From the NCBI GenBank assembly GCA_965223545.1, contig OZ245006.1, positions 6,528,001 to 6,592,000 of the forward strand: a DNA stretch of 64,000 nt, given 5' to 3'. Shown here in pieces: positions 1-64,000 of the stretch. The stretch is from Planctomycetota bacterium. GTDB lineage: Bacteria; Planctomycetota; UBA1135; UBA2386. Position numbers and translations under genes: made by a program. Each line of letters begins with the position of its first letter. The first letter of the stretch is position 1. The notes under the pieces are model-generated. The model was not told the DNA's origin. It worked only from the letters and a program-made list of their open reading frames with translations, and ran no database searches.

Positions 1-25
1 CGCGGTCGCGGCCAGCGTCTTCTGC

Positions 26-1027
26 GTGCTCCTCCTCGAGGGGGTCGCGAGCTTGGTTGTCGCCTATCGGAGTTCCTCGGCCGAGAGCCGCCAGAGCGGA
101 CGCCTCGAGGAGGAGAAGCACTCCCGCTATGACGCCGATCTCGGCTGGATGCACATTCCCGATCTGTTCGTCGGCAACATGTACGGGGAGGGCGTCGAGT
201 TCACCACGAATGGACAGAGCTTCCGCGCCAAGCAGGAGTACTCGAAGACCGTTCCGGCCGGAACCTACAGGACGATCTGCCTCGGTGACTCTTTCACCAT
301 GGGATACGGCGTGCACGACGACGCCACGTTCCCTGCCCAGCTGCAGTCACAGGCCGAGGGTCTCGAGGTCGTGAACATGGGAATGGGCGGATTCGGCGTC
401 GATCAGGACTACCTGTGGTACATGCGCGACGGGGTCGAGCTCGAGACCGACTTGCTGCTCTTCGCGTTCATCGAACTGGACTTCGGCCGCATGATGTTCG
501 ATCGCTTCCTGGGCTATCCCAAGCCACTGCTGAAGATGGAGGACGGCGAACTCCTGGTCACGAACGTCCCGGTACCCGAGGTCTTCGGCCTCTCACGCTT
601 TCGACGCTTCTTGCAGATGAGTTCGCTGAGCCGCCTGGTGGCCGGAGCCGCGAGCGATCCCGCCCCGCGCAGCATCGGCAACTCTCCTGACTCGTTGCCG
701 TTCGCTCCGGTCGCCGAGCACATCTTCCTCGAGCTCGCGAAGATCAGCAGGGAGCGCAACCAGGATCTGGTGCTCGTCTACTTGCCGCGTTTCCACACGC
801 TTCGCCGGGAACCCGTGCCGACGGCGACCTGGCTCGAGAAGTTCACGCGCAAGGAAGGCATTCATCTGCTGAACCTCACCGAGGACTTCCGACAGATTCC
901 TCGCCAGCAGCTCGCCGGCCACTTCCGCCTACCGGATGACGGCCACTACTCGCCGCGCGGAAACGCGCTCGTGGCGACGGCGCTGCTGAAGAAGCTGCGG
1001 ACGCTGTTGCCGGACTTCCCTCGGTAG
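26..1027 (+). CDS. SGNH/GDSL hydrolase family protein (true start probably upstream of the window)
   Basis: Block I CLGDSFTMG, block II VVNMGMGGFG, block V DDGHYSPRGN. Confidence 0.85.
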   Translation: MLLLEGVASLVVAYRSSSAESRQSGRLEEEKHSRYDADLGWMHIPDLFVGNMYGEGVEFTTNGQSFRAKQEYSKTVPAGTYRTICLGDSFTMGYGVHDDATFPAQLQSQAEGLEVVNMGMGGFGVDQDYLWYMRDGVELETDLLLFAFIELDFGRMMFDRFLGYPKPLLKMEDGELLVTNVPVPEVFGLSRFRRFLQMSSLSRLVAGAASDPAPRSIGNSPDSLPFAPVAEHIFLELAKISRERNQDLVLVYLPRFHTLRREPVPTATWLEKFTRKEGIHLLNLTEDFRQIPRQQLAGHFRLPDDGHYSPRGNALVATALLKKLRTLLPDFPR

Positions 1028-1066
1028 GCGACTCGCCCGCCGACCGGCAACGGTCCGGTGGGGAGC

Positions 1067-4000
1067 CTATCTGGCAAGCAGATGAGCGAAGCGTCTTCGC
1101 TCCTCCGCGGTCAGCTGCCGTGGTGCGGACGAGCGCGCAGCGGTGAGCAGCTCGCGCGGATCGACGAACCACGTGCGCACCGTGCCGTCGAACGACGCCG
1201 TGTGGAGGCGCTGGCCGTCCGGCGAGAACCGTACGCGCCAAACGAGGCTGGTATGGCCGCGGAGGATCGCGATGCACTCGCCGCGTAGGTTCCACAGTCG
1301 CGCCACCTTGTCGCGCGACCCCGTGGCGATGATCTTGCTGTCGGGCGAGATTGCGACGTGGCACGTCTCGCCAGCGTGGCCGCGGAGGCGCACGGGCCGC
1401 GAGTCCGGATCGAGGAGGTCCCAAAGCGCCGCGTCGCCGGCGACGATCGCGGCGACCAGCCATCGACCATCCGGTGAGAACGCCAACCTGTAGGTTCGGC
1501 CGGCGACGTCGAGCTCGCGGACTTCTTCGCCGTCGACGCTGCGAAGGGCCGCGCCGCGCTGGTCGCTGGATCCCTCGGCCCACCAGCGACCATTGGGGTG
1601 AAAGACGGGCCACGCCGAGGGAAATCCGGGCAGGTCGAACACCCTCTCGGGCTGCTCGGCGCCGGCTCGATACAGACAGGCGGCCTTCTCGTTGCGGAGG
1701 AGCACGAGATCGGGGTCGTGGGGCGAGCACGCCACGTGGTCCCACGGTCCGTTCGGCAGCTCGAAGGCGTTCTCGAGCGTGCCTTGATCGCTCCAGATCT
1801 GCAGGATCCGCCCCTCGTCGTGCAGGCGGGCGACGGATCCGCCGGTGGCCAGCGAGAACATATTGGTGCCAGGCAGCTGGACTTCGGCGATGAGCTCGCC
1901 GTCCGGTGTGCGCCAGCCCAGACTCCCCTCGCTCGCCCTCCTGCTGCGGGCTCGGGTGACGATCGTCCCGTTGGGGAGGACTCCGAGGTGTTGCACACCG
2001 TGCGCGTGCGCGTGGATGGTCGGCAGCGTCGCGCTGCGTGAATTCCAAACCCGTAGTGTGCCGTCCTGCCCCGCCGTGGCGACGAGATTGCCCGAACCGG
2101 AGAAGGCCGCGTCGAGGATCCGGCCGCGGTGCCCCCGGAACTCGGCGAGCGTCATGCCGCTGCGCGCATCGGTCAGCCGGGCCGTCTGGTCGGCGCTGCC
2201 GGTCAGGACGACACCTGGACGCGCCGCGCACATGGCGACCGCTGTGACTGCGCTACGGTGTCGTGGCCGGACGGGCGGGGCGGTGCCGGATAGGTCCCAG
2301 ATCAGGTGGTTGCGCAATCCGGAGGCCAAGATGGATGCATCCGCCGAGATCGCCGTCTCGCGGCGCGGATCGTCGGTGAGGTCCTCGATGCCCGCGGGGG
2401 CGAGCAGGTCCGCCGCCGGTTCGCTCGCATGCCAGAGTGCCAGCACACCGGTATCGGTGACCGTCAGGATGCGTTCGCCGTGTTGCGTGAACTGCGCCGA
2501 CTTCACCGTGGCGTCTGGATCGGGGCGGAGCACGCGCCGTTGCTCGAAGTGGCGGCGGAAGCCGTCGTTGCTGGACCACAGCCTTGCCGTGCCGTCTGCC
2601 GAGGCCGACAGCAGGCGGCCGTCCGCCGCGAATGCGACGCTGCGCACGGGCTGGTCGTGCCCGGTGATGGCCAGCGGCTCGGTGTCGGAGTCGTGCAGCC
2701 GCGCGACTCGGATCGTCGCGTCCGCGCATGCGATGGCGAGCCCGTCGCCGTCAGGCGAGAACGCGACGTCGTGAACGTGGCTCGGTTGCGGCAGCACCTC
2801 GAGCTCTCCTACCTGCCAGGCCACGATCTTCACGCTGTCGGTCTGGCCGACCGCGATGCGGCGTTCGTCGGGTGAGAAGGCGATTGCGGCGGGCCGGTGC
2901 GAGCCGTCCAGGTCGACGAGCGTCTTTTCGCGAACCTCGCGCAGGGCGAGGTGCAGCGCCGTGACGTTCTCGAGGTTGTCGGGATCGACCTCGACCGACT
3001 CCAATGCGAGCAGCAGCGCGACGGCGGGGTCCTCGGCGACCATCCACGTCGCGGCGGCGCCCAACGCCGCGGCCCGGGCAGTGTTTCGTTCACGGCGGAT
3101 GCGCTCGACGCTGACGAGGGACAGTATGAGTCCGGCGAGGATCAGGACGAACGCCGTTGCTGCGGCGGGGCGGCGCTGTGCGAAGCGCCGCAACCGCAAC
3201 CAGGTGCCGATCGGTCGCGCTCGAATCGGTTCGCGCTGCCGGCAACGGCGAAGGTCCTCGGCGAAGTCGAGCGCCGTCTGGTAGCGGCGGTTGCGGTCGC
3301 GCTCCATCGCCGTCATCAGCACGATCTCGACATCGCGCGGGATCTGGCGGTTGCGCGAGCTGGCCGCGGGGACCTCCGAGTGCAGGATCTGTTGGTAGAG
3401 CGCGGCGCGCGTGGCGGCGTGGAACGGTCGCTCGAGGGTCAGGGCCTCGTAGAGGGTTGCGCCGAGCGAGTAGACGTCGGTGCGCCGGTCCAGCGGTACG
3501 CGCTGCGCCATCAGCTGCTCGGGCGACATGTAGGCGGGCGTCCCGAGCAGGTCGCCGCTGTGGGTGAGCGCCAGCATCTCGCCGGACTCTTCGCGAGCCA
3601 GCCCGAAGTCGAGCACGACCGGCTCACCGTCGGCCGTAACCATGATGTTGCTGGGCTTGATGTCGCGGTGGATCAGGCCGCGTTCATGCGCCGTGTGCAG
3701 CGCGCGGGCGAGCTTCTCGAACATCGCGACCGTCTCGTAGATGCCGGTCTTCGAGCTCGACTCGGCCGTGGTCGGCTGCGTCTCCGCGATCCGCTGCGCC
3801 AGCGTCTGCCCATCGACGAACCGATACGCCAAAAACGGTACGCCCTCGATTTCGCCGGCATCGAACAGCGCGCAGATGTTGGCATGGTCGAGCTTGCCGG
3901 CCGCCTCCGCTTCGCGCTGAAAGCGGCCGATCTGGTGGGCATCGGGCTCGCCGGTCGTCTGCAGGATCTTCAGCGCGACCCGCCGCTTGAGTCGTTCGTC

Positions 4001-4312
4001 CTCCGCCAGCCACACCGTGCCTTGCCCGCCGCGCCCGAGCTCGTGCAGCAGCGTGAAGTGTCCGAACGAGTGCGGCGCCTGCGGGACCTTGCTCTCGCCC
4101 CGGAGTGCGTCGGCAAGCGCCTCGGTCGCGCGAGCATCGGGCTCGAGAAACGCGTCGTCGATGTCGTTGTAGAGCAGGTCTTCGACGGCGGCGCGCAGGG
4201 TCGCGTCATCGCCACACTCGCGCCCGAGCCACTCCTGGCGTTCCTGCTCGGGCAGGTCGCGCGCCGTCGCGAACAGCTCGCTGGCGCGGCGGTGGACGCC
4301 GGGATCATTCAT
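1067..4312 (-). CDS. Ser/Thr protein kinase with TM segment and WD40 repeats
   Basis: LGRGGQGTV, VALK, HRDIKPSN, DFG, GTPAYMSPE; several GH...W(D/N) WD40 repeats; start MNDPGV overlaps the ECF stop (ATGA 4309-4312). Confidence 0.92.
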   Translation of the reverse strand: MNDPGVHRRASELFATARDLPEQERQEWLGRECGDDATLRAAVEDLLYNDIDDAFLEPDARATEALADALRGESKVPQAPHSFGHFTLLHELGRGGQGTVWLAEDERLKRRVALKILQTTGEPDAHQIGRFQREAEAAGKLDHANICALFDAGEIEGVPFLAYRFVDGQTLAQRIAETQPTTAESSSKTGIYETVAMFEKLARALHTAHERGLIHRDIKPSNIMVTADGEPVVLDFGLAREESGEMLALTHSGDLLGTPAYMSPEQLMAQRVPLDRRTDVYSLGATLYEALTLERPFHAATRAALYQQILHSEVPAASSRNRQIPRDVEIVLMTAMERDRNRRYQTALDFAEDLRRCRQREPIRARPIGTWLRLRRFAQRRPAAATAFVLILAGLILSLVSVERIRRERNTARAAALGAAATWMVAEDPAVALLLALESVEVDPDNLENVTALHLALREVREKTLVDLDGSHRPAAIAFSPDERRIAVGQTDSVKIVAWQVGELEVLPQPSHVHDVAFSPDGDGLAIACADATIRVARLHDSDTEPLAITGHDQPVRSVAFAADGRLLSASADGTARLWSSNDGFRRHFEQRRVLRPDPDATVKSAQFTQHGERILTVTDTGVLALWHASEPAADLLAPAGIEDLTDDPRRETAISADASILASGLRNHLIWDLSGTAPPVRPRHRSAVTAVAMCAARPGVVLTGSADQTARLTDARSGMTLAEFRGHRGRILDAAFSGSGNLVATAGQDGTLRVWNSRSATLPTIHAHAHGVQHLGVLPNGTIVTRARSRRASEGSLGWRTPDGELIAEVQLPGTNMFSLATGGSVARLHDEGRILQIWSDQGTLENAFELPNGPWDHVACSPHDPDLVLLRNEKAACLYRAGAEQPERVFDLPGFPSAWPVFHPNGRWWAEGSSDQRGAALRSVDGEEVRELDVAGRTYRLAFSPDGRWLVAAIVAGDAALWDLLDPDSRPVRLRGHAGETCHVAISPDSKIIATGSRDKVARLWNLRGECIAILRGHTSLVWRVRFSPDGQRLHTASFDGTVRTWFVDPRELLTAARSSAPRQLTAEERRRFAHLLAR

Positions 4313-4863
4313 TCGCGCGATCCGAGCTTGGACCGCAACCACGCTCTGGCGGCGAGCCACAAGGTCCGCACCGTGCGGTCGCTGACGCCGAGCTCGGCGC
4401 CGATCTCCATGTCGCTCATGCCGCCGTAGTAGCGCATGACGACGATGCGCGCCTGGCGTTCGTCCGCCTGAGCGAGCTGCTCGAGCGCTTCGTCGAGCTC
4501 GATGGGATCGACAGCCGCCTCGTTGTCCGCTGCGTCGTCGAGCGTCACCCCATGCGGTCGCCGCCGTTTGCCGCGGGCGTGGTCGACGAGGATACGCCGC
4601 ATGACGTTGGCGGCGACCGCGCGGAAATGCGCCCTGCTGCGCCAGTCGATGGGATCCCCGCGCTCGAGCCGCAGCCAGGCCTCGTTGACGAGCGCGGTCG
4701 CCTGCAGTGTGTGGTCGGGGCGCTCTTGCGCGAGAAGCCGGCCGGCGTGATACCGCAGCTCCGAGTAGAGCCGCTCGGCCAGATCGTTCGTCGCTCGCGC
4801 ACTGCCCTGGCTCGACTCGGAGACGAGCGTCAGCAGGTCGGCGGGCGAGCGTTCGTTCGACAT
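4309..4863 (-). CDS. ECF sigma factor, planctomycete kinase-associated type
   Basis: HTLQATALVNEAWLRL, MRRILVDHAR, region 4 EIGAELGVSDRTV; translationally coupled to the kinase. Confidence 0.9.
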   Translation of the reverse strand: MSNERSPADLLTLVSESSQGSARATNDLAERLYSELRYHAGRLLAQERPDHTLQATALVNEAWLRLERGDPIDWRSRAHFRAVAANVMRRILVDHARGKRRRPHGVTLDDAADNEAAVDPIELDEALEQLAQADERQARIVVMRYYGGMSDMEIGAELGVSDRTVRTLWLAARAWLRSKLGSRE

Positions 4864-5100
4864 CGGATTCCGCCGACAGGATACCGCGGAACGACGGGGG
4901 AGATCGCGGCGGGCCGCGGTGGGGAGGCTCTTGGAGATTTCTTGCGAGTTGTCTTCCGCGAAACGGGGTGCCGGTCGCTTCGCAGGTGGTTTCGGCGAGC
5001 GAGATCGTGGGCACCGGCCCGTGCGCTCGACGGCAAGGCAACGTCCGTTGCGAGCGTGCGCGCGTCTCGCCACGGGCCATACAGGAGCAGGAGACGTTCG

Positions 5101-6918
5101 ATGACTTGCAAGGTTCCACTCGACACACGGCAGCCGAGCTGGCGCGCACTCGCGGCGCTCGCACTCGCGGCGCTCGCCGCACAGTCGCCCCATGCGCAGA
5201 CGGCGACGTTCGCCTGGGGGGGGCGGATCGGCGGGACCGACGCCGAGAACGGCTACGATCTCGCGGTCAACGCGGCGGGCCACAGCTACGTGGTCGGGGA
5301 CTTCGCGGGCACGGCGGACTTCGATCCGGGTCCCGGCGCGTTCTGGATGACCTCCGTGGGCGGCATGGACGGCTACGTGGCGAAGTACGACGGCGACGGC
5401 AACTTCGTGTGGGCGGCGCGGTTCGGCGGGGTGGGCGACGAGACGTGCAACGGAGTCGCCGTCGACGGCAACGGCGATGTGCATCTCGGAGTTCTGTTCG
5501 AGGGCACCGTCGACTTCGATCCAGGGCCAGGAGTGTTCGCGCTGACCGCGCAGGGCAGCGGGGACAACTGCTTCGTCAGGCTCGACGGCGCCGGCAATCT
5601 CGTCTGGGCGAAGCAGATCCGCACCAGTGGCGGTGACTACGGCGCCAACGTTGCCGTCGACCCGCTGGGCAACGTGCTCGCGACGGGTACGTTCGCCGGG
5701 GTGGGGGATCTCGATCCCGGTCCCGGGGCGTTTGCCGTGACCTCGTTCGGCAGCGACGACGGCTACGTCGTGAAGCTCGACAGCTCCGGCAACTTCCTCT
5801 GGGGTGGACAGGTCGGCGGCACGGGGTCGGATCGCGTCTGGGGCGTCTCCGCCGATGCGGTGGGCGGCGTGGTCGTGGTCGGTGACTTTCAGGGCACGGC
5901 CGATTTCGACCCGGGCGTGGGCTCGTTCCCGCTGACGTCGGCCGGCTCGGCCGACGTGTTCGTCAGCAAGCTGGACAGCGCCGGCAACCTCGTCTGGGCG
6001 CGAGGGTTCGGTGGCACGGGCGTCGACTCGGGGCTCTCGCTGGCGTTGGACAGCTCGGCCAACGTCTGCGTGGCCGGTAGCTTCAACTCGACGGTGGACT
6101 TCGACCCCGGGGCGGGTGTCTCGACCCTGACATCCGCCGGCAGCTTCGACGTGTTCGTCAGCAAGCTGGATGGTGCGGGGGACTTCCTGTGGGCTCGCCG
6201 GTTTGGCGGCACGGACTTCGATCTCGTCGGCAGCGTCGTCGTCGACGGATTCGACAGCGTCTACGCGACCGGCCAGTTCCGGGGCGTCGCGGACTTTGCA
6301 CCGGTCTCTGGCGCGCCCTCGCTGACGTCCAGCGGCGGCGTGGACGTGTTCGTGTGGCAGCTCACCGGATCGGGCCAGCCGGTTTGGGCCGGCCAGCTCG
6401 GTGGATCGTCGAACGACGCGGGCTTCGGCGTCGCGGTCGATCGTTCGCTCGACGTCACTCTGCACGGCATCTTCCGGGCGACGGCCGACATCGATCCGGG
6501 GCCGGGCACGTCGCAGCTGATCGCCTCCGGTCCGAAGGACACGTTCATCGCGAAGCTGCGCGGCAGCTGCATTCATCGCAACGGCAGTGGCATCAACCCG
6601 CCCGACTTCACGTGCGCCGACAACCCGGTGATCGGCACGAGCTGGACGACGTCGTACGGGCACGGCGCGGCCACGCTCGCGACCGTGTTGCTCCTCGGTC
6701 CCGGTGGGCCTGCGACCGGCCCCGCCTTCGGTACCGGCGAGCTGCTGATCTCCTTGATGCCCGCGCCGCTCTCCGTGGTCGGGGCAGGCGACATCGCGCT
6801 AGCGCTGCCCAAGGCCCCGGGGCTCATCGGCGCCACGTTCTCGATGCAGGGCGCGCGGTTGGAGCCCGGTCCGCAGATCGTGTTGTTGAATGCGTTGGAC
6901 GCGACGGTCGTTCAGTAG
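5101..6918 (+). CDS. Secreted SBBP-type beta-propeller repeat protein
   Basis: Signal peptide; about 7 repeats of GxFxGTxDFDPGxG...DxFVxKLDxxGNxxWA; distinct ~100-aa C-terminal domain. Confidence 0.8.
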   Translation: MTCKVPLDTRQPSWRALAALALAALAAQSPHAQTATFAWGGRIGGTDAENGYDLAVNAAGHSYVVGDFAGTADFDPGPGAFWMTSVGGMDGYVAKYDGDGNFVWAARFGGVGDETCNGVAVDGNGDVHLGVLFEGTVDFDPGPGVFALTAQGSGDNCFVRLDGAGNLVWAKQIRTSGGDYGANVAVDPLGNVLATGTFAGVGDLDPGPGAFAVTSFGSDDGYVVKLDSSGNFLWGGQVGGTGSDRVWGVSADAVGGVVVVGDFQGTADFDPGVGSFPLTSAGSADVFVSKLDSAGNLVWARGFGGTGVDSGLSLALDSSANVCVAGSFNSTVDFDPGAGVSTLTSAGSFDVFVSKLDGAGDFLWARRFGGTDFDLVGSVVVDGFDSVYATGQFRGVADFAPVSGAPSLTSSGGVDVFVWQLTGSGQPVWAGQLGGSSNDAGFGVAVDRSLDVTLHGIFRATADIDPGPGTSQLIASGPKDTFIAKLRGSCIHRNGSGINPPDFTCADNPVIGTSWTTSYGHGAATLATVLLLGPGGPATGPAFGTGELLISLMPAPLSVVGAGDIALALPKAPGLIGATFSMQGARLEPGPQIVLLNALDATVVQ

Positions 6919-7191
6919 CCAGTCATCGTGCGGGGCAGTCGCACCGGCACTGCGTCGCGGTGCCGCAGACGCCTCAAGAGCAGTCTCAGCGACGGATGTC
7001 GTGGCCCGCGCTCTTGTCGCGAGTGCTGTGTTCACTGCTGCCGGACTCGTCATTCCAGCGCTGCTCCTGCATCACTTGCTTCGCGACGGGGTGCCGGAGT
7101 GGTCGCGCACTGCGTAGACAACCGATGTCAGCTTCGTGCGGGCAATCGCATGGCTCGCGCGCTCCCCGCGCCGGCGTTGCTCACGAGTCGG

Positions 7192-8973
7192 CTACCAACC
7201 CAAGATCGTCGACAAGCGGTTGGAGGCGGAAGCTGGAGCGAGCAATGGGCACGGTCCGGGGGACGGCACCCAAGTCTGCCAGACGATTTCTTGGCCGACC
7301 CAACTCGGGACGCATGCGAGCGGCAGGTTGATCGTCGCTCCGCCGGTGCTGACGCCGAACACCGCGGTCGCGTAGTCGGGCAGCTGCAGCACGCACCCCG
7401 CGCACGGCAGCCCCGGCCCCGGCATCCCCGCGACCAGGAGCCCGAAGGTCGTCGACGGGCCGACGCCCGCGAGCTGCAGCCGAAAGCTCGGGTTGCCCAC
7501 CGCCGCCGGGCTCGGTGCGGTCAGGACGCCGCCAACACCACAGCCACCGCCCAAGTCGGTCACCGGACCGCCACCGAACGCGGCAAACGGCGTGGTGTAG
7601 CCGTGGAACTCCGAGCGCTCGAACCAGATAGGCGGATAGGGCTGCAAGTACGCCGAATTGCACAGCTCGAGCCAGAAGAGCAAGCCGTCTTCGCCGGCGC
7701 CCTGTTGGCCCGATCGTCGCGCAACCGCGACCGGAGCCTGCGGCAGCCTGGTGGGGTTGGACGCCCCGTCCAGAAGTTGGGTGAGCCCACAGCTGCTGCC
7801 GTCCTCCGCGGAACGCACGGTGACCCAGTTTTCGTAGCGGCGGGCTGCCAGGCTGGTCGGCCCCGCAGTGCCGCACCACGAAACAGTGGTCGCCGTTTCC
7901 ACTTGGTAGGTGATGGCGTACTTCGATCCAAGCCACGACACCGAGGGAGAACGTTCGTCGACTCCCGCCACGGCGGCGACGCTCAACTCGGGTGAGGCGA
8001 TCGCGAGCTGATTGCTCGCGGTCAAGTCGACGCGCCGGCACATGATGTTCCGGTCCCCGCCCAGCTCGTGCCGCTCCCACGACACCAAGAACTCCCGGCT
8101 GTTGCCATCGACGTCCGGATTGGTGTCATCCGACAGGGACGAACGCGAGGAAGTCGACACCAAGATCGGCGTGCCGTAGAGGACGGCGCTTCTGGGATCG
8201 ATCAGCGCGGCGTAGACGTCGAGCTGATAGGCCGAGCGGAGCGATGACCATCTCAGGTCGCTCCAGACCACGCAGTGTGCGTACGCGCCGGTCCCGGTAT
8301 CCAGCGCCTTGCTGATCTTGGGCACCGTCGATTGCGAGAGTGCCGTGGTCGAGGGCGCGGTCGAGCTGGCGACGGTGACGTAGGACGCGATTTGGGCGGC
8401 GCCGGTGGTGGTCACGTGGGCTGCTTGGATGCGGCGCTCGTCGCGCCACACGAGGACGGCTTTGTCGCTGACGCCGCTCGGGTCCCCGGCCGCGTCGGCG
8501 CCGAACAGCTTGGCCTGCTGGAACGGGCTCGACACCCCCGTCGCGACCGTGGTCGTCGGCCCGGCCACACTCCCCGTCGCCGGCAGATTCACGGCCTCGA
8601 CCCTGCTCGAGAGGTCGGCGATGTTCCAAGCGATGGCAAAGACTCCGGTCTGCTGCACGTTGCTGACCGAGACCGCCAGGTAGCGCCCGTTCGCCGTTTG
8701 GTGGAGAGTGATCGGGTTACCGAACGGAGTACCGTCCGCCAGAAACCGGAGAGCACGGACGTGGTTGGCGCCCAAGAACGTTGCGTCGTTGTGGGCAGTC
8801 ACCAAGCAGTACAGATTCGAGCTCGCGTCGTACGCGATGTCGCTCAAGACCGTCGACCCCAAACCGCCGAACCAGTGCACCTGGGTGAGCTCGATCGGCG
8901 CCGGGGTGGTTTGGGTCGCGAGGGGTGCGTTGCAGGCGAAGAGCGCGACGAGGAGCGGACCGGTCTTGGGCAT
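7192..8973 (-). CDS. Secreted hypothetical protein with conserved-looking C-terminal domain
   Basis: Long ORF, N-terminal hydrophobic signal (MPKTGPLLVALFAC), beta-rich body, GGGCG followed by a C-terminal domain like that of 5101-6918. Confidence 0.7.
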   Translation of the reverse strand: MPKTGPLLVALFACNAPLATQTTPAPIELTQVHWFGGLGSTVLSDIAYDASSNLYCLVTAHNDATFLGANHVRALRFLADGTPFGNPITLHQTANGRYLAVSVSNVQQTGVFAIAWNIADLSSRVEAVNLPATGSVAGPTTTVATGVSSPFQQAKLFGADAAGDPSGVSDKAVLVWRDERRIQAAHVTTTGAAQIASYVTVASSTAPSTTALSQSTVPKISKALDTGTGAYAHCVVWSDLRWSSLRSAYQLDVYAALIDPRSAVLYGTPILVSTSSRSSLSDDTNPDVDGNSREFLVSWERHELGGDRNIMCRRVDLTASNQLAIASPELSVAAVAGVDERSPSVSWLGSKYAITYQVETATTVSWCGTAGPTSLAARRYENWVTVRSAEDGSSCGLTQLLDGASNPTRLPQAPVAVARRSGQQGAGEDGLLFWLELCNSAYLQPYPPIWFERSEFHGYTTPFAAFGGGPVTDLGGGCGVGGVLTAPSPAAVGNPSFRLQLAGVGPSTTFGLLVAGMPGPGLPCAGCVLQLPDYATAVFGVSTGGATINLPLACVPSWVGQEIVWQTWVPSPGPCPLLAPASASNRLSTILGW

Positions 8974-9080
8974 GGCGTGGGAACCTGCGTCAGAGGTCTT
9001 GGAGGCGCGGTGTAGCTTCCGCTCGGAGACTCCGAGCATACGTTGCTCGATTCCGCACGGCCAAGGGGGGCGCTTGGCCG

Positions 9081-9564
9081 GAAGATGGAGAACGGCGAGT
9101 TCCTGGTCACGACCGTCCCGGTGCCTGAGCTCTTCGGTCTCTCACGCTTTCGACGCTTCTTGCACGAGAGTTCGCTGAGCCGGCTGGTGGCCGGAGCCGC
9201 AAGCAATCCCGCCCCGAGGGTCAGCGGCAACTCCCCTGACTCGTTGCCGTTCGCTCCGGTCGCCGAGCAGATCTTCCGCAAGCTCGCGAAGATCAGCGGG
9301 GAGCGCAACCAAGAGTTGGTGCTCGTCTACTTGCCGCGTTTCCACACGCTTCGCCGGGAACCCGTGCCGACGGCGACCTGGCTCGAGAGGTTCACGCGCA
9401 AGGAGGGCATTCCTCTGCTGAGCACACCGAGGGTTTTCGACAGAGCCCTCGCCGGCAGCTCGCGAGCCACTTTCGGCTCCCTGATGACGGCCACTACTCG
9501 CCGCGCGGAAACGCGCTCGTGGCGAAGGCGCTGCTGAAGAAGTTGCGGGTGCTGTCGCCGGACT
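9081..9564 (+). pseudogene. 5'-truncated, frameshifted copy of the 3' half of the SGNH gene (532-1016)
   Basis: Near-identical nucleotide sequence to 532-1016; 1-nt deletion near 9422-9428 (ctgaacctcaccgag vs ctgagcacaccgag). Confidence 0.9.
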
Positions 9565-9652
9565 GGTTTCTCGTCCGCCGGAGCCCGAGCACCGGGAGCG
9601 GAGTGGCGCGCGGCTCGCGTCCCGCTGCTTCGGCGCGTTGGAACGAACACCG

Positions 9653-9925
9653 CTAGTGCCCATGCACCCACCTTGAGCCTGCCTCGGTGGCGATCACTCG
9701 GGCTCCGGCTGACTCGTTTTTGCGAAACAGCTCAACGCATCGCCATTGCGGCATCGGGCTGCCCTCTTGGTCAACCAAGGCGACATACCCGGCCTCCCAC
9801 ATTCTGTGCAGCACGACGAACGGATCGCTGCCACCCAGACTTCGAAGCAAGTCAGCGACCCAGGTCAATGGTCGCCCATCGGGTTCCTCCTCGATCTGTT
9901 CGATCACCTCGTGTTCGACGATCAC
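9653..9925 (-). CDS. Hypothetical protein (90 aa)
   Basis: Protein-like composition; no recognised motif. Confidence 0.45.
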   Translation of the reverse strand: MIVEHEVIEQIEEEPDGRPLTWVADLLRSLGGSDPFVVLHRMWEAGYVALVDQEGSPMPQWRCVELFRKNESAGARVIATEAGSRWVHGH

Positions 9926-10426
9926 GCGATTGTCCAGGTCCTGTCAAGAGGGACCGCCGCAGAGTATCGAACGTCGCAGAGCGTGTCGGCGATCGTCGCG
10001 TTCGTCTAGACAGATGGCGAAGGATCAGCCTGCCTCTTCCGCGGTCCGCCGTGTCTACCGAGGTGTTCTGCGTCCAAGCTGAGTTCGGGCGCACGTTTTC
10101 CTCTGGCTCGCTCAGCGGTCATCCGGGGAGACGGACTTTCCCTCCGACAACTTGCCTGCCACCCCAGAAGACAAGGGCGCCGTGCTGCGCAGCGGCAGGA
10201 CCCTCACGGGGGCGGCCGCGTAGGCCGCCGGAGCGCCGCGCAACAGCCTCCATAGGCTCGCCGGCAGTGACCCGGCCCACTGGGCAGGTCGAGGCCGCCC
10301 AGGCCGGCAACGCGCGCGGGGCGTGCGACCTTGACGCGCTCTCGACCACGGTATCGCTCGATTCGGCCGCGCGCTTCGGCAGATTGGAGCCGGCCCGGGC
10401 TGCAGGGCTCGACCCGCCGAACAACA

Positions 10427-10472
10427 TGGTGGGCAGGGGCGGATTTGAACCGCCGACCCCAGCATTTTCAGT
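10427..10472 (-). mobile_element. 3' half of tRNA-Phe(GAA); probable att direct repeat
   Basis: Minus strand ACTGAAAATGCTGGGGTCGGCGGTTCAAATCCGCCCCTGCCCACCA: anticodon loop, T-arm and CCA present; no 5' half. Confidence 0.88.
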
Positions 10473-10580
10473 CCCCGCCGCCGAAGCGATGCTGCCGCAT
10501 GGGTGCCTCAGAACTCTCTGCACGCCAGCTGCTTGCATCTCACCGCCGACGTGATGGCGGCAGCGCCCATGTGCACTACT

Positions 10581-10623
10581 GGGGTTACTTGGGCTACTCA
10601 AAGTAGCCCAGAAAGTAGCCCAG
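10581..10623. repeat. Short repeat cluster (GGGCTACT / AGTAGCCC), candidate integrase arm-type sites
   Basis: ggggttact, tgggctact, aaagtagcccag x2 lying ~110-150 bp inside the att fragment. Confidence 0.5.
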
Positions 10624-10796
10624 CCTGTGCGGCCACTTGTCGCGCCTGCCATTCGGCATGAGTGCGTTAAGAAAACTTCGCGAGCCGCCACCGTTTCCTC
10701 GAGCCGTGCGGTCGAGTTTGGCGTGGCGGCGCGCACCCGGCTTGGCCTCGACCGGCGACGTCGAACGACAACCGATGTTCGAGATCGGGAAGTCGT

Positions 10797-11056
10797 CTCG
10801 AGCTTGCGCTCGAGGCCCGTTCTGTCCAGCCCTCGTTCCCCCGGTCGAAGGCTCCGACGCAACGGGTCGCGCCAGCGATGAACGACGGTGGGACCGCAGG
10901 GCGATGAGGAGGGGCGACATCGCTGTCACGCCCCCTTGCTGAGTCTTCGCCTACGCCCTCCTCCACGAGGACAGGACGCTTTCGCCCCGGTGGGCGGCGG
11001 ACCGGTTCTTCGCTGCGGGTGAGAGAACCGGACCACCACCCACTCGGGCCGAAAGC
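10797..11056 (+). repeat. ~260-bp structured intergenic repeat, copy 1 (candidate ssDNA promoter/ssi-like or ncRNA)
   Basis: Similar to 12503-12763; long hairpin 10978-11056 (gctttcg...ccggttct...agaaccgg...cgaaagc). Confidence 0.85.
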
Positions 11057-11106
11057 GATCGCAGGCGGATTCAACGGTGGTGGTTGCAACAAGAACAGGG
11101 GGACGG

Positions 11107-11301
11107 ATGAGCACCACGACCAAACCACCACAACTCACGAGCGAAGCAGCATGGGAGCTCGCCATCGAGTACTTCCGCGACTGGGACACGCAAGACCTTC
11201 GCGAAATCGCTGAGCTGGCACTCGTCGACGACTACCTCGCCGAGGCCGACGTGTTCGAAGAAGACTGGGCGATGGTCTTCGGCGAAGGGAGGCAGTCATG
11301 A
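11107..11301 (+). CDS. Small acidic hypothetical protein
   Basis: RBS-like GGGGG, ATGA overlap with the MTase, strongly acidic. Confidence 0.6.
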   Translation: MSTTTKPPQLTSEAAWELAIEYFRDWDTQDLREIAELALVDDYLAEADVFEEDWAMVFGEGRQS

Positions 11302-11960
11302 GCCTCTACGCGAAAAACGACACCATGACTTCGGTAGTCTCCTACCCGAGACGCTGCAGCGCCTGGGGAGACCGGCGGTTTCACGGCAACTGCGATGGGA
11401 CACTCTTCAAGGACCTGGTTCTTCGCTACCGGCCTCGTCGGGTTGCAGACCCCATGATGGGCTCTGGCACGACACGAGATGTCATCGAGGGGCTTGCGCG
11501 AACCACTGGTGCGCCTGCCCTCGACTACTGGGGGAGCGACCTTTCAGCCGACTTCGACCTACGCAACGGCCCTCTACCCGGCGCATTCGACTTCATCTGG
11601 GTGCATCCTCCCTACTGGAACATCGTCCGCTACAGCGACGACCCTCGGGACCTAAGCGCTATCGACGACTACGGCGAGTTCGTCGACGCGCTCCAGGTCT
11701 CCCTTGCTCGGTGCGCAAGCGCACTTCGCCCAGGTGGGAGGCTTGCTGTTCTCATCGCCGATGTCCGTCGGCGCGGCGTGTACTACCCGCTTGGCCGCGA
11801 AGTTCTTCGAATGGAGTTCTTGGGAGAGCTTGCCTCGGTCATCGTGAAGCACCAGCACAACTGCCGGTCCGATGCGAAGACCTACGGCCATATGCAAGAA
11901 GTGCCCATCAAGCACGAATACTGCTGCATCTTTCGAAACACGGGGCGAGCCGGCGCGTGA
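11298..11960 (+). CDS. Orphan DNA amino-methyltransferase (N4-C/N6-A type)
   Basis: DPMMGSGTT SAM-binding motif, HPPYW catalytic motif, terminal KHEY. Confidence 0.85.
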   Translation: MSLYAKNDTMTSVVSYPRRCSAWGDRRFHGNCDGTLFKDLVLRYRPRRVADPMMGSGTTRDVIEGLARTTGAPALDYWGSDLSADFDLRNGPLPGAFDFIWVHPPYWNIVRYSDDPRDLSAIDDYGEFVDALQVSLARCASALRPGGRLAVLIADVRRRGVYYPLGREVLRMEFLGELASVIVKHQHNCRSDAKTYGHMQEVPIKHEYCCIFRNTGRAGA

Positions 11961-11962
11961 AC

Positions 11963-12394
11963 CTAACCTTTTTGGGCTGAGTTCGGCCCGAGGGCTTCGC
12001 TTCGAGCGAGATGCAGGAGGTCGCCCCGGGTCTCGAACTCGGGCCTCGCGAGCACCTGCTTCCACCGGTTGCTGATTCCCTGAAGCAGCTTGCCCTTCGC
12101 CTTTAGGCGCCGCTCAACCTCGGCCTTGGCCTGGTTTTCGTCTTTCGGACCATTTCGAAGTTCGCTTCGAAGCTCCCCGACAACGTCCGCGGTCGTCACG
12201 CCCCGCCCCGTGCTTCGGGCCGCTCGCTTTGCCCCTGAGCTCGCTGGCTTCTGGCCGGTTAGTGCTGCGAGGCCCCGCTCCACGCGCAGGCGCTTCTCTT
12301 CCACCTCTGCCAGTGCGCTGCGAGCTCGCTCAGCCTGTTCACCAAGGCGGACGTACTCCTGGCGAAGCGCATCAACGTGTTCTTCGAACTCCAT
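11963..12394 (-). CDS. Hypothetical protein, N-terminal coiled coil and basic C-terminal domain
   Basis: Heptad-rich N-terminus; fills the gap between the MTase and repeat copy 2. Confidence 0.6.
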   Translation of the reverse strand: MEFEEHVDALRQEYVRLGEQAERARSALAEVEEKRLRVERGLAALTGQKPASSGAKRAARSTGRGVTTADVVGELRSELRNGPKDENQAKAEVERRLKAKGKLLQGISNRWKQVLARPEFETRGDLLHLARSEALGPNSAQKG

Positions 12395-12502
12395 GAAAGC
12401 GAGTAGGGTGAGCGCAGCGGCGTCGCTTCGCTTTTTGCGCGCAAACGGCGAGACAAGCGCGTCGAGCCTCGAATCGGGACCCGTGTGAACCGGGCCAGGG
12501 GA

Positions 12503-12763
12503 CTCGAGCTGGCGCTCGAGGCTGCGTCGTGTCCAGCCCTCGCTCCTCCGGGCTGCAGGCTTCGCCGCAACGGGTCGCGCCAGCGGTGCGCGCGTCTCAA
12601 ACTCGCTTCGTGATGGAGGAGGGCACCGCTGTCACGCCCCCTTGCCAGGACTTCGCCTGTGCCCTCCTCCGCGAGGACAGGAAGCTTTCGCCCCGGTGGG
12701 CGGCGGACCGGTTCTCCGCTGCGGGTGAGAGAACCGGACCACCACCCACTCGGGGCCGAAAGC
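12503..12763 (+). repeat. ~260-bp structured intergenic repeat, copy 2
   Basis: Matches 10797-11056; lies upstream of the ArdC-like gene. Confidence 0.85.
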
Positions 12764-12824
12764 ACTTTAGCTCTTCGAGATCCGAGCAGGCGGGGGTGGT
12801 TCCCAAGACCAGATGGAGGACACC

Positions 12825-13682
12825 ATGCCAGACGACAACCCCAGTCGAGCCCGCCAGCAGACGAACCAGGAACGCCGAAACTCGAAGGCGGCCGAAGCTG
12901 CGGAACGCATCGAACTAGCTCTTTCGAGTCTTGCCGAAGACTTGGATTCTGGACAGAGCGCAACGCTTGCCGCCTTCTTGCAGGCGATGGGGCGTTTTCA
13001 CCGATACAGCTTGCGAAACGCCATGCTCATCCAAGCTCAGCGCCCCGACGCGACTCGGGTGGCGGGGTTCGGCACCTGGAAGAAGCTCAGGCGATTCGTG
13101 AAGAAAGGTGAGAAGGGAATCGTCATCGTAAGCCCCATCGTCGCCGCCAACGACGACGATGCCGACTGCGACGAGGTTCGGGGTTTTCGCGCCGCGCACG
13201 TCTTCGACATCTTGCAGACTGACGGCGAACCGCTTCCAGAAACAGAATGTGTCACCGGTGACCCTGGCGAGGCGACGAACCTCCTCAAGAGCTTCGCGGG
13301 CCGCCGCGGAATCGATGTTCAGCACTCGCCACTCCTCGGGACCGCTGACGGTGCTTCCAACGGTGGCCGCATCGAGCTTCGTGAAGGACTTGAGCCCGCC
13401 AAGGAATTCGCCGTTCTGGCGCACGAGCTTGCGCATGAACTCCTTCATCGCGGCCCCGAACGTCCGGACCTTACGGTTCGAGAAACCGAAGCTGAGGCGG
13501 TCGCCTTCTCGGTGTCGCATGCCATCGGCCTCGACACCGGTTCTTCCGCGACCGACTACATCCAGCTCTACCGAGGCGACAAGGAAACGCTTCTAGGCTC
13601 GCTGGAGCGAGTCCACGACGTCGCGTCGGAGTTGCTCCAGTTCCTCACCGATGCGCCGGAGGCGAGTGCGGCGGCCGCGTGA
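12825..13682 (+). CDS. ArdC-like ssDNA-binding protein with zincin HExxH domain
   Basis: FHRYSLRNAMLI...VAGFGTWKKL..VKKGEKGI..VFDILQT; HELAH..H and ETEAE; GGAGGA RBS. Confidence 0.85.
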   Translation: MPDDNPSRARQQTNQERRNSKAAEAAERIELALSSLAEDLDSGQSATLAAFLQAMGRFHRYSLRNAMLIQAQRPDATRVAGFGTWKKLRRFVKKGEKGIVIVSPIVAANDDDADCDEVRGFRAAHVFDILQTDGEPLPETECVTGDPGEATNLLKSFAGRRGIDVQHSPLLGTADGASNGGRIELREGLEPAKEFAVLAHELAHELLHRGPERPDLTVRETEAEAVAFSVSHAIGLDTGSSATDYIQLYRGDKETLLGSLERVHDVASELLQFLTDAPEASAAAA

Positions 13683-13823
13683 GCGTTGGCCCATCGGAAA
13701 GAGCGCCCGCATCCGATAGCTGAGAGAGCGCAATCGGATGACCCAAGTCGCTGTGGCATCTGGATTTGACGAGGAATCGAAGCGAGGAATGTCGGAGATC
13801 CACGCGGATGCAGGAAGCGCTCG

Positions 13824-14474
13824 GTGGAGCGGCGCCACTACTCCCTCGCGGTGGGTTCCCTTCGCGAACGTGACCGAGTGTTGCTCGAACTCCTGGCCCG
13901 GTTCACGCGCGTTCTGTCGGTTGGACAGGTCAAAGAGATCGCGGGCTCCGAACGAGCCGCCAGGCGCTGGCTCGCGCGGCTCGAAAGGGAGAGCCTTGTT
14001 GAGCGCTACCAAGTGGTCGCAAGACCTCTGGCTCCTCCCCGTTGCATTTTTCGCTTCAACCCCGGTGACCCGGAGCCGGACTTTCGAAAGCTAAGCCAAG
14101 CGCTTTGCGATAGACATCGCGGGCACGGACGAACGGTTTCGGTAGCGAGGCTTTCCGCAACGGGCGCAAGACTCTTTGGGCTTCGGAAGCAGCCGCGCCG
14201 CGTCCGGGCGAGCGAGACAACCCACGACCTTCAGCTTGCGAGTGTCGCCCTTGCCCTTTGGCACTCGGGCTCGGTTCGCCGCTGGCGAACTGAAGACGAA
14301 CTCCACGGCGAGTGGTACGGCGTCCTGCCGGACGCAGAAGTGACTCTTCGAACCGGGGAGCGCTTCGTTCTCGAAGGAGGCGGTGCCTACAGCGCAGCGA
14401 AACTCGCTCACTTCCACGAACACGTTGCTCCAGAACTGGAAGAGAGGAGGTTCAGCTCCTATGCCATCTGCTAA
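13824..14474 (+). CDS. Replication-relaxation (Replic_Relax)-like protein
   Basis: wHTH-like N-terminus (RDRVLLELLARF...), HDL, PDA...E pattern. Confidence 0.55.
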   Translation: MERRHYSLAVGSLRERDRVLLELLARFTRVLSVGQVKEIAGSERAARRWLARLERESLVERYQVVARPLAPPRCIFRFNPGDPEPDFRKLSQALCDRHRGHGRTVSVARLSATGARLFGLRKQPRRVRASETTHDLQLASVALALWHSGSVRRWRTEDELHGEWYGVLPDAEVTLRTGERFVLEGGGAYSAAKLAHFHEHVAPELEERRFSSYAIC

Positions 14475-15141
14475 GCCAGGTCCAGAGGACATGCGCTGCC
14501 TGGACGTTATCCAGAGGCTTGAAGTCGTAACGCGCGCGCTTCTGCAACACGCCCTTTCGGGGAAAGACCCGAACAACATCCTTGGTCGGCTGAAGGGACG
14601 AGTGGACTCAGTTCCTGCCGTCCTGCCGTCGCGGATTTGCTATTACACCCCGGCTCCCGCGGTATCACTTGGGCCTCAGGCGCTTCGCGAACGGCTCATG
14701 ACGGCATGGTTCGTCCTGACATCTAAGAAGCACCACCGAGCGAAACTCAAGAAGCCGGAGCTGCAGGCACTCTTTGGCCCGCAAGCGCCTTCGGGCACGC
14801 ACGTACTGGAAGCCAGTCCGGGCTCACAGCCCCGAGTTCTCCAGGTATACGCACCGCAGACTGCGGATGTCGCAAGAGGCATCATGCGGCACTACGACAA
14901 GGCGGCATCTCTTCCGCGAGTGCAGCAGGCCATCATGTCGCGAAGGTTCGGATTCGCCATTCTTCTTCCCTGGACTTCGGACCAGAAAAAGCCACTCGTT
15001 CAGGCGTTACACGGGAACCCGCCGACAAAGGCGCTTGAGCCAGTGTCCGATCTTGCCGCCGAGTCCTTCTTCCGAGTGGAACGCGCTGCTACACCGGAGA
15101 CGCTCCAGATCGCTTCCGCTTCACTTCAGAATAGGCCATGA
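14461..15141 (+). CDS. Hypothetical protein
   Basis: Overlaps both neighbours in an operon-like arrangement. Confidence 0.55.
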   Translation: MPSAKPGPEDMRCLDVIQRLEVVTRALLQHALSGKDPNNILGRLKGRVDSVPAVLPSRICYYTPAPAVSLGPQALRERLMTAWFVLTSKKHHRAKLKKPELQALFGPQAPSGTHVLEASPGSQPRVLQVYAPQTADVARGIMRHYDKAASLPRVQQAIMSRRFGFAILLPWTSDQKKPLVQALHGNPPTKALEPVSDLAAESFFRVERAATPETLQIASASLQNRP

Positions 15142-16574
15142 ACTGGGTTCCAAACGCTGCCTTCACGCAGCCCGAGCGTGTCTTCGAACTCGTGATGGAT
15201 GAGCTGCGCGCCCGCCGAATCAAGGACATGCTCTACCTCGGGTTTACCGAAGCTGGTGCATTGTTCTTGCCAGCGTCGGCCTTGGATGCGCACGCGTACT
15301 GTCTTGGTGGAACCCGGTCGGGTAAGTCCTGCAGAGCCCTCATGCCGCTGCTTGCGCAGATGATTCGCTGGGGAAAGCGAGTGTGGCTTATCGACTGCAA
15401 GCCGGAGCGAGCCCTGTGGCCCCACCTACAGGCGGAGGCACAACGCGCTGGCCGCAAAGCAACCATCTTCTCCCTGTACCCCGGAGGGCCGCCAAGCGAC
15501 TTTGAAATCGATGTGTTCGCGGACCTGCACGGTCGGTCGCCGCAAGAAGTGTCAAGCCATCTCGTATCCGCGCTCCAGCTCGATGGAGCCAAGGAGCAGT
15601 TCTTTTCTGACACTAACCGAACGTGTCTTTCGAGCGGCCTTGGAGCACTTCGAAAGAAAGGAGGGCCACCCAGCTTCGAACGCTTGGCCCCCGAACTTGT
15701 TCGCCTCAAGACCGCGTTCCCCCATGCCCAGCACGTGCGCGACGTAGTCAGTAGTCTAGCGAGCGAGCCGATGTTCAACCCGCGCAAGCGGCCGAGGTCG
15801 CTCGAAGAAGTCGCAGCGAGCAACGAGATCGTCTACTTTTGTGTTCCCATCTCGAGCGAGAAAGGAAACGTCGGGAAGGCTGCCGCAAACCTCATCCTTC
15901 GCCTTGCGGCGCTGTCTCAGCGCGATGCGGCGATGCGCGGCCAAGATCGAGAGAGGCTGTTCTTGGCAGTCGACGAGTTTCAAGGAATCTCCGATGCGCA
16001 ATCGGTGCGAAACGTCCTCGCGGAAGCTTCAGCGCATGGCGTTTCCCTTCTCCTCTCCCACCAGACGAAGGACCAGGTCCAGGATAGAGCACTTGCCGGA
16101 TTGCTGCGTCAGGTAGGTCTCATCGTCGACTTCTCGCCCATCGAAGACGAGTTTTGGCTGAAACGAAGCGGACAAGTTTGGAGAGATGTTCCCGTTTGGG
16201 GCGGCGACGACGAATTGGTTTCCGTGCGCGAGCAGCTTGAGTATCGGTTCGACTACCGCGACTTGAACTTCGCGACCCGAACCCCAGGCATGGCCGTTGT
16301 GGATAGCCCGCACGCTGCGGCGGAGCTCGAGCTACCCCAGGTCGCCTTCCTCCCGTATCACGTCAGCGCGGCTGAGGCGAAGCACCGGGAAACTCTATTT
16401 CGCACTCCGGTGAGCCTGCCTGCCGTGAGCTCGCGGCTTGCGAGACGCCCGCAGCGAAAACCTGCTTCTTCGTCGAAACCGGCGGCGAAGCGCGCGCCCA
16501 CACATCGCTCGGATCCGCTTCTTCAGCTCTACGAGCAGCTGAAGCGCGAAACTCTGCTGGCGCCTATCCTTTAG
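15138..16574 (+). CDS. VirD4/TraD-like P-loop ATPase
   Basis: Walker A GGTRSGKS, IDCK, Walker B LAVDEFQ, LLSHQ. Confidence 0.8.
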   Translation: MNWVPNAAFTQPERVFELVMDELRARRIKDMLYLGFTEAGALFLPASALDAHAYCLGGTRSGKSCRALMPLLAQMIRWGKRVWLIDCKPERALWPHLQAEAQRAGRKATIFSLYPGGPPSDFEIDVFADLHGRSPQEVSSHLVSALQLDGAKEQFFSDTNRTCLSSGLGALRKKGGPPSFERLAPELVRLKTAFPHAQHVRDVVSSLASEPMFNPRKRPRSLEEVAASNEIVYFCVPISSEKGNVGKAAANLILRLAALSQRDAAMRGQDRERLFLAVDEFQGISDAQSVRNVLAEASAHGVSLLLSHQTKDQVQDRALAGLLRQVGLIVDFSPIEDEFWLKRSGQVWRDVPVWGGDDELVSVREQLEYRFDYRDLNFATRTPGMAVVDSPHAAAELELPQVAFLPYHVSAAEAKHRETLFRTPVSLPAVSSRLARRPQRKPASSSKPAAKRAPTHRSDPLLQLYEQLKRETLLAPIL

Positions 16575-16575
16575 C

Positions 16576-16860
16576 GTGGCCATCAAGTTCCAGTTGAAGA
16601 ATCGGAATCCCTATCGGCTGCTCGGGATCTCATCCCAGGCCTCAACGAGAGAGGTCGCCGCTCGCCTCAAGCAGCTTGAGGCACAGGGATACATCGACGA
16701 AGCAAACCGTCTTCGCCACATCCTGCTCGATACCGAGGAGCGCTACCTCCACGCCTGCATCCAGAACGGCCTCGGCCTCCATTCTCTGGCTGAGTGCACC
16801 CCGTTCGAGCGAGAAGACGCGGTGCACAGGAGTTGGTGGGCGAAGATCCTTGGGTCGTGA
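16576..16860 (+). CDS. Small protein with J-domain-like N-terminus (no HPD motif)
   Basis: NPYRLLGISSQASTREV resembles DnaJ helices I-II. Confidence 0.5.
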   Translation: MAIKFQLKNRNPYRLLGISSQASTREVAARLKQLEAQGYIDEANRLRHILLDTEERYLHACIQNGLGLHSLAECTPFEREDAVHRSWWAKILGS

Positions 16861-17013
16861 TGAAGGCCAGTGATTCTCGTCGAGTTCGCGGAAGCGCCGG
16901 GGCCGCGCCTGGCCTACACCCCCTCAAACCAACTTCTCCTCTTGCTGCGCTCGCGCGGCCAGCGGATTCGCCGCTGGTCACCAGAACGCCAGCACTAGAA
17001 AAGGAGAAGTGCC

Positions 17014-17373
17014 ATGAACTCAACTCTTGTAGACGCACAACCGGGATACGAGCTCTTCCGCACGGAAGACGTGTACGCCATGGTCGAGCCAACTGGCGAG
17101 GCCGTTGTCGAGCTCGGTGAAGTGCTCATCAGTGAAGAAGTCCTCGCGGAGCTTCCGTTTTGGCGCGTTGCCCCGCTCGTCATCGAGCACGAGCAGCGGA
17201 AGACCGCCAGCATGAGATCCCGTGAGACTAAGGAGCTGCTTGATCTCGCACCGCACGGGTTTCACTTCTCGGTGCACGAGTCGTCTGACCCGTATTGCCG
17301 ACTGTGGATCACGACGGAGCCACCGTCGAGCAGCGAGTTCCGCTCAACAACGGTGGAGCTTGCGAGGCTCTGA
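17014..17373 (+). CDS. Hypothetical protein
   Basis: AAGGAG RBS; followed by a terminator-like hairpin. Confidence 0.65.
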   Translation: MNSTLVDAQPGYELFRTEDVYAMVEPTGEAVVELGEVLISEEVLAELPFWRVAPLVIEHEQRKTASMRSRETKELLDLAPHGFHFSVHESSDPYCRLWITTEPPSSSEFRSTTVELARL

Positions 17374-17389
17374 GTTGAATTCGCAACCC

Positions 17390-17429
17390 GCAGGAGGAGG
17401 ACGCTGTTCTCCTCCTGCACCTTTCTTCT
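17390..17429 (+). terminator. Intrinsic terminator candidate
   Basis: gcaggaggag/ctcctcctgc stem followed by a T-rich tail. Confidence 0.6.
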
Positions 17430-17493
17430 CTGGACCAAGGGCGCACACGGCGTCGACCTTGCGTTCCGCACTGAACCCGCGGTAGCGTGGCCC

Positions 17494-18537
17494 ATGGCGA
17501 CTCAGCTTCCCGAGAAACCCGAGGGTTACGATGAGTTCCTCGGCACCCTGAAGGAACGCATCCGCACCGCGCAAGTCGACGCCGCCCAAGCGGTGAACCG
17601 CGGGATGATCATGCTCTACTGGAGCATCGGAAACGACATCCTCGAGCGGCAACGAAGCCAGGGCTGGGGCGCGAAGGTCGTTGACCGCCTAGCCGCTGAC
17701 CTGAGACGAGCGTTCCCCTACACGCGGGGATTCTCCGTTCGTAACCTCAAGTATATGAGGTCTTTAGCGGAGGATTGGCCCGACGCCGAAATTGTGCAGC
17801 AGCTGCTGCACAAATTGCCGTGGTTCCACCTCTGCGCTCTTCACGACCGGGTCAAGGACCCCGCGGCGCGCCTCTGGTATGCCCGGAAGACCCTTGAGAA
17901 CTGTTGGAGCAGAAACGTCCTCTGCATCCACATCGATCGGGAACTCTACGAAGCCCAGGGCGCGGCCACCAGCAACTTCGCCGAGACGCTCCCTGCGCCG
18001 CAGTCTGACCTCGCTCGGCAGCTCATCAAGGACCCCTACAAACTCGACTTCCTTGGCATCGCCGAGGAGGCCGAGGAGCGAGCCATCGAGCGGGGACTCG
18101 TCCGACACATTCGCGATTTCCTGCTGGAACTTGGCCAAGGCTTCGCGTTCGTCGGCAATCAGGTGCCGCTCGAGATCGGTGGAGAAGGGTTCCGCCTCGA
18201 TCTTCTCTTCTACCACCTGAGACTCCGCTGCTTCCTGGTGATCGAGCTCAAGGCCGGGAAGTTCAGGCCGGATTACGTCGGCAAGTTGAACTTCTATCTC
18301 TCAGCTGTGGACGACATCCTTCGCCACCCGGACGACCAGCCGAGCATCGGCATGATCCTCTGCAAGGATCGAAACGACGTGGTGGCCGAATACTCGCTTC
18401 GTGGAACCGGTCAGCCGATGGCCGTCTCGCAGTTCGAGCTCACGAAGTCCCTTCCTGCCGGCCTTGCTGGGAAACTACCGTCCGTCGACGAGATCGCCGC
18501 CGAACTCGCTAGCAACTGCGACAAGACGTCAACCTGA
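17494..18537 (+). CDS. YhcG/DUF1016 PD-(D/E)xK nuclease family protein
   Basis: YWSIG, GFSVRNLKYMR, IKDPYKLDFL, FLLELGQGFAFVG, DLLFYH, VIELK. Confidence 0.92.
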   Translation: MATQLPEKPEGYDEFLGTLKERIRTAQVDAAQAVNRGMIMLYWSIGNDILERQRSQGWGAKVVDRLAADLRRAFPYTRGFSVRNLKYMRSLAEDWPDAEIVQQLLHKLPWFHLCALHDRVKDPAARLWYARKTLENCWSRNVLCIHIDRELYEAQGAATSNFAETLPAPQSDLARQLIKDPYKLDFLGIAEEAEERAIERGLVRHIRDFLLELGQGFAFVGNQVPLEIGGEGFRLDLLFYHLRLRCFLVIELKAGKFRPDYVGKLNFYLSAVDDILRHPDDQPSIGMILCKDRNDVVAEYSLRGTGQPMAVSQFELTKSLPAGLAGKLPSVDEIAAELASNCDKTST

Positions 18538-18683
18538 GTTCCCGTCCGGACTCTCTTTGAAGCGGCGCACTCGGGGTGCGACTACATCTACCAAACAGTC
18601 ACGCTCGTTGCTCTTCCGCCTGGTCTTGGGCGTGGATGGCTCCTCACAGAGTCATGCAACCTAAGGATCGATAGGAGGAAGAC

Positions 18684-18941
18684 ATGTCTGGGAACATCCA
18701 ATTCATGTGGAATGGGAAGTGGAGGCGGCGTCGGGTGCGAACGATGCTCACCCTCACACCAGATGGCAGAGTGAGAAAAGTAAAGGCCGAAGGGGAACTC
18801 ATACTCCTCTCCGGCCCGGAAAAGCCACTCATGAGCGTGGCGGCAAGCGAACGGCCAAGCCACGAGCTCCATTGGGGATTCGTTGCGTTCCTCGCGGGAG
18901 TCGTAACTGTTCGCGCCATTGACCTACTTTCGCACATGTAG
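18684..18941 (+). CDS. Small hypothetical membrane protein
   Basis: AGGAGG RBS, C-terminal hydrophobic segment. Confidence 0.45.
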   Translation: MSGNIQFMWNGKWRRRRVRTMLTLTPDGRVRKVKAEGELILLSGPEKPLMSVAASERPSHELHWGFVAFLAGVVTVRAIDLLSHM

Positions 18942-19148
18942 GTCTTCGCGGTGCTCGGTACTAACCGAGCACCGCCCTTCCTATCACGATCTCCGGATCC
19001 AAGTCAAGCTGGGCGGTCATGGTCCTCTTTCTTCGCGTTCGAGGACTGCACATAGCAACGCGGAACGGCAGGCGGCACCCATCGTGGTGTCGTCTGTCGT
19101 GTACCGCGGACTTGAAGCGTCATCGGCTTCCGTCTCCTACAAAGGAGC

Positions 19149-20051
19149 ATGCAGTTCTTCGCTAGGAATGGGCGCGTCATCAACATCGATGAGAACGACC
19201 GCCTTGGTCGGGGCCTCGAGGGTGCGGTCTATCCGGCTAGCTCCTGGAGCGCCGCCAAGATCCTCCGGCCAGAGACCCTGCAGAAGCACGGGGGCTTTCA
19301 CGAGCAGAAGATCGTTGCCCTTGCGGAGCTCGGTCGTCATGCGCGTACGGAGCCGCTTCAACGGATCATCTGGCCGCTTCATCCTCTCTACACCAAGCAG
19401 GGCGATTTCGCGGGTTTCGAGATGGTCCGCATTTCTGATGCAATCACGCTCCTTGATGCCGCCTCGGATGAGGATTGGCCCTTTTGCGAGCGGCAGGATG
19501 CAGCGTGGCAACTCGCGCGGATCTATCGCGATGCGCACGCGGTAGGCATCCTTGTCGGTGACGGCAAGCTCGAGAACGCGCTCTACAAGGAGTCGACGAG
19601 GCACGTCTGTATCGTCGACAGCAACTCACTGCATCTGCCCGCGTTCCCTGGCACCGCGATCACGATTGACTACGTGAGGCCCGAGGAGGCAAGACGGGCA
19701 GAGGCGCAAAAGACGAGCAAGGACGAGCCCGCTCGGTATCGCGTGTCTCGCGCGGCCGACAACCACGCTCTTGCAGTGCAGCTCTTTCAGTTGTTGCTCC
19801 TGAACGTCCACCCGTTTAGCGCTGGAGACTCAATCGAGGAATGCGTGAAGCATGGGTATTGCGCGTTCCCCTATGAGGAACACGGGAACCGGAAGCGTGT
19901 GCGTTCCGGACCGTACCTTCGACAGTGGCGACGCCTCCCGCGGCATCTGCAGGCCATGTTTAGCGCGGCGTTTCACCGCGACAGAGCGCCGGAGCCTGCT
20001 GAATGGGAGATCGCCCTTTCCTCTGGCATTAGAAAAAGGAAGGCAAGCTAG
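19149..20051 (+). CDS. Protein kinase of TerY-P triad type
   Basis: LGRGLEGAVY, AAKI, IIWP, GFEM, LVGD...N, IVDSNS, YVRPE, HPF. Confidence 0.8.
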   Translation: MQFFARNGRVINIDENDRLGRGLEGAVYPASSWSAAKILRPETLQKHGGFHEQKIVALAELGRHARTEPLQRIIWPLHPLYTKQGDFAGFEMVRISDAITLLDAASDEDWPFCERQDAAWQLARIYRDAHAVGILVGDGKLENALYKESTRHVCIVDSNSLHLPAFPGTAITIDYVRPEEARRAEAQKTSKDEPARYRVSRAADNHALAVQLFQLLLLNVHPFSAGDSIEECVKHGYCAFPYEEHGNRKRVRSGPYLRQWRRLPRHLQAMFSAAFHRDRAPEPAEWEIALSSGIRKRKAS

Positions 20052-20749
20052 TGGTAAGAAAGAGAAAGCGCGTCCTCGGGACGTATACCGCGACCGTGTT
20101 CGTTGAGGACATCAGCACCAGCATGCAGGCCCCTGGCCGCATCGATGCCATCAACGCCATGAAGCCGAAGATGCTGCAGGCGTTGAGCAATCTGTCCGTA
20201 GGTGTTCGATACGCCGAGGTGAACTTCGGCTCGGACGCCTGCGTAGTGCAGGACTTCGACGATGTTCCAAACGTCACTCCGCAGCAGTACGCCGCCGACG
20301 GTGGCAACACCAATCTATCTGCCGGAGTGGCAGTGGCACTCGATCTTCTTGAAGGCCAGAAGGAGTACTTCAAGAAGAACCAGATTCCTCACAGGCAACC
20401 GGTGCTCATCGTCGCGAGCGACGGCGAGGCTAACCGAGAGACCGTTCCGGGTTACGACGCGCGTGTCCGCGAGCTCGTGGAGCGCAACAAGTTGACCGTG
20501 ATCCCGATCGCCGTTGGCGAACTCGGCGCATACCCCGTGCTCGAGTGGATTAGCCCCAAGTGCACGCCGGTGATGGTGAACACGAACAACGCCGCGAGCG
20601 TCGATTGGGACGACCTGCTGCAGCTGTTGTCTCAGTCGATTGACACGGGCAGCACGGAGGCGATCCAGGCACTTGCTGCCTCCCAAGCGCGGCAAGTCGG
20701 CCTGGACGGCGCGGATGAGGAACTGGTGGAGGAGGAAGTGGCACCGTGA
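20051..20749 (+). CDS. vWA domain protein (TerY-like)
   Basis: MIDAS DISTSM, GGNTNL, IVASDG. Confidence 0.85.
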   Translation: MVRKRKRVLGTYTATVFVEDISTSMQAPGRIDAINAMKPKMLQALSNLSVGVRYAEVNFGSDACVVQDFDDVPNVTPQQYAADGGNTNLSAGVAVALDLLEGQKEYFKKNQIPHRQPVLIVASDGEANRETVPGYDARVRELVERNKLTVIPIAVGELGAYPVLEWISPKCTPVMVNTNNAASVDWDDLLQLLSQSIDTGSTEAIQALAASQARQVGLDGADEELVEEEVAP

Positions 20750-21810
20750 GCAGCGCTTGTTGGTGGCTGGCTAGCGTAAGCCTTCGAGGGCGTGGCCATG
20801 TGGCTGCCAACAAGCCCTGCCAGGACGCTCACTTCGTTTGGGCAGACGGCAACATGGTTGTGCTTGTCGTTTGCGACGGGGCGGGTGGCGCGGAGCTGGA
20901 GGGGCAGTTCTCTCACGTCGGCTCCTCGACGGCGGCTCGCGTCATCGGGCGGTTGCTCGCCTGCCACGTTGAGGAGTTCCTCGCGGGGGCGCTGCGTCCG
21001 GAGGCCATTCTGGACGCAGCGCGATTCTCGCTAGGCGAGGTTGCCGAGGAGAAGGGGATTCCTCTGAAGGCGCTCGCAACAACGCTGGTTGCGCTTGTTG
21101 CAGATGAAGGGCGGGTGGGGACCCTTCACATCGGAGATGGGGCCGCCTACATGCTGGACAGGGAAATAGGGATCTGCCTGTCGCCGCCCGACAGGGAGCC
21201 CACCGGCACGACGATTTTCGTGACTAGCGACGCACCACGAGTTCGGTGCTACTCGCGGGAAGTACCGCCGCACGTCACCGGTTTCGCTGTGACGAGCGAC
21301 GGCGCGGAGGGCCTCTACCATGCTGAGAGCACGGAGGTCCATCCTCTTGTCGCGGAACTCATCCAGCAGCCAGACTTTGGGCCTGGGACCGACCGTCTCG
21401 AAGGGTTGATGCGCGAGTGTCTGGTTCCGGCCTCCGGCGATGACATCACTGTCGTCGTCGCCAGGAAGCCGTTCATCTCTGGGGTCTATGGCTGCCCAGC
21501 GTGTGGGGGGCACAATGTCGGTGCGGTGATTACGCGGTGCCGTGGAGAGTTCCTCGTGCGTTGCCGATCGCGGTCATGCAAAGAGAGCGCTCTGAGGGTC
21601 CGCATGGATGAGTACCCTGACGCGCCGGCGCTGTTCAGGAGGAACCTGCTACGCGCCGGAATGACGGCAACGATGGTTGCGCAGAGGATTCGTTCGCGCG
21701 TCAAGTCTAAGGTTCAGCGGCGGCAGCCTCACATTGCCCCCGCCGCGCCCTCGTCGTCTTGTGGTTGGGGGTTCCGGCGGCGCTTGGCCGGGCCGAGTCG
21801 ACGTTGCTGA
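20746..21810 (+). CDS. PP2C-family phosphatase with C-terminal Cys-rich extension
   Basis: GRGH..CQDA, VCDGAG, IGDG, TSDG, DDIT; then CPAC...CRSRSC. Confidence 0.85.
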   Translation: MSSACWWLASVSLRGRGHVAANKPCQDAHFVWADGNMVVLVVCDGAGGAELEGQFSHVGSSTAARVIGRLLACHVEEFLAGALRPEAILDAARFSLGEVAEEKGIPLKALATTLVALVADEGRVGTLHIGDGAAYMLDREIGICLSPPDREPTGTTIFVTSDAPRVRCYSREVPPHVTGFAVTSDGAEGLYHAESTEVHPLVAELIQQPDFGPGTDRLEGLMRECLVPASGDDITVVVARKPFISGVYGCPACGGHNVGAVITRCRGEFLVRCRSRSCKESALRVRMDEYPDAPALFRRNLLRAGMTATMVAQRIRSRVKSKVQRRQPHIAPAAPSSSCGWGFRRRLAGPSRRC

Positions 21811-22526
21811 ACATCCTCTAGCAGTTCCCTGAGTTCCTGAGAGAGCAGCTTGGCTCTTTCGAGTCTGGGATCTCGATGCTTCGAGTCCGGATGCAGCAAG
21901 TTCCACCCAAGTTGCACTAGGCAGCGGTAGACCTCGAAACCCATCCGAGTCATCTCTGTGAAGAGCCTGCCGTTCGGATTCACGCCCGCACTTCCATCGC
22001 CGTGCATTCGGTCGTCGAGCACGAATAGGGCCGTATCTCGTTCTGATGTTGCGATGTAACACATCGTGGCGTGCCAAGTAGCGCGAAAGACCTGTTTCGC
22101 CCATTTGTCAGCCCTATCGGTGCGGTGGGCGTACATCGGGTTTCTGTCGCTGATGACGACATACCACGCGAAGAGCTCGTCATCAGAACATGTGCTCAAG
22201 AAGGTCATCCAGAGCGCTAGCCACCCGGCCTCGGGATCGGTAGCTCGTGCGCGATACTCCTTCGTCCACCATGCGTGGACCGTACCGTGGCTCGGCGTGT
22301 CGCTTTCGTCTGGGCGTTTGTCGAAGTCGTTCACGGATTCCCGGCTACGGAGCCATCGCACAATCTTCTCAACACACTGTCGGGACGAGTATTCGCACCG
22401 TGCAGGGCGGTCTGGAGGTGCTACGCCTCTTTTCACGATTCTCTCCCAGCGCTCGTCGTCGAGCACTGGAGCGTTCGCCGCGATCGCGTCAAATACGTTG
22501 TTGTCCAACACGTTTCTGTCAGCCAT
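21729..22526 (-). CDS. Hypothetical protein
   Basis: GAGGAG RBS before MADRNV; directly downstream of the peptidase-sigma fusion. Confidence 0.65.
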   Translation of the reverse strand: MADRNVLDNNVFDAIAANAPVLDDERWERIVKRGVAPPDRPARCEYSSRQCVEKIVRWLRSRESVNDFDKRPDESDTPSHGTVHAWWTKEYRARATDPEAGWLALWMTFLSTCSDDELFAWYVVISDRNPMYAHRTDRADKWAKQVFRATWHATMCYIATSERDTALFVLDDRMHGDGSAGVNPNGRLFTEMTRMGFEVYRCLVQLGWNLLHPDSKHRDPRLERAKLLSQELRELLEDVQQRRLGPAKRRRNPQPQDDEGAAGAM

Positions 22527-22536
22527 GTTCTCCTCC

Positions 22537-24144
22537 CTATTCCTTGTACGATCCGAACTTTCCTCGCGCGTTGGATAGGTGAGCGCCCACCGTCCCGATG
22601 CTAACGCCCAACGTAGCGGCGATTTCTGGATAGGAGAGCTGCTCGGAGCGAAGTTCAACGACCTTCCTCTCAGAGTTTGTTAGTAGACGCCAGAGGTGCT
22701 CTTGCTCATCTTGGATCTCCAACTTCTCCGCGGGCGCAGGATGCGGACAAACGACTTCCTCCGGGTGATCCAGCGCTTGTGGCGCACGTGTCTCTGATCG
22801 AAAGTAATCGACCTTCGCACTTCGAATGACCCTCGAAAGATACGGGCGCAACGCACGTGCGTCGGAGATGTGGCTGATGTGCTTCACCATCCTTCTTCCC
22901 ACTTCGGCTGCGACATCTGGTGCCGCGGTTTGGTCAAGATCGCGTCGGAGCTGACGGGTCACATTCCGGTGCAGCGACTTCCATGCGCCCGCGTCTCCGG
23001 CCTGTAGCAGGTCGAGCATGCTCGCCGACTCCAGACGCTCTCGACTTGCTAGGAGTCTCGTTCGGCCGACTTGAAGGCCGCCGAGAGCGGATTCGAGGAT
23101 CTGACCTGCTTGTGTTAGCACCCAGCGTCGCCACTCAGTTGAGCTCGGCACGTAGGCTTCTCGCACGCGCGCGCGGATGGCGCACCCAACATCCGAGCGT
23201 GGGTCGAGTGGGCTTCGCGCGAGGTAAGAACGCGCCATCGCAGCGCGCAGGCATTCCCATCGATCGACGGTCCCGAACTCTACGCTGAGTGCACAAGTCC
23301 AGTCGGATGCTGGGGACAGGCTCCGCGCAGCATCCATGGTGCTGCCCTGTACTTCGTAGGCGATCGACTCTTCCGCCAGGATCGATTCCACTTCCGGGAA
23401 GATCGCGCGAGCTACGCTGAGCTCTTCCGATCCCTCCGGCTCCGAAGCAAGTACCGTTGCTTTCGCCCATGGGCCAAGTCCTGAGTGAAGGTCGACGAAG
23501 AGAACGCGCTCTGCGTGCTGGGGTATCGCAGATAGCGCTTCGACGAACGTGCGCGCCGACCAGGTTACGCCAGTTCCGCCGTAGTACGAGCCGTCATCGA
23601 AGTCGAACTGAACCGGGCCGAGTGCGCTGAATAGCTCTTTCTCCCCATGTGCGTCGACGAACCTCTCGAGTGACGCGATCCGGCGACCCCAGTCCGACCC
23701 CCTATAGTCCTGAGCTAGGAGCATCGGGTGGACCCTGGCGTATGCGTCGTTCGTTGGCTTCGGTCTGCTGTGGTCAACGAAGGCGCGGTTGAGGTCGACC
23801 CAGTTCTCGTCTTGCCGCTGGTCGTAGCTGGCGCCGTATGGGTTCACGCCGTGGATGAACAGGACTGCGACGTCATCCGGAAGACCGGCCTTCGCGATGC
23901 GTTCCAAGAGTTGCAGCTGAATCGCGGATCCGACGAGTAGCTCGCACCCGTGCGTCCCCGAAGAGCACACAAGCCAAGATGTTGCTTTGCGCTTCCCAGC
24001 GAGAGCTACGTCAACGGCGAGCTGCTCGCCGTTCAGTCCGGGCGAAGGGTGAATCCAGTGGGCGGTGTCGAGCCCTTGCTGCGCTGCTGCGTCGAGTAGC
24101 CGGCTTCGGGCCACGGACGGCTGCGCCGAGAAGAAACGTTCCAT
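22537..24144 (-). CDS. DUF2817/M14-like metallopeptidase fused to an ECF sigma factor
   Basis: SSGTHGCE, HGVNPYG, DLNR, DLHSGLG, EFGT; C-terminal YLSRVIRSAKVDYFR and LSYPEIAATLGVSIGTVGAHLSNAR. Confidence 0.8.
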   Translation of the reverse strand: MERFFSAQPSVARSRLLDAAAQQGLDTAHWIHPSPGLNGEQLAVDVALAGKRKATSWLVCSSGTHGCELLVGSAIQLQLLERIAKAGLPDDVAVLFIHGVNPYGASYDQRQDENWVDLNRAFVDHSRPKPTNDAYARVHPMLLAQDYRGSDWGRRIASLERFVDAHGEKELFSALGPVQFDFDDGSYYGGTGVTWSARTFVEALSAIPQHAERVLFVDLHSGLGPWAKATVLASEPEGSEELSVARAIFPEVESILAEESIAYEVQGSTMDAARSLSPASDWTCALSVEFGTVDRWECLRAAMARSYLARSPLDPRSDVGCAIRARVREAYVPSSTEWRRWVLTQAGQILESALGGLQVGRTRLLASRERLESASMLDLLQAGDAGAWKSLHRNVTRQLRRDLDQTAAPDVAAEVGRRMVKHISHISDARALRPYLSRVIRSAKVDYFRSETRAPQALDHPEEVVCPHPAPAEKLEIQDEQEHLWRLLTNSERKVVELRSEQLSYPEIAATLGVSIGTVGAHLSNARGKFGSYKE

Positions 24145-24988
24145 CGAGTAGGTCCCTCCCGAGGGGAGAAACCCGCGTGAAGCGCCACTTGGCAAGTGAG
24201 GGTTGCTGGCTTTCGCCGAGTCGCTACGCTCACAGGTGTTCGGATGCGCTTCGGCGCTCCACGCGGGCGAGCCAGAGCAGGCGCTTTGGTTCGCCCGTCG
24301 CTTTTCCCCCGGGAGGGGAAAGCAAGCAAGCGGCTTTGAGTCGCATGTTCATAGCCCGTGTTGTGGTTGGTGTCGACCGCACGTGCGGTCGGCGTGTTGT
24401 AGCAGGGTCAAGGTAGCTACTTCACGAACGGTTCCGCAAGCCCCCTGGACGCAGCAAGTTGGTCCTCACACTGGGGTAGAGCGAAACCTCCGAATCGCTC
24501 CACGCGAACCGTCGATCGTGGCACGCCGTCGTGGAGCGAACGACATGCTTCGCTCCACGTCGCTTGACTAGCAAACCCGAGATGTGAGAGCGTTGCGCCG
24601 AGAGTCAGGCGACGGTTCTAAGGGGAGGTTCAACGCGGTGGGCGAGCGTTGTTGGTTCGTGTGTTGTAGCAGATTCATGGTCCGCTCCTCGTCCGCGCAA
24701 AGTGCGCACGTCGTCGACGCTGCGCCGGAGCTTTCCCACGGTTCTGTGGTCTGACTCTCACTCCCATTTGCGTCTCGCGGCATCACGTGGGATGAAACGC
24801 GTGGGATGTTCCACGTCGCACCGCAACCTGTTGTGCTGTGTGGAATGAAACGCAGCCGAGCCTCCACGCCACTAGTTGCAGCTCGGTGTCAGACCATGAA
24901 CTCGATGTCGCCCTAAAGAAGACTGCCTCATGCTCGTCCTTCCTCTTTGCCTGCAGCTGTCTCGAGAAAAAGACACGGAGCAAGAAAC

Positions 24989-25585
24989 ATGGCCAAGAGT
25001 CGACGCCCCGACAACGAGATGACGCGGAAGCTTCTCCCCCTACTCGACCTCGCGAAAAGACCGTCAAGGTCTCTCACACCGCATCAGCTCGCCGAGCTTC
25101 GTGGCATATTCTGCGCCTTCTTCAGGCGTAGTGCGAGCGGTTGCGACGCCACTGCTTCCGACTTCTTTCAGGACCTCCTGCTCAACGTGCTGAAGTACGG
25201 TACGCGCTACGACCCGGCGCGTGAGCGTTTTCCCGGCGCGTGGGTGTGGTCGATTGCCCGGAACCTGGTCGCGAAGCATCTTCAGAGACAGGGTCGCACC
25301 TCGCGCGGCTATGAGTCGGATGAACTCGCGATCCAACTGGCCGCGTGCGATGCGCGAGGTCCTGCGGAGCTGGCTGAAACTCACGAACTCCAGGTCTTCC
25401 TGTCACGTCGCAGTCAGTTCAATGCGAACGAGCGGGCTCTTTTGGAGAGGCGTCTAGACGAGGCGGACATCGAGGACATCGCTCACACCGAGGGGCTGCA
25501 GCACGACGGGGTTCGCACTCGCATCAACCGGGGGCGACATTCCCTTCGCGAGCGCCTTCGAGAAGCTGGCTTCCGCCCCGACTAA
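24989..25585 (+). CDS. ECF-type sigma factor
   Basis: DFFQD, WVWSIARN region 2; DIAHTEGL..VRTRINRGRHSLR region 4. Confidence 0.75.
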   Translation: MAKSRRPDNEMTRKLLPLLDLAKRPSRSLTPHQLAELRGIFCAFFRRSASGCDATASDFFQDLLLNVLKYGTRYDPARERFPGAWVWSIARNLVAKHLQRQGRTSRGYESDELAIQLAACDARGPAELAETHELQVFLSRRSQFNANERALLERRLDEADIEDIAHTEGLQHDGVRTRINRGRHSLRERLREAGFRPD

Positions 25586-25653
25586 TCAGAGGGTCCGATC
25601 TGTCGAGGACTTCGACCGAGGTCTCAGAAGGGCGCCAACGATGGCCCGAGTAG

Positions 25654-26739
25654 CTATGTCGACGCTAACGTGACCACCCGCGCACGCATTGCCTCGCGGA
25701 GCGGCGCGGAAACCGAGATGCCACCATGCTCGAGATTGTTGGTGAGGAGGGGGCCGAGAATCAGGTTCGCGATTTCACGCCCCTCAACAGACCATGGCCG
25801 TCCTGCGAGGGTGGTGCGAGCAAGTTGAGCGAGTGACGTGGCAAGCACATCTGCGAGTTGGATGCACCGACTCGAATGAGACGTTGCCGTGGCGAAATCG
25901 TGGAGGTGTGCGAAACCGATACTTGGGAAGTCAGGGACGGGGGTCAGCTTCTTACCGTGCTCACCGATCTTCGTCATGTGCCCGACCCATTGCCTCAACA
26001 CTTCGCCGTACTGATTCGTCTCATCATGGAACACGCTGATGAGACCGTAGCCTTGCGCCTCTGCAAACGCATCTGCCGCTTCGAGCATCCGCATCGTCCC
26101 GGGAAGGTGAGGGGAGGTGACTTGGGAGTGTTTGTGACCGCCGCGGTCGCTGAAGTCGTAGTCGATGACCTCCTGTAGGTTCTTCAGGCACCCCTCGATC
26201 ATATGTGCGATTCCCGATTCGCCCAGCGTGCGAACGCCGGCAGCGACTGCTGTGATCCCTGACCTGAGGCTTGCCTCCGTGGGGGCGGCGATTGCTCTCG
26301 CGTAGGCAACAGCCGACCGTTCTGGAATGTTGTAGAGGAACTCGATGAGTTCCAGGTAGCCGGGGTTGCCGATCGATGGCGCGCCTTCGGCCCGGGGGTT
26401 TGTATGTCGATCGAGCAAGGCGTGGACGATCCGCTCGGCTAGTTGGTAGCGCTTCTCGACGAGGTAGAAGAATGGGATGGCTCCCGCCTCCTTGACTGCC
26501 GTGACCAGGTCGCGGGCGAGTGGCCACCCGGTGCGCCTGCGTAGCATCCGGCTTGCGTGGAGCTCCGCCGCATTGCTGCGTGACGCCAGCCCGTCGATCG
26601 TCGCGACGACGGCGTCTTCCGAGTCAAGCGGAACGAGCCAGCTCGCAAAGACCATCACGGGCTGGGCACGATCGTTGTAGTTGGCCCCGGTGTTTCCGGC
26701 TTCGTCGCAATAGAGGCGATGGGTGTCCTGGACGATCAC
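25654..26739 (-). CDS. DUF3800 family protein (start uncertain)
   Basis: LYCDEAG, ELHA, HDE, IQLADVLA. Confidence 0.8.
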   Translation of the reverse strand: MIVQDTHRLYCDEAGNTGANYNDRAQPVMVFASWLVPLDSEDAVVATIDGLASRSNAAELHASRMLRRRTGWPLARDLVTAVKEAGAIPFFYLVEKRYQLAERIVHALLDRHTNPRAEGAPSIGNPGYLELIEFLYNIPERSAVAYARAIAAPTEASLRSGITAVAAGVRTLGESGIAHMIEGCLKNLQEVIDYDFSDRGGHKHSQVTSPHLPGTMRMLEAADAFAEAQGYGLISVFHDETNQYGEVLRQWVGHMTKIGEHGKKLTPVPDFPSIGFAHLHDFATATSHSSRCIQLADVLATSLAQLARTTLAGRPWSVEGREIANLILGPLLTNNLEHGGISVSAPLREAMRARVVTLAST

Positions 26740-26873
26740 ATCGAAGTCATCGTTGCGCCCGGATGGGAGCTTGAGGCGGTTTGGGTCGGGGCCCGCGATC
26801 CCGCGCCGATTCGCAGGTCTGCGGGACGAGGCAGTGGCCCATGGCAAGCAGATGTGCGCCGGTTCAGAACCTT

Positions 26874-26935
26874 GTTCTGGGTGTCCCCTTCAGTGTTGAC
26901 AGCGAATGGTAAGAGAAGTTGTTGACGAAGGGGTT
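26874..26935 (+). repeat. Direct repeat copy 1, left of the MerR cassette (res/att-like)
   Basis: gttctgggtgtccccttcagtgttgacagcgaatggtaagagaagtt...aaggggtt matches 30315-30385. Confidence 0.8.
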
Positions 26936-27052
26936 GGACGCCTAAGCCCCTGTGACGTGGGGCTTTGTGGCTCGGCCGCGCAATTGCTTGTCGGCACCTG
27001 AAACCCTTCAGTCGGGTGTAGAGTTCATGGTGACCGTGCTACGCTCGTTTCG

Positions 27053-27511
27053 ATGGCCGAGACCTACACAATCGGGCGCCTGGCGAAGGTCGCCGAAGTT
27101 CCCATCTCAACCGTTCGCTACTACGAACAGCGCGGACTCTTGAAGCCGGAACGGCGAACTGAGTCCAACTACCGCGTCTACGGCCCGGCCAGTTTGAAGC
27201 GCTTGCGGTTTATCCGCATCGCGCAGCAAAGCGGCTTCACTCTCGAAGACATCGTGCTCCTTCTCCAGCTTCGCGACCGTGGAAGTGCCACCAGCTGCAA
27301 GCAGGTGGAAAACCTCGTCGACAAGCGACTCGACAACATCACGGCCCAGCTTCGGGAACTTCGACGCGTGCAAAAGGTCCTCCAGTCGACGCTCGAGTGG
27401 TGCAGGAACCCTCGCGTGAAAGGTCGCTGCCGAGTGCTGGACGACTTGGACGGGCAGGCCGCAAGTTCAGGGAAACGCAAATCACCGAGACGTGCCGGAA
27501 AGGCCTCTTGA
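27053..27511 (+). CDS. MerR-family heavy-metal-responsive regulator
   Basis: TIGRLAK..TVRYYEQRGLL, YRVY, GFTLEDI; Cys in SCKQ plus C-X8-C, the three-Cys pattern of Hg/divalent-metal sensors. Confidence 0.93.
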   Translation: MAETYTIGRLAKVAEVPISTVRYYEQRGLLKPERRTESNYRVYGPASLKRLRFIRIAQQSGFTLEDIVLLLQLRDRGSATSCKQVENLVDKRLDNITAQLRELRRVQKVLQSTLEWCRNPRVKGRCRVLDDLDGQAASSGKRKSPRRAGKAS

Positions 27512-27539
27512 CCCTTCACCATACTTCAAGCTGTAGCCT
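27508..27539 (+). promoter_or_regulatory. MerR-type promoter P1
   Basis: TTGACC - 20 bp - TAGCCT with imperfect dyad; ATG 7 nt downstream. Confidence 0.7.
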
Positions 27540-27546
27540 TTCCCTC

Positions 27547-28269
27547 ATGCACCCCATCCTGCGCCCAGGCCTCAGTTCGGTTCTGCTGCTCTCCCTGGTG
27601 GCTTGCTCTGAGCCACTAACAGACTCGCCAACTCACGCGCCCACTCCGGAGCTCTCGAAGCTCGTCTCGATTCGCGTCGCTGGTTTCATCGAGGCTGCAG
27701 GCATCACCTGAATGGGTTGACCGAACAAGGTCAAAGAAGCCCTGGATGGGCTTCAAGGCGTTCAGGATGTGCAGGTTGACCTCGAAGACGACAGGTTCGA
27801 TGTCACTTACAACCCGAGGGAAGTGTCTTCCGACACCTTGCTCGAGGCGGTCAGAAAGCTCGACTACACGCCGCAGCTGGTAACGCGCGCGGAGGGTGGG
27901 GGAGAGGCGCCTGCGGACCAGGTCGATGCGGCGCAGCTCCCCAAGGAACTTGCGGCGCTCTTCGCCAAGGCTCGGGAATCCAATAAGGTCGTGCTGCTCA
28001 AGTTCTCCGGGCCAGGTTGACCGCCGTGCAAACGCATGGATGCCGTGACGTATCCGCACGAAGTCGTGAAGAAGGAACTTGATGAACACTGGGTCACGAC
28101 TCACTACGACGTGAGTGAAGCGAAGCGTGTCGCTACCCTCTTCGGAGTCTCGGCGATTCCTGTTGCTATTGGTGTGACCGCTGACGGAATGGTTCTGGGG
28201 CGAGTTCTTGGGTTTGTCGAACCCGAGCGTTTCGAGAAGGAACTCGAGACACTTCGCGCCAAGCGCTAG
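27547..28269 (+). CDS. Putative triple-selenocysteine lipoprotein: HMA domain (UxxU) + thioredoxin-like domain (UxxC), 240 aa
   Basis: One frame with TGA at 27709, 27718 and 28018: GIT-U-MG-U-PNKVKEAL and FSGPG-U-PPC-KRM; lipobox LVAC; downstream hairpins; ends at TAG. Confidence 0.85.
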
Positions 28270-28865
28270 TTCGGGACCACCTTGTAGCCAGTGCGCTCAA
28301 CCGCCTGAACGACTTGCTCGTTGGCGGGAGGAGAGTTCGGCTCGAAGAACACGGTCGCGAGGCCTTCGCTGTAGTTGACGGAAGCACTTGCTACACCGGG
28401 AACCGTGAGAAGCTCCTTCTTCACGTGCACCGTGCAAGCCTCGCACGTCATGCCTTCGATTCGAACGGTCGCCTTCTCGGTCGCTGCTGCATTCGACGGG
28501 GTCGCCTCTCCCTGGTCAGGCGCGATGAGGCCTACGTAGTTCGGGAAGAGGCCAACAACCAACACCAGGGCCGTTGCGACCCAGAGCATCGCTCGGTTGA
28601 AGCGCACGAACTTGTTGCTCGGAGTCGCGCAAGTCTCCCCTGGTGCGCACGCCTGTTTCCGAAAGTAGGTGAAGTAGAAGCCACCAGCGAGAAGCACCGC
28701 TGCGCCACCGAGGAAGTAGGGACGCACAGCTTCAAACTGCGCCGAGATTCCAGCTGCAGATACGCCGAACGCAAGAAGCAGAAGGGGAAGCCAGCAGCAC
28801 GCAGACGCCACAACAGCTGCAAGCACCGACCCGAATGCGGCCAACATCCCACCGCGACCACTCAC
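28266..28865 (-). CDS. MerT-like metal transporter fused to an HMA (MerP/CopZ-like) domain
   Basis: ASACCWLPL in TM1, RPYF, CAPGETC loop, GMTCEAC. Confidence 0.88.
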   Translation of the reverse strand: MSGRGGMLAAFGSVLAAVVASACCWLPLLLLAFGVSAAGISAQFEAVRPYFLGGAAVLLAGGFYFTYFRKQACAPGETCATPSNKFVRFNRAMLWVATALVLVVGLFPNYVGLIAPDQGEATPSNAAATEKATVRIEGMTCEACTVHVKKELLTVPGVASASVNYSEGLATVFFEPNSPPANEQVVQAVERTGYKVVPN

Positions 28866-29278
28866 GATGTGGCCTCCTTGACGGCTTTTCTGAGGTCACC
28901 AAGACAGCACGACCCCTTCGGGTTCATCGTCTCGCAGCTGCATTCGCCAGCCTTCACCTTCGCGGTCACGGATTCCACGACGGCGCTCTCTCCGGTGCGA
29001 AGCACTTCGTCGCGGATGCTCTCCGCGCTGTGCCCGAAGCAGTAGCAGACCGGGTGGGGAGCGTCTGTCTCCTTCACCCCGACTCGGACCGCGACGTCGT
29101 CCTTGAGCAGCGTCGTTCCATCGCCTGCGAAGTAGACAACATCACAGTCGGGCTCTGGGCAAAACACCCACTGTCGCCCCTCAACAGCGCCTCGCACTTC
29201 TTCTCGCGCGAGGCTCTCGACCGTGACGGTCTTGACCGGCTTTCCTGGCGTCTTGGTCTTGGGGCAGAGAAGGTCCAT
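28862..29278 (-). CDS. CopZ N-terminal-like Zn/(2Fe-2S) Cys-rich protein
   Basis: FCPEPDCDVVYF, VCYCFGH, CSCETMNPKGSCC. Confidence 0.8.
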   Translation of the reverse strand: MDLLCPKTKTPGKPVKTVTVESLAREEVRGAVEGRQWVFCPEPDCDVVYFAGDGTTLLKDDVAVRVGVKETDAPHPVCYCFGHSAESIRDEVLRTGESAVVESVTAKVKAGECSCETMNPKGSCCLGDLRKAVKEATS

Positions 29279-29284
29279 GCTCCC

Positions 29285-29316
29285 ATTTACGGCCTTGAAC
29301 CCTGCTTTAGGGTCAA
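29285..29316 (-). promoter_or_regulatory. MerR-type promoter P3
   Basis: TTGACC - 20 bp (ctaaagcagggttcaaggcc) - GTAAAT, just upstream of the ATG at 29278. Confidence 0.65.
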
Positions 29317-29353
29317 GGGTTTTTCGGAGAATGACCAAGAAGCCCGCGCAACG

Positions 29354-30154
29354 TCACTTGTGGAGCAACTCGACGACCTTGTCCACGGCGTTCTTCGACG
29401 GCACGCGCACCGCGCCTACGAACTTGCCGTCCGCATCCAACACCACCAGCCCTGGGATGGGGGCGTCCTCGTGCTCGTGCTTGAACTTGTAGGCATGCGG
29501 TCTCCTCACGATGACGCGCACGGCATTCTTCGAGGTTTCGATGACTTGCTCGTCGTTCACGATGTCTGAGAGCGCACGGCTCTCAAAGCGGGTGCTTGGT
29601 CATCAAGTCTCTGCGCCAGAAAGCCCCACAAGAACGAGCTTCTTCTCCTTCTTGGCCTTCGCAACCGCATCAGCCAGCGACGCAAGGCTTGCGAACTGCC
29701 ACTCAAGGCGCGGCTTCTCGGGAGCCTTCATCTCCTTGGCCCCGAGCGATACCGAGACTTTCTCTTCCTTCAACGTCTTTGCGCGCAGCACGACGGCCTC
29801 GAGCTTCTTCCCAGGCTTACTCACACGCAACACATCGGCGATGTCGTCCTGGCTGAAGAGTTCGACTGCGCCGAGCTTCACGAGCACGTCACCGGCCTCG
29901 ATGCCTGCTTTGCCAGCGGCGCTGTCCTTCTCCACATCTGAGACAACCTGGCCGCGAGCTCGGACCTCGAACTTGAGGTCGAGCTGCTTGACCTCTTCCT
30001 TGGATGGAGCGCGCGTGCTCGCGCCGAGTGTTGCGACCTTGACGAGCTTCGGTTCCTTCTCTTGAGGGTCTTGGTCTGGCTTCTCTTGCGCTGCGACCGG
30101 GCAGCAACAGAGAAGCCCAACGACCGGGCCTAGAAGGTGACGGGTCCTGACCAT
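29354..30154 (-). CDS. Putative selenoprotein: signal peptide + PDZ + thioredoxin-like domain with tandem UU, 266 aa
   Basis: TGA TGA at 29605-29600 within KLVLVGLSGAET-U-U-PSTR; frame stays open into a Trx C-terminal half (IPGLVVLDADGK); 9-bp hairpin at 29565-29587. Confidence 0.8.
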
Positions 30155-30187
30155 GCTTTCGGTTCCTGGGGGGGTTGGAGGGCTGGC

Positions 30188-30219
30188 ATTGTCCACCCTC
30201 AACCATGGTGCATGGTCAA
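30188..30219 (-). promoter_or_regulatory. MerR-type promoter P2
   Basis: TTGACC - 20 bp (atgcaccatggttgagggtg) - GACAAT. Confidence 0.7.
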
Positions 30220-30314
30220 CTACTCCGCGAGGGGAAGTCGACCCGGGCGATGGGCGCCTTGGAAGGTGAGTCGGCGATGTCCTGCCGGACCGCTCACCAC
30301 CGTTCCCTAACGTC

Positions 30315-30385
30315 GTTCTGTGTGTCCCCTTCTGCCGTTGACAGTGAACGGTAAAAGAAGTTATCTTGCTTCTGAAAAAGGGGTT
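30315..30385 (+). repeat. Direct repeat copy 2, right of the MerR cassette and upstream of the recombinase operon
   Basis: gttctgtgtgtccccttctgccgttgacagtgaacggtaaaagaagtt...aaggggtt. Confidence 0.8.
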
Positions 30386-30713
30386 AGATCGGAAGGGGAG
30401 ACGCCGTTTGAAACCACGGAAGAGGCCAACACCACACTACTCGGACGACGCACCATTCTGCTGGATCGATGAGTGGTGGACCTGGGTGTTCACGCCTACC
30501 GGTAGCGTGCCGTGGCTCGAGCGCGAGGGTCGAGAACTTGAGGACGGCATGCGGCTTGAGGTTCGGCTTGGTCCTGAACGTTGGCTTCCGGTCTACGTGC
30601 GGCGGCGCGGGGAGGTGGTCACGTTCTGCTACCCCTTGCCGCACATCGATGACGAGCTCCTGATCGACATCCCGCACGAAGCTGAGCTTCGCCTTGTGGA
30701 GCCTGCGGCATGA
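30366..30713 (+). CDS. Small protein, possibly DUF5348-like (start uncertain)
   Basis: LEDGMRLEVRLG..W pattern; ATGA overlap with the recombinase. Confidence 0.5.
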   Translation: MLLKKGLDRKGRRRLKPRKRPTPHYSDDAPFCWIDEWWTWVFTPTGSVPWLEREGRELEDGMRLEVRLGPERWLPVYVRRRGEVVTFCYPLPHIDDELLIDIPHEAELRLVEPAA

Positions 30714-31810
30714 CGGCGGGGCTCCTCACCGAGACGCCGCTGTCCAGACCGACGGACTCGAAGCCAGTTCGCGAGTTGCCGCGGATTCTTGAGGGACATG
30801 GCTCGCCCGCGGTGCGTCGGCGCGTCGAGAGCTTCGTCGCCTCTGTCGAAGCGATGTTCGAGGCCTGGGTCGCAAGGAGGGACAACCCGCACACTCAGCG
30901 CGCCTACCGGCAGGACGTTATGCACTTCGTTCGGTTCGCCGGGATCGAGTGGCCACGCGACGACTGGAACTTGCTCAAGAGCACGGTGCCCGACGTCCAG
31001 GAGTGGCGGACCTTCATGATCCAAGTCGATGGTAGCGCCCCAAAGACGGTGCTCCGTCGAGTGACGTCGCTCTCCCGGTTCTTCGAATACATGCGTGAGC
31101 AAGCGGCGGAGTTTCGGCTTCCCGTGATCGTGCCGAACCCCGCGCACAAGAACCACATCCCGCGCGAGGATGCAGAGCCAGTGGCGCCCACGAAGGAGCT
31201 CACGTTCTCTCGAGTTCGGCAACTCAAGGAGCTCGCCGCGGGCGAGTCGGTGCTGGCCTACCGCGACCGCGCGATCATCTACTTTTACCTCTACACCGGT
31301 GCTCGGATCGGCACCGGTTGTTCGGTTCGCGTCGAGGACTGTCACCTCGACCCCGAGGATCCCTACTTGATGGTGCGGGAGAAGGGAAAGGGCGCGAGCC
31401 GCAGGCGCGTTGGCATCAACGCGCAGTGCGCAGAAGCGCTCGCGGAATACATCGAGGAGGCCAGGCTCGGTAGCGGGCCCCTCTTCCGCCCGCGGGCGAA
31501 TTCTCGGTCGGCAAAGCTCGCAAGCCGGGCGATGACCACGGTCACGATGTATCGGTTGCTGAAGAGTTACCTCGAGCGGTTGCCGCGCGCGTCACGCGAG
31601 GTTCAGCTTCCAGACGGAAGCATCGTACGTCGGTGCATCTACACGCCTCATTCGCTTCGAGCGACAGCCGCAACCCAAGCGGATGAGGTTGGCGTTCCGA
31701 TCACCAAGATTCAGGAGCTGCTCGGCCACAAGCAGATCAAAACAACTCAGGTCTACGTCAAGCGCAAGCGCGGAACGAAGGAGAGTGCGTCGCATCAGCT
31801 GCCGTTCTGA
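30710..31810 (+). CDS. Tyrosine recombinase (XerC/resolvase-like)
   Basis: TQRAYRQD SAM domain, RDRAI..TGAR, KG, HSLR, LLGH, TQVY. Confidence 0.93.
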   Translation: MTAGLLTETPLSRPTDSKPVRELPRILEGHGSPAVRRRVESFVASVEAMFEAWVARRDNPHTQRAYRQDVMHFVRFAGIEWPRDDWNLLKSTVPDVQEWRTFMIQVDGSAPKTVLRRVTSLSRFFEYMREQAAEFRLPVIVPNPAHKNHIPREDAEPVAPTKELTFSRVRQLKELAAGESVLAYRDRAIIYFYLYTGARIGTGCSVRVEDCHLDPEDPYLMVREKGKGASRRRVGINAQCAEALAEYIEEARLGSGPLFRPRANSRSAKLASRAMTTVTMYRLLKSYLERLPRASREVQLPDGSIVRRCIYTPHSLRATAATQADEVGVPITKIQELLGHKQIKTTQVYVKRKRGTKESASHQLPF

Positions 31811-31874
31811 TTCGATGGCTTTCGCGGCGCGGTCAACTAGTCTGGTGTGCGATTCCCTTGGTTTGTGACCATGG

Positions 31875-34800
31875 TCATGACCGCTGCCGTCGGATGCCCC
31901 GTCCGAACAATGCATACAGTGCCGGCAACACCATGAGCGTAAGGAGGTTGTCAGCGATGACTCCGCCGATCACGACCGTCGCCAGGGGCCTCTGCACCTC
32001 GGCGCCGACGCTTGTGTTCAACGCCATCGGAACGAACCCGAGCGCGGCAACCAGCGCCGTCATCAGGATCGGGCGCAGGCGCAGGAGTCGGGTCGCCTCG
32101 ATTGCGTCCTCCACCGAGTGCCCCTCGTCGTCGATCTTGCGGCGGATCGTCGAGACCAGCACGAGGCCGTTGAGCACCGAGACACCCGAGACCGCAACGA
32201 AGCCGACCCCGGCGGATATCGTGAACGGCATGTCCCGCAGCCACAGCGCGACAATCCCACCGAACGCCGCGAACGGCGCGCCCGTGGCGATCAAGAGTGC
32301 ATCGACCAACGAGCGTGTGCTCAGGTAGAGCAAGAACAGGATTGCCGCCAACGCGATGGGAATGATGATCATCAGCCGGGTGCTTGCCCGCTGCAGATGC
32401 TCGAACTGGCCGCCGAACGACACGAAGTAGCCGGGGGGCAGCTCGACGTCTGCCGCGATCGTCTTCTGTGCCTCTTCCACGAAGCCACCCAGGTCGCGAT
32501 CCCGGACGTTGGCCTGCACGATCACGCGCCGCTTCTGCCACTCCCGGTTGATCGTCGATGGCCCCTCGACCTGGCGGAGATCGGCGAGCTCGGAGATCGG
32601 AATGCGTTCGCCGGCCTCCGTCGGCACCCAGAGCTTGCGCACAGCCATCGGATCCGCGCGGTACCCGTCGGCCAACCGCACGACGAGGTCGAAGCGGCGC
32701 TGGCCCTGACGCACTTCGCCGGCCTTGATCTCGCCGAGTGCCTGGACCAGGTCCAGCACGTGTTGACCCGGGATGCCGTGGCGTGCCAAGGCGTCGCGCT
32801 TGAGCTCGACCTCGAGTACCGGCTGCCCGGTGACCTGCTCGGCGGTCACATCGGCTGCCCCCGGAATCCTCTCCAGGACTTCTTGGATCTCCGCGGCCTT
32901 CGCCTTCAGCATCTCGAGGTCGTCGCCGAACAGCTTCACGCCGAGATCGGCGCGGATACCCGCCGTCATCTCGTTGACGCGCATCTCGATCGGCTGGGTG
33001 AAGATTGCCCGCATTCCGGGCATCACTTCGAGCGCGGTCTGCATCCTCGTCGTCAGCTCGGACTGTGTCTCCGCCTTCGTCCACTTGGAGCGAGGCGTGA
33101 GCGTGACGAACACGTCCGTGACCTCCAGCCCCATCGGGTCGGTAACAACCTGCGGAGTGCCGGTGCGACTCCAGACGTCCCGAATCTCGTCGGGGAATTC
33201 ATCCTTCAACAGCTGCTCGAGTCGTAGCCCGTAACGCACCGACTCATCGAGAGAGACACCGGCCAGCCGCACGGTGTTGATGGCGATCGCCTCCTCGTAG
33301 AGACGCGGGATGAAGGTGGTGCCGAGACGCGTCGCCAGCAGAGCGCCCACGACCAGAACGGCGAGACCGCCCAGCGCCACCGTGCGCCGGAAGCGAATCG
33401 CGAAGCGGACGACCGGGCGGTAGACCCACTGCGCGAATCGGACGATGGGGTTCCCTCGTTCGGCTGCTTTCCTGCCGAGCCCGAAGCTCGCAAGCACCGG
33501 GATCAGCGTCAACGAAAACACCAGCGAACCGGTCAATGCGAAGATGACCGTGAGCGCCATCGGCCGGAAGAGCTGGCCCTCGATGCCTTCGAGCAGCAGA
33601 ATCGGCAGGTAGACGATCAGGATGATCAGCTCACCGAACATCGTCGGCTTGCGCACCTCGAGAGTAGCGTCCCGTACGATGTCCAGGGTTGGTCTCGTGC
33701 CGCGCTCGAGTCCCAGGCGCCGCACGCAGTTCTCGATGATGATCACCGAGCTGTCGACGACGAGACCGAAGTCGATCGCGCCGAGGCTCAGCAGACTCGC
33801 GGCGATGCCGAAGCGCAGCATCGCGCTGAACGAGAACAACATGGCCAGCGGGATGGCCGCGGCGACGATGAGTCCTGCACGCAGGTTGCCGAGGAACACG
33901 AACAGGACGGCGATCACCAGGAGCGCGCCCTCCAGGAGGTTCGTGCGCACCGTCGCGATCACGCGGTCGACGAGTTCGGTCCGTTCGTAGAGGACATCGA
34001 TCTCTACGCCCTCGGGCAGGCTGTTCCCCGCCTCTAGGAGCCGCTTCTCGAGCCGCTGCGTCACGTCGTGACTGTTCTCACCCATCAGCATGAAGCCGAG
34101 CCCCAGCACGACCTCGCCCTTGCCGTTGGCCGTCACCGCGCCGCGTCGGATCTGGTGACCATCGCGCACATCGCCGACATCGCGCAGAAGCACCGGCACG
34201 CCGTCGTGTGCCGTCACGACGATCGACTCGAGCTGGGCGATCGTCGTCGCCAGGCCGATGCCGTGCACTAGATGCAGCTCTCCGGCATCGGCGATGACGC
34301 CACCGCCAACGTTCTCGTTGTTCTTGCGCAGCGTTTCGATGACGTCGTCAAGCGTCAGGCCGTACTTGATCAGCCTGTAGGGGTCGACGATCACGTGATA
34401 CTGCCGGCGCTCGCCTCCCCAAGTATTCACTTCGGCCACGCCGGGAACGGTGAGCAGCTGAGGGCGGATGACCCAGTCGTGCAGCGTGGTCAGCTCGGCC
34501 AGCGAGTGCTTCTTGCCGCGCACCACGTAATGCAGCACTTCACCCAGCCCGGTCGCCACCGGCCCCATCTGTGGCCTCGGCAAACCCGCGGGCAGCTCGA
34601 CTGCCTGCAGCCGTTCGTTGATCAGCTGCCGCGCGAAGTAGATGTCCGTCCCCTCGTCGAACACGGCCACGACCTGCGAGAACCCGAACTTCGAGACCGA
34701 GCGCACGTCGCGCAGCGCCGGCAGACCGCCGATCGTCTGCTCGACAGGGAACGTGATCTGCTGCTCGATCTCGGTGGGGTTCAGCGACGGCGCCCCGGTG

Positions 34801-34949
34801 TTGATCTGCACCTGCACCGGAGTCGTGTCGGGGAACGCGTCGATCGGCAGCCGCGCAAGTGACCAGAATCCCGCTCCGATGAACCCAGCAGAGAAAACGA
34901 GGACGATGAGCCGATTGCGCAGCGACCAGGAGACGATGGCGTCGAACAT
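31875..34949 (-). CDS. czcA: CusA/CzcA heavy-metal efflux RND permease
   Basis: PIDAFPD, SLGAIDFGLVVD, RLRPILMTALVAALGFVPMA, GAEVQRPLATVVIGG. Confidence 0.93.
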   Translation of the reverse strand: MFDAIVSWSLRNRLIVLVFSAGFIGAGFWSLARLPIDAFPDTTPVQVQINTGAPSLNPTEIEQQITFPVEQTIGGLPALRDVRSVSKFGFSQVVAVFDEGTDIYFARQLINERLQAVELPAGLPRPQMGPVATGLGEVLHYVVRGKKHSLAELTTLHDWVIRPQLLTVPGVAEVNTWGGERRQYHVIVDPYRLIKYGLTLDDVIETLRKNNENVGGGVIADAGELHLVHGIGLATTIAQLESIVVTAHDGVPVLLRDVGDVRDGHQIRRGAVTANGKGEVVLGLGFMLMGENSHDVTQRLEKRLLEAGNSLPEGVEIDVLYERTELVDRVIATVRTNLLEGALLVIAVLFVFLGNLRAGLIVAAAIPLAMLFSFSAMLRFGIAASLLSLGAIDFGLVVDSSVIIIENCVRRLGLERGTRPTLDIVRDATLEVRKPTMFGELIILIVYLPILLLEGIEGQLFRPMALTVIFALTGSLVFSLTLIPVLASFGLGRKAAERGNPIVRFAQWVYRPVVRFAIRFRRTVALGGLAVLVVGALLATRLGTTFIPRLYEEAIAINTVRLAGVSLDESVRYGLRLEQLLKDEFPDEIRDVWSRTGTPQVVTDPMGLEVTDVFVTLTPRSKWTKAETQSELTTRMQTALEVMPGMRAIFTQPIEMRVNEMTAGIRADLGVKLFGDDLEMLKAKAAEIQEVLERIPGAADVTAEQVTGQPVLEVELKRDALARHGIPGQHVLDLVQALGEIKAGEVRQGQRRFDLVVRLADGYRADPMAVRKLWVPTEAGERIPISELADLRQVEGPSTINREWQKRRVIVQANVRDRDLGGFVEEAQKTIAADVELPPGYFVSFGGQFEHLQRASTRLMIIIPIALAAILFLLYLSTRSLVDALLIATGAPFAAFGGIVALWLRDMPFTISAGVGFVAVSGVSVLNGLVLVSTIRRKIDDEGHSVEDAIEATRLLRLRPILMTALVAALGFVPMALNTSVGAEVQRPLATVVIGGVIADNLLTLMVLPALYALFGRGIRRQRS

Positions 34950-34956
34950 TGAGTCG

Positions 34957-36492
34957 CTACTTGCCGAGGTGATCGACCTCGCAGCATCCCGCGCCGATGC
35001 TGCCCTTCTTGAGCTCGGTCTTGAGCAGGAAGCTGCCTCGGGTGACCACGTGATCACCCGCGTTCAGCCCCGAGAGAACCTCGTAGTACTCGCCCGTGTC
35101 GTAGCCGAGGTGGAGCTTTCGCGGCGCAAACTCGGTTCGCGACCGCTGCACGAAGGCGACGTTGCAGCACCCTTCCCACTGCACGGCGGCCTTCGGAACG
35201 AACAAGGCTGGCTCCCCGTCACGAGTCACGATCCGGACCCGGCCGAACATGCCCGCGCGCAGCTGGCCACGGTCGTTCTCGAGCTCCGCACGCACCTTTA
35301 CCGTCCGCGTCCGCGGATCGACTTGCGTGCTGATCCAGGCCACGCGTCCCGCGAAGGTCTCGCCGGGTATGCCATCCAAGTTCAGGAGAAGCGCCTGGCC
35401 GGCGGACACACCTGCGATGTCACCCTGCTCGACGTCCGCGAGGACCCAGATGCGCGACGTGTCCGCGACCGAGACCAGCGCACCCGACGGATCAGCGAGT
35501 TGGCCAATCACCGCGCGAAGCTCGACGACGATTCCAGAGAACGGCGACACGAGCTCCAATCGCGTCGACGTGTCGCCGTTCTCCAGGACTTTCGTGATCT
35601 TCGCCGCGTCGAGACCGAGGTTGCGGAGCTGCTGCTCCGCCGCTGAGACGGCGATGCGGCTTTCGGTCAGATGCGTGCTCGACTCGAGGACGTCCTTCTC
35701 GGTCGACAGACTCTTCTCGAGTAGTTGCTTCTCTCGCGCGTGGTTCCTCTCCCACAGCTCCACGCGTGCGGACGCCTGGAGAAGATCCGACTTGGCCGTG
35801 CCGAGCGCCGCGGAGTCGACGACGAGCAGCACGTCGCCGGTCTCGACGCGATCACCGAGTCGCTTGCGCACCTCGACCACGTTGCCCGGAGCGCGCGACG
35901 CCAGCACGGCGTGGCGTGTTGCGTCGTAGTACAGCTCGGCCGGAGCGGAAAGCACCCGCCGCAACGGGGCGCGGCTCACTTCGGCGACCTCCAGTCCCGC
36001 GCGAGTGGCAACGTTGGGATTCGCGAAGCGGATGGTGCTCCGCTCCGTGGCACACGTCACCGACGGCATGCGGCGGACTCTCGGTGAATCATCTCGGACG
36101 ATCTCGATCTCAGGAGTCAGTGCCGGGAGCACGCCACCCGTAGGGTCGTACTTGCGGTACTTCTCCAGTGTGCCCGGATTGCAGAGCTCGCACTGTGACT
36201 CCGACACGCCGTGTCCCCCGCACCAATCGTTGCGTGCACGGAACACCGGCTCCAGGTCGGCTCTGCAGCGCGAGCAGATTGCCTCGGGGACCCCGTGCTC
36301 TTTGCAGAAGCCCATCGACTCGAGCAGCGCCGGATCGCAGAACGGGCAGCGCTCGATGCCATGCTCGGCGCACGCACCCGCTGCACTCTCGCTGCGAGTC
36401 GCAAAGAACTCCGTCGCCCCGAAGATACCGCCACCGATCGCGGCGACGACCGCGACGAGGAGGATGCCCAACAGCTTCGCCTTCGTGCTCAT
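34957..36492 (-). CDS. RND periplasmic adaptor with N-terminal Cys/His-rich module
   Basis: MFP core (VDPRTRTVKVRAEL, LRAGMFG); three CxxHG..CxxC repeats; EGCC and terminal AGCC. Confidence 0.9.
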   Translation of the reverse strand: MSTKAKLLGILLVAVVAAIGGGIFGATEFFATRSESAAGACAEHGIERCPFCDPALLESMGFCKEHGVPEAICSRCRADLEPVFRARNDWCGGHGVSESQCELCNPGTLEKYRKYDPTGGVLPALTPEIEIVRDDSPRVRRMPSVTCATERSTIRFANPNVATRAGLEVAEVSRAPLRRVLSAPAELYYDATRHAVLASRAPGNVVEVRKRLGDRVETGDVLLVVDSAALGTAKSDLLQASARVELWERNHAREKQLLEKSLSTEKDVLESSTHLTESRIAVSAAEQQLRNLGLDAAKITKVLENGDTSTRLELVSPFSGIVVELRAVIGQLADPSGALVSVADTSRIWVLADVEQGDIAGVSAGQALLLNLDGIPGETFAGRVAWISTQVDPRTRTVKVRAELENDRGQLRAGMFGRVRIVTRDGEPALFVPKAAVQWEGCCNVAFVQRSRTEFAPRKLHLGYDTGEYYEVLSGLNAGDHVVTRGSFLLKTELKKGSIGAGCCEVDHLGK

Positions 36493-37115
36493 TCCTTCGA
36501 TTCGCCGGATGCGTACTTGCGGAACTGTGCGAGGGATCCGGGGTTGCAGATCTCACAGTGCGACTCGGGCAGGCCATGTTCGGCGCACCAGTCGTTCTTC
36601 TTGCGGAAGGCAGCTTCCAGGTCGTCGCGACATCGCGTGCAGACCGCCTCGGGAACGCCATGACCACTGCAGAAACCCATCGACGAAAGCAGTGACGGAT
36701 CGCAGAACGGACATCGCGCGATTCCGTGTTCCTCGCACTTCGCCGGCGTGGAACGGCTGTTGTCGTACTGGGCAAACTTCGCGAGGGCGCCCGGGTTGCA
36801 GGTCTCGCACTGCGACTCCGGTAGCCCGTGTTCGGCACACCAGTCGTTCTTGCCTCGAAACGCCGCCTCAAGGTCGGCGCGGCACCGTGTGCAGATCGCT
36901 TCGGGGACGCCGTGTCCGCTGCAGAAACCCATCGACCCGAGGAGAGACGGGTCGCAGAACGGGCATCTCGCGACCCCATGCACCTCGCAAGCCGCTGGCG
37001 CCGCCTTTTCGGATTCGGAGCCGGACCCGAGAAACACCTTCGTGCCGTACAGGCCGCCCACCGCAGCGGCCGCTGCGACGACCAGGGCGAGGACGATCCA
37101 CATCGTGTTCTTCAT
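36489..37115 (-). CDS. Membrane-anchored Cys/His-rich repeat protein
   Basis: N-terminal TM/signal; six CxxHG...CxxC repeats arranged as two tandem modules. Confidence 0.85.
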   Translation of the reverse strand: MKNTMWIVLALVVAAAAAVGGLYGTKVFLGSGSESEKAAPAACEVHGVARCPFCDPSLLGSMGFCSGHGVPEAICTRCRADLEAAFRGKNDWCAEHGLPESQCETCNPGALAKFAQYDNSRSTPAKCEEHGIARCPFCDPSLLSSMGFCSGHGVPEAVCTRCRDDLEAAFRKKNDWCAEHGLPESHCEICNPGSLAQFRKYASGESKE

Positions 37116-38497
37116 GGTTGTTTCCTCGGAGGAGGACTGAACAGAGTCTCGCGCGGGACACCGGTCGCGAGCTCGAGGTCGGACAGCGCGGTCGCCGCCT
37201 GCTGCAGGCGCTGGAGATGGTCGCGACGAGCCGCGAGCAGGTTTCGCTGTGACTCGAGAACGGGCAGGATCGTTGATTTCCCGACCCGATAGGACTCGCG
37301 CGCGAGGTTGAGAGTCTCTTGCGAGCGAACCAGAATCTGCTCCGCGTAGATCCGCACCGTGTCTCGACTGGCTTCGGTGCGAGCGCGCGCCACCCCGACG
37401 TCCCGTCGAGCGTCCAGGCGGAACGTCTCGAGGACTTGCTGCTGCCGGGCAAAAGAGTCCGCTGCTTTGGCGATCTGCGCCTGGTTCTGGTCGAACACCG
37501 GCAACTCGAGCCGCACGGCCGGCCCGACGTTCCAATCGCCCTCCTTCTCCGCGGCTACGCCGACGTCGAACACGCGTACAACGCGACCTCGTTGCCGTGC
37601 CAGCTCAGCGGCTGCCTCCTCCATGGCTTGCTGCGCGGCGCGCACGTCGAGGCGGTGTGCCTCTGCAAGCTCGTGCAGCCGCTCGGCTGACGGCAACGGG
37701 GCTGCTTGATCTTCGAAGTCGGTCCCCAGGGAACACGCCAACGGCAGTGCCTCGAGCCCGAGATGGTTCGCCAGCTCCTGTCGCGCTTCTAGCACAGCCA
37801 GCCGGGCATCGCGCAAGCCGACGTCCGTCGCGGCCAAGTCGAGGCGCGCGAGGTTCTCGTCGATCGCCGTGGCGGCACGTGCAGCGACGCGTTCTTCAGC
37901 CAACTGGAATAGGCGCACCGCGGTCGCCCGGTTCTCTTCCGCGATCGCGACGAGGCGCTCCGCCGTGACAGCGTCGATGTAGGTGGATCGAACCGCTCCA
38001 GCGAGGCTGACGGCGGTGTGGGCGACCTGCAGAACCTGCCGGCGGAGGGCTGCGTCCGCCGTATCGATGCGCGCGGGGAGTTGCCACAGGTCGAGGAGGC
38101 TCCCGAGAAGGTTGCCTTCGACGTCCGTGCCGCCGCCGTTGGTCGGGAAGCGCAGTGCGAGCATCAGCGAAGGATTCGTCAACATGCCCGCCTGCACTCG
38201 GTCGGCCTTGGCCATGCCAATGGTCCGGAACGCGCCCTGGATTGCGGGGTTGTTGAGCATGGCGACTTCGACCGCCTCGCGCAGCGAGAGGTCGCCGTCC
38301 AACAGCTCACGCGCACGCTGCGCGCAGGAGTCTTCTTCCCCAGGTCGGTACGCAGACTGCACGCCGGTTGCCGCACGAATCTCTTGAACCGCGCGGTCGT
38401 AGTCGGGGCTGGGATCAACGGTGGCACACGCCGTGAGCAAACACCACGAACCTGCAGCCGCGCAGGCCACGCGTAGGCGACTACTGCTGCACGCCAC
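37112..38497 (-). CDS. TolC-family outer-membrane efflux protein (start approximate)
   Basis: Lipobox LTAC, AMLNNP, LELPVFDQNQ, ESYRVG. Confidence 0.88.
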   Translation of the reverse strand: MACSSSRLRVACAAAGSWCLLTACATVDPSPDYDRAVQEIRAATGVQSAYRPGEEDSCAQRARELLDGDLSLREAVEVAMLNNPAIQGAFRTIGMAKADRVQAGMLTNPSLMLALRFPTNGGGTDVEGNLLGSLLDLWQLPARIDTADAALRRQVLQVAHTAVSLAGAVRSTYIDAVTAERLVAIAEENRATAVRLFQLAEERVAARAATAIDENLARLDLAATDVGLRDARLAVLEARQELANHLGLEALPLACSLGTDFEDQAAPLPSAERLHELAEAHRLDVRAAQQAMEEAAAELARQRGRVVRVFDVGVAAEKEGDWNVGPAVRLELPVFDQNQAQIAKAADSFARQQQVLETFRLDARRDVGVARARTEASRDTVRIYAEQILVRSQETLNLARESYRVGKSTILPVLESQRNLLAARRDHLQRLQQAATALSDLELATGVPRETLFSPPPRKQP

Positions 38498-38852
38498 CGA
38501 GCTTCCCTGCCACGGATTCCGCGATCTCGAGCCAAAACGGATCCGCGATCCGGTAGTACGCGAGCTTGCCGTCCGCGCGGAAAGCGACGGCACCGAGACG
38601 ACGCAGCTCGCGAAGCTGCTGCGACATGCCCGACATCGACAGGCCGAGGACATGCGCCAGGTCGCAAACGCAGAGCTCACGACCCTCGAGCGCCTTGAGG
38701 ACGCGCAGGCGTCCCGGGTGTGCCAGCACCTTGAGCGCGGCGGCGACCTCTCGGCTGACCTCCATCGGCGGCAGCGCCGCACGGGCCGCGGTTGCCCTTG
38801 GCCCGTCGACGCAGTCGACCTCGCACACGCCCTCTTTGACCCGTCGCTTCAT
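38481..38852 (-). CDS. ArsR/SmtB metalloregulator
   Basis: LAHPGRLRVL, ELCVCDLA, SQQLRELR, GKLAYY; N-terminal CEVDC. Confidence 0.9.
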   Translation of the reverse strand: MKRRVKEGVCEVDCVDGPRATAARAALPPMEVSREVAAALKVLAHPGRLRVLKALEGRELCVCDLAHVLGLSMSGMSQQLRELRRLGAVAFRADGKLAYYRIADPFWLEIAESVAGKLGGVQQ

Positions 38853-38853
38853 G

Positions 38854-38879
38854 ATTCTTGATTTCGTAAACTGAGGAAT
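38854..38879 (-). promoter_or_regulatory. Candidate ArsR/SmtB operator
   Basis: AT-rich imperfect inverted repeat attcttga...tgaggaat abutting the arsR start. Confidence 0.5.
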
Positions 38880-39453
38880 CGTTCTTGAGCAGAATACTCC
38901 CGGATTCCGTTACCGCAACTCCGAGTGGGGGCTTGTCCCGTCGCTGTCAAGGGCGGTTCTCGTTCGTCGACGCTTCGATGCGCTCCAGGGGGGGGGAAGC
39001 GATTCCGGCTCCCCGGGCAGACCCATGGGCAGCGGTAGGGCTCCCGTCGGGGCCCGGCAGCCGGGCAGGCACCAGTTGTCCCTGAGTTGCAGGCAGGTCC
39101 TCGGGTGGAGCCACACTCCGGTGACCAGCGGGAAGCAGGGGACAGCACTGCAGTGCAAGGACCGTCGCGGAGCGCTGCGGTCGGCCTTCACGCAGACTCA
39201 TGAGCGACTTGAGGCTCTTCCTCGACTGGGCGCCCGACCATCACACGACATGTGCTCTTGGATGCGGTCGAGTCGCTAGTCGTGGTGAGGCTGGGAGTTC
39301 AGTTCGTCGACGATCCGTTGAAGCACGTAGCTGAGTGCACTCCGCTCAGGTGCGACAGCTGTTGCTCCAAACACGACACGGTAGCAGGTTACGAAGGGCC
39401 CGCAGGATGGCCTTCAAGTCTTGTTACCATGGTTGCCGACGACTAGTTTCGAG

Positions 39454-39921
39454 ATGGTGACTTCCCGTACGCACACCAAGCGCGCGACGACCTGGCTCTG
39501 CCTGGCGATTGCGGTGCTCATCGCCCTGATGCCGGCGGGCGGGCTGATGGTGTGTTGGGGTGACGACGGGCACGTGCGCGTCGAAGTTGCCAGCGAAACC
39601 GGCTCATGTCCTTGCGAGGGGGACTCGGCGGGGGAAACCGGCCGAGCAAGCGTTCATCAGCAGAGCAAGGACCGCCACCCACCGTGCGACGATGTTGCGG
39701 TTGAGGCACCGAGAGTCTTCAAGGACGCAGAGCTCGGCCAGAAGCTGCCTCGGTCCACCGACAACCAGCCAGATGACGACTCGGCAGCGGGGGCAGCCTG
39801 GGGAGCGCATGGCAGCTGGGGAACCGGGGTAGGCAGTCCGGTTGCACGCTGGTCTAGTCCGGCAGCTGTGCTGCCGCGACAGCAGCTCGACCACGGGCGC
39901 ACTGTTGTCCTGCTGATCTGA
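39454..39921 (+). CDS. Hypothetical protein heading the second metal-efflux operon
   Basis: Signal/TM segment, VCWGDDGH, CPC, PCDD, terminal TVVLLI. Confidence 0.65.
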   Translation: MVTSRTHTKRATTWLCLAIAVLIALMPAGGLMVCWGDDGHVRVEVASETGSCPCEGDSAGETGRASVHQQSKDRHPPCDDVAVEAPRVFKDAELGQKLPRSTDNQPDDDSAAGAAWGAHGSWGTGVGSPVARWSSPAAVLPRQQLDHGRTVVLLI

Positions 39922-39936
39922 TCCTCCGGGGTTCTG

Positions 39937-41442
39937 TTGCTTCGTCTCCGATCCGGAGACGTCCTGAGAACGCCGGAGGAAGTCTTGGAACTGCAGTCAC
40001 AAACCGCCACAGAGGCGGCATCTCTACAGCATCTACGAACGCCAGCGATGTGCTTGGTCGCGCTCGCGCTGACGTTGTCAGCGTGCGCAACCTACGCACC
40101 GGACCCTCTACCTCCTGACCGCTTCGAGGCCCTGTCCACGGAGCGCCAGGATATCGGTCCGAGTGGTCCGAACGACGAGCCGGGTGAGCTTTCGCTTGGC
40201 AAAGCCGCCGACTGGCTGCGAACACGAGGCCCGCGCGTTCGAGAAACGATTGCTGCGTATCGCACAGCGCTTGCGCGAGCTGGTGTCCCCACACCTTGGC
40301 CAAATCCAGGGATCGCTGTAGGGCCTGAGTTCGGCTGGGGCGCCGATGTTGACGTCAACAAGGTCGTGCCCTTTGGGAGCCTGAACTTCACGATCCCTCT
40401 GAGTGGGAGGCTGGGACGGCAAGACGAGGTGAACGAGGCGTTGGCGCACGCCGCACGTGCCGAGGCACTTGCGACGTTCCGCGAACTGTATCTGGACCTT
40501 CGAGCCCGGTACGTGCGACTCGCAGTTGCGCAGAAGCGCGAAGCAGTCAGAGGGAACGTCCTGGAGGCCGCACAGGCCTCGCTTGTCGTTGCCAACGATC
40601 TCGTTGCGGCGGGTGCGGCGACCGCGCTAGATGTTTCGCTGTTCCAGCTCGAGCACGCTCGCGAGCGAAGCCGAGCGTTGGGTGCCGCACTCCAGGTAAC
40701 CAACTCCGCTTCGGACCTTTCGGATCTCGTCGCGGTGAGCCCGTGGCGACTTGGAGCGCTTCCAGAGACAGCACTTCCCACGCCCCCAGAGGACGCCCCG
40801 GAGTTCGGCGAGCTGCGAGAGCTCATCGTCAAAGAGCACCCTACCCTGTTTCGCCTGCGGGCCGACTACGAGGTGGCCGAACGGCAGCTCCACCTCGAGA
40901 TCACCAAGCAATACCCCGATCTTACGTTTGGGTCGTCTCTCGGCGGCGAAGCTGGAGAGCGCACAACGATACTCGGGCTGAGCTTGGGGATAGAGATCCC
41001 GCTCTTTGACCGCAACCAGCAGGCCATCGCACAGGCCATCAAGCGACGAGAGGAATTGCGCATAGGGTACGAGAGCTCAGCTCACCGCATCCTCTCCGCG
41101 GTCGAACGCGCGCGCGCAACCGTGGTGCTGGCATCCGCGCAGCATCGCATCCTGCGAGATGAGGTGTTGCCCGCAGCAGAAGACAACGTCGAGATTGCGC
41201 GACAGTCGCTTGCCGCTGGCACGGCAGGTGCGCTCCAGCTTCTCGATGCCGAGCGCAGTTTCCGTCAAGTTCAAATCGAGGTCCTGGAAGCTCGGCTTGC
41301 GCAACAGCTCGCGTGGTCAGACCTCGAGAAGGCGGTCGGATTTCCGCTCGTCGAATTCCCTTCGGACCCGGCTGCCGGAGGGCGCACGCCACCGGGTGAA
41401 CTCACCGATCAACAAGGCAAGACTGAGGGAGAAGGACGATGA
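39937..41442 (+). CDS. TolC-family outer-membrane efflux protein (start may be 40048)
   Basis: LSAC lipobox, WPNP, QYPDL, IPLFDRNQ. Confidence 0.88.
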   Translation: MLRLRSGDVLRTPEEVLELQSQTATEAASLQHLRTPAMCLVALALTLSACATYAPDPLPPDRFEALSTERQDIGPSGPNDEPGELSLGKAADWLRTRGPRVRETIAAYRTALARAGVPTPWPNPGIAVGPEFGWGADVDVNKVVPFGSLNFTIPLSGRLGRQDEVNEALAHAARAEALATFRELYLDLRARYVRLAVAQKREAVRGNVLEAAQASLVVANDLVAAGAATALDVSLFQLEHARERSRALGAALQVTNSASDLSDLVAVSPWRLGALPETALPTPPEDAPEFGELRELIVKEHPTLFRLRADYEVAERQLHLEITKQYPDLTFGSSLGGEAGERTTILGLSLGIEIPLFDRNQQAIAQAIKRREELRIGYESSAHRILSAVERARATVVLASAQHRILRDEVLPAAEDNVEIARQSLAAGTAGALQLLDAERSFRQVQIEVLEARLAQQLAWSDLEKAVGFPLVEFPSDPAAGGRTPPGELTDQQGKTEGEGR

Positions 41443-43079
41443 TCAGAAAGCACCAGTGGGAGATCACCATCATCGCAACAGTGTGCACGCTCGGTGGGCT
41501 AATCTCCGGCGGCCTGGTCGCAGGCGGTTTCGGCGCAAAACCGGAGACCGCGGAGGCTGACACCGGTGCCGCCCACGGCCCGCACCTTCCTGCGGCGACG
41601 CTTGAGAACCTCGGCGTTCGTATCGACCAGGTCCAGCCCACCACGTTCTTCAGGACCGTGTCGGTCGCGGCCGTAGTCGTTGACACGCCCACCACAGAAC
41701 AACCCGTCTACGCCCCGATCGGCGGGCGCATCGAGAGCATCGATGTGGAACCCGGCACAGTTGTGGCCCCTGGCAAGGCAGTCATCACTCTGGTGCGGGA
41801 TCCACTCCCGCGTCCGCAGCTGACCCTGACCGCCGAAGTGCTGCGGCCCGCTCAGGAGAGACTGCACCAGAGCGTACTCGAGCTACGCAAGTCGGGAGAA
41901 GAGGTTCGTATCGCAAGCACGGAGCTGGAACGAGTCCAGAAGTTCACGGGCAGGGTCGGTGGACGCGACCTTCCGATCATCCCGAGGCAGCGCGCGATCG
42001 ACCTTCGCTACCAGCTCTCGAGAGCCGAGAAGGCGTACGAGCAGGCACGGCTCGAACTCAAGAAGCACGGCCTCACCGATGCGCAAATAGCCGAAGTCGA
42101 GGGTGGTGCGCCGCTGCCGGAGTTCAACGAAGAAACGTGGCAACGAGCGCTTGCCCGCAACGGCCTGTGGCCAGCCGAAGCCCAGCAGCTCAGCGCGGCG
42201 CTCCCCAAGTCACTTCGTGCTCTCCCCTGGGTCACCGCGACCGTTGGCGAACTGGCCGCGAGCGGGCTCGCGACTCCAGAGCTCGCGCAGTGGATCTCGG
42301 CGGAAGAAGCTGCTCCCCACTTCCTCGACATCGGCGTGCTCCTGCAGCGCGGACACACGCTTGAGGATCTGAAGCGCCTCCACGCCTTGAATGCACTGGA
42401 GCCAGTCGTGCGCGTCGTGGCACCCGAGCTCGAGCAGGATGGCTCTTGGGACGTGCTCGACGTGCTAACCAAGCGCGGTGCCAAAGTAGAGGCTGGCGAG
42501 AGGCTTCTCACTCTCAGCGACCCGCGACGGCTGTTCCTGCGCACTGAGCCCGTCGGCGGTGAAGTGGGATCGGTCCTCATTGCCGCCAAGGAGCGGCACG
42601 CCATCGCTGCGACACCACTCATCCGGAACTCTGGGCCGGCGCTCGAGAAGCTAACGGTCAGCTACGTGCAAAGCTCTCAGGAGAACGAGGGCACGATTGC
42701 CTTTGTTGAAGTCGAGAACTCTATTCTCTCGCAGATCGATCGAGGACGCGGAAGAAGTTCCCGCACATGGTCGCTTCGCGACGGCATGCGCTACCTACTG
42801 AACGTGCCAACCGCGAAGTTGGACAAGGTCTATGTCTTGCCTTCCTCCGCAGTCACCGAAGACGGTCCCAACAAGGTTGTGTTCCTCCAGGACGGCGACA
42901 GCTTCAGGCCGGTCCCGATCGTGATCGCGTACCAGGATGACGAAGTCGTTGTCGTCCCCACGACCAAGGAAGTCGCTCTCTTCCCCGGCGATCTCGTCGT
43001 GCAATCCGGAGCGTTCGAGCTCGGCCTCGCGATGAAGGCTGGAGGTGCCGTGGACGCCCACGCAGGTCACAACCACTAG
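41439..43079 (+). CDS. Divergent RND periplasmic adaptor
   Basis: Lipoyl-like halves (APIGGRI..GTVV; GAKVEAGE), VLPSSAV, His-rich end HAGHNH. Confidence 0.8.
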   Translation: MIRKHQWEITIIATVCTLGGLISGGLVAGGFGAKPETAEADTGAAHGPHLPAATLENLGVRIDQVQPTTFFRTVSVAAVVVDTPTTEQPVYAPIGGRIESIDVEPGTVVAPGKAVITLVRDPLPRPQLTLTAEVLRPAQERLHQSVLELRKSGEEVRIASTELERVQKFTGRVGGRDLPIIPRQRAIDLRYQLSRAEKAYEQARLELKKHGLTDAQIAEVEGGAPLPEFNEETWQRALARNGLWPAEAQQLSAALPKSLRALPWVTATVGELAASGLATPELAQWISAEEAAPHFLDIGVLLQRGHTLEDLKRLHALNALEPVVRVVAPELEQDGSWDVLDVLTKRGAKVEAGERLLTLSDPRRLFLRTEPVGGEVGSVLIAAKERHAIAATPLIRNSGPALEKLTVSYVQSSQENEGTIAFVEVENSILSQIDRGRGRSSRTWSLRDGMRYLLNVPTAKLDKVYVLPSSAVTEDGPNKVVFLQDGDSFRPVPIVIAYQDDEVVVVPTTKEVALFPGDLVVQSGAFELGLAMKAGGAVDAHAGHNH

Positions 43080-43090
43080 GAGGCGCGATC

Positions 43091-46000
43091 ATGTTGAATC
43101 GAATCATCGCCGCCGCGCTCCGCAACCGGGCGATCGTCCTACTCCTTGCTCTGATCGTGGGCGGATACGGTCTGTTCGAGGCCGCGCGCACACCGATCGA
43201 TGTCTTGCCGGACTTGAACCGCCCCGTGGTCACCATCATGACCGAGGCCCACGGCCTGGTGCCCGAGGACGTCGAGCGCCTCGTGACCTGGCCGATCGAG
43301 CAGGTGATGAACGGGGCCACCGGTGTGTTTCGTGTCCGCTCGGCGAGCGGCCTGGGGCTATCAGTGGTCTACGTCGAGTTCGACTGGGGCACCGATATCT
43401 ATCTGGACCGCCAGATCGTCGCTGAGAAGCTGCAGACCGCAGTGCCCAACCTGCCGCCGGACGTGCAACCGATCCTGGCTCCCATCAGCAGCATCATGGG
43501 CCAGGTCCAGATGATCGGCTTCCAGAGCAAGACCGGGGAAACCGACATCCTCAAGCTGCGGCGCATCATCGACCGCGACGTTCGGCCGCGGATCCTGTCC
43601 CTCTCGGGCATCGCTCAGATCATCACGATCGGTGGCCAACCCTCCGAGCTGCAGGTCGTCGTCGACGCGGACAAGCTGCGCACGTTCGACGTCACTCTCC
43701 AAGAGGTGGCCGACGCCACGCGCGATGCGAACATCAACGTGGCAGGAGGGTTCCTGAACATCGGAGCCAAGGGACCGCTCGTGGCGGTGTCCGGCTTACT
43801 CGAAGAGCCCGACGAGCTCTCTCGTGCAGTCGTTCGGTCGGATCCGACGCGCCCGATTCGCATCGCTGACGTCGCTGAAGTGGTCTTCGGCCCCGCCGCC
43901 ATTCCGACCGGAACGGCAGGCATCAACGGCGAGCCGGGCATCATCATGGTGATCATGAAGCAGCCTGGGGTGGACACCCAGGACCTGACGAGGCGTGTGA
44001 ACGCCGAGCTCCGCCAGATTCAGCGCGAGCTGCCGAACGACGTCGCCATCGACGATGGCGTGTTTCAGCAAGCGGCGTTCATCGAACGAGCCATCGACAA
44101 CGTGCTCGAGGCGGTGCGAGACGGCGCCATCCTCGTTGTCATCATTCTGTTTCTGTTCTTGCTGAACTTCCGGACAACTTTCATCACGCTTTCCGCGATT
44201 CCTCTCTCGGTCGCGATCGCCTCGCTCGTGTTCGCCGCGTTCGGATTGACGATCAACACGATGACGCTCGGCGGACTTGCCGTGGCGATCGGGACGCTCG
44301 TTGATGACGCCATCGTCGACGTCGAAAACGTGTTCCGGCGCCTACACGAGAATTCGAGGCGCGAACGCAAAGAGCCCGTGCTTTGGGTGCTGTTCAAGGC
44401 GTCCAGCGAGATTCGGAAGCCCGTGATGTACGGCACGCTGCTCGTGACCGTCGTCTATCTGCCACTGTTCTTCCTCACTGGAATGGAAGGGCGTCTGTTC
44501 GCGCCGATTGGACTCGCCTACATCATCAGCGTGATGGCGTCTCTCCTCGTGGCGCTGACGGTCACCCCTGTCCTTTGCTACTACTTGCTCGGCCGTCGCA
44601 CTGCGTCCGCCACGGACGAGAAGTACGGAGGATGGCTCGTTGCCAGGCTGCGCGGAGTTGCTGCGAAGGGAGTCCGCATCAGCACTCGCCACATCGAACG
44701 GATCGTTGGAGTCTGCGCAGCGACCTTTCTGATCGTCGGAGCGTTCTTCGTCACGACTGGGTCCGAATTCTTGCCGCAGTTCAACGAGGGGACGGCGCAA
44801 GCCAACCTCGTTCTGCCGCCTGATGCGAGCCTCGAGACATCCGATCGGTTCGGTCGGCGGCTCGAAGAGCTCGTGGGAAAAATCGACGGCGTCAGCAGCG
44901 TTGCGCGCCGCACGGGCCGCGCTCCTGGGGACGAGCACGCGATGCCCGTCAGCGTCAGCGAAGCGATCGTCAACTTTGATCCAGACTCGAAACGATCCCG
45001 GAAGGAACTCATCGAGGACATCCGGGCGCAGGTCTCGCACGAGTTCCCCGGCGTGGCCAACAACGTGGAGCAGCCGCTGGCACACCTGATGAGCCACATG
45101 CTCTCGGGGGTTACTGCGCAGGTCGCAATCAAGATCACGGGCCCTGACCTCGATATCTTGCGGAACACCGCGTCCGAGGTCGAAGCCAAGATCAAGGCGA
45201 TTGATGGCGTCCGAAACCTCTACACGGAGCCGCAAGTTCTCATCGACCAAGTCGAGGTGAAACCACGCCGCACGGAGCTGGCTCGACTCGGCATAGGTGT
45301 TGCTGCCCTCGCGGAGACCGTCGAGCTCGCGATGGGTGGACAAGAGGTCTCCCGGCTACAAGTCGGCCAGATCACGTATCCCATCAAAGTCCGGCTCGAG
45401 GAGGAGGACAGAAAGGATCTCGTCCAGCTGTCGGGCCTCTACCTACGGCGCGGCGATGCCTCGCTGGCCCGCATCGACGACGTTGCCGACGTCCGCGTGT
45501 CGAAGACCCCCAACAACATCAACCGGGAGAACGTGCAGCGGCGTGTCGTCGTCCAGCACAACGTTGGCGGTCGCTCGCTCGGGGAGGTCGTCACGGACGT
45601 GGAGGCTGCTCTCCAGCCCGTTCGCGAGAAGCTCGCTGCTTTACCCGGATACTCGATTCGAATCAGCGGCCAATTCGAGGCCCAGCAGGAAGCGCAGGCG
45701 AAGATCCTGGCCTTCAGCATCCTATCGGTCGTGCTGATGGTGCTGATTCTCTACATGCATTTCCGCTCCTTGCGGCTCGCGCTGCTCGTCCTTCTCACGC
45801 GTCCGATCGCGTTCATTGGCGCGGCAGCCTACGTCGTGCTCAGTGGGCAGATCCTCTCCATTGCAACGCTCGTCGGCTTCATCGCCCTTCTCGGAGTCGC
45901 TGCACGCAATGCGATTCTCCTCGTTGACCACTACGTGCACCTGATGCGCGAGGAAGGGGAGTCCTTCTCGATCGAGATGCTGGTGCGAGCCGGGCAGGAG

Positions 46001-46339
46001 AGGATAGTCCCGGTCCTCATGACCGCGCTCACGAGCGGTATCGGCTTGGTGCCGCTGGCGCTCGCAGCAGACCAGCCCGGGCGCGAGCTTCTGTACCCGG
46101 TTGCCACGGTCATCATCGGCGGATTGGTCACGAACACGCTTCTCGATTTCCTCGTCATGCCTGGCCTCTTCTGGAGGTTTGGCCGAACCGAGGCAGAGCG
46201 ACTCGCAAGAGAATCCGTACGCACCGAGGACTTCGAGCACATTCGTGCGCAGCTCCTGCCGGACGGACAGGAAGAGGAACACCTAGAACCCGCGTTGGCC
46301 GGCGGTCAGCGCCTTGAACCTGGAGACCTGGAACGATGA
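43091..46339 (+). CDS. Heavy-metal efflux RND permease (CusA/CzcA family)
   Basis: PIDVLPD, TLGGLAVAIGTLVDDAIVDVEN, ERIVPVLMTAL, PVATVIIGG. Confidence 0.93.
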   Translation: MLNRIIAAALRNRAIVLLLALIVGGYGLFEAARTPIDVLPDLNRPVVTIMTEAHGLVPEDVERLVTWPIEQVMNGATGVFRVRSASGLGLSVVYVEFDWGTDIYLDRQIVAEKLQTAVPNLPPDVQPILAPISSIMGQVQMIGFQSKTGETDILKLRRIIDRDVRPRILSLSGIAQIITIGGQPSELQVVVDADKLRTFDVTLQEVADATRDANINVAGGFLNIGAKGPLVAVSGLLEEPDELSRAVVRSDPTRPIRIADVAEVVFGPAAIPTGTAGINGEPGIIMVIMKQPGVDTQDLTRRVNAELRQIQRELPNDVAIDDGVFQQAAFIERAIDNVLEAVRDGAILVVIILFLFLLNFRTTFITLSAIPLSVAIASLVFAAFGLTINTMTLGGLAVAIGTLVDDAIVDVENVFRRLHENSRRERKEPVLWVLFKASSEIRKPVMYGTLLVTVVYLPLFFLTGMEGRLFAPIGLAYIISVMASLLVALTVTPVLCYYLLGRRTASATDEKYGGWLVARLRGVAAKGVRISTRHIERIVGVCAATFLIVGAFFVTTGSEFLPQFNEGTAQANLVLPPDASLETSDRFGRRLEELVGKIDGVSSVARRTGRAPGDEHAMPVSVSEAIVNFDPDSKRSRKELIEDIRAQVSHEFPGVANNVEQPLAHLMSHMLSGVTAQVAIKITGPDLDILRNTASEVEAKIKAIDGVRNLYTEPQVLIDQVEVKPRRTELARLGIGVAALAETVELAMGGQEVSRLQVGQITYPIKVRLEEEDRKDLVQLSGLYLRRGDASLARIDDVADVRVSKTPNNINRENVQRRVVVQHNVGGRSLGEVVTDVEAALQPVREKLAALPGYSIRISGQFEAQQEAQAKILAFSILSVVLMVLILYMHFRSLRLALLVLLTRPIAFIGAAAYVVLSGQILSIATLVGFIALLGVAARNAILLVDHYVHLMREEGESFSIEMLVRAGQERIVPVLMTALTSGIGLVPLALAADQPGRELLYPVATVIIGGLVTNTLLDFLVMPGLFWRFGRTEAERLARESVRTEDFEHIRAQLLPDGQEEEHLEPALAGGQRLEPGDLER

Positions 46340-46761
46340 TCAAGACTGCTCTTGCTCTACTTGCCGCAACGGTGCTAGCTGCCTGCTCAGGCGAGGAGAG
46401 TCGCGAAGCTCCGGCGCCCTCCGGAGGTCAGGCTCATGGCCCGCATGGCGGCCACATCCTTGAGGTGGGCGCGCATGTCGCCCATCTGGAAGTGCTGCAC
46501 GACGAGGAAGCGGGGAAGCTGACGATCTACGTTCTGGGCCCCGATGAGAAGACGGCGCTTCCAGTTGCGAAGCCCCCGCAGCTCAAACTCAAAACCAGCG
46601 CCGGTCCAAGGGTCATCGACACGAAGGCGCAAGATGCAACCGGCGCGGTCTTCACCGTGACGGACGCCGCTCTGAAGGGAGGGGAGCCGGAAGGCCGCAT
46701 CTCCATCGAGGTGAACGGCAAGGTATACAATCCGGAACTCGAGCACGATCACGGACACTGA
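46336..46761 (+). CDS. His-rich periplasmic lipoprotein
   Basis: Lipobox LAAC, HGPHGGH, HLE, terminal HDHGH. Confidence 0.8.
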   Translation: MIKTALALLAATVLAACSGEESREAPAPSGGQAHGPHGGHILEVGAHVAHLEVLHDEEAGKLTIYVLGPDEKTALPVAKPPQLKLKTSAGPRVIDTKAQDATGAVFTVTDAALKGGEPEGRISIEVNGKVYNPELEHDHGH

Positions 46762-46788
46762 AACCAACTCGACCGGGGGCGCCAGGCG

Positions 46789-47694
46789 ATGGCTCACGAC
46801 CATGTCCACTGGCACACGCGCTACAACCGAGCCTTTGCTATCGGCATCGGGCTGAACGTCGGGTTCGTTGCCGTCGAGTTCGTCTACGGCGCACTGGTCA
46901 ACTCGCTGGCGCTCATCGCAGACGCTGGCCACAACCTAGGCGACGTTGTCAGTCTGCTACTCGCCTGGGGAGCGTTCTTTGTCGCCGAGAAGCAACCTTC
47001 ACCGAACTTCACGTACGGATTGCGGAAGGCGACGGTTCTCGCCGCGTTGTTTAGCGCAATCCTGTTGCTTGTCGCCCTTGGCGCCATCGCATGGGAGGCT
47101 GTTCGCCGGTTCGGTGCCCCTCAGGCGGTCAGCGGTACAACAGTCTTGGTCGTCGCTGGAATCGGCGTGGCCATCAACACAGCCACCGGTTGGCTGTTCT
47201 TCGCGGACCGCAAGGACGACCTCAACATCAAGGGGGCGTACCTGCACATGGCCGCCGACGCCGCCGTCTCACTCGGTGTCGTCGTGGCGGGCCTGCTGAT
47301 CACGCTGACGGGATGGAGCTGGCTGGATCCCGCCACGAGCCTTGCGATCGCTGTCGTTGTCGTCATCGGGACGTGGGGGCTACTTCGCGATTCTCTCCGA
47401 CTGTCACTCGATGCTGCCCCAAAGGACATCGACTTGGCCGCGATTGAGGACTGGCTCCGGGAGCAACCTGGTGTGCAGGATCTGCATGACCTCCACGTGT
47501 GGGCCCTCAGCACGACGCAGACAGCGCTCACGGTGCATGTGGTGATGACCGGTGAAGCGCAAGATCACAGCCCGCGAGTCTTCGCAGAGGAGCTGGCATC
47601 TCGGTTCGGCGTTGAACACACCACAGTTCAGATTGAGACGGGGGCCGAGGCCTGCGTTTCAAACTGTGTCGCCGGAACCAAACGTCGGGCTTGA
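46789..47694 (+). CDS. czcD: Cation diffusion facilitator (CzcD/ZitB-like)
   Basis: SLALIADAGHNLGD, GAYLHMAADA, HDLHVW, HTTVQIE. Confidence 0.93.
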   Translation: MAHDHVHWHTRYNRAFAIGIGLNVGFVAVEFVYGALVNSLALIADAGHNLGDVVSLLLAWGAFFVAEKQPSPNFTYGLRKATVLAALFSAILLLVALGAIAWEAVRRFGAPQAVSGTTVLVVAGIGVAINTATGWLFFADRKDDLNIKGAYLHMAADAAVSLGVVVAGLLITLTGWSWLDPATSLAIAVVVVIGTWGLLRDSLRLSLDAAPKDIDLAAIEDWLREQPGVQDLHDLHVWALSTTQTALTVHVVMTGEAQDHSPRVFAEELASRFGVEHTTVQIETGAEACVSNCVAGTKRRA

Positions 47695-47778
47695 GGCGGA
47701 GTGCTCGGGATGGAAAGTGGTCGGATTCTTGGGTCGAGCGGGGAGAAACCTGGCTGGGTCGGCACGGCGGAGCGCCGC

Positions 47779-48084
47779 TCAGTATTCTCCGGGCAGCAGC
47801 GCGATCGTTGCCGACCGATCCGCTTCGGTGATGACGTAAATGCGCGTTGTGGTGCCGGGGTCGGATGCGAGTGGTAGCGAGTAGACCGAGAGCAGTCTCT
47901 CGCCGTCGCGAAGTGCTCGCTGGTTTGCTTCGTGGTCTTCTTCACAGACGTCACCCCAGTCTCCTCTTGCGTGACGAGCGATGGCTTCGGCAACGTGGTC
48001 GCGGGGGACCTGCGCGAGCAAGCCGGCCGTGGCGACGACGCGCCCAAGGTCGAACTGAACTCGCTCGGGTTCGTGGCTTATCAT
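47779..48084 (-). CDS. Conserved plasmid/ICE hypothetical protein
   Basis: LGRVVATAG, RHARGDWG, RLLSVY, YVITEADRSATIALLPGEY. Confidence 0.75.
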   Translation of the reverse strand: MISHEPERVQFDLGRVVATAGLLAQVPRDHVAEAIARHARGDWGDVCEEDHEANQRALRDGERLLSVYSLPLASDPGTTTRIYVITEADRSATIALLPGEY

Positions 48085-48403
48085 CCGAGCACACTTTCGA
48101 GCTGGCGGTTGGTCGCGGGTCGCTGGTGCCTGCGAGTCGGCGGAGCTCCTTGTTCAACGTCAAAGAAGGCCATGGCTGACCGTCCCACGTTCGAAGCACC
48201 GAAGTCAAACGTCGCGGCGAGCGAGGCGAAGGGCCCGTCAAGAGCCCGTAGCGAAGCGAGAGCGACGAATGCGCAGGGCCTCGAGCGCTAGCGAGAGTCG
48301 CTTTGGCATCTGCGTCAGTCAGGTCTCCTCGGCGTGTCTCCAGTTTGGTCCCCAGCTCGGGGTGAGGGACCAAGCCCTCCAACAACAACCAACGGAGACG
48401 AAC

Positions 48404-48649
48404 ATGACTACCGAATCGACAAACCGCCCCAAGCAGCAGCTTCGCGACGGCACCTGCGTGCTCTCGATCTTCGAGAACGCTACGGACAAGGGCACCCGCT
48501 ACTCGGTCACCGTGACGCGCATCTACAAGCGCGATGGTGCTTCGGAGTGGGAGCGGAGCGCTTCGCTGAACGCCGATGACTGCCTTCGCGCCGCCGAGCT
48601 GCTGCGCGAGGCGCACCGCTGGATACGCGACCAGCGCCAGGGCGAGTAG
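48404..48649 (+). CDS. Small hypothetical protein (possible ssDNA-binding type)
   Basis: GGAG RBS; SIFEN...YSVT..RIYK..EW pattern. Confidence 0.7.
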   Translation: MTTESTNRPKQQLRDGTCVLSIFENATDKGTRYSVTVTRIYKRDGASEWERSASLNADDCLRAAELLREAHRWIRDQRQGE

Positions 48650-48745
48650 CCCGGCGCTTCGCCACCCGGCTTTGGCCGGGTTTCCTCTCGAACGGCATCC
48701 TCTTCCCGGTAGGCTCGCCCGGATCAGAATTCAGCCGGGAGGCGT

Positions 48746-49129
48746 ATGGCGGCAAAGAAGAAGACGGCCAAGGGCTACGAGTTTTTGGTAGCGGAGCTCA
48801 AGAAGAACAAGAACGCGGTCTACGCCGACCTTGCTGCGAAGGCAGAGAAGAAGGGCTTCACGGTCTACCCCGTGATGTTCGGCCGGGCGAAGGCCTCGCT
48901 CGGACTGGTGGCGACGAAGAAGCGCCGGAAGAAAAAGGCGTCGAAGCGCGGGCCGGGACGCCCGCGCAAGGTGGGCCGTCGTGGTCCTGGCCGTCCTCGA
49001 AAGTCGAGCGACGGACCGCTCGCTGCAGTTCAGGATCTGGTGTCAACCATGCGGGAGCAGGAGCGTGACAACGCTGCTCTGCGGGCAACGCTCGGGAAGA
49101 TCCGGGATCTCATCGACCGGGCGCTCTAG
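48746..49129 (+). CDS. Basic histone-like protein with AT-hook motifs
   Basis: Two RGPGRPRK motifs, Lys-rich; GGAGG RBS. Confidence 0.75.
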   Translation: MAAKKKTAKGYEFLVAELKKNKNAVYADLAAKAEKKGFTVYPVMFGRAKASLGLVATKKRRKKKASKRGPGRPRKVGRRGPGRPRKSSDGPLAAVQDLVSTMREQERDNAALRATLGKIRDLIDRAL

Positions 49130-49149
49130 GCGGCCGGTCGTCCTCTTCC

Positions 49150-49404
49150 CTACTTCCTGCCCTGCGCGTCGATCCAGGTCTGCGCGTCGCTAAACGCCTT
49201 GGCGGCAGCCAGGCACTCAAGCCCTCTGAACGACCGTCGAGTGTGCCACTCCCCCTGCGCGTCCTTGTAGGACGCGACAGGTTGTCCTGCCTCGTAGTAG
49301 GTTCGCCCGTCCTTGGCCGCTCTCGTCCAGATGGGCACCTCGATGTTCTGGACCTTGATGTGCGTAGCGGGTTGGGTCTTGTCTTCAGTTTCTGATTGCT
49401 CCAT
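49150..49404 (-). CDS. Small hypothetical protein resembling 48404-48649
   Basis: PIW...SYKD..GEW...SF...WI; GGGAGG RBS. Confidence 0.7.
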   Translation of the reverse strand: MEQSETEDKTQPATHIKVQNIEVPIWTRAAKDGRTYYEAGQPVASYKDAQGEWHTRRSFRGLECLAAAKAFSDAQTWIDAQGRK

Positions 49405-49555
49405 GGGGTCCTCCCTTTTCGCGACGATGCCACAGAACGATGGCGGAGGGCAAACGCACTGGTCCTCTGTTCCGCGGAGCGACCGCTGGGCCTTCCCCAG
49501 AGCCCGGAGGGAGTGACAGGAACAATGAGCGGGGTCTCGAGCGGAGCGAGAGTCG

Positions 49556-49903
49556 CTAGGCGCTTTGCTTCTCTAGCTCTTCAAGCTGGTGCTTGATGGC
49601 GACGTTCTCCTGTTCCCGGGTTTCGTTGGTCTTCACAAGCCCGTCGATGTGTGTTGCGAGTTCGTCGAACCGGTCGTCAAGGTGGCCGCGGAGCGCCTGA
49701 GTGTCCCCACGGTTTGCCTTGATGTGGGCCTCGAGGGCGGAGGCGCGGATGCTCACGCGGTTCACCTTCGAGTCGATCTCCTTGAGTTCGCCGCGCATCT
49801 GTCGCAGCTCGTCGCGTAGGCCACTGATGTCAGCCTGAACCGGCTGAAACGTCTTGTCGAAGAGCCCGGCCAGTTGCTTCATGTCGTCATCAGTTAGCGC
49901 CAT
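49556..49903 (-). CDS. Coiled-coil hypothetical protein
   Basis: Heptad pattern throughout. Confidence 0.6.
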   Translation of the reverse strand: MALTDDDMKQLAGLFDKTFQPVQADISGLRDELRQMRGELKEIDSKVNRVSIRASALEAHIKANRGDTQALRGHLDDRFDELATHIDGLVKTNETREQENVAIKHQLEELEKQSA

Positions 49904-50166
49904 GGCTCACCATCTCACGATCGAGGCGCCGGAGTCAATTCTGGCGGCCCCCAGACAACGCCTACTTGATCCGCGAAGCATGAGTCGGAGCTGCTCCCTC
50001 CGCCTCCGGTTCAAGAGCTCCAGGAGGCGGCCCCTGCGCACCGCCGCCGCCGGCATCGGCCCTGAACGAGGCGCTGGGCGCGACCGATGCCGACGGCGAC
50101 GGAGCTCCGGGGCCCAGAAGAATCTCTCGCGTGGGTTCACGCCAGATGAGCCCTACCCCTCAACAA

Positions 50167-51501
50167 CTACCCACTAAGGCGTCGCCGGTCGATAGTGCCG
50201 ACGAAGTCAGCAAGAGTCTCGCACTGGTCGACGTGCTCGAGCGCGCGCACGAGGCCCAACCAAGCGTGCCTCGAGAAATGGTCTAATTCCTCCGTGACAT
50301 CGAATGCGGTGGCATGATGCACAAACTTGGACCGCACACCGTAGACGTCTCGAACCAAGCGCACGACGGCGATTCGACGGTCGACATCGTCCTCCACCAT
50401 CATCGCGAGCCGCTCGCCAACATTCTGTTGGATTGGCTCGTGCGGATTGACCAGGTAGAGCCCCTCGAGGGCCGCCAAGACCAACACCAAGCGAGTCTGA
50501 ACACTCACCTCCAGTGAGGCTTCTGAGTGCAGCCGGAAGGAGGTCAGCACTCGTTCTTGGAATTCCGTTGTCGGCTCCGGCTGGCGCAGCAAGAGCGAGA
50601 GTCGCTCTAGTCCGATTCGGCGATACTCGTCGAGCTCATGATCCGACAAGTTCCACGGGGGGGCGCGCTCCATGTCGATCGCACCCCGTTGTTCTCCACC
50701 GAACTTGCCATCTTGTTCGAACACGGCTCTGAACGTTTCCTTTCGTTCCCGTCCGGCAGGAACGCACGTGCTTCGAAGGTAGGGGGTCCGTGAAGCTGGC
50801 GAGAAAAAGCGCAGCATCGCAAGCGCATCGTCGACTCGTTCAAGTGCAACAACGCGGGCCTGTTGCTTTTCGGCCTCTACGACGATCGAGGCGATGGCTC
50901 GCCCCTGATGCCGTTTGGCTACGTCCTCAAAGTAAGCATCTACTGAAGGACGCTCTTCTGGCGCGAGCTTGGAGTAGCCCTCCGACTTGTGCCACGCGGC
51001 AATCCGCTCTGCGGTGAGCTCTTCGAACGTTACGTCGCCGACGTCGAAGCTACTCTGGATGCGGAGTTCGTAGACCGGAATCACGACTGTCCTGACTTCG
51101 ATGAGCTCCTGCGCCTTCCGCACGCAGTAGTCGCTGAGGCTGGTTCCGGGTTCGTCACTGAACAGCCACTCGAAAGCCACGCTCTGGAGCGAGTTGTGAC
51201 TTACCGCATTCCGTGGTCGAAGCGCTCGGTGAACGCCATCGACGACCTGGAAGAATGCTCTGGCATCAGCACCCAGCAACCCTCTGCTCGTGCTGCCGTC
51301 GTCTTGGACGATGTGATGCGGCTCATTCCTCGAGTGCAGCATCATCGGGCCTTGGAGGTCTGAGGCTCGGATGGATCGTGTGGGTAGGCTTGGAGCCCAC
51401 TCCGGACCTGCCCCGGCCTGCCGCATCACTGCCTGGACAGCAGCCCGGCCCTGCTCGCCTCGCTCATCGAAGCTGGCTTTGGCGCGTTCGTCGATCTCCA
51501 T
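50167..51501 (-). CDS. ApeA-like HEPN domain protein
   Basis: ALEGL, ERLA, YGVRSKFVH (R-X4-H). Confidence 0.8.
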   Translation of the reverse strand: MEIDERAKASFDERGEQGRAAVQAVMRQAGAGPEWAPSLPTRSIRASDLQGPMMLHSRNEPHHIVQDDGSTSRGLLGADARAFFQVVDGVHRALRPRNAVSHNSLQSVAFEWLFSDEPGTSLSDYCVRKAQELIEVRTVVIPVYELRIQSSFDVGDVTFEELTAERIAAWHKSEGYSKLAPEERPSVDAYFEDVAKRHQGRAIASIVVEAEKQQARVVALERVDDALAMLRFFSPASRTPYLRSTCVPAGRERKETFRAVFEQDGKFGGEQRGAIDMERAPPWNLSDHELDEYRRIGLERLSLLLRQPEPTTEFQERVLTSFRLHSEASLEVSVQTRLVLVLAALEGLYLVNPHEPIQQNVGERLAMMVEDDVDRRIAVVRLVRDVYGVRSKFVHHATAFDVTEELDHFSRHAWLGLVRALEHVDQCETLADFVGTIDRRRLSG

Positions 51502-51701
51502 TCGTGCTACCCGATAGGTGAGTTGTTGAGCGTGGCTTCGATGACGAAGCGCCTGCTGGGGCTCGAGATGACCTTGGCCCACTCTCGCCCTTTCTGGACT
51601 GACGCGATGATTCTTGTAGCCAAATGACCAGCCAGGGTGGAGGGCGAAGTTGCCGGACGCGTCAAGGTCATGGTCGACTCTGCTAGCATGGCGAGACGCG
51701 A

Positions 51702-51956
51702 ATGGACGCTGACGTCGAGCGAGTGCTAGAGCGCCTCCCTTCCCGCCCCGTGTGGGTCGAGCGCGGGTCGTGTGTCATGTGCGATAGCCGCATCTCGAAC
51801 GAGTGGTGCACGGCGGACGCGGACGGCAGTTGCTGTATCGAGCTTCGCCACTTCAGAAGAAGCGACGGTTGCGACAACGAGCATGCGCTGACCGACCCCG
51901 AGTTCGACCTACTCGTGGCTGCGCTGGAGCGGCAGCGAATGGCTCAACCAAGCTGA
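51702..51956 (+). CDS. Small hypothetical protein
   Basis: 84-aa ORF in an intergenic gap, Cys-rich; weak support. Confidence 0.3.
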   Translation: MDADVERVLERLPSRPVWVERGSCVMCDSRISNEWCTADADGSCCIELRHFRRSDGCDNEHALTDPEFDLLVAALERQRMAQPS

Positions 51957-53497
51957 AGCGCGGGTTCGCCCTCTTCCGGCACAAGCTCGAGCTCGAGGCC
52001 AAGATCCATCCCGAGTCGCTCCACGTCAGCTTCGCACCACGGCTCTAGGTGTTGCTCAAGGCGTCCCCGGGGGACGAACTCTCGCGTCTCAGCGGTTCCG
52101 CTGTGCCGGGGAGTTGCGACGAACTCCGCGAGCGGCGCTGTGTCCCGGAACGGCGCAGATGCGAACGGAGTCAGGTAGTAGCCGGTGAGGCCGTTTCGCG
52201 CGTCGGTTGGCGGGATGCTCATGAACTCGCTCGGCATGACGACATCGGCCTTGACGCGCTGCTCGCTCCTCGTGCGCTGGCCGCGTCGAAGTGGGCCGGC
52301 GCCGTTCACGCTCTCCCGAAGCTCGATCCTCTCATGCTCCCCGAAGAGGCTTGATGCCCACTTCGCAGTCGACGGGCTCTCAAGGCGCAGTATCGCCTTG
52401 TGGGAGCACATCGCCATGAGTTCCTCGGCAACGTAGTTCCCATAGACCTGCTTCATGCCGTCGTTGTCCTGGTAGCCGAGCACCGCGCAGCCACCTTTGG
52501 AGCGAGCCTTGGTGAGGAACGCCGGCAAGGCATCCAGTTCAGCAGCGTCGCGGACCTCATCGAGGAAGAGCCAGGTCCTGCGCTCAGCCGATTCTTGCTG
52601 CGCAAGGACGAGCTGCGTGATCCGTCGGAGCATCAGGCGATTTAGCACATCAAGTGATGCGCGAGCCATCTCGTTGTTGCCCAGCACGAGCACGTAGTCC
52701 GAGGTCGACCACTCGGTGAGGCTCACCTTCTCCGGTGCGTGTTCCCAGAGCGCAGCGACAACTTCGAGGCTTGCGAGGTTCGCCCGAATCGTCCCGATGA
52801 CTCCGGCGCCTTGACGCTCCGAACGACCAAGGTGCGTGTCGAATCGTTCCCTCCCCTGCGAGCTTGTGTAGAGGAGCCTCTTCAGTCGTTCCCAGGAGCG
52901 GGTTGCAAGGACCACGTCCCGAAGGGTCCAGTTCTCGCCGCAGTGGTCACATAGCGACATGACAAGGCCCCAGAGAACGTCGCGCGCGGCCGGAATGAAG
53001 TAACCGCCTTCCTTCTGCTCTTTGGCGATGAGGTCGAAGGCGAGCTGAAGAGCGAGTGCTGGCGAGTTGACGTCCTTTGCCACGTCCCAGGCTGCACCGT
53101 TCCCATCGAAAGGGTCGAGCGTTCGAACGGGGCAGCGCAGGTCCAGGCTCTGAAGGAACGGCAGGACGTCTTGCTTTGGGTCGTAGACGACCGCCCGCTG
53201 GTCGGGTTCCACGCCGATTCGAGGCAGCACGTCCGCCATGAGGCGGTGGATGGTGAGCGTCTTCCCAGATCCTGTCGTGCCGATTACGAGAAAGTGCTGG
53301 TTCTCAGCGCGCCGTAGCAGAGTCTCGCTTCCCCAGCGGACACCACGAGGTTCTCCGGTGCCGTGATGTCTCCTTCCCTTCGGGTTCACATCGAGCTTTC
53401 GCCCGCGAAGGTGACGGTCCTTTGGTGATCGGAGCGAAAGGGCGAGCGCGAAAGCGATCGCAGCGCCTGCGATCAGGAGGCGAGCCCAGAGCGTCAT
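51944..53497 (-). CDS. TraD/TrwB-like type IV coupling protein
   Basis: N-terminal TM, HFLVIGTTGSGKT, YDPK, FLDEV, RSKG..LGYQ. Confidence 0.9.
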   Translation of the reverse strand: MTLWARLLIAGAAIAFALALSLRSPKDRHLRGRKLDVNPKGRRHHGTGEPRGVRWGSETLLRRAENQHFLVIGTTGSGKTLTIHRLMADVLPRIGVEPDQRAVVYDPKQDVLPFLQSLDLRCPVRTLDPFDGNGAAWDVAKDVNSPALALQLAFDLIAKEQKEGGYFIPAARDVLWGLVMSLCDHCGENWTLRDVVLATRSWERLKRLLYTSSQGRERFDTHLGRSERQGAGVIGTIRANLASLEVVAALWEHAPEKVSLTEWSTSDYVLVLGNNEMARASLDVLNRLMLRRITQLVLAQQESAERRTWLFLDEVRDAAELDALPAFLTKARSKGGCAVLGYQDNDGMKQVYGNYVAEELMAMCSHKAILRLESPSTAKWASSLFGEHERIELRESVNGAGPLRRGQRTRSEQRVKADVVMPSEFMSIPPTDARNGLTGYYLTPFASAPFRDTAPLAEFVATPRHSGTAETREFVPRGRLEQHLEPWCEADVERLGMDLGLELELVPEEGEPALQLG

Positions 53498-55920
53498 GCA
53501 ACCTCCAGCAAGAGCTCGGGCACGTTCGCTTCCATGGCATCAAGCGCCATCTCTTGCTGTCGGGAACGCTGCATGAGGCGAACTACGTCCGCCATGCCTT
53601 CCTCCGCAGACTCAATATCGACGTAGAGCCGGGTTTCCTCACGGGCTCTTGATGCTTGCACGTAGGTCGACTCCCGGTCGGTCATGACCCCGCCGCAAAG
53701 CACAAGGCAGCGCTCGACGCTGGCGCCCTGTGCCGAGTGGGTTGTTGAGGCGTAGCCGAGTTCAACGTGGTCGTAGTCGGCAAGGTCGACCGTCACTCGC
53801 GTGCCGGAGTCGAGCTTGGCCGTGAGGGTGCGTGCCGCTCTGTCGACTCTGGTCACCGTTGCTCGGTCGCCGTTGTTGAAGAGCCCGGTGTTCCGCCGAA
53901 AGATGATTCGGTCTCCAACGTGCGCCTCTCCGCTGCGCAGCGCTACGCACTCGGGGCTGAGAAGCCCGGACGCGAATTTTGCCTGCTGGATCATCCGGTT
54001 CACCATGGTGGATTCGGCGCGCGTTCCAGTGAGAACGAGAGTCTCGGAGAGACCGCCGCTTGCGGCAGCGCGTTGCCAGTCGGAGACGAGCCGCTGCAGG
54101 ACTTCCTTTCGCGTTTCGGCCACGGTGAGGAGACCGCGCCGGTCGAACTCTTCGAGCGCAGCAGCGGCCTTTCCGTGCGCGAAATCGTGAACCGAGCGCT
54201 TTGCCCAGTCTTGTCGCTGTCGCCGGATCTCTTCCAGCACCGCAGCGCCATGTCGCTCTGAAAGGGCCGCGAATGGAGACCCGGCGTCGATCGCCTGGAG
54301 TTGCTTCCTGTCGCCAACGAGGACGAGCTTCGCGCCCGTCTTTCTCGCCACCGCGATGATCTCGGCAGTCTTTCGTGTCCCAAGCATCCCCGCTTCATCC
54401 ACAACGAGCACCGACTTCGAGTCGAGCCGAAGTTCGCCTCGACGGATGAGGGCGAGTGTTCGATGAAGCGTGCGGCTCTCGATGCCTGAGTCTTCCTGCA
54501 GCCGGCTTGCCGCAGCGGCGGCAAGTGCAGCTCCGTGCACTCGGTAGCCAGCGTCTCCCCAAGCTTCAGCAGCGGCACGCAGCATGAAGGTCTTTCCGGT
54601 GCCGGCCATGCCCTGAACAAGCCGGAGTGCGCCGCCCGAGGTGACATGCTCGAGCGCTGTGCGCTGTTCTCGGCTTAGCGTTGACCGTCGTTGGAGGACG
54701 TCTCGGAGATCGCCGTCCCGGACATCGCGCATTCGGTGCGCGAGCTCGGAGGCGTCACGAAACAGCTGCTGCTCAACTCGGAGGAGATCACGCGTTGTGA
54801 ACTTCGGTTCTTCGCGGCGCTTCCCAAGCGCCACGAGCTCGGGTGACTGCCGCAAGACCTCCGCCACGCCCTGGCAGATCGCATCGACGCCAACGCCGTG
54901 AGACTCGACAGCATCTGCAACCGCTCGAATGAGGTCCTTCTCCCCGAAGAGGCTCTTTCGCTCGGTGAGCTTCTGCGCAGCCGGAAGAACTGCGTCACGG
55001 ACGGCGCGGCGCGGATCCGGGTGGGCCGCGGCGCCAAAGAGATCCGCTGTGATGTTGAACCCGTGCGCTTTCCCTACTTCGCGCCAGTGAGCGCGGAGCT
55101 TCTCGACATCGACCTCGGTCTTGCCAGATCGAGTTTCGAGGACCGCCTTCTGGGCGCCCTTGGCACCAGAAAGCCCCTTCTCCTGCATGTAGGTTTGGAT
55201 GGCCTTCGTGCGCTTCGAGAAGACGTCGCAAAGCTCCTTCGGGACGCCGTCGATCTCGCACCACTTCTCGCGCCTGCTAACGCCCAGGCCAAGCTCAGCC
55301 CGAAGCTGGCAGAAGAGTTCCGCGCGGTAGAGCACCCCGGCAGTCATGGCGTGCTGGTAGAGCTTCGTTCCGTGGATCGTGCCGCCACCAGGGTTCAGAT
55401 TCTGGACAAGGCAGTGGGTATGGATGTGGGGATCGGGCACGGCACCTGGGTTCTCAGGGCGTGCGCTGGAATGGTCGAAGACGGCCGCCACGAGCTTCGC
55501 CTTCTCGAGGCGCTCGCCGCCGGCGCCACGCCGGGTGAAGAGCGCGACGTCCTCGACGTAGCCAAGTGCTGCTCGCACAGCCTTCCGGTGAGCCGCCTGG
55601 ATCGCGTCGCGGAGGTCCTTGTCCGCCTGAGACCAGAGCACGGAGACAGATTTCGGAGCGCCGAAGGTGAGGTCGAAGCCTGCGCGTCTGTCAGCGCCGG
55701 CCCCGGCGTTCTTCACCATCGCGGTGCGGCCGTCGGGGGTGAATCCTCGGAGGAGGTTCGCGAGCGTCTCCTGGTCGACCTCTCCGCGGAGGCCGAGGTC
55801 AGCACTCCCCTTCCCGAACCACTGTCCGGCCGGTTCACCGGATTCGGTGTAGTAGCTGCCGCTTGCAAGGTCCGTGTAGTAGCTCTCCTGACCGGCTGAT
55901 ATGCGCCCAATGCACAGCAC
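53494..55920 (-). CDS. MobF (TrwC-like) relaxase-helicase
   Basis: YY..YY, GFDLTFGAPKSVS, DPHIHTH, FSKR, GMAGTGKT, DEAGM, GDRKQL, YASTTHSAQG. Confidence 0.95.
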   Translation of the reverse strand: MLCIGRISAGQESYYTDLASGSYYTESGEPAGQWFGKGSADLGLRGEVDQETLANLLRGFTPDGRTAMVKNAGAGADRRAGFDLTFGAPKSVSVLWSQADKDLRDAIQAAHRKAVRAALGYVEDVALFTRRGAGGERLEKAKLVAAVFDHSSARPENPGAVPDPHIHTHCLVQNLNPGGGTIHGTKLYQHAMTAGVLYRAELFCQLRAELGLGVSRREKWCEIDGVPKELCDVFSKRTKAIQTYMQEKGLSGAKGAQKAVLETRSGKTEVDVEKLRAHWREVGKAHGFNITADLFGAAAHPDPRRAVRDAVLPAAQKLTERKSLFGEKDLIRAVADAVESHGVGVDAICQGVAEVLRQSPELVALGKRREEPKFTTRDLLRVEQQLFRDASELAHRMRDVRDGDLRDVLQRRSTLSREQRTALEHVTSGGALRLVQGMAGTGKTFMLRAAAEAWGDAGYRVHGAALAAAAASRLQEDSGIESRTLHRTLALIRRGELRLDSKSVLVVDEAGMLGTRKTAEIIAVARKTGAKLVLVGDRKQLQAIDAGSPFAALSERHGAAVLEEIRRQRQDWAKRSVHDFAHGKAAAALEEFDRRGLLTVAETRKEVLQRLVSDWQRAAASGGLSETLVLTGTRAESTMVNRMIQQAKFASGLLSPECVALRSGEAHVGDRIIFRRNTGLFNNGDRATVTRVDRAARTLTAKLDSGTRVTVDLADYDHVELGYASTTHSAQGASVERCLVLCGGVMTDRESTYVQASRAREETRLYVDIESAEEGMADVVRLMQRSRQQEMALDAMEANVPELLLEVA

Positions 55921-55923
55921 GCC

Positions 55924-56166
55924 TTAGCCGTGCCTGCCAGCGGCTCCCCTTTCGACTGCCTCGTTGAAGTCGCGTCGGAGTTCGCGTACTTCATCGGCCA
56001 GGTTCAGGGCCACAGAATTCTCAAAGAACATCACCAGCGCCATGCGCGCGAACTCGGATTCTCTCATGTTGAGTTCGGCGGCGCGGTGTTCAAGTAGAAG
56101 GCCATACTGCTTCGGCAAGCGAGTGCTGACCTTGTAGTCAAGTCGACTGAGCGATTTCATCTTCAC
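55924..56166 (-). CDS. Probable RHH relaxosome accessory protein (start uncertain)
   Basis: KVSTRL beta-strand followed by helices (SEFAR); directly upstream of the relaxase. Confidence 0.6.
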   Translation of the reverse strand: MKMKSLSRLDYKVSTRLPKQYGLLLEHRAAELNMRESEFARMALVMFFENSVALNLADEVRELRRDFNEAVERGAAGRHG

Positions 56167-56463
56167 GTTTCCACCGTCATCGTTTTCCCGTTGGTTCAAG
56201 TAACTTGAAGTAACGGAAACACCGTGTCACGGATCTCCGGACACGGCAAGAGGAAGTCGTGCAGGCACTCCTCAGCCAAGCAAGAGTGGAGACAGGTAGA
56301 CCCTTGCACTGAAGTTGCTGGCAGACTTGGCAGGCGCGGCCCGATAGCCCTGTCTCCTCGCGCGTCTACGTTGTCCGCAACCTTGCCGACAGCCGCGTTG
56401 CTTCTCCCGTGCCAGCGCGTTGGATTCTGAGGGGTTCCGGCGTCGGCAGGTGTTGTCTGCCCA

Positions 56464-57864
56464 TCAGCAAGATTGGGTAGCCGGCATCGTTGCGGCCCGC
56501 TTTCCCTCTCGGTCTTCCGCGACGTTGCCTGCGCCGTCTTGAAGCGATCGGGCAACGAGTCGCGCGATGTCTCGATCGCGTGGTCCGCGACCAGAAGACC
56601 CATGCTCCCGCAGAAGGCGCTCGTGCTCGGCATCCTGCTCCTCGCGTCCGAGCCGTAGCCGTTCACGCGCCGTTGCCTCTTCGTGCGCTTGAAGTCGCCT
56701 CCTCGCCCGGTCCTCATCCGCATGCGTGATGAAGTTCCACTTTGGCTCACCTCCCCACACTCCAAGCAGCTTCGCGAAGAGGCCGCCGCGGTTTCGCGTC
56801 CCGTAGGCTCGAGCGTGTTCCGCCAGGGCCACGAACTGAAGCAGGTCGGCCTTGGCGGCGGATGAGAGGCCTGATGCTACAGCAGACTCGTGCAGTTCGA
56901 GGAGTCGCCCCATTTGCTCCAGGTCTCGGGGATGAACGTGCTGAAGCCGCGGCCGGGAACGATCTCTGTTCCGATTCCGAACCCCAGCAGGTCTGCCCGA
57001 GGCGGGTTGCTGGTTCCTAGATCCCGGAACGGGTTGCCGGTCTGAATCAACGCCCCGCAAACCGCTTGTGGATACCGGTGAATCGCCCCGCGGCGTGGTG
57101 CGGCTTTCTACGTGGACCGCATCAAGATGATCGCCGTCCGTTCTTGCCGTCGGCGAATCTGGATCAAGCCATGCCAGGTTCCAGTGGAAGCACCCACCCC
57201 ATCTCCGTCGACGCCAAAGCTCCACTGATGAGGTGTCGCCGTCCCTGACGATGATGCCGAGCTTCACCATCCGTCCCCTCGCCCGCTCCGCGCTACTTGA
57301 GTCGACGCCGAAAGCGGTTGCTACCCAGCTCAGCTTGCATCGCCCCCGTGGATGAACCAGGTTCGACCGAACGTATAGCATTCGCATGGCGTGGGCCAAC
57401 GCCGTTGCGATGAGTGCTCTCGTGCCGGCGCCGGCGAGGAACCGCACGAACCTACGAGGCAGCGGCACTGCGCGAGCGCGGTTCACGAAGTGGCCCTTGA
57501 ACCACGCATCGAACTCATCCCGGGGGATGTTGAGCTCCCCAGGCGTTCGGGGCCAGGTGATGTGGTGATCCCCGGCGTTCGAAAGGCCGAGCCTTCGCAG
57601 CGAGTTGAGTTCGCGTCTGAGGTGCTCTCCGCCAGTTCCGCCGACGAGGCCCCGCAGCTCGTCGAGGGAGAACGTCGGTCGCCTCTTGGATCCGAGCCGA
57701 CATCGACGAGCTTCCATCTCCAGCAGTGCCAGCAGCACTCGCAGGCCTCGAAGGCTGAGTTTTCTCGTTCGATAGCACCACCATGCGGCTGCAAGTAGCC
57801 ACACCTTGGGTCGGACGTAGCCACCGTCGGGCCGTGGTCTTGGGTGTAGTTGATCGCTGTTCAT
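56464..57864 (-). CDS. Putative replication initiator / multi-HTH protein
   Basis: wHTH-like segments, Arg-rich, divergent from parA across a repeat array; GGAGGAG RBS. Confidence 0.55.
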   Translation of the reverse strand: MNSDQLHPRPRPDGGYVRPKVWLLAAAWWCYRTRKLSLRGLRVLLALLEMEARRCRLGSKRRPTFSLDELRGLVGGTGGEHLRRELNSLRRLGLSNAGDHHITWPRTPGELNIPRDEFDAWFKGHFVNRARAVPLPRRFVRFLAGAGTRALIATALAHAMRMLYVRSNLVHPRGRCKLSWVATAFGVDSSSAERARGRMVKLGIIVRDGDTSSVELWRRRRWGGCFHWNLAWLDPDSPTARTDGDHLDAVHVESRTTPRGDSPVSTSGLRGVDSDRQPVPGSRNQQPASGRPAGVRNRNRDRSRPRLQHVHPRDLEQMGRLLELHESAVASGLSSAAKADLLQFVALAEHARAYGTRNRGGLFAKLLGVWGGEPKWNFITHADEDRARRRLQAHEEATARERLRLGREEQDAEHERLLREHGSSGRGPRDRDIARLVARSLQDGAGNVAEDREGKRAATMPATQSC

Positions 57865-58208
57865 GCTCCTCCGTCCGGATGCAGAGGGGCGAAACCAGTT
57901 TCGGGGCAAGCGTCTCCTATCAACAAATGCCCTTGACCACTTTGGGCGAACCGCGCTACGGTGGCTCAAACGTCTGACGAGCCTCTCCGTGGGCATTGTC
58001 GTTATCGAGAGAACCGAGGCTGCCACCTCGGTTTTTTCGTTTCTGAAACGTTCGCTCTATCCGATAGGCCTCTCCCCAATAGTTGACTCGCGCGAAACGA
58101 ACAGTGCTGCCAATTCCGCGCTACTTTAGGTCAACTAAACCTGCTGTCGTATCAGTGCGCAAGATGCAAAAAGCGCAGTGAATGGAGGGGGTTGGTATTG
58201 AGGCGCAC

Positions 58209-58810
58209 GCGTCCCGGTATCCCGGGTAAGTGTTACCCGGGATACCGGGACGCGGGAGAGCGTGTTGTTGAGTTCGGTGTCCCGGGTATTGGATATGGTG
58301 CGTCCCGGGCAGCGATGTTTCGAATCCGCGAGCACGCTGTCCAAGTTCGTGACTACGTTGAGTTGACTCGCACCGAGATGCCGACTCCCCGAGGAGTCGT
58401 GTCCCGGGTAACCGATACCCGGTATCCCGGGACTTGCGAGTGTTCAGATCTGCGGTCGCACACGGCGTATCCCGGTATCCCGGGTGCGTGCCTCCCGGGA
58501 TACCGGGATACGTTTCCAGGGCCAAATGACGGCCGCCACTCTTGCTCTGCGGCTAGTTCGGTGGTTTCGCGGTTCCGGGGAGTATCTCAAATTGGCCTCC
58601 TGGCGAACGAGGTTGCGCCCTATGAGCGCGATTTGCCTTGGTCTGACAAAGAGGGCGAGCTCAGGCAATTTGAGGCATTACGGAGACCGCAGCAAATTGA
58701 TACCCGGGATACCGGGATACATGGCGAGGGCCGAGGTCAAGCGCCGAGGTCGGCGCTGGACAGGCGTGCTTTGTCTATTGACGAATGTCGCGATACCCGG
58801 TATCCCGGGA
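58209..58810. repeat. Array of CCCGGTATCCCGGG / CCCGGGATACCGGG repeats (parS/iteron-like)
   Basis: Copies near 58213, 58236, 58417, 58471, 58493, 58703, 58796 plus partial copies; inverted pairs 58209-58253 and 58468-58510. Confidence 0.85.
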
Positions 58811-58856
58811 GGTGCGCGTTGTCCTCTGGATCGCGCGCTACTGAAGGAGGGGCACC

Positions 58857-59813
58857 ATGCGGTTTGACCGAGCTCAAGTTATCGTCTTGTCCAATCAGAA
58901 AGGCGGATGCGGCAAGACGACCACGGCAGTGAATCTAAGTGCTGCGCTGTCGCTTCGCGGCTACAGAACGTGTCTCGTTGACATAGATGGCCAGTGCAAC
59001 GCGACGACGTCCTTTGGCATCGACCTTGACGATTTGCAGAGGCAGAAGCGGCCGAGCATTCTCGATGTCTACCTCAACAGGCGTCCCGCTGAGTCGATCG
59101 TCTTCCCTGTGGGCGGCGAGGAGCGATTCGGGGATGCGCTCTGCATCCTCCCGGGGCATCGCTCGCTTGGGGCGGTGCCGCACCGATTGGAGGCCGAGAT
59201 GCGGGCGGAGGCGATGGAAGAGGGGATGTCTTCCGAAGACGAAGATGAGATCCGAATGGACCATCGCACTCGCCTGCGCGCGTCTCTTGAGTCGCTCAAG
59301 GATGCTTTTGACATCATCATGATCGACACGCCGCCTGAGCTCGGCTTCTTGCTCAGCACCGCGCTTGGAGCGGCGGACTGGTTCATCATCCCGGTGTTTC
59401 CGTCGGCCTACGACATGGCGGGACTCGAGAGACTGATGGCGAACGTGACGAAGGTCAGGAAGCAGAGAAACCCGGAGCTGCGGCTTTTGGGTGTTCTGGT
59501 GGGGAACTTCGACAAGACGACTGTTCTCGACCAGGAGATCTATGACGCACTGAAAGCCAAGTTCAACGCGCATCTTTCGCCAACGACGATTCGAAGAGGT
59601 GTTCGGTTGCGCGAGGCTGCCGCCCACGGGTTGACGATCTTCGAACATGATCCGCAGGGCCCGATCGCGGCGGAGTTTGAAGAGGTGGCAGATCTCACGG
59701 TTCGTGGGATCCGAACTCAGATTGAAAGGCGCGCCGCAGGTGCCCAGATCGCAGAGCCACAGCCGCTTCGAGCTACGCGTCGAGGCAATGCGATGGAGGT
59801 AGCCAATGCCTAA
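58857..59813 (+). CDS. parA: ParA/Soj partition ATPase
   Basis: NQKGGCGKTTT, VDIDGQCNAT, IDTPP, REAAAHG. Confidence 0.95.
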   Translation: MRFDRAQVIVLSNQKGGCGKTTTAVNLSAALSLRGYRTCLVDIDGQCNATTSFGIDLDDLQRQKRPSILDVYLNRRPAESIVFPVGGEERFGDALCILPGHRSLGAVPHRLEAEMRAEAMEEGMSSEDEDEIRMDHRTRLRASLESLKDAFDIIMIDTPPELGFLLSTALGAADWFIIPVFPSAYDMAGLERLMANVTKVRKQRNPELRLLGVLVGNFDKTTVLDQEIYDALKAKFNAHLSPTTIRRGVRLREAAAHGLTIFEHDPQGPIAAEFEEVADLTVRGIRTQIERRAAGAQIAEPQPLRATRRGNAMEVANA

Positions 59814-60393
59814 GCGAAAGGCAGGACTCCCAACCAGCTTCGACCTGCAGGTAGAGCCGTCCGCCGTTGCCGACATGGGTGACTACCTTGACGAAGTGGA
59901 CTCCGTGAAGACGGTCGGCGTTCGTTCTCAACGCGACGTCGTCGAGCGAGAGGAGCGGGGACAAGTGTCTCCGGAGGCCGCTCCTCGCAAGGGGGACCGT
60001 GCGGTGGCTACCGAACCAGAGTCGCGGTCCCATCCGCCGACGCGGAGATCCGACCCGAAGAGTCAGTCTCCACGATCGAAGCGACGAGGTGCTCGGCCGC
60101 CACGTAGCGAGATCGGGTTCGATCCAGAAACACTTGAGCAGCTGCAGAAGCTCTGGGCCGACGCGATCGCCAAGGGTGGAGAGCCCAACCTGTCTCGCTC
60201 CGACATCGCGCGGGGGTGCATCCGCGCCGCTTTCGAGGCGAAGCGCGAGATCGACTTTACCGGCATCCGGCCGCGCGGAGCCTGGCGAAGCCAGACAGCA
60301 CGCGCGCTGCAAGACACCATCACGACCGCCGTCATGAAGGGCATCGGTCGGATCTACCAGGCGCGCTACGCGGCTGACGACGACCGGCGGTAG
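59806..60393 (+). CDS. Putative ParA partner (centromere-binding, RHH-like)
   Basis: Overlaps parA; disordered N-terminus, LSRSDIAR helix. Confidence 0.6.
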   Translation: MPKRKAGLPTSFDLQVEPSAVADMGDYLDEVDSVKTVGVRSQRDVVEREERGQVSPEAAPRKGDRAVATEPESRSHPPTRRSDPKSQSPRSKRRGARPPRSEIGFDPETLEQLQKLWADAIAKGGEPNLSRSDIARGCIRAAFEAKREIDFTGIRPRGAWRSQTARALQDTITTAVMKGIGRIYQARYAADDDRR

Positions 60394-60407
60394 CGTTGCC
60401 GTCGCCG

Positions 60408-60455
60408 TGTCCCGGGTAGCGATACCCGGGACACGGCGGGCGGATCCCGGGAGAT
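60408..60455. repeat. Further copies of the parS-like palindrome downstream of the par operon
   Basis: tgtcccgggtagcgatacccgggaca and gatcccggga. Confidence 0.75.
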
Positions 60456-60507
60456 AGATCCGGCGGCGTGACCGCAGCGCGAAGGTGATGGCATCTTCTC
60501 GAAGATG

Positions 60508-62241
60508 CTACGTGAAGTCCGGAAGTAGTTCACAGCGGTCCCAGGCGGGAGTGAAGACGAGCACACCGTAGCGCGCCCTTGTTATCGCCACGCTTAGTAG
60601 GCGCCTACTTCTGGGCAAGCCATTGTCGCGCGGATCACCCGGTAGAACCAATCGGTTGTGCGGACCGAATCCGTCCACGATGAAGACCGCGTCGAACTCC
60701 TTCCCCTTGCACTTGTGGAGGGTGAGTAAGACGCGGCGCGCCCCGGCTCCAGCCGAGTCGGTAAGTCGCTCTCGCAGAAGGACGTCGTCACCGAGTTCAA
60801 CCGCGCCGGCGTAGCATCCGTTCGCGTGATAGGTTTCCGCAAGACGCTCGGTAGCTGGCTCCCTTTCGCCCGCCGGAAGACGGAGGTCCAGGGTGCGCAC
60901 GACTCGAGCGAAGTGCTTGCCCGGCAACCCGCGGAGAATCTCTCGGATCGCGCGCAGATCTCGGATGGGGTCGCCGGTGCGTGCCCTAGTAGCATCATTC
61001 ACTTTGGCGAGAAGCTGCTTCACGGCACGCATCTGGCCGGTGACGCTGTTCTGGGCAACAGCCTGGCTCCATTCGGCCAGGCGTGCAGCCTGCTTAGCTG
61101 CTTCTCCGCCTTTCCGCAGACGGTGGATGTTAGCAAGGAGCTGGAACGCATCTGCGACACAAGCCCGTTGCGGTTCCGGTTCCGCTTCGAGGAGGCGAAG
61201 GGCGATGCGCCACGCAAACACGATGCTCTCATAAGAGAGAAGGACCTGATGTCCGAATGGTCGCGGGAAGGCATCGCTGGGTGTCTTCAAGAGCCCGGAA
61301 AGCTCTCCAACACGCCTGTTTCGCGTTGCCATGATCGCGATGGTCGGAGAGGCGCCTTGCCCAAGGCGCTTCATGAGGCGCTTCTCGGTTGATACCAGGG
61401 CCTTCTTCAACGAATCAGCCAAGTCGGCGTTCTTGCGGATTCCCCAGAGTGCTACATCACTTGGCTTTTTGATCCGTGGGGCGTCGTCGAGCACGGCTCG
61501 CGCAACTGCAACCAGGTCGCGCTCGCCGCTTCGATGGTTGGTGCCTTCCAGCTTGACGACCTTGAAGCGGCCCGTGGCTTCGAGTTGCTCGAGCCGATCA
61601 TGGCGCGAGCCAGGACGGTAGTCGTAGATCCGCTGTTCTGGGTCTCCGAGACAGATGAGCTGGCTTTGAGCGGCGAGGTTTCCGATGAGGGTGTCCTCGT
61701 TGTCATCCGTGTCCTGGTATTCGTCAACGAGGATGAGCGGATAGGCGCTCGAGTAGGCGGCAGCTAGATGTTCGTGCCGTTCGATGAGGTTGAGGCAGAG
61801 AGGGGCGAAACGGTCAAAGGTCACGTGGCCCTCTTCTTGCTCCAGGCGCCCGATTTCGCCCTCGCTGTCGTCTGGATGGCTGGCCTCGACAAGTCCAAGT
61901 TCTTCGGGTGGAAACAGCTTGAAGGCGGGCAGGCCCACGAGTTTGTGATGGGACGCAAGAAGGCGATAGCAGAAGGCGTGAAACGTAGTGACGTGGAGTA
62001 AGCGCCGCGTTTCGCGTGTCAGGTTGTCGCCCGCGGCAGCGCGAATGCGTTGCACCGCTGCGTTGGAGAAGCTCACGAACAGCACGCGCTGGAAGTCCAG
62101 CATCTGCCCGCCGCGAATCAGTTTGGCGGCTTTCCACAGCGCAACGGAAGTCTTGCCCGTTCCGGGTCGGCCGATGACGAGCAAGTTCTCGTCGCTATCG
62201 AGAACCCTCTGCTGGCTCTTCGTCGGTTTCTTCTTCCCCAT
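60508..62241 (-). CDS. UvrD-like helicase (GajB-like)
   Basis: GRPGTGKT, TFHAF, VDEYQDT, GDPEQRIY, NHRS, TLHKCKGKEFD, VAITRAR. Confidence 0.88.
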   Translation of the reverse strand: MGKKKPTKSQQRVLDSDENLLVIGRPGTGKTSVALWKAAKLIRGGQMLDFQRVLFVSFSNAAVQRIRAAAGDNLTRETRRLLHVTTFHAFCYRLLASHHKLVGLPAFKLFPPEELGLVEASHPDDSEGEIGRLEQEEGHVTFDRFAPLCLNLIERHEHLAAAYSSAYPLILVDEYQDTDDNEDTLIGNLAAQSQLICLGDPEQRIYDYRPGSRHDRLEQLEATGRFKVVKLEGTNHRSGERDLVAVARAVLDDAPRIKKPSDVALWGIRKNADLADSLKKALVSTEKRLMKRLGQGASPTIAIMATRNRRVGELSGLLKTPSDAFPRPFGHQVLLSYESIVFAWRIALRLLEAEPEPQRACVADAFQLLANIHRLRKGGEAAKQAARLAEWSQAVAQNSVTGQMRAVKQLLAKVNDATRARTGDPIRDLRAIREILRGLPGKHFARVVRTLDLRLPAGEREPATERLAETYHANGCYAGAVELGDDVLLRERLTDSAGAGARRVLLTLHKCKGKEFDAVFIVDGFGPHNRLVLPGDPRDNGLPRSRRLLSVAITRARYGVLVFTPAWDRCELLPDFT

Positions 62242-62249
62242 TCGCTGCT

Positions 62250-64000
62250 TTACTCCGCAACATCGTCCGTTTCGCCATCCGGCTCAGCCAGGACGTCCGG
62301 AAGTAGGTCGGAGAACATCGCTGCAAGCGGGTCGTCTGCAGGAAGCAGCTTCTCCCCACACTGAAGATGGAGCTCGCCGAGGAACCCAAGTAGGGTCGGA
62401 GGGAGTTCGTCGGCAGGGCACATGGACACGAGGATTTCCGCGTAGCCCTCACCCTTGCGCGCCTTGAGAACGTCCTCGACGCAAGTGCGCCAAGACTCGT
62501 CTGCGTCGGTATCGGCGGGAACGGGCAGACTGGGGAAGTCGGTTCGGGAGCGAACGTCGCTGATGAAGGACTTCAGCACGTCGACTGGCACCTCGGCAGC
62601 GATGAGTCGCTCGAACCCGCGGTAGGAGAGCTCCCAGACTCGAGTGGCTGACCCTTCAATATCGCTCCGCATGTCGCCCGTAGCGATTGAGTCGCAGAAG
62701 ACAAAGCTCGGAATCCCGAGCTCAGCGAAGAACTCAGCCACCTTCGCGAGTTCTCCGTCGCCTCCGACTTCGACCGTGACTACTCCAGCAAGGTCGAGTG
62801 GGGCGTAGGCTGAGCCGGTGCGATGAAGAACGTCGCTTGCTGCCGGAATCGCGTAGAGCTCGGTGAGTCCTTCAACAAGCAAGACCGCCCGTCCGAGCAG
62901 TCCCTCTGCGAATCGAAGTCGAAACCCTTGCCGCAGAAACTTCTCCTTCACTCTGCCCTCAGGTTGGACGCGCGATGTAGACACACCGCCGTCCTCGGAC
63001 CGCGACAGCACGAGAATGTGGTCGGGAAGGAACTGCTCTGCTACGTAGGGGGAGTGACTCGTGGCGACCAGCTGGGTTGCGGATCGCTTCAGCTCGGAGA
63101 TGATTCGCCGTTGCGTGTGGGGGCCGAGCGCGATCTCGGGCTCCTCCATGGCGAAGATGACGTTTTGCTTGTTTGCAGCGATGGCACTCAAGAGAGACAG
63201 GACAAGAACGTTCGAGGTCCCTGCGCCAAGCCTGTCGAAGGGGAGCGAGTGGTCGCTTTCTCTGCTCGAGAGGAAGTAGCTGACGACCGTTCGCAGATGC
63301 TCACGGGTCAGCCGACTCACCTGAAGACTCGTCGAGCCGGTGTCTCCCTCCGCCAAGGCAACGAACTTGCGTATGTGCTGCTCGATGTCATTGAGCGCGT
63401 CACGGAGGTTTTCGTCTTGATCGAGCCGCTCACCCAGGTCACCAAGGCCGTCGAGAATCGACTCCCAAACACGCGGGCGCGCTGAACGCAGACGTAGCAG
63501 GACGTCAAGCAGACTCCCGCGCTGGAGGCTCGCGGCGCGACGAGCAGTCCGTAGGGACCTCAGATACAGGAACCCGATGGCCTGCTTGTGCCGCTTCGTG
63601 AGGGGCTCGAGTTCGTCTTCAGGTTTGTCGGGAGTTCGGAAGAAAGTCCGGACTGTGAACTCGTCTTCTTCGGAGTCATACCAGCCGAAGAATCCCACCC
63701 GGAGCACATACTGCTCCTCCCCGAGGGTGAGGTCATCGAGTTCAGCATGCGTGTACGGTCGATGTTCGTCCGCGTTCCATGCCTCAAGATGGGCACGAAA
63801 CCGTGTGCGCTCGTTTGCGTCGAGACGCCCCAGCACGACCTCGATCTCGATTCTGGGTGGGGTGGCGGTCTCGGTCTCCGACTGGTCAACCTCGGAGTTT
63901 GCCGCAACCTCAACCGGCTGGTAGTTGCCTCGGTGGAAGTCGTGTTCGTTGATAGTGTCGGGACCCGCGGCTCGATCAGGCCCGAGCACAAGGTCCAGTG
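62250..64000 (-). CDS. OLD-family ATP-dependent nuclease (GajA-like), 5' end outside window
   Basis: LGAG signature, AMEEPE, TSHSP, TOPRIM LLVEGLTE; adjacent to the UvrD helicase. Confidence 0.88.
   Translation of the reverse strand, partial: LDLVLGPDRAAGPDTINEHDFHRGNYQPVEVAANSEVDQSETETATPPRIEIEVVLGRLDANERTRFRAHLEAWNADEHRPYTHAELDDLTLGEEQYVLRVGFFGWYDSEEDEFTVRTFFRTPDKPEDELEPLTKRHKQAIGFLYLRSLRTARRAASLQRGSLLDVLLRLRSARPRVWESILDGLGDLGERLDQDENLRDALNDIEQHIRKFVALAEGDTGSTSLQVSRLTREHLRTVVSYFLSSRESDHSLPFDRLGAGTSNVLVLSLLSAIAANKQNVIFAMEEPEIALGPHTQRRIISELKRSATQLVATSHSPYVAEQFLPDHILVLSRSEDGGVSTSRVQPEGRVKEKFLRQGFRLRFAEGLLGRAVLLVEGLTELYAIPAASDVLHRTGSAYAPLDLAGVVTVEVGGDGELAKVAEFFAELGIPSFVFCDSIATGDMRSDIEGSATRVWELSYRGFERLIAAEVPVDVLKSFISDVRSRTDFPSLPVPADTDADESWRTCVEDVLKARKGEGYAEILVSMCPADELPPTLLGFLGELHLQCGEKLLPADDPLAAMFSDLLPDVLAEPDGETDDVAE

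Follow-up and report, generated by a model that had tools for sequence, protein, structure and literature searches.

How are five in-frame TGA codons read in a metal-response cassette, and what might such a cassette do? The window analysed, 64,000 nucleotides from a Planctomycetota bacterium, contains five clustered genes: merR; an HMA-thioredoxin lipoprotein; a PDZ-thioredoxin protein; a MerT-HMA fusion; and a 138-residue zf-CopZ protein. A first-pass annotation, made from the sequence alone, proposed a mobile, selenium-based metal capture or redox system. The genes, the five in-frame TGAs and the three promoters that it claimed are real. Contigs of sets X1 and X4 (study P1, from which the assembly may come) cover the whole stretch with 0 differences. 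Those of set X5, from a second study, cover 22000-30476 in three pieces, also with 0 differences and with an 8-base gap at 27408-27415. Assembly error is thereby ruled out.

Table 1. Positions of the cassette and of neighbouring features, counted from the first nucleotide of the window.
Feature	Position	Strand	Remarks
att repeat, perfect 46-nt copy of tRNA-Phe 3' end	10427..10472	-	bounds ~56 kb element
Left repeat copy, 48-column imperfect direct repeat	26874..26920	+	absent from L118
MerR-family metal sensor	27053..27511	+	three Cys of MerR/PbrR/CadR type
Promoter/operator P1, TTGACC-20-TAGCCT	27508..27539	+	MerR-type, 7 nt ahead of ATG
HMA-thioredoxin predicted lipoprotein, 3 predicted Sec	27547..28269	+	lipobox LVAC (by inspection)
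SECIS-type hairpin for both UxxU UGAs	27736..27754	+	loop 31 and 22 nt downstream
SECIS-type hairpin for thioredoxin UxxC	28037..28056	+	present in 12 TGA versions, absent from 10 Cys versions
MerT-MerP-like fusion	28266..28865	-	all Cys, no Sec; Pfam MerT and HMA over cut-off
Zn/[2Fe-2S] CopZ-N-terminal-type protein, 138 aa	28862..29278	-	Pfam zf_CopZ
Promoter/operator P2 for zf-CopZ and merTP genes	29285..29316	-	MerR-type
PDZ and thioredoxin-fold protein, predicted exported	29354..30154	-	TGA TGA at 29605-29600 (U184, U185)
SECIS-type hairpin for both consecutive UGAs of PDZ-thioredoxin	29565..29587	-	loop 24 and 21 nt downstream
Promoter/operator P3 for PDZ-UU gene	30188..30219	-	MerR-type
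Right repeat copy	30315..30367	+	contains TTGACA-18-TATCTT, conserved in L118
XerC-like tyrosine recombinase	30710..31810	+	accompanies cassette in L118 (86% aa identity)
Efflux block: two RND/MFP/OMP sets, ArsR-family regulator, CDF transporter	31875..47691		
Coupling protein (TrwB/TraD) and TrwC relaxase of integrative element	51947..55920	-	

The host can decode selenocysteine (Sec). Its selA, selB, selD and tRNA-Sec all score over cut-off, and its single UCA tRNA is a canonical tRNA-Sec (74.2 bits); the selD gene carries its own UxxK TGA plus hairpin. The window itself contains no tRNA gene and, as first noted, none of selA, selB, selC or selD, all four of which lie elsewhere in the genome. 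Decoding by borrowed host machinery, as the annotation had proposed, is thus supported. A published model places the bacterial SECIS hairpin 16-37 nt past the UGA, with G within the first two loop positions (PMC13188914). The cassette hairpins have this geometry, and one lies downstream of every Sec site; of the 5460 host TGAs preceded by coding-like sequence, just 145 are followed by such a hairpin. Covariation is seen in two of the three. The UxxU hairpin has 96.3% of 161 cells paired and 16 compensatory cells, and the hairpin for the consecutive UGAs has 96.2% of 343 cells paired and 17 compensatory cells, scored on a structure derived from those same sequences; none of 500 shuffles was as high in either case. 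The UxxC hairpin is 95% paired but lacks compensatory changes, and 292 of 500 shuffles scored as high. That one SECIS hairpin serves each UGA pair is well supported by these comparisons. Moreover, purifying selection persists beyond the TGAs (pN 0.13-0.19 versus pS 0.50-0.60 in 5 pairs). Among genomes, selA is present in 21 of 22 carriers versus 293 of 400 sampled (nominal Fisher p 0.012; genomes are not independent), and the lone carrier without it has selB and tRNA-Sec.

The PDZ-thioredoxin protein contains the motif ET-U-U-P-S: the first Sec occupies the nucleophilic Cys position, the second adjoins it, and Ser/Thr takes the resolving position. (The earlier annotation did not mention that the two TGAs are adjacent.) Of the 30 copies found by searches that did not presuppose TGA-TGA, 29 have the tandem: 24 of the 25 non-host matches across the phylum, and 5 of 5 site-spanning matches in the family. 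The sole exception is TGC-TGA (Cys-Sec). Pattern searches demand TGATGA and were excluded from this count. Natural homologues of this UU family have Cys-Cys at both positions (n=11) or Cys-Sec (n=1); two have neither Cys nor Sec at the site, and two database fragments terminate at ...ETC. In a rapidly computed tree, which has weak support and many open forks, three Cys-Cys forms nest among the UU members. Locus counts throughout rest on 34 genome loci and 50 metagenome loci, after removal of chance DNA-pattern matches without homology (3 of the 39 from genomes and 7 of the 57 from metagenomes) and of 2 duplicate loci.

The UU thioredoxin domain, modelled by AF2 with Cys replacing Sec, has a pLDDT of 95 and a fold continuous through the TGAs, with its active site after the first core strand and the conserved Pro present. 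Structural matches reach Z 11.0-11.5, with rmsd 2.3-2.7 across 107-110 residues. The closest folds to both thioredoxin domains of the cassette are DsbD-gamma, DsbH and thioredoxins, and the PDZ domain is DegP-like. Members that lack the PDZ domain have a C-terminal region resembling, by eye, Cys-free HMA-like repeats. One genome (G005, 92% complete), in which selA was found and selB and tRNA-Sec were not, has its UU gene severed from the PDZ part; locus L090 is disrupted by an IS21-type element.

The lipoprotein comprises an HMA domain with UxxU, then a DsbD-gamma-like thioredoxin with UxxC (TGAs at 27709, 27718 and 28018, corresponding to U55, U58 and U158). The UxxC site is Cys in homologue P0185 and in 10 CxxC loci. 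The UxxU site has a Cys counterpart only in the generic HMA CxxC alignment: the 53 matches include no Cys version of this HMA family, and one homologue has wholly lost the motif. A search of genome contigs for related loci with the HMA-thioredoxin protein as query gave no match. A UxxU-HMA lies close to the UU gene in 20 of the 34 loci from genomes and in 20 of the 50 from metagenomes, and is fused to the UU protein in 8 of each, in both orders. Such fusions suggest tethered domains; a fixed complex is not claimed. Some predicted chains have four to six Sec, with six in L082.

Together, these comparisons make it almost certain that all five TGAs encode Sec. True stops (in split genes or pseudogenes), or decoding as Cys or Trp, would fit the listing of the two halves as separate ORFs in databases and the broken appearance of loci L084 and L090. 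Such readings are extremely improbable given the modelled fold through the TGAs, the Cys homologues, the covarying hairpins, the in-frame fusions past the TGAs, and the canonical tRNA-Sec as the only UCA tRNA called. Ordinary genes of the cassette also end in TGA, a further point against these readings. Standard gene callers do overlook these proteins, as predicted: 11 of 11 database matches are 178-186 residues long and cover only the pre-TGA part.

Control by a MerR-type protein is likewise supported for the host cassette, in which three promoters share one type of operator. The regulator's three Cys align with Hg-MerR 5crl and 4ua1, with 5gpe and with CadR, and have the C-x8-C spacing of Hg-MerR. 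It scores under the cut-offs of the ZntR, MerR, CadR-PbrR and CueR models, best against ZntR and at 109 versus a cut-off of 151 for the Hg-specific MerR model. The promoters share TTGACC-20 bp-(-10), starting at 27508(+), 29316(-) and 30219(-). With a matrix trained on 8 sites from three relatives and nothing else, all three are among the four best-scoring sites in the whole 8.1 Mb genome (44.4, 40.9 and 31.0; the fifth-best site scores 16.0). The P1 transcript would presumably be leaderless. Elsewhere in the host, the operator lies upstream of a merR paralogue and of a gene for a Cys-Cys protein that is predicted to be exported. A merR gene is near the UU gene in just 10 of 34 genome loci, with none within the stretch examined in the other 24; the operator is present in 7 of those 10 (5 of 8 once the training loci are left out) and in 0 of the 24.

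Two further products complete the cassette. The MerT-MerP fusion retains the first-helix Cys-Cys, the second Cys pair and a C-terminal GMTCxxC HMA (model score 115 versus an equivalog cut-off of 180). Its neighbour, with no signal peptide by inspection, exceeds the NF047645 cut-off (125.5 versus 100 bits); the original label, "CopZ-like," is thus only loosely apt, as this is a Zn/[2Fe-2S] zf_CopZ protein and not an HMA chaperone. Both genes are near the UU gene in 9 of 34 genome loci.

The cassette sits inside a ~56 kb integrative element at tRNA-Phe. The other att copy lies inside the tRNA-Phe gene, ~2.2 kb past the window end (G000:C1:6594156-6594201) and beside a tyrosine integrase. The element thus has tRNA att repeats, integrase, relaxase and coupling protein; its GC content is 60-66% versus 70% for the genome, and no mating-pair (T4SS) family was found among the 47 ORFs scanned. 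These features are the better evidence for mobility. The direct repeats that were said to bound the cassette are real (26874-26920 versus 30315-30362: 85% identity over 48 columns, with E about 1e-7 and just two genome copies). As cassette ends they were rejected: the closest relative, L118 (75% DNA identity, same recombinase neighbour), keeps the right copy alone, and the repeat was found neither in 90 family genomes nor in a metagenome scan. Contig joints (X runs) are short (side 21-36), and none joins the repeats. By sequence, the right copy resembles a promoter and is likely that of a small ORF and the recombinase; the left copy probably arose as a duplicate of it that has since degenerated. 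A recombinase homologue (47%) lies beside the UU gene in L062. We read the RND/MFP/OMP sets of the adjacent efflux block as CzcCBA-like.

What might the cassette do? The best reading, to which we give an even chance, is that selenolates in the periplasm capture a soft divalent metal and hand it on. The MerR-type sensor would bind such a metal (Hg, Cd, Pb or Zn) and turn on the three promoters. The two exported selenoproteins would form a periplasmic metal trap and relay, doing with Sec what mer systems do with Cys: the PDZ-thioredoxin would grip protein clients while its vicinal Sec-Sec strips metal from client thiols through ligand exchange; the lipoprotein UxxU HMA would be the high-affinity carrier; and the adjoining UxxC thioredoxin would maintain them in the reduced state. 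From there the metal would pass to the Cys-only MerT-MerP fusion and the cytoplasmic Zn/[2Fe-2S] protein, and without MerA it would be stored or effluxed, not volatilised. A MerT-like importer without MerA would draw metal into the cytoplasm, an awkward arrangement for Hg resistance. The folds, the linkage of the selenoproteins, the common operator and carriage on the integrative element are well supported by sequence comparison; metal capture itself we infer, and with it the export of the proteins, the choice of metal, the direction in which it moves, the grip of the PDZ domain on clients and the metal's fate. Sec decoding and MerR-type control stand from the original proposal, and Hg is one candidate metal among several.

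The thioredoxin domains count against metal capture, since their relatives DsbD-gamma and DsbH are redox and not metal proteins. The selenoproteins could be periplasmic reductases or isomerases like DsbD-gamma, DsbG or ScsC that mend stress-oxidised thiols: the PDZ domain would select misfolded clients, a vicinal diselenide would replace the CxxC disulfide, and the metal regulon would have been recruited later. The MerT-like Cys pairs and the [2Fe-2S] protein may then carry electrons through the membrane; we know of no electron-relay role for MerT. This redox repair fits the DegP-like PDZ domain, the loci that lack merR, and AhpC/redoxin genes among some neighbours. It is rather unlikely, as the constant partner is an HMA fold with two Sec at metal-binding positions, Ser/Thr replaces the resolving Cys, and the MerT and MerP motifs are intact. 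Many UU genes do neighbour housekeeping genes, so a metal role may cover only part of the family.

Classical mer-like uptake would cast the Sec-HMA as MerP and the MerT-MerP fusion as importer, delivering Hg(II) to a remote reductase or to some new kind of reductant, for instance the [2Fe-2S] protein. The sensor's Cys spacing, the MerT Cys pairs and an Fe-S protein in the same operon agree with this, but the regulator's preference for ZntR (under every cut-off) and the missing reductase make it improbable. The window lacks merA, as first observed, and no MerA exceeds the TIGR02053 cut-off in the host (91% complete; best 345.8 versus 454) or in any of the five other cassette genomes searched (incomplete MAGs). 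Two host matches look dihydrolipoamide-dehydrogenase-type, without the C-terminal Cys pair, and the 131 neighbouring ORFs scanned include no reductase. Neither MerB nor MerD was found, although the MerB search, whose positive control was silent too, carries no weight. More doubtful still is a selenium sink or sensor, in which multi-Sec proteins are sacrificed to lock Hg into stable selenolates or serve as an Se store, and poor UGA-UGA read-through ties full-length product to Se supply. Up to six Sec per chain, and the cost of two consecutive recoding events, speak for it; Cys-Cys homologues, however, retain the same architecture, and the Sec positions coincide with catalytic or metal sites, pointing to turnover more than to storage.

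How does the cassette compare with known systems? It shares with the mer uptake module (MerR, MerP, MerT; MerTP fusion NF033556) a three-Cys sensor, long-spacer promoters, MerT Cys pairs, an HMA carrier and a mobile context. Unlike mer, it comes with no MerA over cut-off, its promoters have a 20-bp spacer and a TTGAACCATGGTTCAA-like palindrome, and it adds two exported multi-Sec thioredoxin proteins and the Zn/[2Fe-2S] protein. (This NF047645 protein stands alone beside MerTP and is not fused to CopZ.) The UxxU metal-binding selenoprotein NF041115, listed as a "putative mercuric reductase" with 2 Sec (Table 1, PMC13188914), has the same HMA fold with UxxU. The cassette HMA scores below its cut-off (54.8 and 55.5 versus 95 bits; the Cys-only MerTP HMA scores higher, 61.1), and belongs to a lipoprotein with a longer pre-motif loop and a thioredoxin bearing a third Sec. 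The Trx7/PDZ (seleno)protein NF041199 also joins PDZ to a thioredoxin fold with active-site Sec, but has CxxU, not UU-P-S/T; the cassette match is PDZ-only (36.9 versus a cut-off of 300), and 0 of 49 UU domains match at E 0.01.

The SAO system, with Sec-MerT/MerT_CopZ_Se (NF045683), likewise has several selenoproteins per locus. As described in the available part of its report, it is chromosomal, occurs in anaerobes (mostly Firmicutes), is based on ABC-transporter and MerB-like proteins, and lists CC and CU motifs, argued to mark heavy-metal contact, but not UU (bioRxiv 10.1101/2022.07.06.499078). The cassette has a Cys-only MerT (90.3 bits versus the NF045683 cut-off of 375, no in-frame TGA), a MerR-type regulator and an integrative element. 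Algal PDI_e (GUGUU) resembles the cassette protein in its predicted thioredoxin fold with two consecutive Sec; it is eukaryotic, with no bacterial homologue reported in the accessible text (PMC7539508). In the cassette, a lone, position-dependent coding-region hairpin must serve both codons.

In a catalogue of 119 prokaryotic selenoprotein families, UU is not among the motifs and no protein has more than three Sec (PMC13188914, Table 1). UxxU metal-binding, Sec-MerT, MerT/CopZ-Sec and Trx7/PDZ Sec families are already catalogued. Within the sources searched, Sec-Sec is described only in algae, and no description of a bacterial Sec-Sec protein or of the cassette was found; BSepDB entries could hold the family. 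The annotation's statement that nothing like it had been described therefore applies, as far as those sources go, to the Sec-Sec thioredoxin family and the gene set, and not to the themes of Sec-HMA and Sec-MerT.

Tentatively, at somewhat less than even chance, the Sec-Sec family (one SECIS, two UGAs) and the UxxU-HMA would constitute a MerA-independent, MerR-induced soft-metal stripper, mobile among Sec-using planctomycetes, that takes metals such as Hg(II) from damaged periplasmic proteins by selenolate chemistry. The cassette provides a natural case in which to study the decoding of back-to-back UGAs by a position-dependent bacterial SECIS, a question that bears on multi-Sec protein production. 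The natural CC/CU/UU series makes dithiol, selenenylsulfide and diselenide chemistry comparable in one fold. If the metal role is true, the cassette would represent a resistance route without MerA, with selenium as the working part, and invisible to standard annotation.

All five genes that the first-pass annotation placed in the cassette (merR, an HMA-thioredoxin lipoprotein gene, a MerT-HMA fusion gene, a CopZ-like gene, and a PDZ-thioredoxin gene) were recovered where it had placed them, although its "CopZ-like" gene really belongs to the Zn/[2Fe-2S] CopZ-N-terminal family (zf-CopZ). The two TGAs of the PDZ-thioredoxin gene lie back to back (the UU site). Contigs from two studies match the cassette with zero differences wherever they cover it.

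Features of the cassette and its element (window positions; protein lengths count TGA as Sec)
Feature	Position	Remarks
Predicted lipoprotein, 240 aa	27547-28269	HMA domain (TUMGUP) and thioredoxin domain (GUPPC)
Predicted exported protein, 266 aa	30154-29354	PDZ domain and thioredoxin domain (ETUUPS)
att repeat, perfect 46-nt copy of tRNA-Phe 3' end	10427-10472	Other end: tRNA-Phe gene and adjacent integrase, just beyond the window

Searches that did not presuppose TGA at the site found the PDZ-thioredoxin protein in 5 of 90 genomes of the family and 22 of 400 genomes of the phylum. Tandem TGA occupies the site in 29 of the 30 copies that span it; the remaining copy has TGC-TGA. Among the best 150 of 310 protein representatives, 23 terminate precisely at the site (with ...GAET in 21 and ...ETC in 2), 101 start downstream of it, and 26 cross it. 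The first-pass annotation had proposed looking for homologues with Cys at the TGA positions: 11 of the 26 carry Cys-Cys at the UU site, 2 carry neither residue, and 13 are generic CxxC thioredoxin domains.

Lying 3' of the TGA pair is a hairpin of 7 bp whose loop is of the NGUNN type. Across 49 copies, 96.2% of its cells are paired, with 17 two-sided changes and 0 of 500 shuffles as high, figures that do not read as probabilities because the copies are non-independent kin and 36 of the 49 were taken from a TGATGA pattern search. Slid registers pair at no more than 63%, and the changes fall mostly at codon third positions. The hairpin of the UxxU motif, in the HMA domain of the partner lipoprotein, behaves likewise in 23 copies. 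The UxxC hairpin is kept in 12 TGA versions, with none seen in 10 Cys versions, and shows no covariation. Purifying selection persists past the TGAs.

The window occupies G000:C1:6528001-6592000 of the host genome, which contains selA, selB, selD, and tRNA-Sec, the machinery for which the first-pass annotation had called for a search. The host's sole tRNA with a UCA anticodon is a canonical tRNA-Sec, and selD carries an in-frame TGA of its own. Numerous further Sec-type motifs share the same hairpin type (UxxC thioredoxins, a TxxU peroxiredoxin, GUFW MsrA), so Sec is decoded widely in this host. More broadly, selA is present in 21 of 22 carriers of the UU gene versus 293 of 400 sampled genomes; the sole carrier lacking it has selB and tRNA-Sec. 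Counting against Sec is another carrier genome (G005), in which selB and selC were undetected and the UU copy looks broken. We regard it as highly improbable that the TGAs are anything other than Sec codons.

Among 36 sites listed for the host chromosome are many candidate selenoproteins, some with motifs that we did not recognize (NNWUC at 492917, CTUNN at 6151628, RGUTU at 3168601, FLUSAGQ at 6247186). The gene at G000:C1 1338116 has a hairpin near-identical to the SECIS of the UU gene.

The UU domain, modeled with Cys substituted for Sec, comes out as a thioredoxin (pLDDT 95) whose nearest folds are DsbD-gamma, DsbH, and related proteins. Two alignments, made independently, agree that the first Sec occupies the position of the nucleophilic Cys, with the second adjoining it, and that Ser/Thr stands where the resolving Cys would be; the vicinal pair thus probably takes the place of the usual CxxC disulfide. 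In the model of the partner lipoprotein (pTM 0.69), a linker of low confidence connects an HMA domain to a DsbD-gamma-like one.

Related loci are, by record titles, nearly all from Planctomycetota. The UU gene has a UxxU-HMA domain nearby in 20 of 34 genome loci and in 20 of the 50 metagenome loci, many of the latter being short; in 8 of each the two are fused, in either domain order. MerR is nearby in 10 of the 34 genome loci, and zf-CopZ with MerTP in 9. Three loci (L080, L087, and L118) have precisely the window's gene order; other UU genes lie amid housekeeping genes, with a few close to ars or efflux genes. (Of 262 neighboring ORFs, 131 were scanned by Pfam and 91 assigned by BLAST; the remainder were left out.) A PDZ-less UU-thioredoxin subfamily (L035-L039, L041-L043; Cys-Cys versions P0018 and P0030) has a C-terminal 150-200 aa that looks like Cys-free HMA-type repeats. 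An IS21-type element (istA/istB) splits the UU gene of L090 (about 7100-9700), and a fused HMA-Trx-PDZ-UU gene occurs in a record titled Candidatus Paceibacteria (L071), through possible misbinning or transfer.

The regulator retains the three Cys of MerR/PbrR/CadR-type sensors and falls below every family cut-off scored. All three cassette promoters have TTGACC and a 20-bp spacer, kept in relatives, and a matrix built from relatives only places them within the top four sites of the genome. The operator motif occurs in 7 of 10 MerR-bearing loci and 0 of 24 others. At the fourth top site (G000:C1:1556378-1557296, minus strand), this operator stands ahead of a gene for a predicted exported protein of ~148 aa with an RRCCPF (Cys-Cys) motif and of a chromosomal merR paralogue. 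At window 27508-27547 and 29278-29316, the −10 boxes end 6-7 nt ahead of the start codons, which suggests leaderless mRNAs. The −35 box of the forward-strand promoter overlaps the merR stop codon.

The att copy and the tRNA-Phe gene delimit about 56 kb of lower GC encoding a TrwC relaxase, a coupling protein, a ParA-like ATPase, and two RND sets; with the integrase, these bear out the claim of mobility. The direct repeats said to bound the cassette are real but are not shown to be its ends: L118 has the right copy alone, which reads as a sigma-70 promoter. There the cassette and a XerC-like recombinase are conserved jointly amid unrelated flanks. Identity in L087 is 93% for the RND genes but only 70% for the cassette, which faces them by its opposite end; the cassette thus has a history of its own. 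A small ORF between promoter-like repeat and recombinase (window 30366-30713; L118 about 5860-6120) is unrelated in the two elements, a variable slot ahead of a conserved recombinase. Near the att end, an OLD-family TOPRIM ATPase precedes a UvrD helicase (window 60511-63989, minus strand), presumably a Gabija-like defence pair. A kinase-like ORF (by eye), a vWA protein, and a PP2C phosphatase lie in series at 19149-21807 (plus strand), a row we take to be TerY-P-like.

The first-pass annotation knew of no description of such a system. Catalogues do list selenoprotein forms of HMA, MerT, and Trx/PDZ proteins, but neither cassette selenoprotein is a member of those families by cut-off. In Table 1 of the 2026 catalogue, the UU motif is absent and no protein has more than three Sec (PMC13188914). 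In contrast to its two or three, chains in L066 and L083 read with five, and one 585-aa frame (L082:5526-7280, plus strand) has six predicted Sec: HMA(UPAGU)-HMA(UxxU)-Trx(CxxC)-PDZ-Trx(UU). Consecutive Sec is reported for algal PDI_e, without a bacterial homologue (PMC7539508). The literature searched yielded no bacterial case, its coverage being incomplete (one key paper and database supplements fell outside it).

The first-pass annotation saw no merA in the window, and no MerA scored over cut-off in the host or in five cassette genomes. The cassette is therefore not a mer operon, though its working parts are mer-like. Import of mer type, with delivery to an unknown reductant, is unlikely, and a role as selenium sink more so; both rank ahead of any non-Sec reading. 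Thiol redox repair is a real but lesser possibility. The reading we favor, at about even chances, is capture and hand-off. Planctomycetes have a periplasm, and selenolates bind soft metals more strongly; periplasmic selenolates of the cassette would capture a soft divalent metal and then hand it off.

Follow-up and report, generated by a model that had tools for sequence, protein, structure and literature searches.

Does a gene interrupted by three in-frame TGA codons encode one intact protein and, if so, what would that protein do? Positions 27547-28269 of the window (i.e., the whole stretch of 64,000 nucleotides of Planctomycetota bacterium DNA analyzed here) raise this question, since a first-pass annotation made from the letters alone had proposed that the three TGA codons are read as selenocysteine (Sec, U), two of them in the metal-binding loop of an HMA domain and one in a thioredoxin site. 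Our analysis of the locus and its relatives makes it very likely that the gene encodes one exported protein with three predicted selenocysteines.

One frame carrying an HMA and a thioredoxin domain

Re-reading of the sequence confirmed that the three ORF fragments listed earlier (27397-27711, 27769-28020, and 28036-28269) lie in one frame. With TGA read as Sec, 27547-28269 (+) is a single frame of 240 aa that ends at TAG, and its only in-frame TGA codons are 55 (27709), 58 (27718), and 158 (28018). The likely start is the ATG at 27547 and not the GTG at 27397 that opens the first fragment; the protein then begins with a hydrophobic stretch followed by LVAC at residues 17-20, a lipobox judged by eye. 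The features of the locus are compiled in Table 1.

Table 1. Features of the HMA-thioredoxin locus (positions are those of the window)
Feature	Position	Strand	Basis or remark
MerR-family regulator, Cys82/Cys117/Cys126	27053..27511	+	Pfam, residue numbering; upstream of fusion gene
Possible MerR-type long-spacer promoter, TTGACC, 20 nt, TAGCCT	27508..27539	+	Sequence; weak
HMA(UxxU)-thioredoxin(UxxC) fusion gene	27547..28269	+	240 aa with TGA = Sec
Predicted lipoprotein signal peptide, lipobox LVAC (Cys20)	27547..27606	+	Sequence, by eye
HMA domain, inserted loop G-F-x4-G-I-T-U-x-x-U-P	27661..27882	+	PF00403
Putative Sec, TGA codon 55	27709..27711	+	Conserved in relatives
Putative Sec, TGA codon 58	27718..27720	+	Conserved in relatives
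SECIS-type hairpin, 7-bp stem, loop TGGAT	27736..27754	+	Covariation; -11.8 kcal/mol
Thioredoxin-fold domain, U-P-P-C	27970..28245	+	Pfam PF13098
Putative Sec, TGA codon 158	28018..28020	+	Cys 69, TGA 19, unread 4, of 92 loci
Weaker SECIS-type hairpin, loop CGTGAC	28037..28056	+	-6.9 kcal/mol
MerT-HMA (MerTP-like) fusion, GMTCEAC	28266..28865	-	Pfam MerT and HMA over cut-off
CopZ N-terminal-like putative Fe-S metallochaperone	28862..29278	-	NF047645 over cut-off
PDZ + thioredoxin-like partner gene, TGA-TGA at codons 184-185 (GAET-U-U-PS), final TGA = stop	29354..30154	-	Pfam, sequence
SECIS-type hairpin of partner gene, loop CGTGC	29565..29587	-	-11.3 kcal/mol; also in relatives

When U was written as C, as the annotation had suggested, both domains passed their Pfam cut-offs: HMA (PF00403) at residues 51-107 (E 5.8e-13; 49.5 bits, above the gathering score of 24.8) and Thioredoxin_2 (PF13098) at residues 142-233 (E 1.1e-10). 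The claim that GIT-U-MG-U occupies the GMTCxxC site of HMA domains holds for the two residues, because U55 and U58 fall on the CxxC positions when aligned to HMA domains with structures in the PDB, including MerP and CopZ (the nearest being copper ATPase domains), but not for the loop, which has an insertion of 6-7 residues before UxxU. This insertion occurs in 92/92 loci from GTDB, and Pro59, directly after the second U, is invariant, so that the HMA loop is remodeled. A recent duplication of the neighboring MerTP gene is an unlikely origin, given that BLASTP gave no significant likeness. A homologue, P0020, combines two HMA domains with a thioredoxin fold, and its second HMA domain has lost the UxxU/CxxC motif.

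The TGA codons are accurate and conserved

Gene callers split this gene. Protein databases carry the family mostly as fragments, and many entries begin just past UxxU, which could be taken to mean that the TGAs are true stops in a pseudogene, products of assembly error, or boundaries of small separate ORFs. We consider this scarcely credible, for the reasons given here and because of the covarying hairpin described below. Runs X1 and X4, which belong to a single study that may be the source of the assembly itself, gave contigs identical to 27000-30300, and contigs of run X5, from a second study, are identical over 27416-27741 and 27741-30300; the suspicion of assembly errors thus failed against independent assemblies without a single differing letter. 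Nor do homologues end at codon 55, as the annotation had allowed; they run through both domains. Moreover, the same positions hold TGA in 92 loci across phyla, with relatives at 24-62% identity.

More specifically, 200 genomes of the order yielded 15 full-length relatives, of which 4 have three TGA and 11 have two; both HMA TGAs are kept in 15/15, which argues against chance. Searching 301 genomes of the phylum with a profile blind to TGA, with 10 candidates scored per genome, yielded 21 full-length matches including the gene itself (11 with three TGA and 10 with two), and 0/21 were all-Cys or free of TGA. UxxU-P was present in every one of the 19 (out of 20) loci of this search in which the positions were read. 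When GTDB was scanned for a pattern that demanded both HMA TGAs, 92 loci came up, each showing the family motif; the titles of their records name Planctomycetota, Gammaproteobacteria, Krumholzibacteriota, Eisenbacteria, and Acidobacteriota. The order, phylum, and GTDB sets overlap, and their counts are not additive.

The thioredoxin site of the 92 loci reads CxxC in 69, UxxC in 19, and is unread in 4. The alignment of Cys/TGA pairs proposed in the annotation therefore came out differently for the two sites: codon 158 does exchange between Cys and TGA, which together with the Thioredoxin_2 match substantiates U-PPC as the thioredoxin CxxC site, but for codons 55 and 58 no all-Cys fusion member was found in the samples searched. 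The UxxC forms, 18 rows including this gene, make up one side of a branch (100/96) in a tree of 77 rows, and their nearest rows are Planctomycetota records. A loose lipobox pattern was matched by 15/19 three-TGA relatives and 11/69 Cys forms.

Of at least 150 profile matches listed, 8 were examined, and none has CxxC at the UxxU site: six start at UxxU or beyond it, another carries W in place of both U, and in the last the motif is lost. A single-protein locus search in GTDB gave no match, and a word-index protein search gave one partial match of 145 aa.

SECIS-type hairpins follow the TGA codons

According to the bSECIS model as outlined in PMC13188914, the hairpin has a loop of 3-9 nt whose first two positions contain G, lies 16-37 nt from the UGA, and folds at -7.5 kcal/mol or below. 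The hairpin at 27736-27754, which is 31 nt past U55 and 22 nt past U58, fits this model for both codons. Among 86 sequences, 87.9% of its cells are paired (compared with 22-55% in slid controls), 5/7 pairs have changed on both sides, and 0/500 shuffles reach its score, bearing in mind that the relatedness of the sequences inflates such tests. With the energy limit set at -5.5 kcal/mol, 77/87 loci pass the model versus 60/906 control codons. Hence, this one hairpin likely serves both U55 and U58, as these data suggest, and a single hairpin for two UGAs has been proposed for UXXU hydrogenases as well (PMC13582414). An additional hairpin that contains the second UGA is without covariation, and we do not claim it.

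The hairpin for U158, located 23 nt downstream, fits the model in loop and spacing; its energy of -6.9 kcal/mol falls short of the -7.5 threshold, and it is not the minimum-energy fold. At -5.5 kcal/mol it is found in 11/17 TGA forms, which constitute one clade, versus 0/58 Cys forms, and its covariation score is reached by 16/500 shuffles.

The host is equipped to decode Sec

The host genome (8.1 Mb, 91% complete) encodes SelA, one SelB over cut-off, SelD with an internal TGA, and a tRNA-Sec of 99 nt with a G discriminator. Given this machinery, the SECIS-type hairpins, the TGAs kept in full-length relatives, and the Cys/TGA exchange at codon 158, we predict with high confidence that the TGAs of this gene are decoded as Sec and that the protein contains selenium. 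SelA is present in 193/201 genomes of the order, and therefore its co-occurrence with the family says little there; it was not seen in 6/30 carrier genomes, for which six no completeness is given.

The frame could instead be read through with Cys (from a tRNA-ReC-type system) or Trp inserted at one or more of the UGAs. tRNA-ReC occurs in ~56% of genomes with UXXU hydrogenases, where UGA may be Cys (PMC13582414), and in our host the tRNA-Sec gene selC is preceded, 86 bases upstream on the same strand, by cysS (G000:C1:7951380-7952986). This alternative is nevertheless very improbable: the tRNA-Sec is the only UCA tRNA found, there is one canonical tRNA-Cys and one SelB, and TGA terminates ordinary genes in the window. 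ARAGORN, Rfam, and a pattern scan detected no tRNA-ReC in the host (an indirect search by features, i.e., long, UCA/GCA anticodon, U discriminator), and ARAGORN at low threshold gave noise only.

A rough coding-score scan of the host produced 662 candidate TGAs, many of them noise, including 58 with redox-like motifs. About a dozen are clear UxxC/CxxU sites in thioredoxin-, glutaredoxin-, and HMA-like proteins, among them an HMA-like AMT-U-GGC at 6727830, and a UxxC thioredoxin is therefore ordinary in this genome. The only DsbD membrane domain over cut-off (G000:C1:4306602-4307631, -) shares its frame with a UxxC site downstream. The scan also picked up a TGA pair three codons apart, GGG-U-EA-U-CY, at 56859-56871 (+) (G000:C1:6584862, 6584871), which is probably noise. 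A literature search combining selenoprotein and Planctomycetota gave no match.

A partner gene with adjacent TGAs, gene fusions, and TGA-bearing regulators

The nearby PDZ-thioredoxin gene reads GAET-TGA-TGA-PSTRFES. Its matches in 201 genomes have two TGA in 10/10 cases, one of them with a TAA as well. Across 16 distinct partner sequences (picked for TGA-TGA), the downstream codons vary synonymously while the residues hold, no in-frame start intervenes, and a SECIS-type hairpin follows, in the present gene 24 and 21 nt past the two TGAs; for these reasons, read-through of the two adjacent UGAs is likely.

In-frame fusions in both orders support a partnership with this UU gene: the partner is fused ahead of the HMA-thioredoxin protein in L089 and L117 (five TGA) and behind it in L100 (four TGA). 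Other arrangements were also observed. In L112, one frame without stop joins CopZ-N, MerT, a Cys HMA, the HMA(UxxU), and thioredoxin, and L077 and L113 have an extra N-terminal HMA with U-x3-U. Beside or fused to the family protein, L106:4170-4700 (-) and L111 contain a thioredoxin-like domain with SPT-U-G-x-C. Downstream of the family gene, L088:2700-3256 (+) and L116 encode exported HMA-like proteins with a two-TGA motif, VEGLT-U-x6-G-U-G.

Two MerR regulators, L082:3132-3524 (+) and L201:1441-1872 (-; next to L177), are 54% identical and have TGA at residue 112, the equivalent of the metal ligand Cys117. They have in common a GGTC-loop hairpin 15 nt downstream of the TGA, and each stands beside a three-TGA family gene; of 36 MerR matches, the other 35 had no stop. 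It is possible that these two are Sec-containing transcription regulators, a lead provided by two sequences.

A neighborhood with mer-type genes

The fusion gene converges on an operon composed of the PDZ-thioredoxin gene, the CopZ-N-like metallochaperone, and the MerT-HMA fusion, which scores 115 bits against NF033556, below the cut-off of 180. The upstream regulator scores 109 bits against TIGR02051 (cut-off, 150.85), and its Cys numbering is identical to that of Tn501 MerR; CadR and ZntR likewise use the third Cys (both from PMC9909328). The possible promoter in Table 1 has an unremarkable dyad score, the MerR promoter signal was found in 8/91 versus 12/421, and box tests were weak or null. 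Of the canonical mer operon features, a MerR with Cys82/117/126 and a MerT-type transporter are present and MerA was not found: the host has no MerA over cut-off (two best matches inspected), and 3/30 carrier genomes tested have one.

The region has a GC content of 0.61-0.66, compared with 0.70 for the genome, and belongs to a low-GC island (~12000-62000) that carries an ArdC-like gene, a TrwC relaxase, two coupling proteins, an integrase, ParA, two RND metal-efflux clusters, and one CDF gene. The integrase sits between the fusion gene and the RND genes. The island also holds a kinase-like/vWA/PP2C trio at 19149-21810. An AAA-TOPRIM and UvrD pair at 60511-63989 presumably resembles a Gabija-type defense system.

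Among the 80 loci with flanks, a MerR-family gene lies within ~4 kb in 40, MerT in 19, CopZ-N in 12, PDZ-thioredoxin in 11, and a CzcA/CusA-like gene in 11, although many MerR-linked loci are close kin and these counts are not independent. Neighbor clusters also include MerF (in 6 loci), MerA (in 5), and MerC-like proteins (in 4); one representative of each was scanned, and those of MerA and MerF passed their cut-offs. Of the 40 neighboring MerR regulators, 39 possess the complete Cys triad of the divalent (Hg/Cd/Pb) type, and the remaining one has TGA at one Cys; Cys82 is found in 40/40, and none is of the CueR Ser type. MerR is near 5/17 three-TGA loci with flanks, and the neighbors in 11 three-TGA loci with flanks (63/73 ORFs scanned) are mostly unrelated genes.

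These neighbors bear on the possibility that the protein is a Sec-based chaperone that feeds the nearby RND and CDF exporters with a metal other than mercury (Cd, Pb, Zn, Cu, or Ag). The two RND systems and the cation-efflux gene on the same island, the CzcA/CusA-like genes in 11/80 loci, and the copper ATPase domains that are the closest solved HMA structures agree with such a role, as do the use of a third Cys by CadR and ZntR and the failure to find MerA in the host. We nonetheless hold it to be improbable, in view of the Cys82 in 40/40 regulators without any CueR Ser type, the mer-type character of the MerT, MerF, MerC-like, and MerA neighbors, and the integrase that separates the gene from the RND genes.

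A metal scavenger or a redox relay

On balance, we favor a metal-scavenger role, in which the protein would be a Sec-liganded trap for soft divalent metal ions, with Hg(II) as the likeliest candidate. Selenols bind Hg tighter than thiols and readily form diselenides; such very tight Se-Hg binding could also block hand-over of the metal. In this scheme, SelB would insert Sec at codons 55 and 58 via one shared hairpin and at codon 158 via a second, and the protein would be lipid-anchored in the periplasm. The U55/U58 pair of the HMA domain would hold the soft divalent metal, and the protein's own Sec-thioredoxin domain would keep the UxxU pair reduced outside the cytoplasm, with host DsbD as a possible supplier of electrons. 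Together with the PDZ-thioredoxin partner, the protein might thus act as a high-affinity MerP-like scavenger beside MerTP. With no MerA found in the host, the protein would more probably hold or relay the metal here than feed a reductase. The link to metals is supported by the HMA fold, the MerR, MerT, MerF, and MerA neighbors, and the L112 fusion to MerT-MerP. Against a mercury role stand the rarity of MerA among carriers and the 40/80 loci without MerR in their flanks, and, as argued by Haft and Gwadz (bioRxiv 2022.07.06.499078), dependence on Sec would be an odd design for mercury resistance.

The same motifs would also suit a periplasmic redox relay, in which the thioredoxin domain cycles a UxxU diselenide and the protein, rather than holding metal, maintains MerTP, efflux parts, or other envelope proteins with their cysteines reduced. 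Two-chalcogen motifs in both domains, the remodeled HMA loop with its insertion and invariant Pro59, the many orphan members away from metal genes, the extra thioredoxin domains in fusions L111 and L100, and the many other UxxC redox candidates of the host are in line with this, and a diselenide in the UxxU motif of another family is named in a title in the reference list of PMC2398784. The evidence for metal handling just listed weighs against the relay, which we judge unlikely, though worth keeping in mind; the two roles are not exclusive.

Returning to the metal scavenger, we tentatively suggest, as a possible broader picture drawn from sequence comparison, an uncatalogued selenium-based system for sensing and trapping soft metal (mercury) in planctomycetes and marine Gammaproteobacteria, mostly without MerA. 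It would consist of an obligate di-Sec HMA scavenger, a UGA-UGA partner, fusions with at least five Sec per chain, and, in some lineages, a MerR regulator with Sec as metal ligand.

Comparison with known systems

Each half of the protein is known, i.e., UxxU HMA and UxxC thioredoxin, and the fusion is probably an uncatalogued family. No model in NCBIfam 20.0 spans the whole fusion, and Table 1 of a 2026 inventory of 119 prokaryotic selenoprotein families (PMC13188914) lists no HMA-thioredoxin fusion, UU motif, or MerR, and at most three Sec. Neither the fusion nor a UU motif in prokaryotes nor a MerR with Sec was described in the literature searched, outside of which lay most subscription journals, supplements, BSepDB, and RefSeq records; single fusion members may already be annotated in the last three.

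The annotation had called a diselenol HMA loop unusual. The Sec pair in the loop is supported by our data, but it has a precedent in NF041115 (UxxU_metal_bind), entered in that Table 1 as a 'putative mercuric reductase' with 2 Sec. NF041115 is the best NCBIfam match of the fusion (E 7.6e-15) and likewise has an HMA fold in which Sec stands in for each Cys of the metal site. However, it is a single-domain model of 74 positions, against which the fusion scores 54.8 bits (41.8 on DNA) versus a cut-off of 95 and the neighboring Cys HMA scores 61.1; the fusion family adds an export signal, the loop insertion, Pro after the second U, and the thioredoxin domain. With UxxC thioredoxin and thiol:disulfide interchange selenoproteins (PF00085, PF13098) it shares the thioredoxin fold and Sec at the first Cys, whereas here this domain is fused behind a UxxU HMA and Sec is confined to one family branch (18 rows, 100/96).

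An exported HMA beside MerT and a three-Cys MerR-family regulator recall MerP/MerTP of mer operons and the MerT/CopZ fusion selenoprotein NF045683, but the scores are low (TIGR02052, 28.7/92.55; NF045683, 23.5/375), the ligands are Sec, a thioredoxin domain is added, and MerA is usually not found. The partner gene resembles the Trx7/PDZ (seleno)protein NF041199 in joining PDZ to a thioredoxin-like domain with Sec; in contrast to the CxxU motif and one Sec listed for that family, it has U-U-P-S, and it scores 36.9 versus 300 with a match over the PDZ part only.

Haft and Gwadz (2022) report that their search for selenoproteins with a part in mercury resistance found none. Since MerT/MerP-like proteins with putative Sec are already cataloged (PMC13188914), the theme is not wholly new. 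In the SAO system of Haft and Gwadz, too, a metal-related locus combines several selenoproteins, and its paired CC/CU motifs are interpreted as heavy-metal-binding. Unlike SAO, which is described as chromosomal and from anaerobic Firmicutes, the fusion locus comprises different families and lies on a low-GC island that carries genes for relaxase and integrase. Pipelines based on Cys homology can miss families without an all-Cys member (PMC12013277), and the present family is widespread, hidden by gene callers, and has no all-Cys full-length member in our samples. It offers testable cases in which one bacterial SECIS would serve a pair of UGAs, either next to each other or separated by 9 nt, and in which selenium would be a dedicated ligand for metal in the cell envelope.

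Follow-up and report, generated by a model that had tools for sequence, protein, structure and literature searches.

Bacterial selenoproteins with a thioredoxin fold carry selenocysteine (Sec, U) in UxxC, CxxU, UxxU, UxxS, or UxxT motifs. Table 1 of a 2026 catalogue lists 119 prokaryotic selenoprotein families, none with a UU motif and none with more than three Sec residues per protein (PMC13188914). According to the same source, the bacterial SECIS consensus has a loop of 3 to 9 nt, a G in the first two loop positions, and a spacing of 16 to 37 nt. Consecutive Sec-Sec residues were first described in the GUGUU motif of algal PDI_e, as reported in PMC7539508. A PDZ domain and a thioredoxin-like domain occur together in family NF041199, a predicted Trx7/PDZ (seleno)protein with one Sec in a CxxU motif. 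Here we describe a gene from a Planctomycetota bacterium, and its relatives, in which two adjacent in-frame UGA codons interrupt a predicted thioredoxin-fold domain (the UU family).

The gene lies in a 64,000-nucleotide stretch of contig OZ245006.1 (the window), whose relevant features are collected in Table 1. It starts with the ATG at 30154 and ends with the TGA at 29356-29354 of the minus strand. The two internal TGA codons, 29605-29603 (codon 184) and 29602-29600 (codon 185), are found inside ACT TGA TGA CCA AGC ACC and are followed by 81 sense codons, giving a U-U-P-S motif if read through. A preliminary description of this DNA had proposed a PDZ-thioredoxin protein with vicinal Sec-Sec on the basis of this open frame. 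The frame, its strand, and the 266-residue read-through product were confirmed, and Pfam located both the PDZ domain and a weak Thioredoxin_7 match (residues 158 to 202, E = 7e-4). The only three Cys residues of the protein all fall within the predicted signal peptide. Three of four public runs (two studies, the source of the assembly possibly among them) contained the whole gene with zero differing letters, while the fourth covered another part only. The tandem TGA is therefore not a sequencing error.

Table 1. Features of the UU gene and its surroundings (positions in the window)
Feature	Position	Strand	Basis or remark
MerR-family regulator with Cys82, Cys117, and Cys126	27053..27511	+	
MerR-type box before the triple-UGA neighbour	27508-27539		
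Predicted triple selenoprotein, unannotated: HMA with U-M-G-U (TGA 27709, 27718), Trx with U-P-P-C (TGA 28018)	27547..28269	+	
MerT-like membrane protein fused to HMA domain	28266..28865	-	
CopZ N-terminal-type metallochaperone, directly downstream of UU gene	28862..29338	-	NF047645, over cut-off
MerR-type box of CopZ-type gene	29316-29285		
UU gene, 266 aa if read through: predicted signal peptide, PDZ, and thioredoxin-fold domain with U184-U185	29354..30154	-	
Thioredoxin-fold domain, residues 150-266	29357..29707	-	Model, profile alignment; UGAs after first helix and strand
SECIS-type hairpin, 7-bp stem, 5-nt loop CGUGC	29567..29585	-	Fold, covariation
Tandem in-frame TGA TGA, codons 184-185	29600..29605	-	First Cys and next position of CxxC site
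PDZ domain, residues 54-134	29753..29995	-	Pfam PF17820, PF13180, PF00595
Predicted signal peptide, ~22 aa, hydrophobic core, Ala-Ala-Gln end	30089..30154	-	Hydropathy, read by eye
MerR-type promoter-like site: TTGACC, 20-nt dyad spacer, GACAAT, ~34 nt before ATG	30188..30219	-	
CusA/CzcA heavy-metal RND transporter and adaptor	31875..36492	-	

A PDB sequence search returned nothing significant, and a search covering only lengths of 724 to 2065 aa found no longer homologues. The AlphaFold model of the thioredoxin-fold domain had a pLDDT of 89, with a poorly predicted active-site loop (pLDDT 59). Its best structural match had a Z score of 10.9 (rmsd 2.6, 109 aligned residues), followed by thioredoxin h, DsbH, and DsbD-gamma with Z scores of 10 to 11; thioredoxins made up the matches throughout. 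Residue 234, the Pro at the cis-Pro position, is invariant. The UGA codons interrupt the fold once its first helix and strand are complete, so neither half would be a domain by itself. In the model, the part 3′ of the pair completes a thioredoxin fold that needs both halves, as had been proposed.

Relatives were sought in 339 genomes of the class, 401 genomes of the phylum, and contig collections. TGA TGA was found in all 52 distinct relatives with a readable site, and sequence was conserved continuously on both sides of the pair, as the Sec-Sec reading had predicted. This set leaves out L050, L074/L097 (cut before the site), duplicates, the distant CxxC proteins L075 and L077 to L082, and L076, which is family-like and has no read-through frame at the site. 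L159, with TGA TGA and an internal deletion, was found later and is also outside the 52. In the host genome, a second TGA follows the TGA that ends a long frame in 79 of 7,876 cases, so the conservation of the pair is more than chance. The next stop after the pair was TGA in 24 relatives, TAG in 20, and TAA in 2; 3 have an internal UxxU, and 3 are cut. Within the phylum sample, the family was present in 26 of 401 genomes, and 27 of 28 matches had two TGA codons, the remaining one being cut before the site.

The family comprises two subfamilies, one with a signal-PDZ-thioredoxin architecture and one that lacks the PDZ domain and has a longer C-terminus, with widely divergent flanks in which the pair is nevertheless kept. 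In the PDZ-less subfamily (L098 to L108, P0103, P0161), the UU (or CC) domain is followed by a Cys-poor repeat region. An HMA-like C-terminus, suspected by eye in this subfamily, was backed by Pfam in 1 of 10 members only (E = 0.01) and is not claimed. Among 29 diverse members, the only invariant residues of the domain are Gly31, the pair, Pro70, and Pro85. Two degenerate members were also seen: L159 (G394) keeps TGA TGA and the hairpin and has lost most of the thioredoxin-fold domain, and L076 (G266) diverges abruptly at the UGA site. Tandem paralogues of the UU gene occur in L127 (G627), where a multi-UGA HMA-Trx gene lies between the two copies, and in L089/L109 (G556). At L129:6826-7689 (minus strand), beside a UU gene, two ORFs in one frame are joined by a single TGA and possibly encode another selenoprotein.

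The default reading of this site is a double stop, with Thr183 as the last residue of a PDZ protein and a small second protein encoded downstream, or a pseudogene shared by the relatives. Databases carry the halves as separate entries, as gene callers annotate, and the family is split in two in all records examined; TGA is, moreover, the commonest stop in the host genome (7,876 of 11,420 long frames). TAA or TAG, however, never occurs at either codon. None of the 52 relatives has an in-frame ATG, GTG, or TTG within 8 codons 3′ of the pair, the first in-frame starts are scattered from codon 9 to beyond codon 40 with no common restart site, and a conserved Arg-Phe-Glu lies 3′ of the pair ahead of any start codon. 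With the break inside one fold, and with the unbroken Cys-Cys homologues and the covarying hairpin described below, we consider a double stop highly improbable.

When 1.84 billion proteins were searched with a profile, 132 matched; of these, 38 end at the site, 68 begin after it, and 26 span it. The spanning proteins comprise 10 family members with Cys-Cys at the site, 2 that have lost the pair, and 14 ordinary CxxC thioredoxins. Homologues with Cys-Cys had been sought as a sign of Sec-Sec, and all 10 spanning members that keep the pair have it, with no Trp-Cys among them; these, like the Cys-ending homologues, are known only from protein records. One of the Cys-Cys clusters comes from a KSB1 bacterium. 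In the full tree, four CC proteins are nested in the UU family with starred support (bootstrap not settled), and AU tests, run on 38 rows after masking of the site, rejected neither a single UU clade (P = 0.47) nor a single CC clade (P = 0.48). P0135, an ordinary thioredoxin-like protein with a C-C-W-C active site, is a possible intermediate from CxxC to CC.

The Cys homologues and the profile alignment also fix the register of the active site. At the site, S-G-A-E-T-U-U-P-S aligns without gaps to S-G-S-D-W-C-G-W-C (profile probability 98.3%, E = 2e-14). By this alignment, T183 is in the position of the Trp, U184 in that of the first (attacking) Cys, U185 is the next residue, and S187 is in the position of the second (resolving) Cys. 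The preliminary description had placed the first UGA at the Trp of WCxxC and was wrong on this point. The corresponding reading of the site as a UxxT motif (U-P-S-T) was rejected, since in the alignments it is a Thr that stands at the Trp, and no more than 40 of the 52 relatives retain the Thr at +4. As the Trp caveat on the first UGA falls away, the case for Sec-Sec becomes stronger. The resolving position is occupied by Ser in 32 relatives, Thr in 11, and other residues in the rest, and by Cys in none of the 52; the UU family thus lacks the Cys three residues after the attacking position that defines a classical CxxC site.

A SECIS-type hairpin begins 14 nt past the second UGA, and its loop starts 24 nt past the first and 21 nt past the second, so that it fits the bacterial SECIS consensus for both codons. 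Among 27 sequences, 98.4% of cells were paired, and 15 double-sided changes were counted in 3 pairs; these counts are favored by the fact that the structure was drawn from the same sequences, which as kin are not independent. None of 500 shuffles reached the observed pairing, and slid controls gave 22 to 67%. Across 51 loci, all 7 stem pairs form in 40 loci, and 6 of the 7 in 8 more; the window's own hairpin sequence folds only modestly when taken alone (z of −1.5 to −2.8). The stem Glu codon (+7) is GAG in 49 of 49 cases, compared with 30 GAG and 11 GAA for the Glu at −2, and 48 of 51 loci have CGT or GGT as the loop codon even though the encoded residue alternates. This indicates selection on the RNA. 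A generic scan for UGA-UGA plus a hairpin returned 6 of 168 candidates, five of which lie in seemingly non-coding frames; this descriptor alone is thus not specific. A model built on the family had as its second match (E = 0.02) a single-UGA thioredoxin-like gene of the host (L182, G000:C1:1338116, minus strand). This gene encodes U-G-P-C, and its UGA is followed, at a distance of 24 nt, by the stem and loop of the UU gene.

Read-through need not insert Sec twice. One UGA could be read as Sec and the other as Cys or Trp by a near-cognate tRNA, or be skipped, or mixed products could form. One hairpin would have to serve two codons, and skipping of one codon at a Sec codon has been seen in recombinant Escherichia coli (PMC8326192). 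Among the 38 proteins that end at the site, 36 stop just before it, and 2 have a Cys at the first position as their last residue, which is what a Cys-Sec form would give. However, a direct Cys or Trp codon would cost nothing, and both codons are TGA in every relative; the Cys-Cys homologues, with none Trp-Cys, argue against partial decoding as well, as do the two hairpin spacings, which both lie within the range of the host. We regard partial decoding as unlikely.

The host genome encodes selC (tRNA-Sec), selA, selB, and selD, all over the family cut-offs, and its selD carries one in-frame TGA. An alternative genetic code was rejected, given the common use of TGA as a stop and the fact that the only tRNA with a UCA anticodon is tRNA-Sec. 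Among the 44 genomes that contain the family, selA is present in 41, selB in 40, and at least one of the two in 43, the exception being 64% complete. In the phylum, selA is present in 290 of 401 genomes (72%), in 25 of 26 with the family and 265 of 375 without it (P = 0.003, which is overstated because kin are not independent). As selA is common in the phylum, this co-occurrence is weak evidence. A scan marked the host genome as rich in predicted selenoproteins, with 58 coding-like UGA sites with a hairpin among 611. Twenty of the sites were picked by eye, and 13 of these match redox or formate dehydrogenase families with E values of 1e-12 or better, at UGA-to-loop spacings of 19 to 30 nt; the other 7 (L164, L165, L167, L173, L174, L179, L182) have no NCBIfam match at 1e-12. 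Two further host sites were noted: one (G000:C1:3168601, plus strand) encodes U-T-U, followed by a 13-bp hairpin, in a protein predicted to be exported, and the other (G000:C1:492917, plus strand) is a candidate U-C motif within a long coding frame, with a hairpin.

Two-sided conservation, the Cys-Cys homologues, the fold, the covarying hairpin, and the Sec machinery all support the vicinal Sec-Sec reading put forward at the outset. Judged from these sequence data, UGA-UGA is very likely read through as Sec-Sec.

The UU gene belongs to a metal-resistance island of lower GC (0.61 to 0.66 versus 0.70). Two CusA/CzcA-type RND pumps and a CDF are encoded there, along with a tyrosine recombinase-like gene. 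Cys82, Cys117, and Cys126 of the MerR-family regulator form what we take to be the pattern of divalent-metal sensors. By sequence, the gene has the marks of a MerR regulon member, a long-spacer dyad promoter with a MerR-family regulator nearby. The strict promoter pattern was found in 4 of 48 family upstream regions versus 21 of 3,000 random windows, and a matrix added three boxes in place, for a total of 7 of 48 family genes, of which 4 are the matrix seeds. A sigma-70 scan missed the long-spacer promoter of the UU gene. At positions 34957-37115 (minus strand), the RND adaptor and the preceding gene have repeated Cys/His-rich units in their N-terminal parts.

The HMA(UxxU)-Trx(UxxC) module encoded by the triple-UGA neighbour, whose hairpins are at 27736 and 28038, is a frequent neighbour and fusion partner of the family and can be fused on either side. 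The protein at L122:5526-7004 (plus strand; G198) combines PDZ-Trx(UU)-HMA(UxxU)-Trx(UxxC) with five predicted Sec residues, and fusion proteins in L128 and L123 have four each. The neighbour resembles the metal-binding (seleno)protein family NF041115, likewise an HMA domain with UxxU (best E = 8e-15). It differs in scoring 54.8 bits against a cut-off of 95 and in having its HMA fused to thioredoxin domains. Twenty relatives were picked by hand; in 10 of them, metal-resistance genes lie nearby or a UxxU module is fused or adjacent (12 counting two looser cases).

The preliminary description had also hinted at mercury, by analogy with vicinal Cys pairs that bind it. The soft-metal context held up, with the MerR-type regulator and promoter, the MerT-like protein, the CzcA-type RND pump, and the CDF. 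Mercury itself found less backing: among the neighbours scanned (65 ORFs), metal genes were missing for 8 of the 20 relatives, and the host genome, which is 91% complete, has no MerA match over the TIGR02053 cut-off. Capture and efflux therefore fit better than mercury reduction. If the pair is decoded as Sec-Sec, metal handling is the function that we somewhat favor.

The same Sec-Sec protein might instead be an exported thiol/disulfide redox catalyst or isomerase. A vicinal diselenide, or U184 as nucleophile with U185 as resolving residue, would then replace CxxC, the PDZ domain would recruit damaged envelope proteins, and metal stress would be only one trigger. U184 occupies the attacking position of a thioredoxin fold in which the cis-Pro is kept, DsbD-gamma and DsbH are among the nearest folds, the 8 relatives just mentioned lack metal neighbours, and UU occurs in the thioredoxin-like algal PDI_e (PMC7539508). 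The absence of a resolving Cys from all 52 relatives speaks against this function, however, and the repeated HMA(UxxU) fusions and the MerR-type boxes point to metals. On this evidence, a redox role is the main rival, though the less probable of the two functions.

Under the metal-handling function, the steps can be sketched as follows. A single hairpin would deliver SelB twice, in consecutive elongation cycles, with the loop at 24 and then 21 nt, both within the 19 to 30 nt of the host's other selenoprotein genes. The UU gene would be induced by the three-Cys MerR-type regulator, and its product exported through the predicted signal peptide. Where the active-site helix starts, a pair of selenolates could hold ions of the Hg, Cd, Zn, or Cu type; alternatively, a vicinal diselenide might cycle, with the neighbouring UxxC/CxxC thioredoxin keeping it reduced. 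Through its PDZ domain, the protein may dock on the C-terminus of some partner, and the metal may be handed on to HMA/MerT or to the RND pump. That the exported PDZ-Trx protein binds soft toxic metal ions with its Sec-Sec pair, in place of the lost CxxC, is in our judgment the leading explanation, at about even odds. The fuller picture is more tentative: one SECIS feeding SelB to two codons, Sec-Sec replacing CxxC in a new thioredoxin family, and, together with UxxU-HMA and UxxC-Trx partners in fusions with as many as five Sec residues, a periplasmic selenium metal-capture relay in Planctomycetota. The double UGA would then tie the yield of full-length protein steeply to the supply of selenium.

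Because bacterial SECIS elements lie at a constrained distance from the UGA, adjacent Sec codons on one hairpin are a natural test of the flexibility of SelB delivery, and of whether one such hairpin can serve two cycles in a row. The family offers 52 natural variants and a 19-nt element usable in a reporter, and a portable element for Sec-Sec insertion would help protein engineering. In this family, moreover, a vicinal pair would have taken over from CxxC in the active site of a thioredoxin.

A bacterial UU motif was not found in the literature searched, including the available sections of PMC13326102, PMC12013277, PMC8659212, PMC8326192, and the Haft and Gwadz preprint; the families of Haft and Tolstoy (2025) were compared through the review table and NCBIfam. 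Neither Pfam nor NCBIfam (June 2026) has a model of its own for the UU domain. In comparison with the bacterial thioredoxin-fold selenoproteins described in PMC13188914, the UU family shares a UGA at the attacking Cys, Cys homologues, and a hairpin of SECIS consensus, but has two adjacent UGA codons and no resolving Cys. It agrees in profile and fold with the Thioredoxin_7, DsbD-gamma, and DsbH-like CxxC proteins, of which it has not kept the Trp and the second Cys. NF041199 has the same two types of domain, yet the UU protein scores 36.9 bits against its cut-off of 300, in the PDZ region only (residues 58 to 160), and the Trx domain alone gives no match. Algal PDI_e is alike in being a thioredoxin-like protein with a predicted consecutive Sec-Sec. 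It is eukaryotic, however, and in eukaryotes the SECIS is found in the 3′ UTR at no fixed distance from the codon; its GUGUU motif is absent from the UU family. We conclude that the UU family very probably represents a new family of thioredoxin-fold selenoproteins in which two selenocysteines are adjacent. With its fusion proteins, the predicted number of Sec residues per bacterial protein rises from the three of the 2026 catalogue to five.
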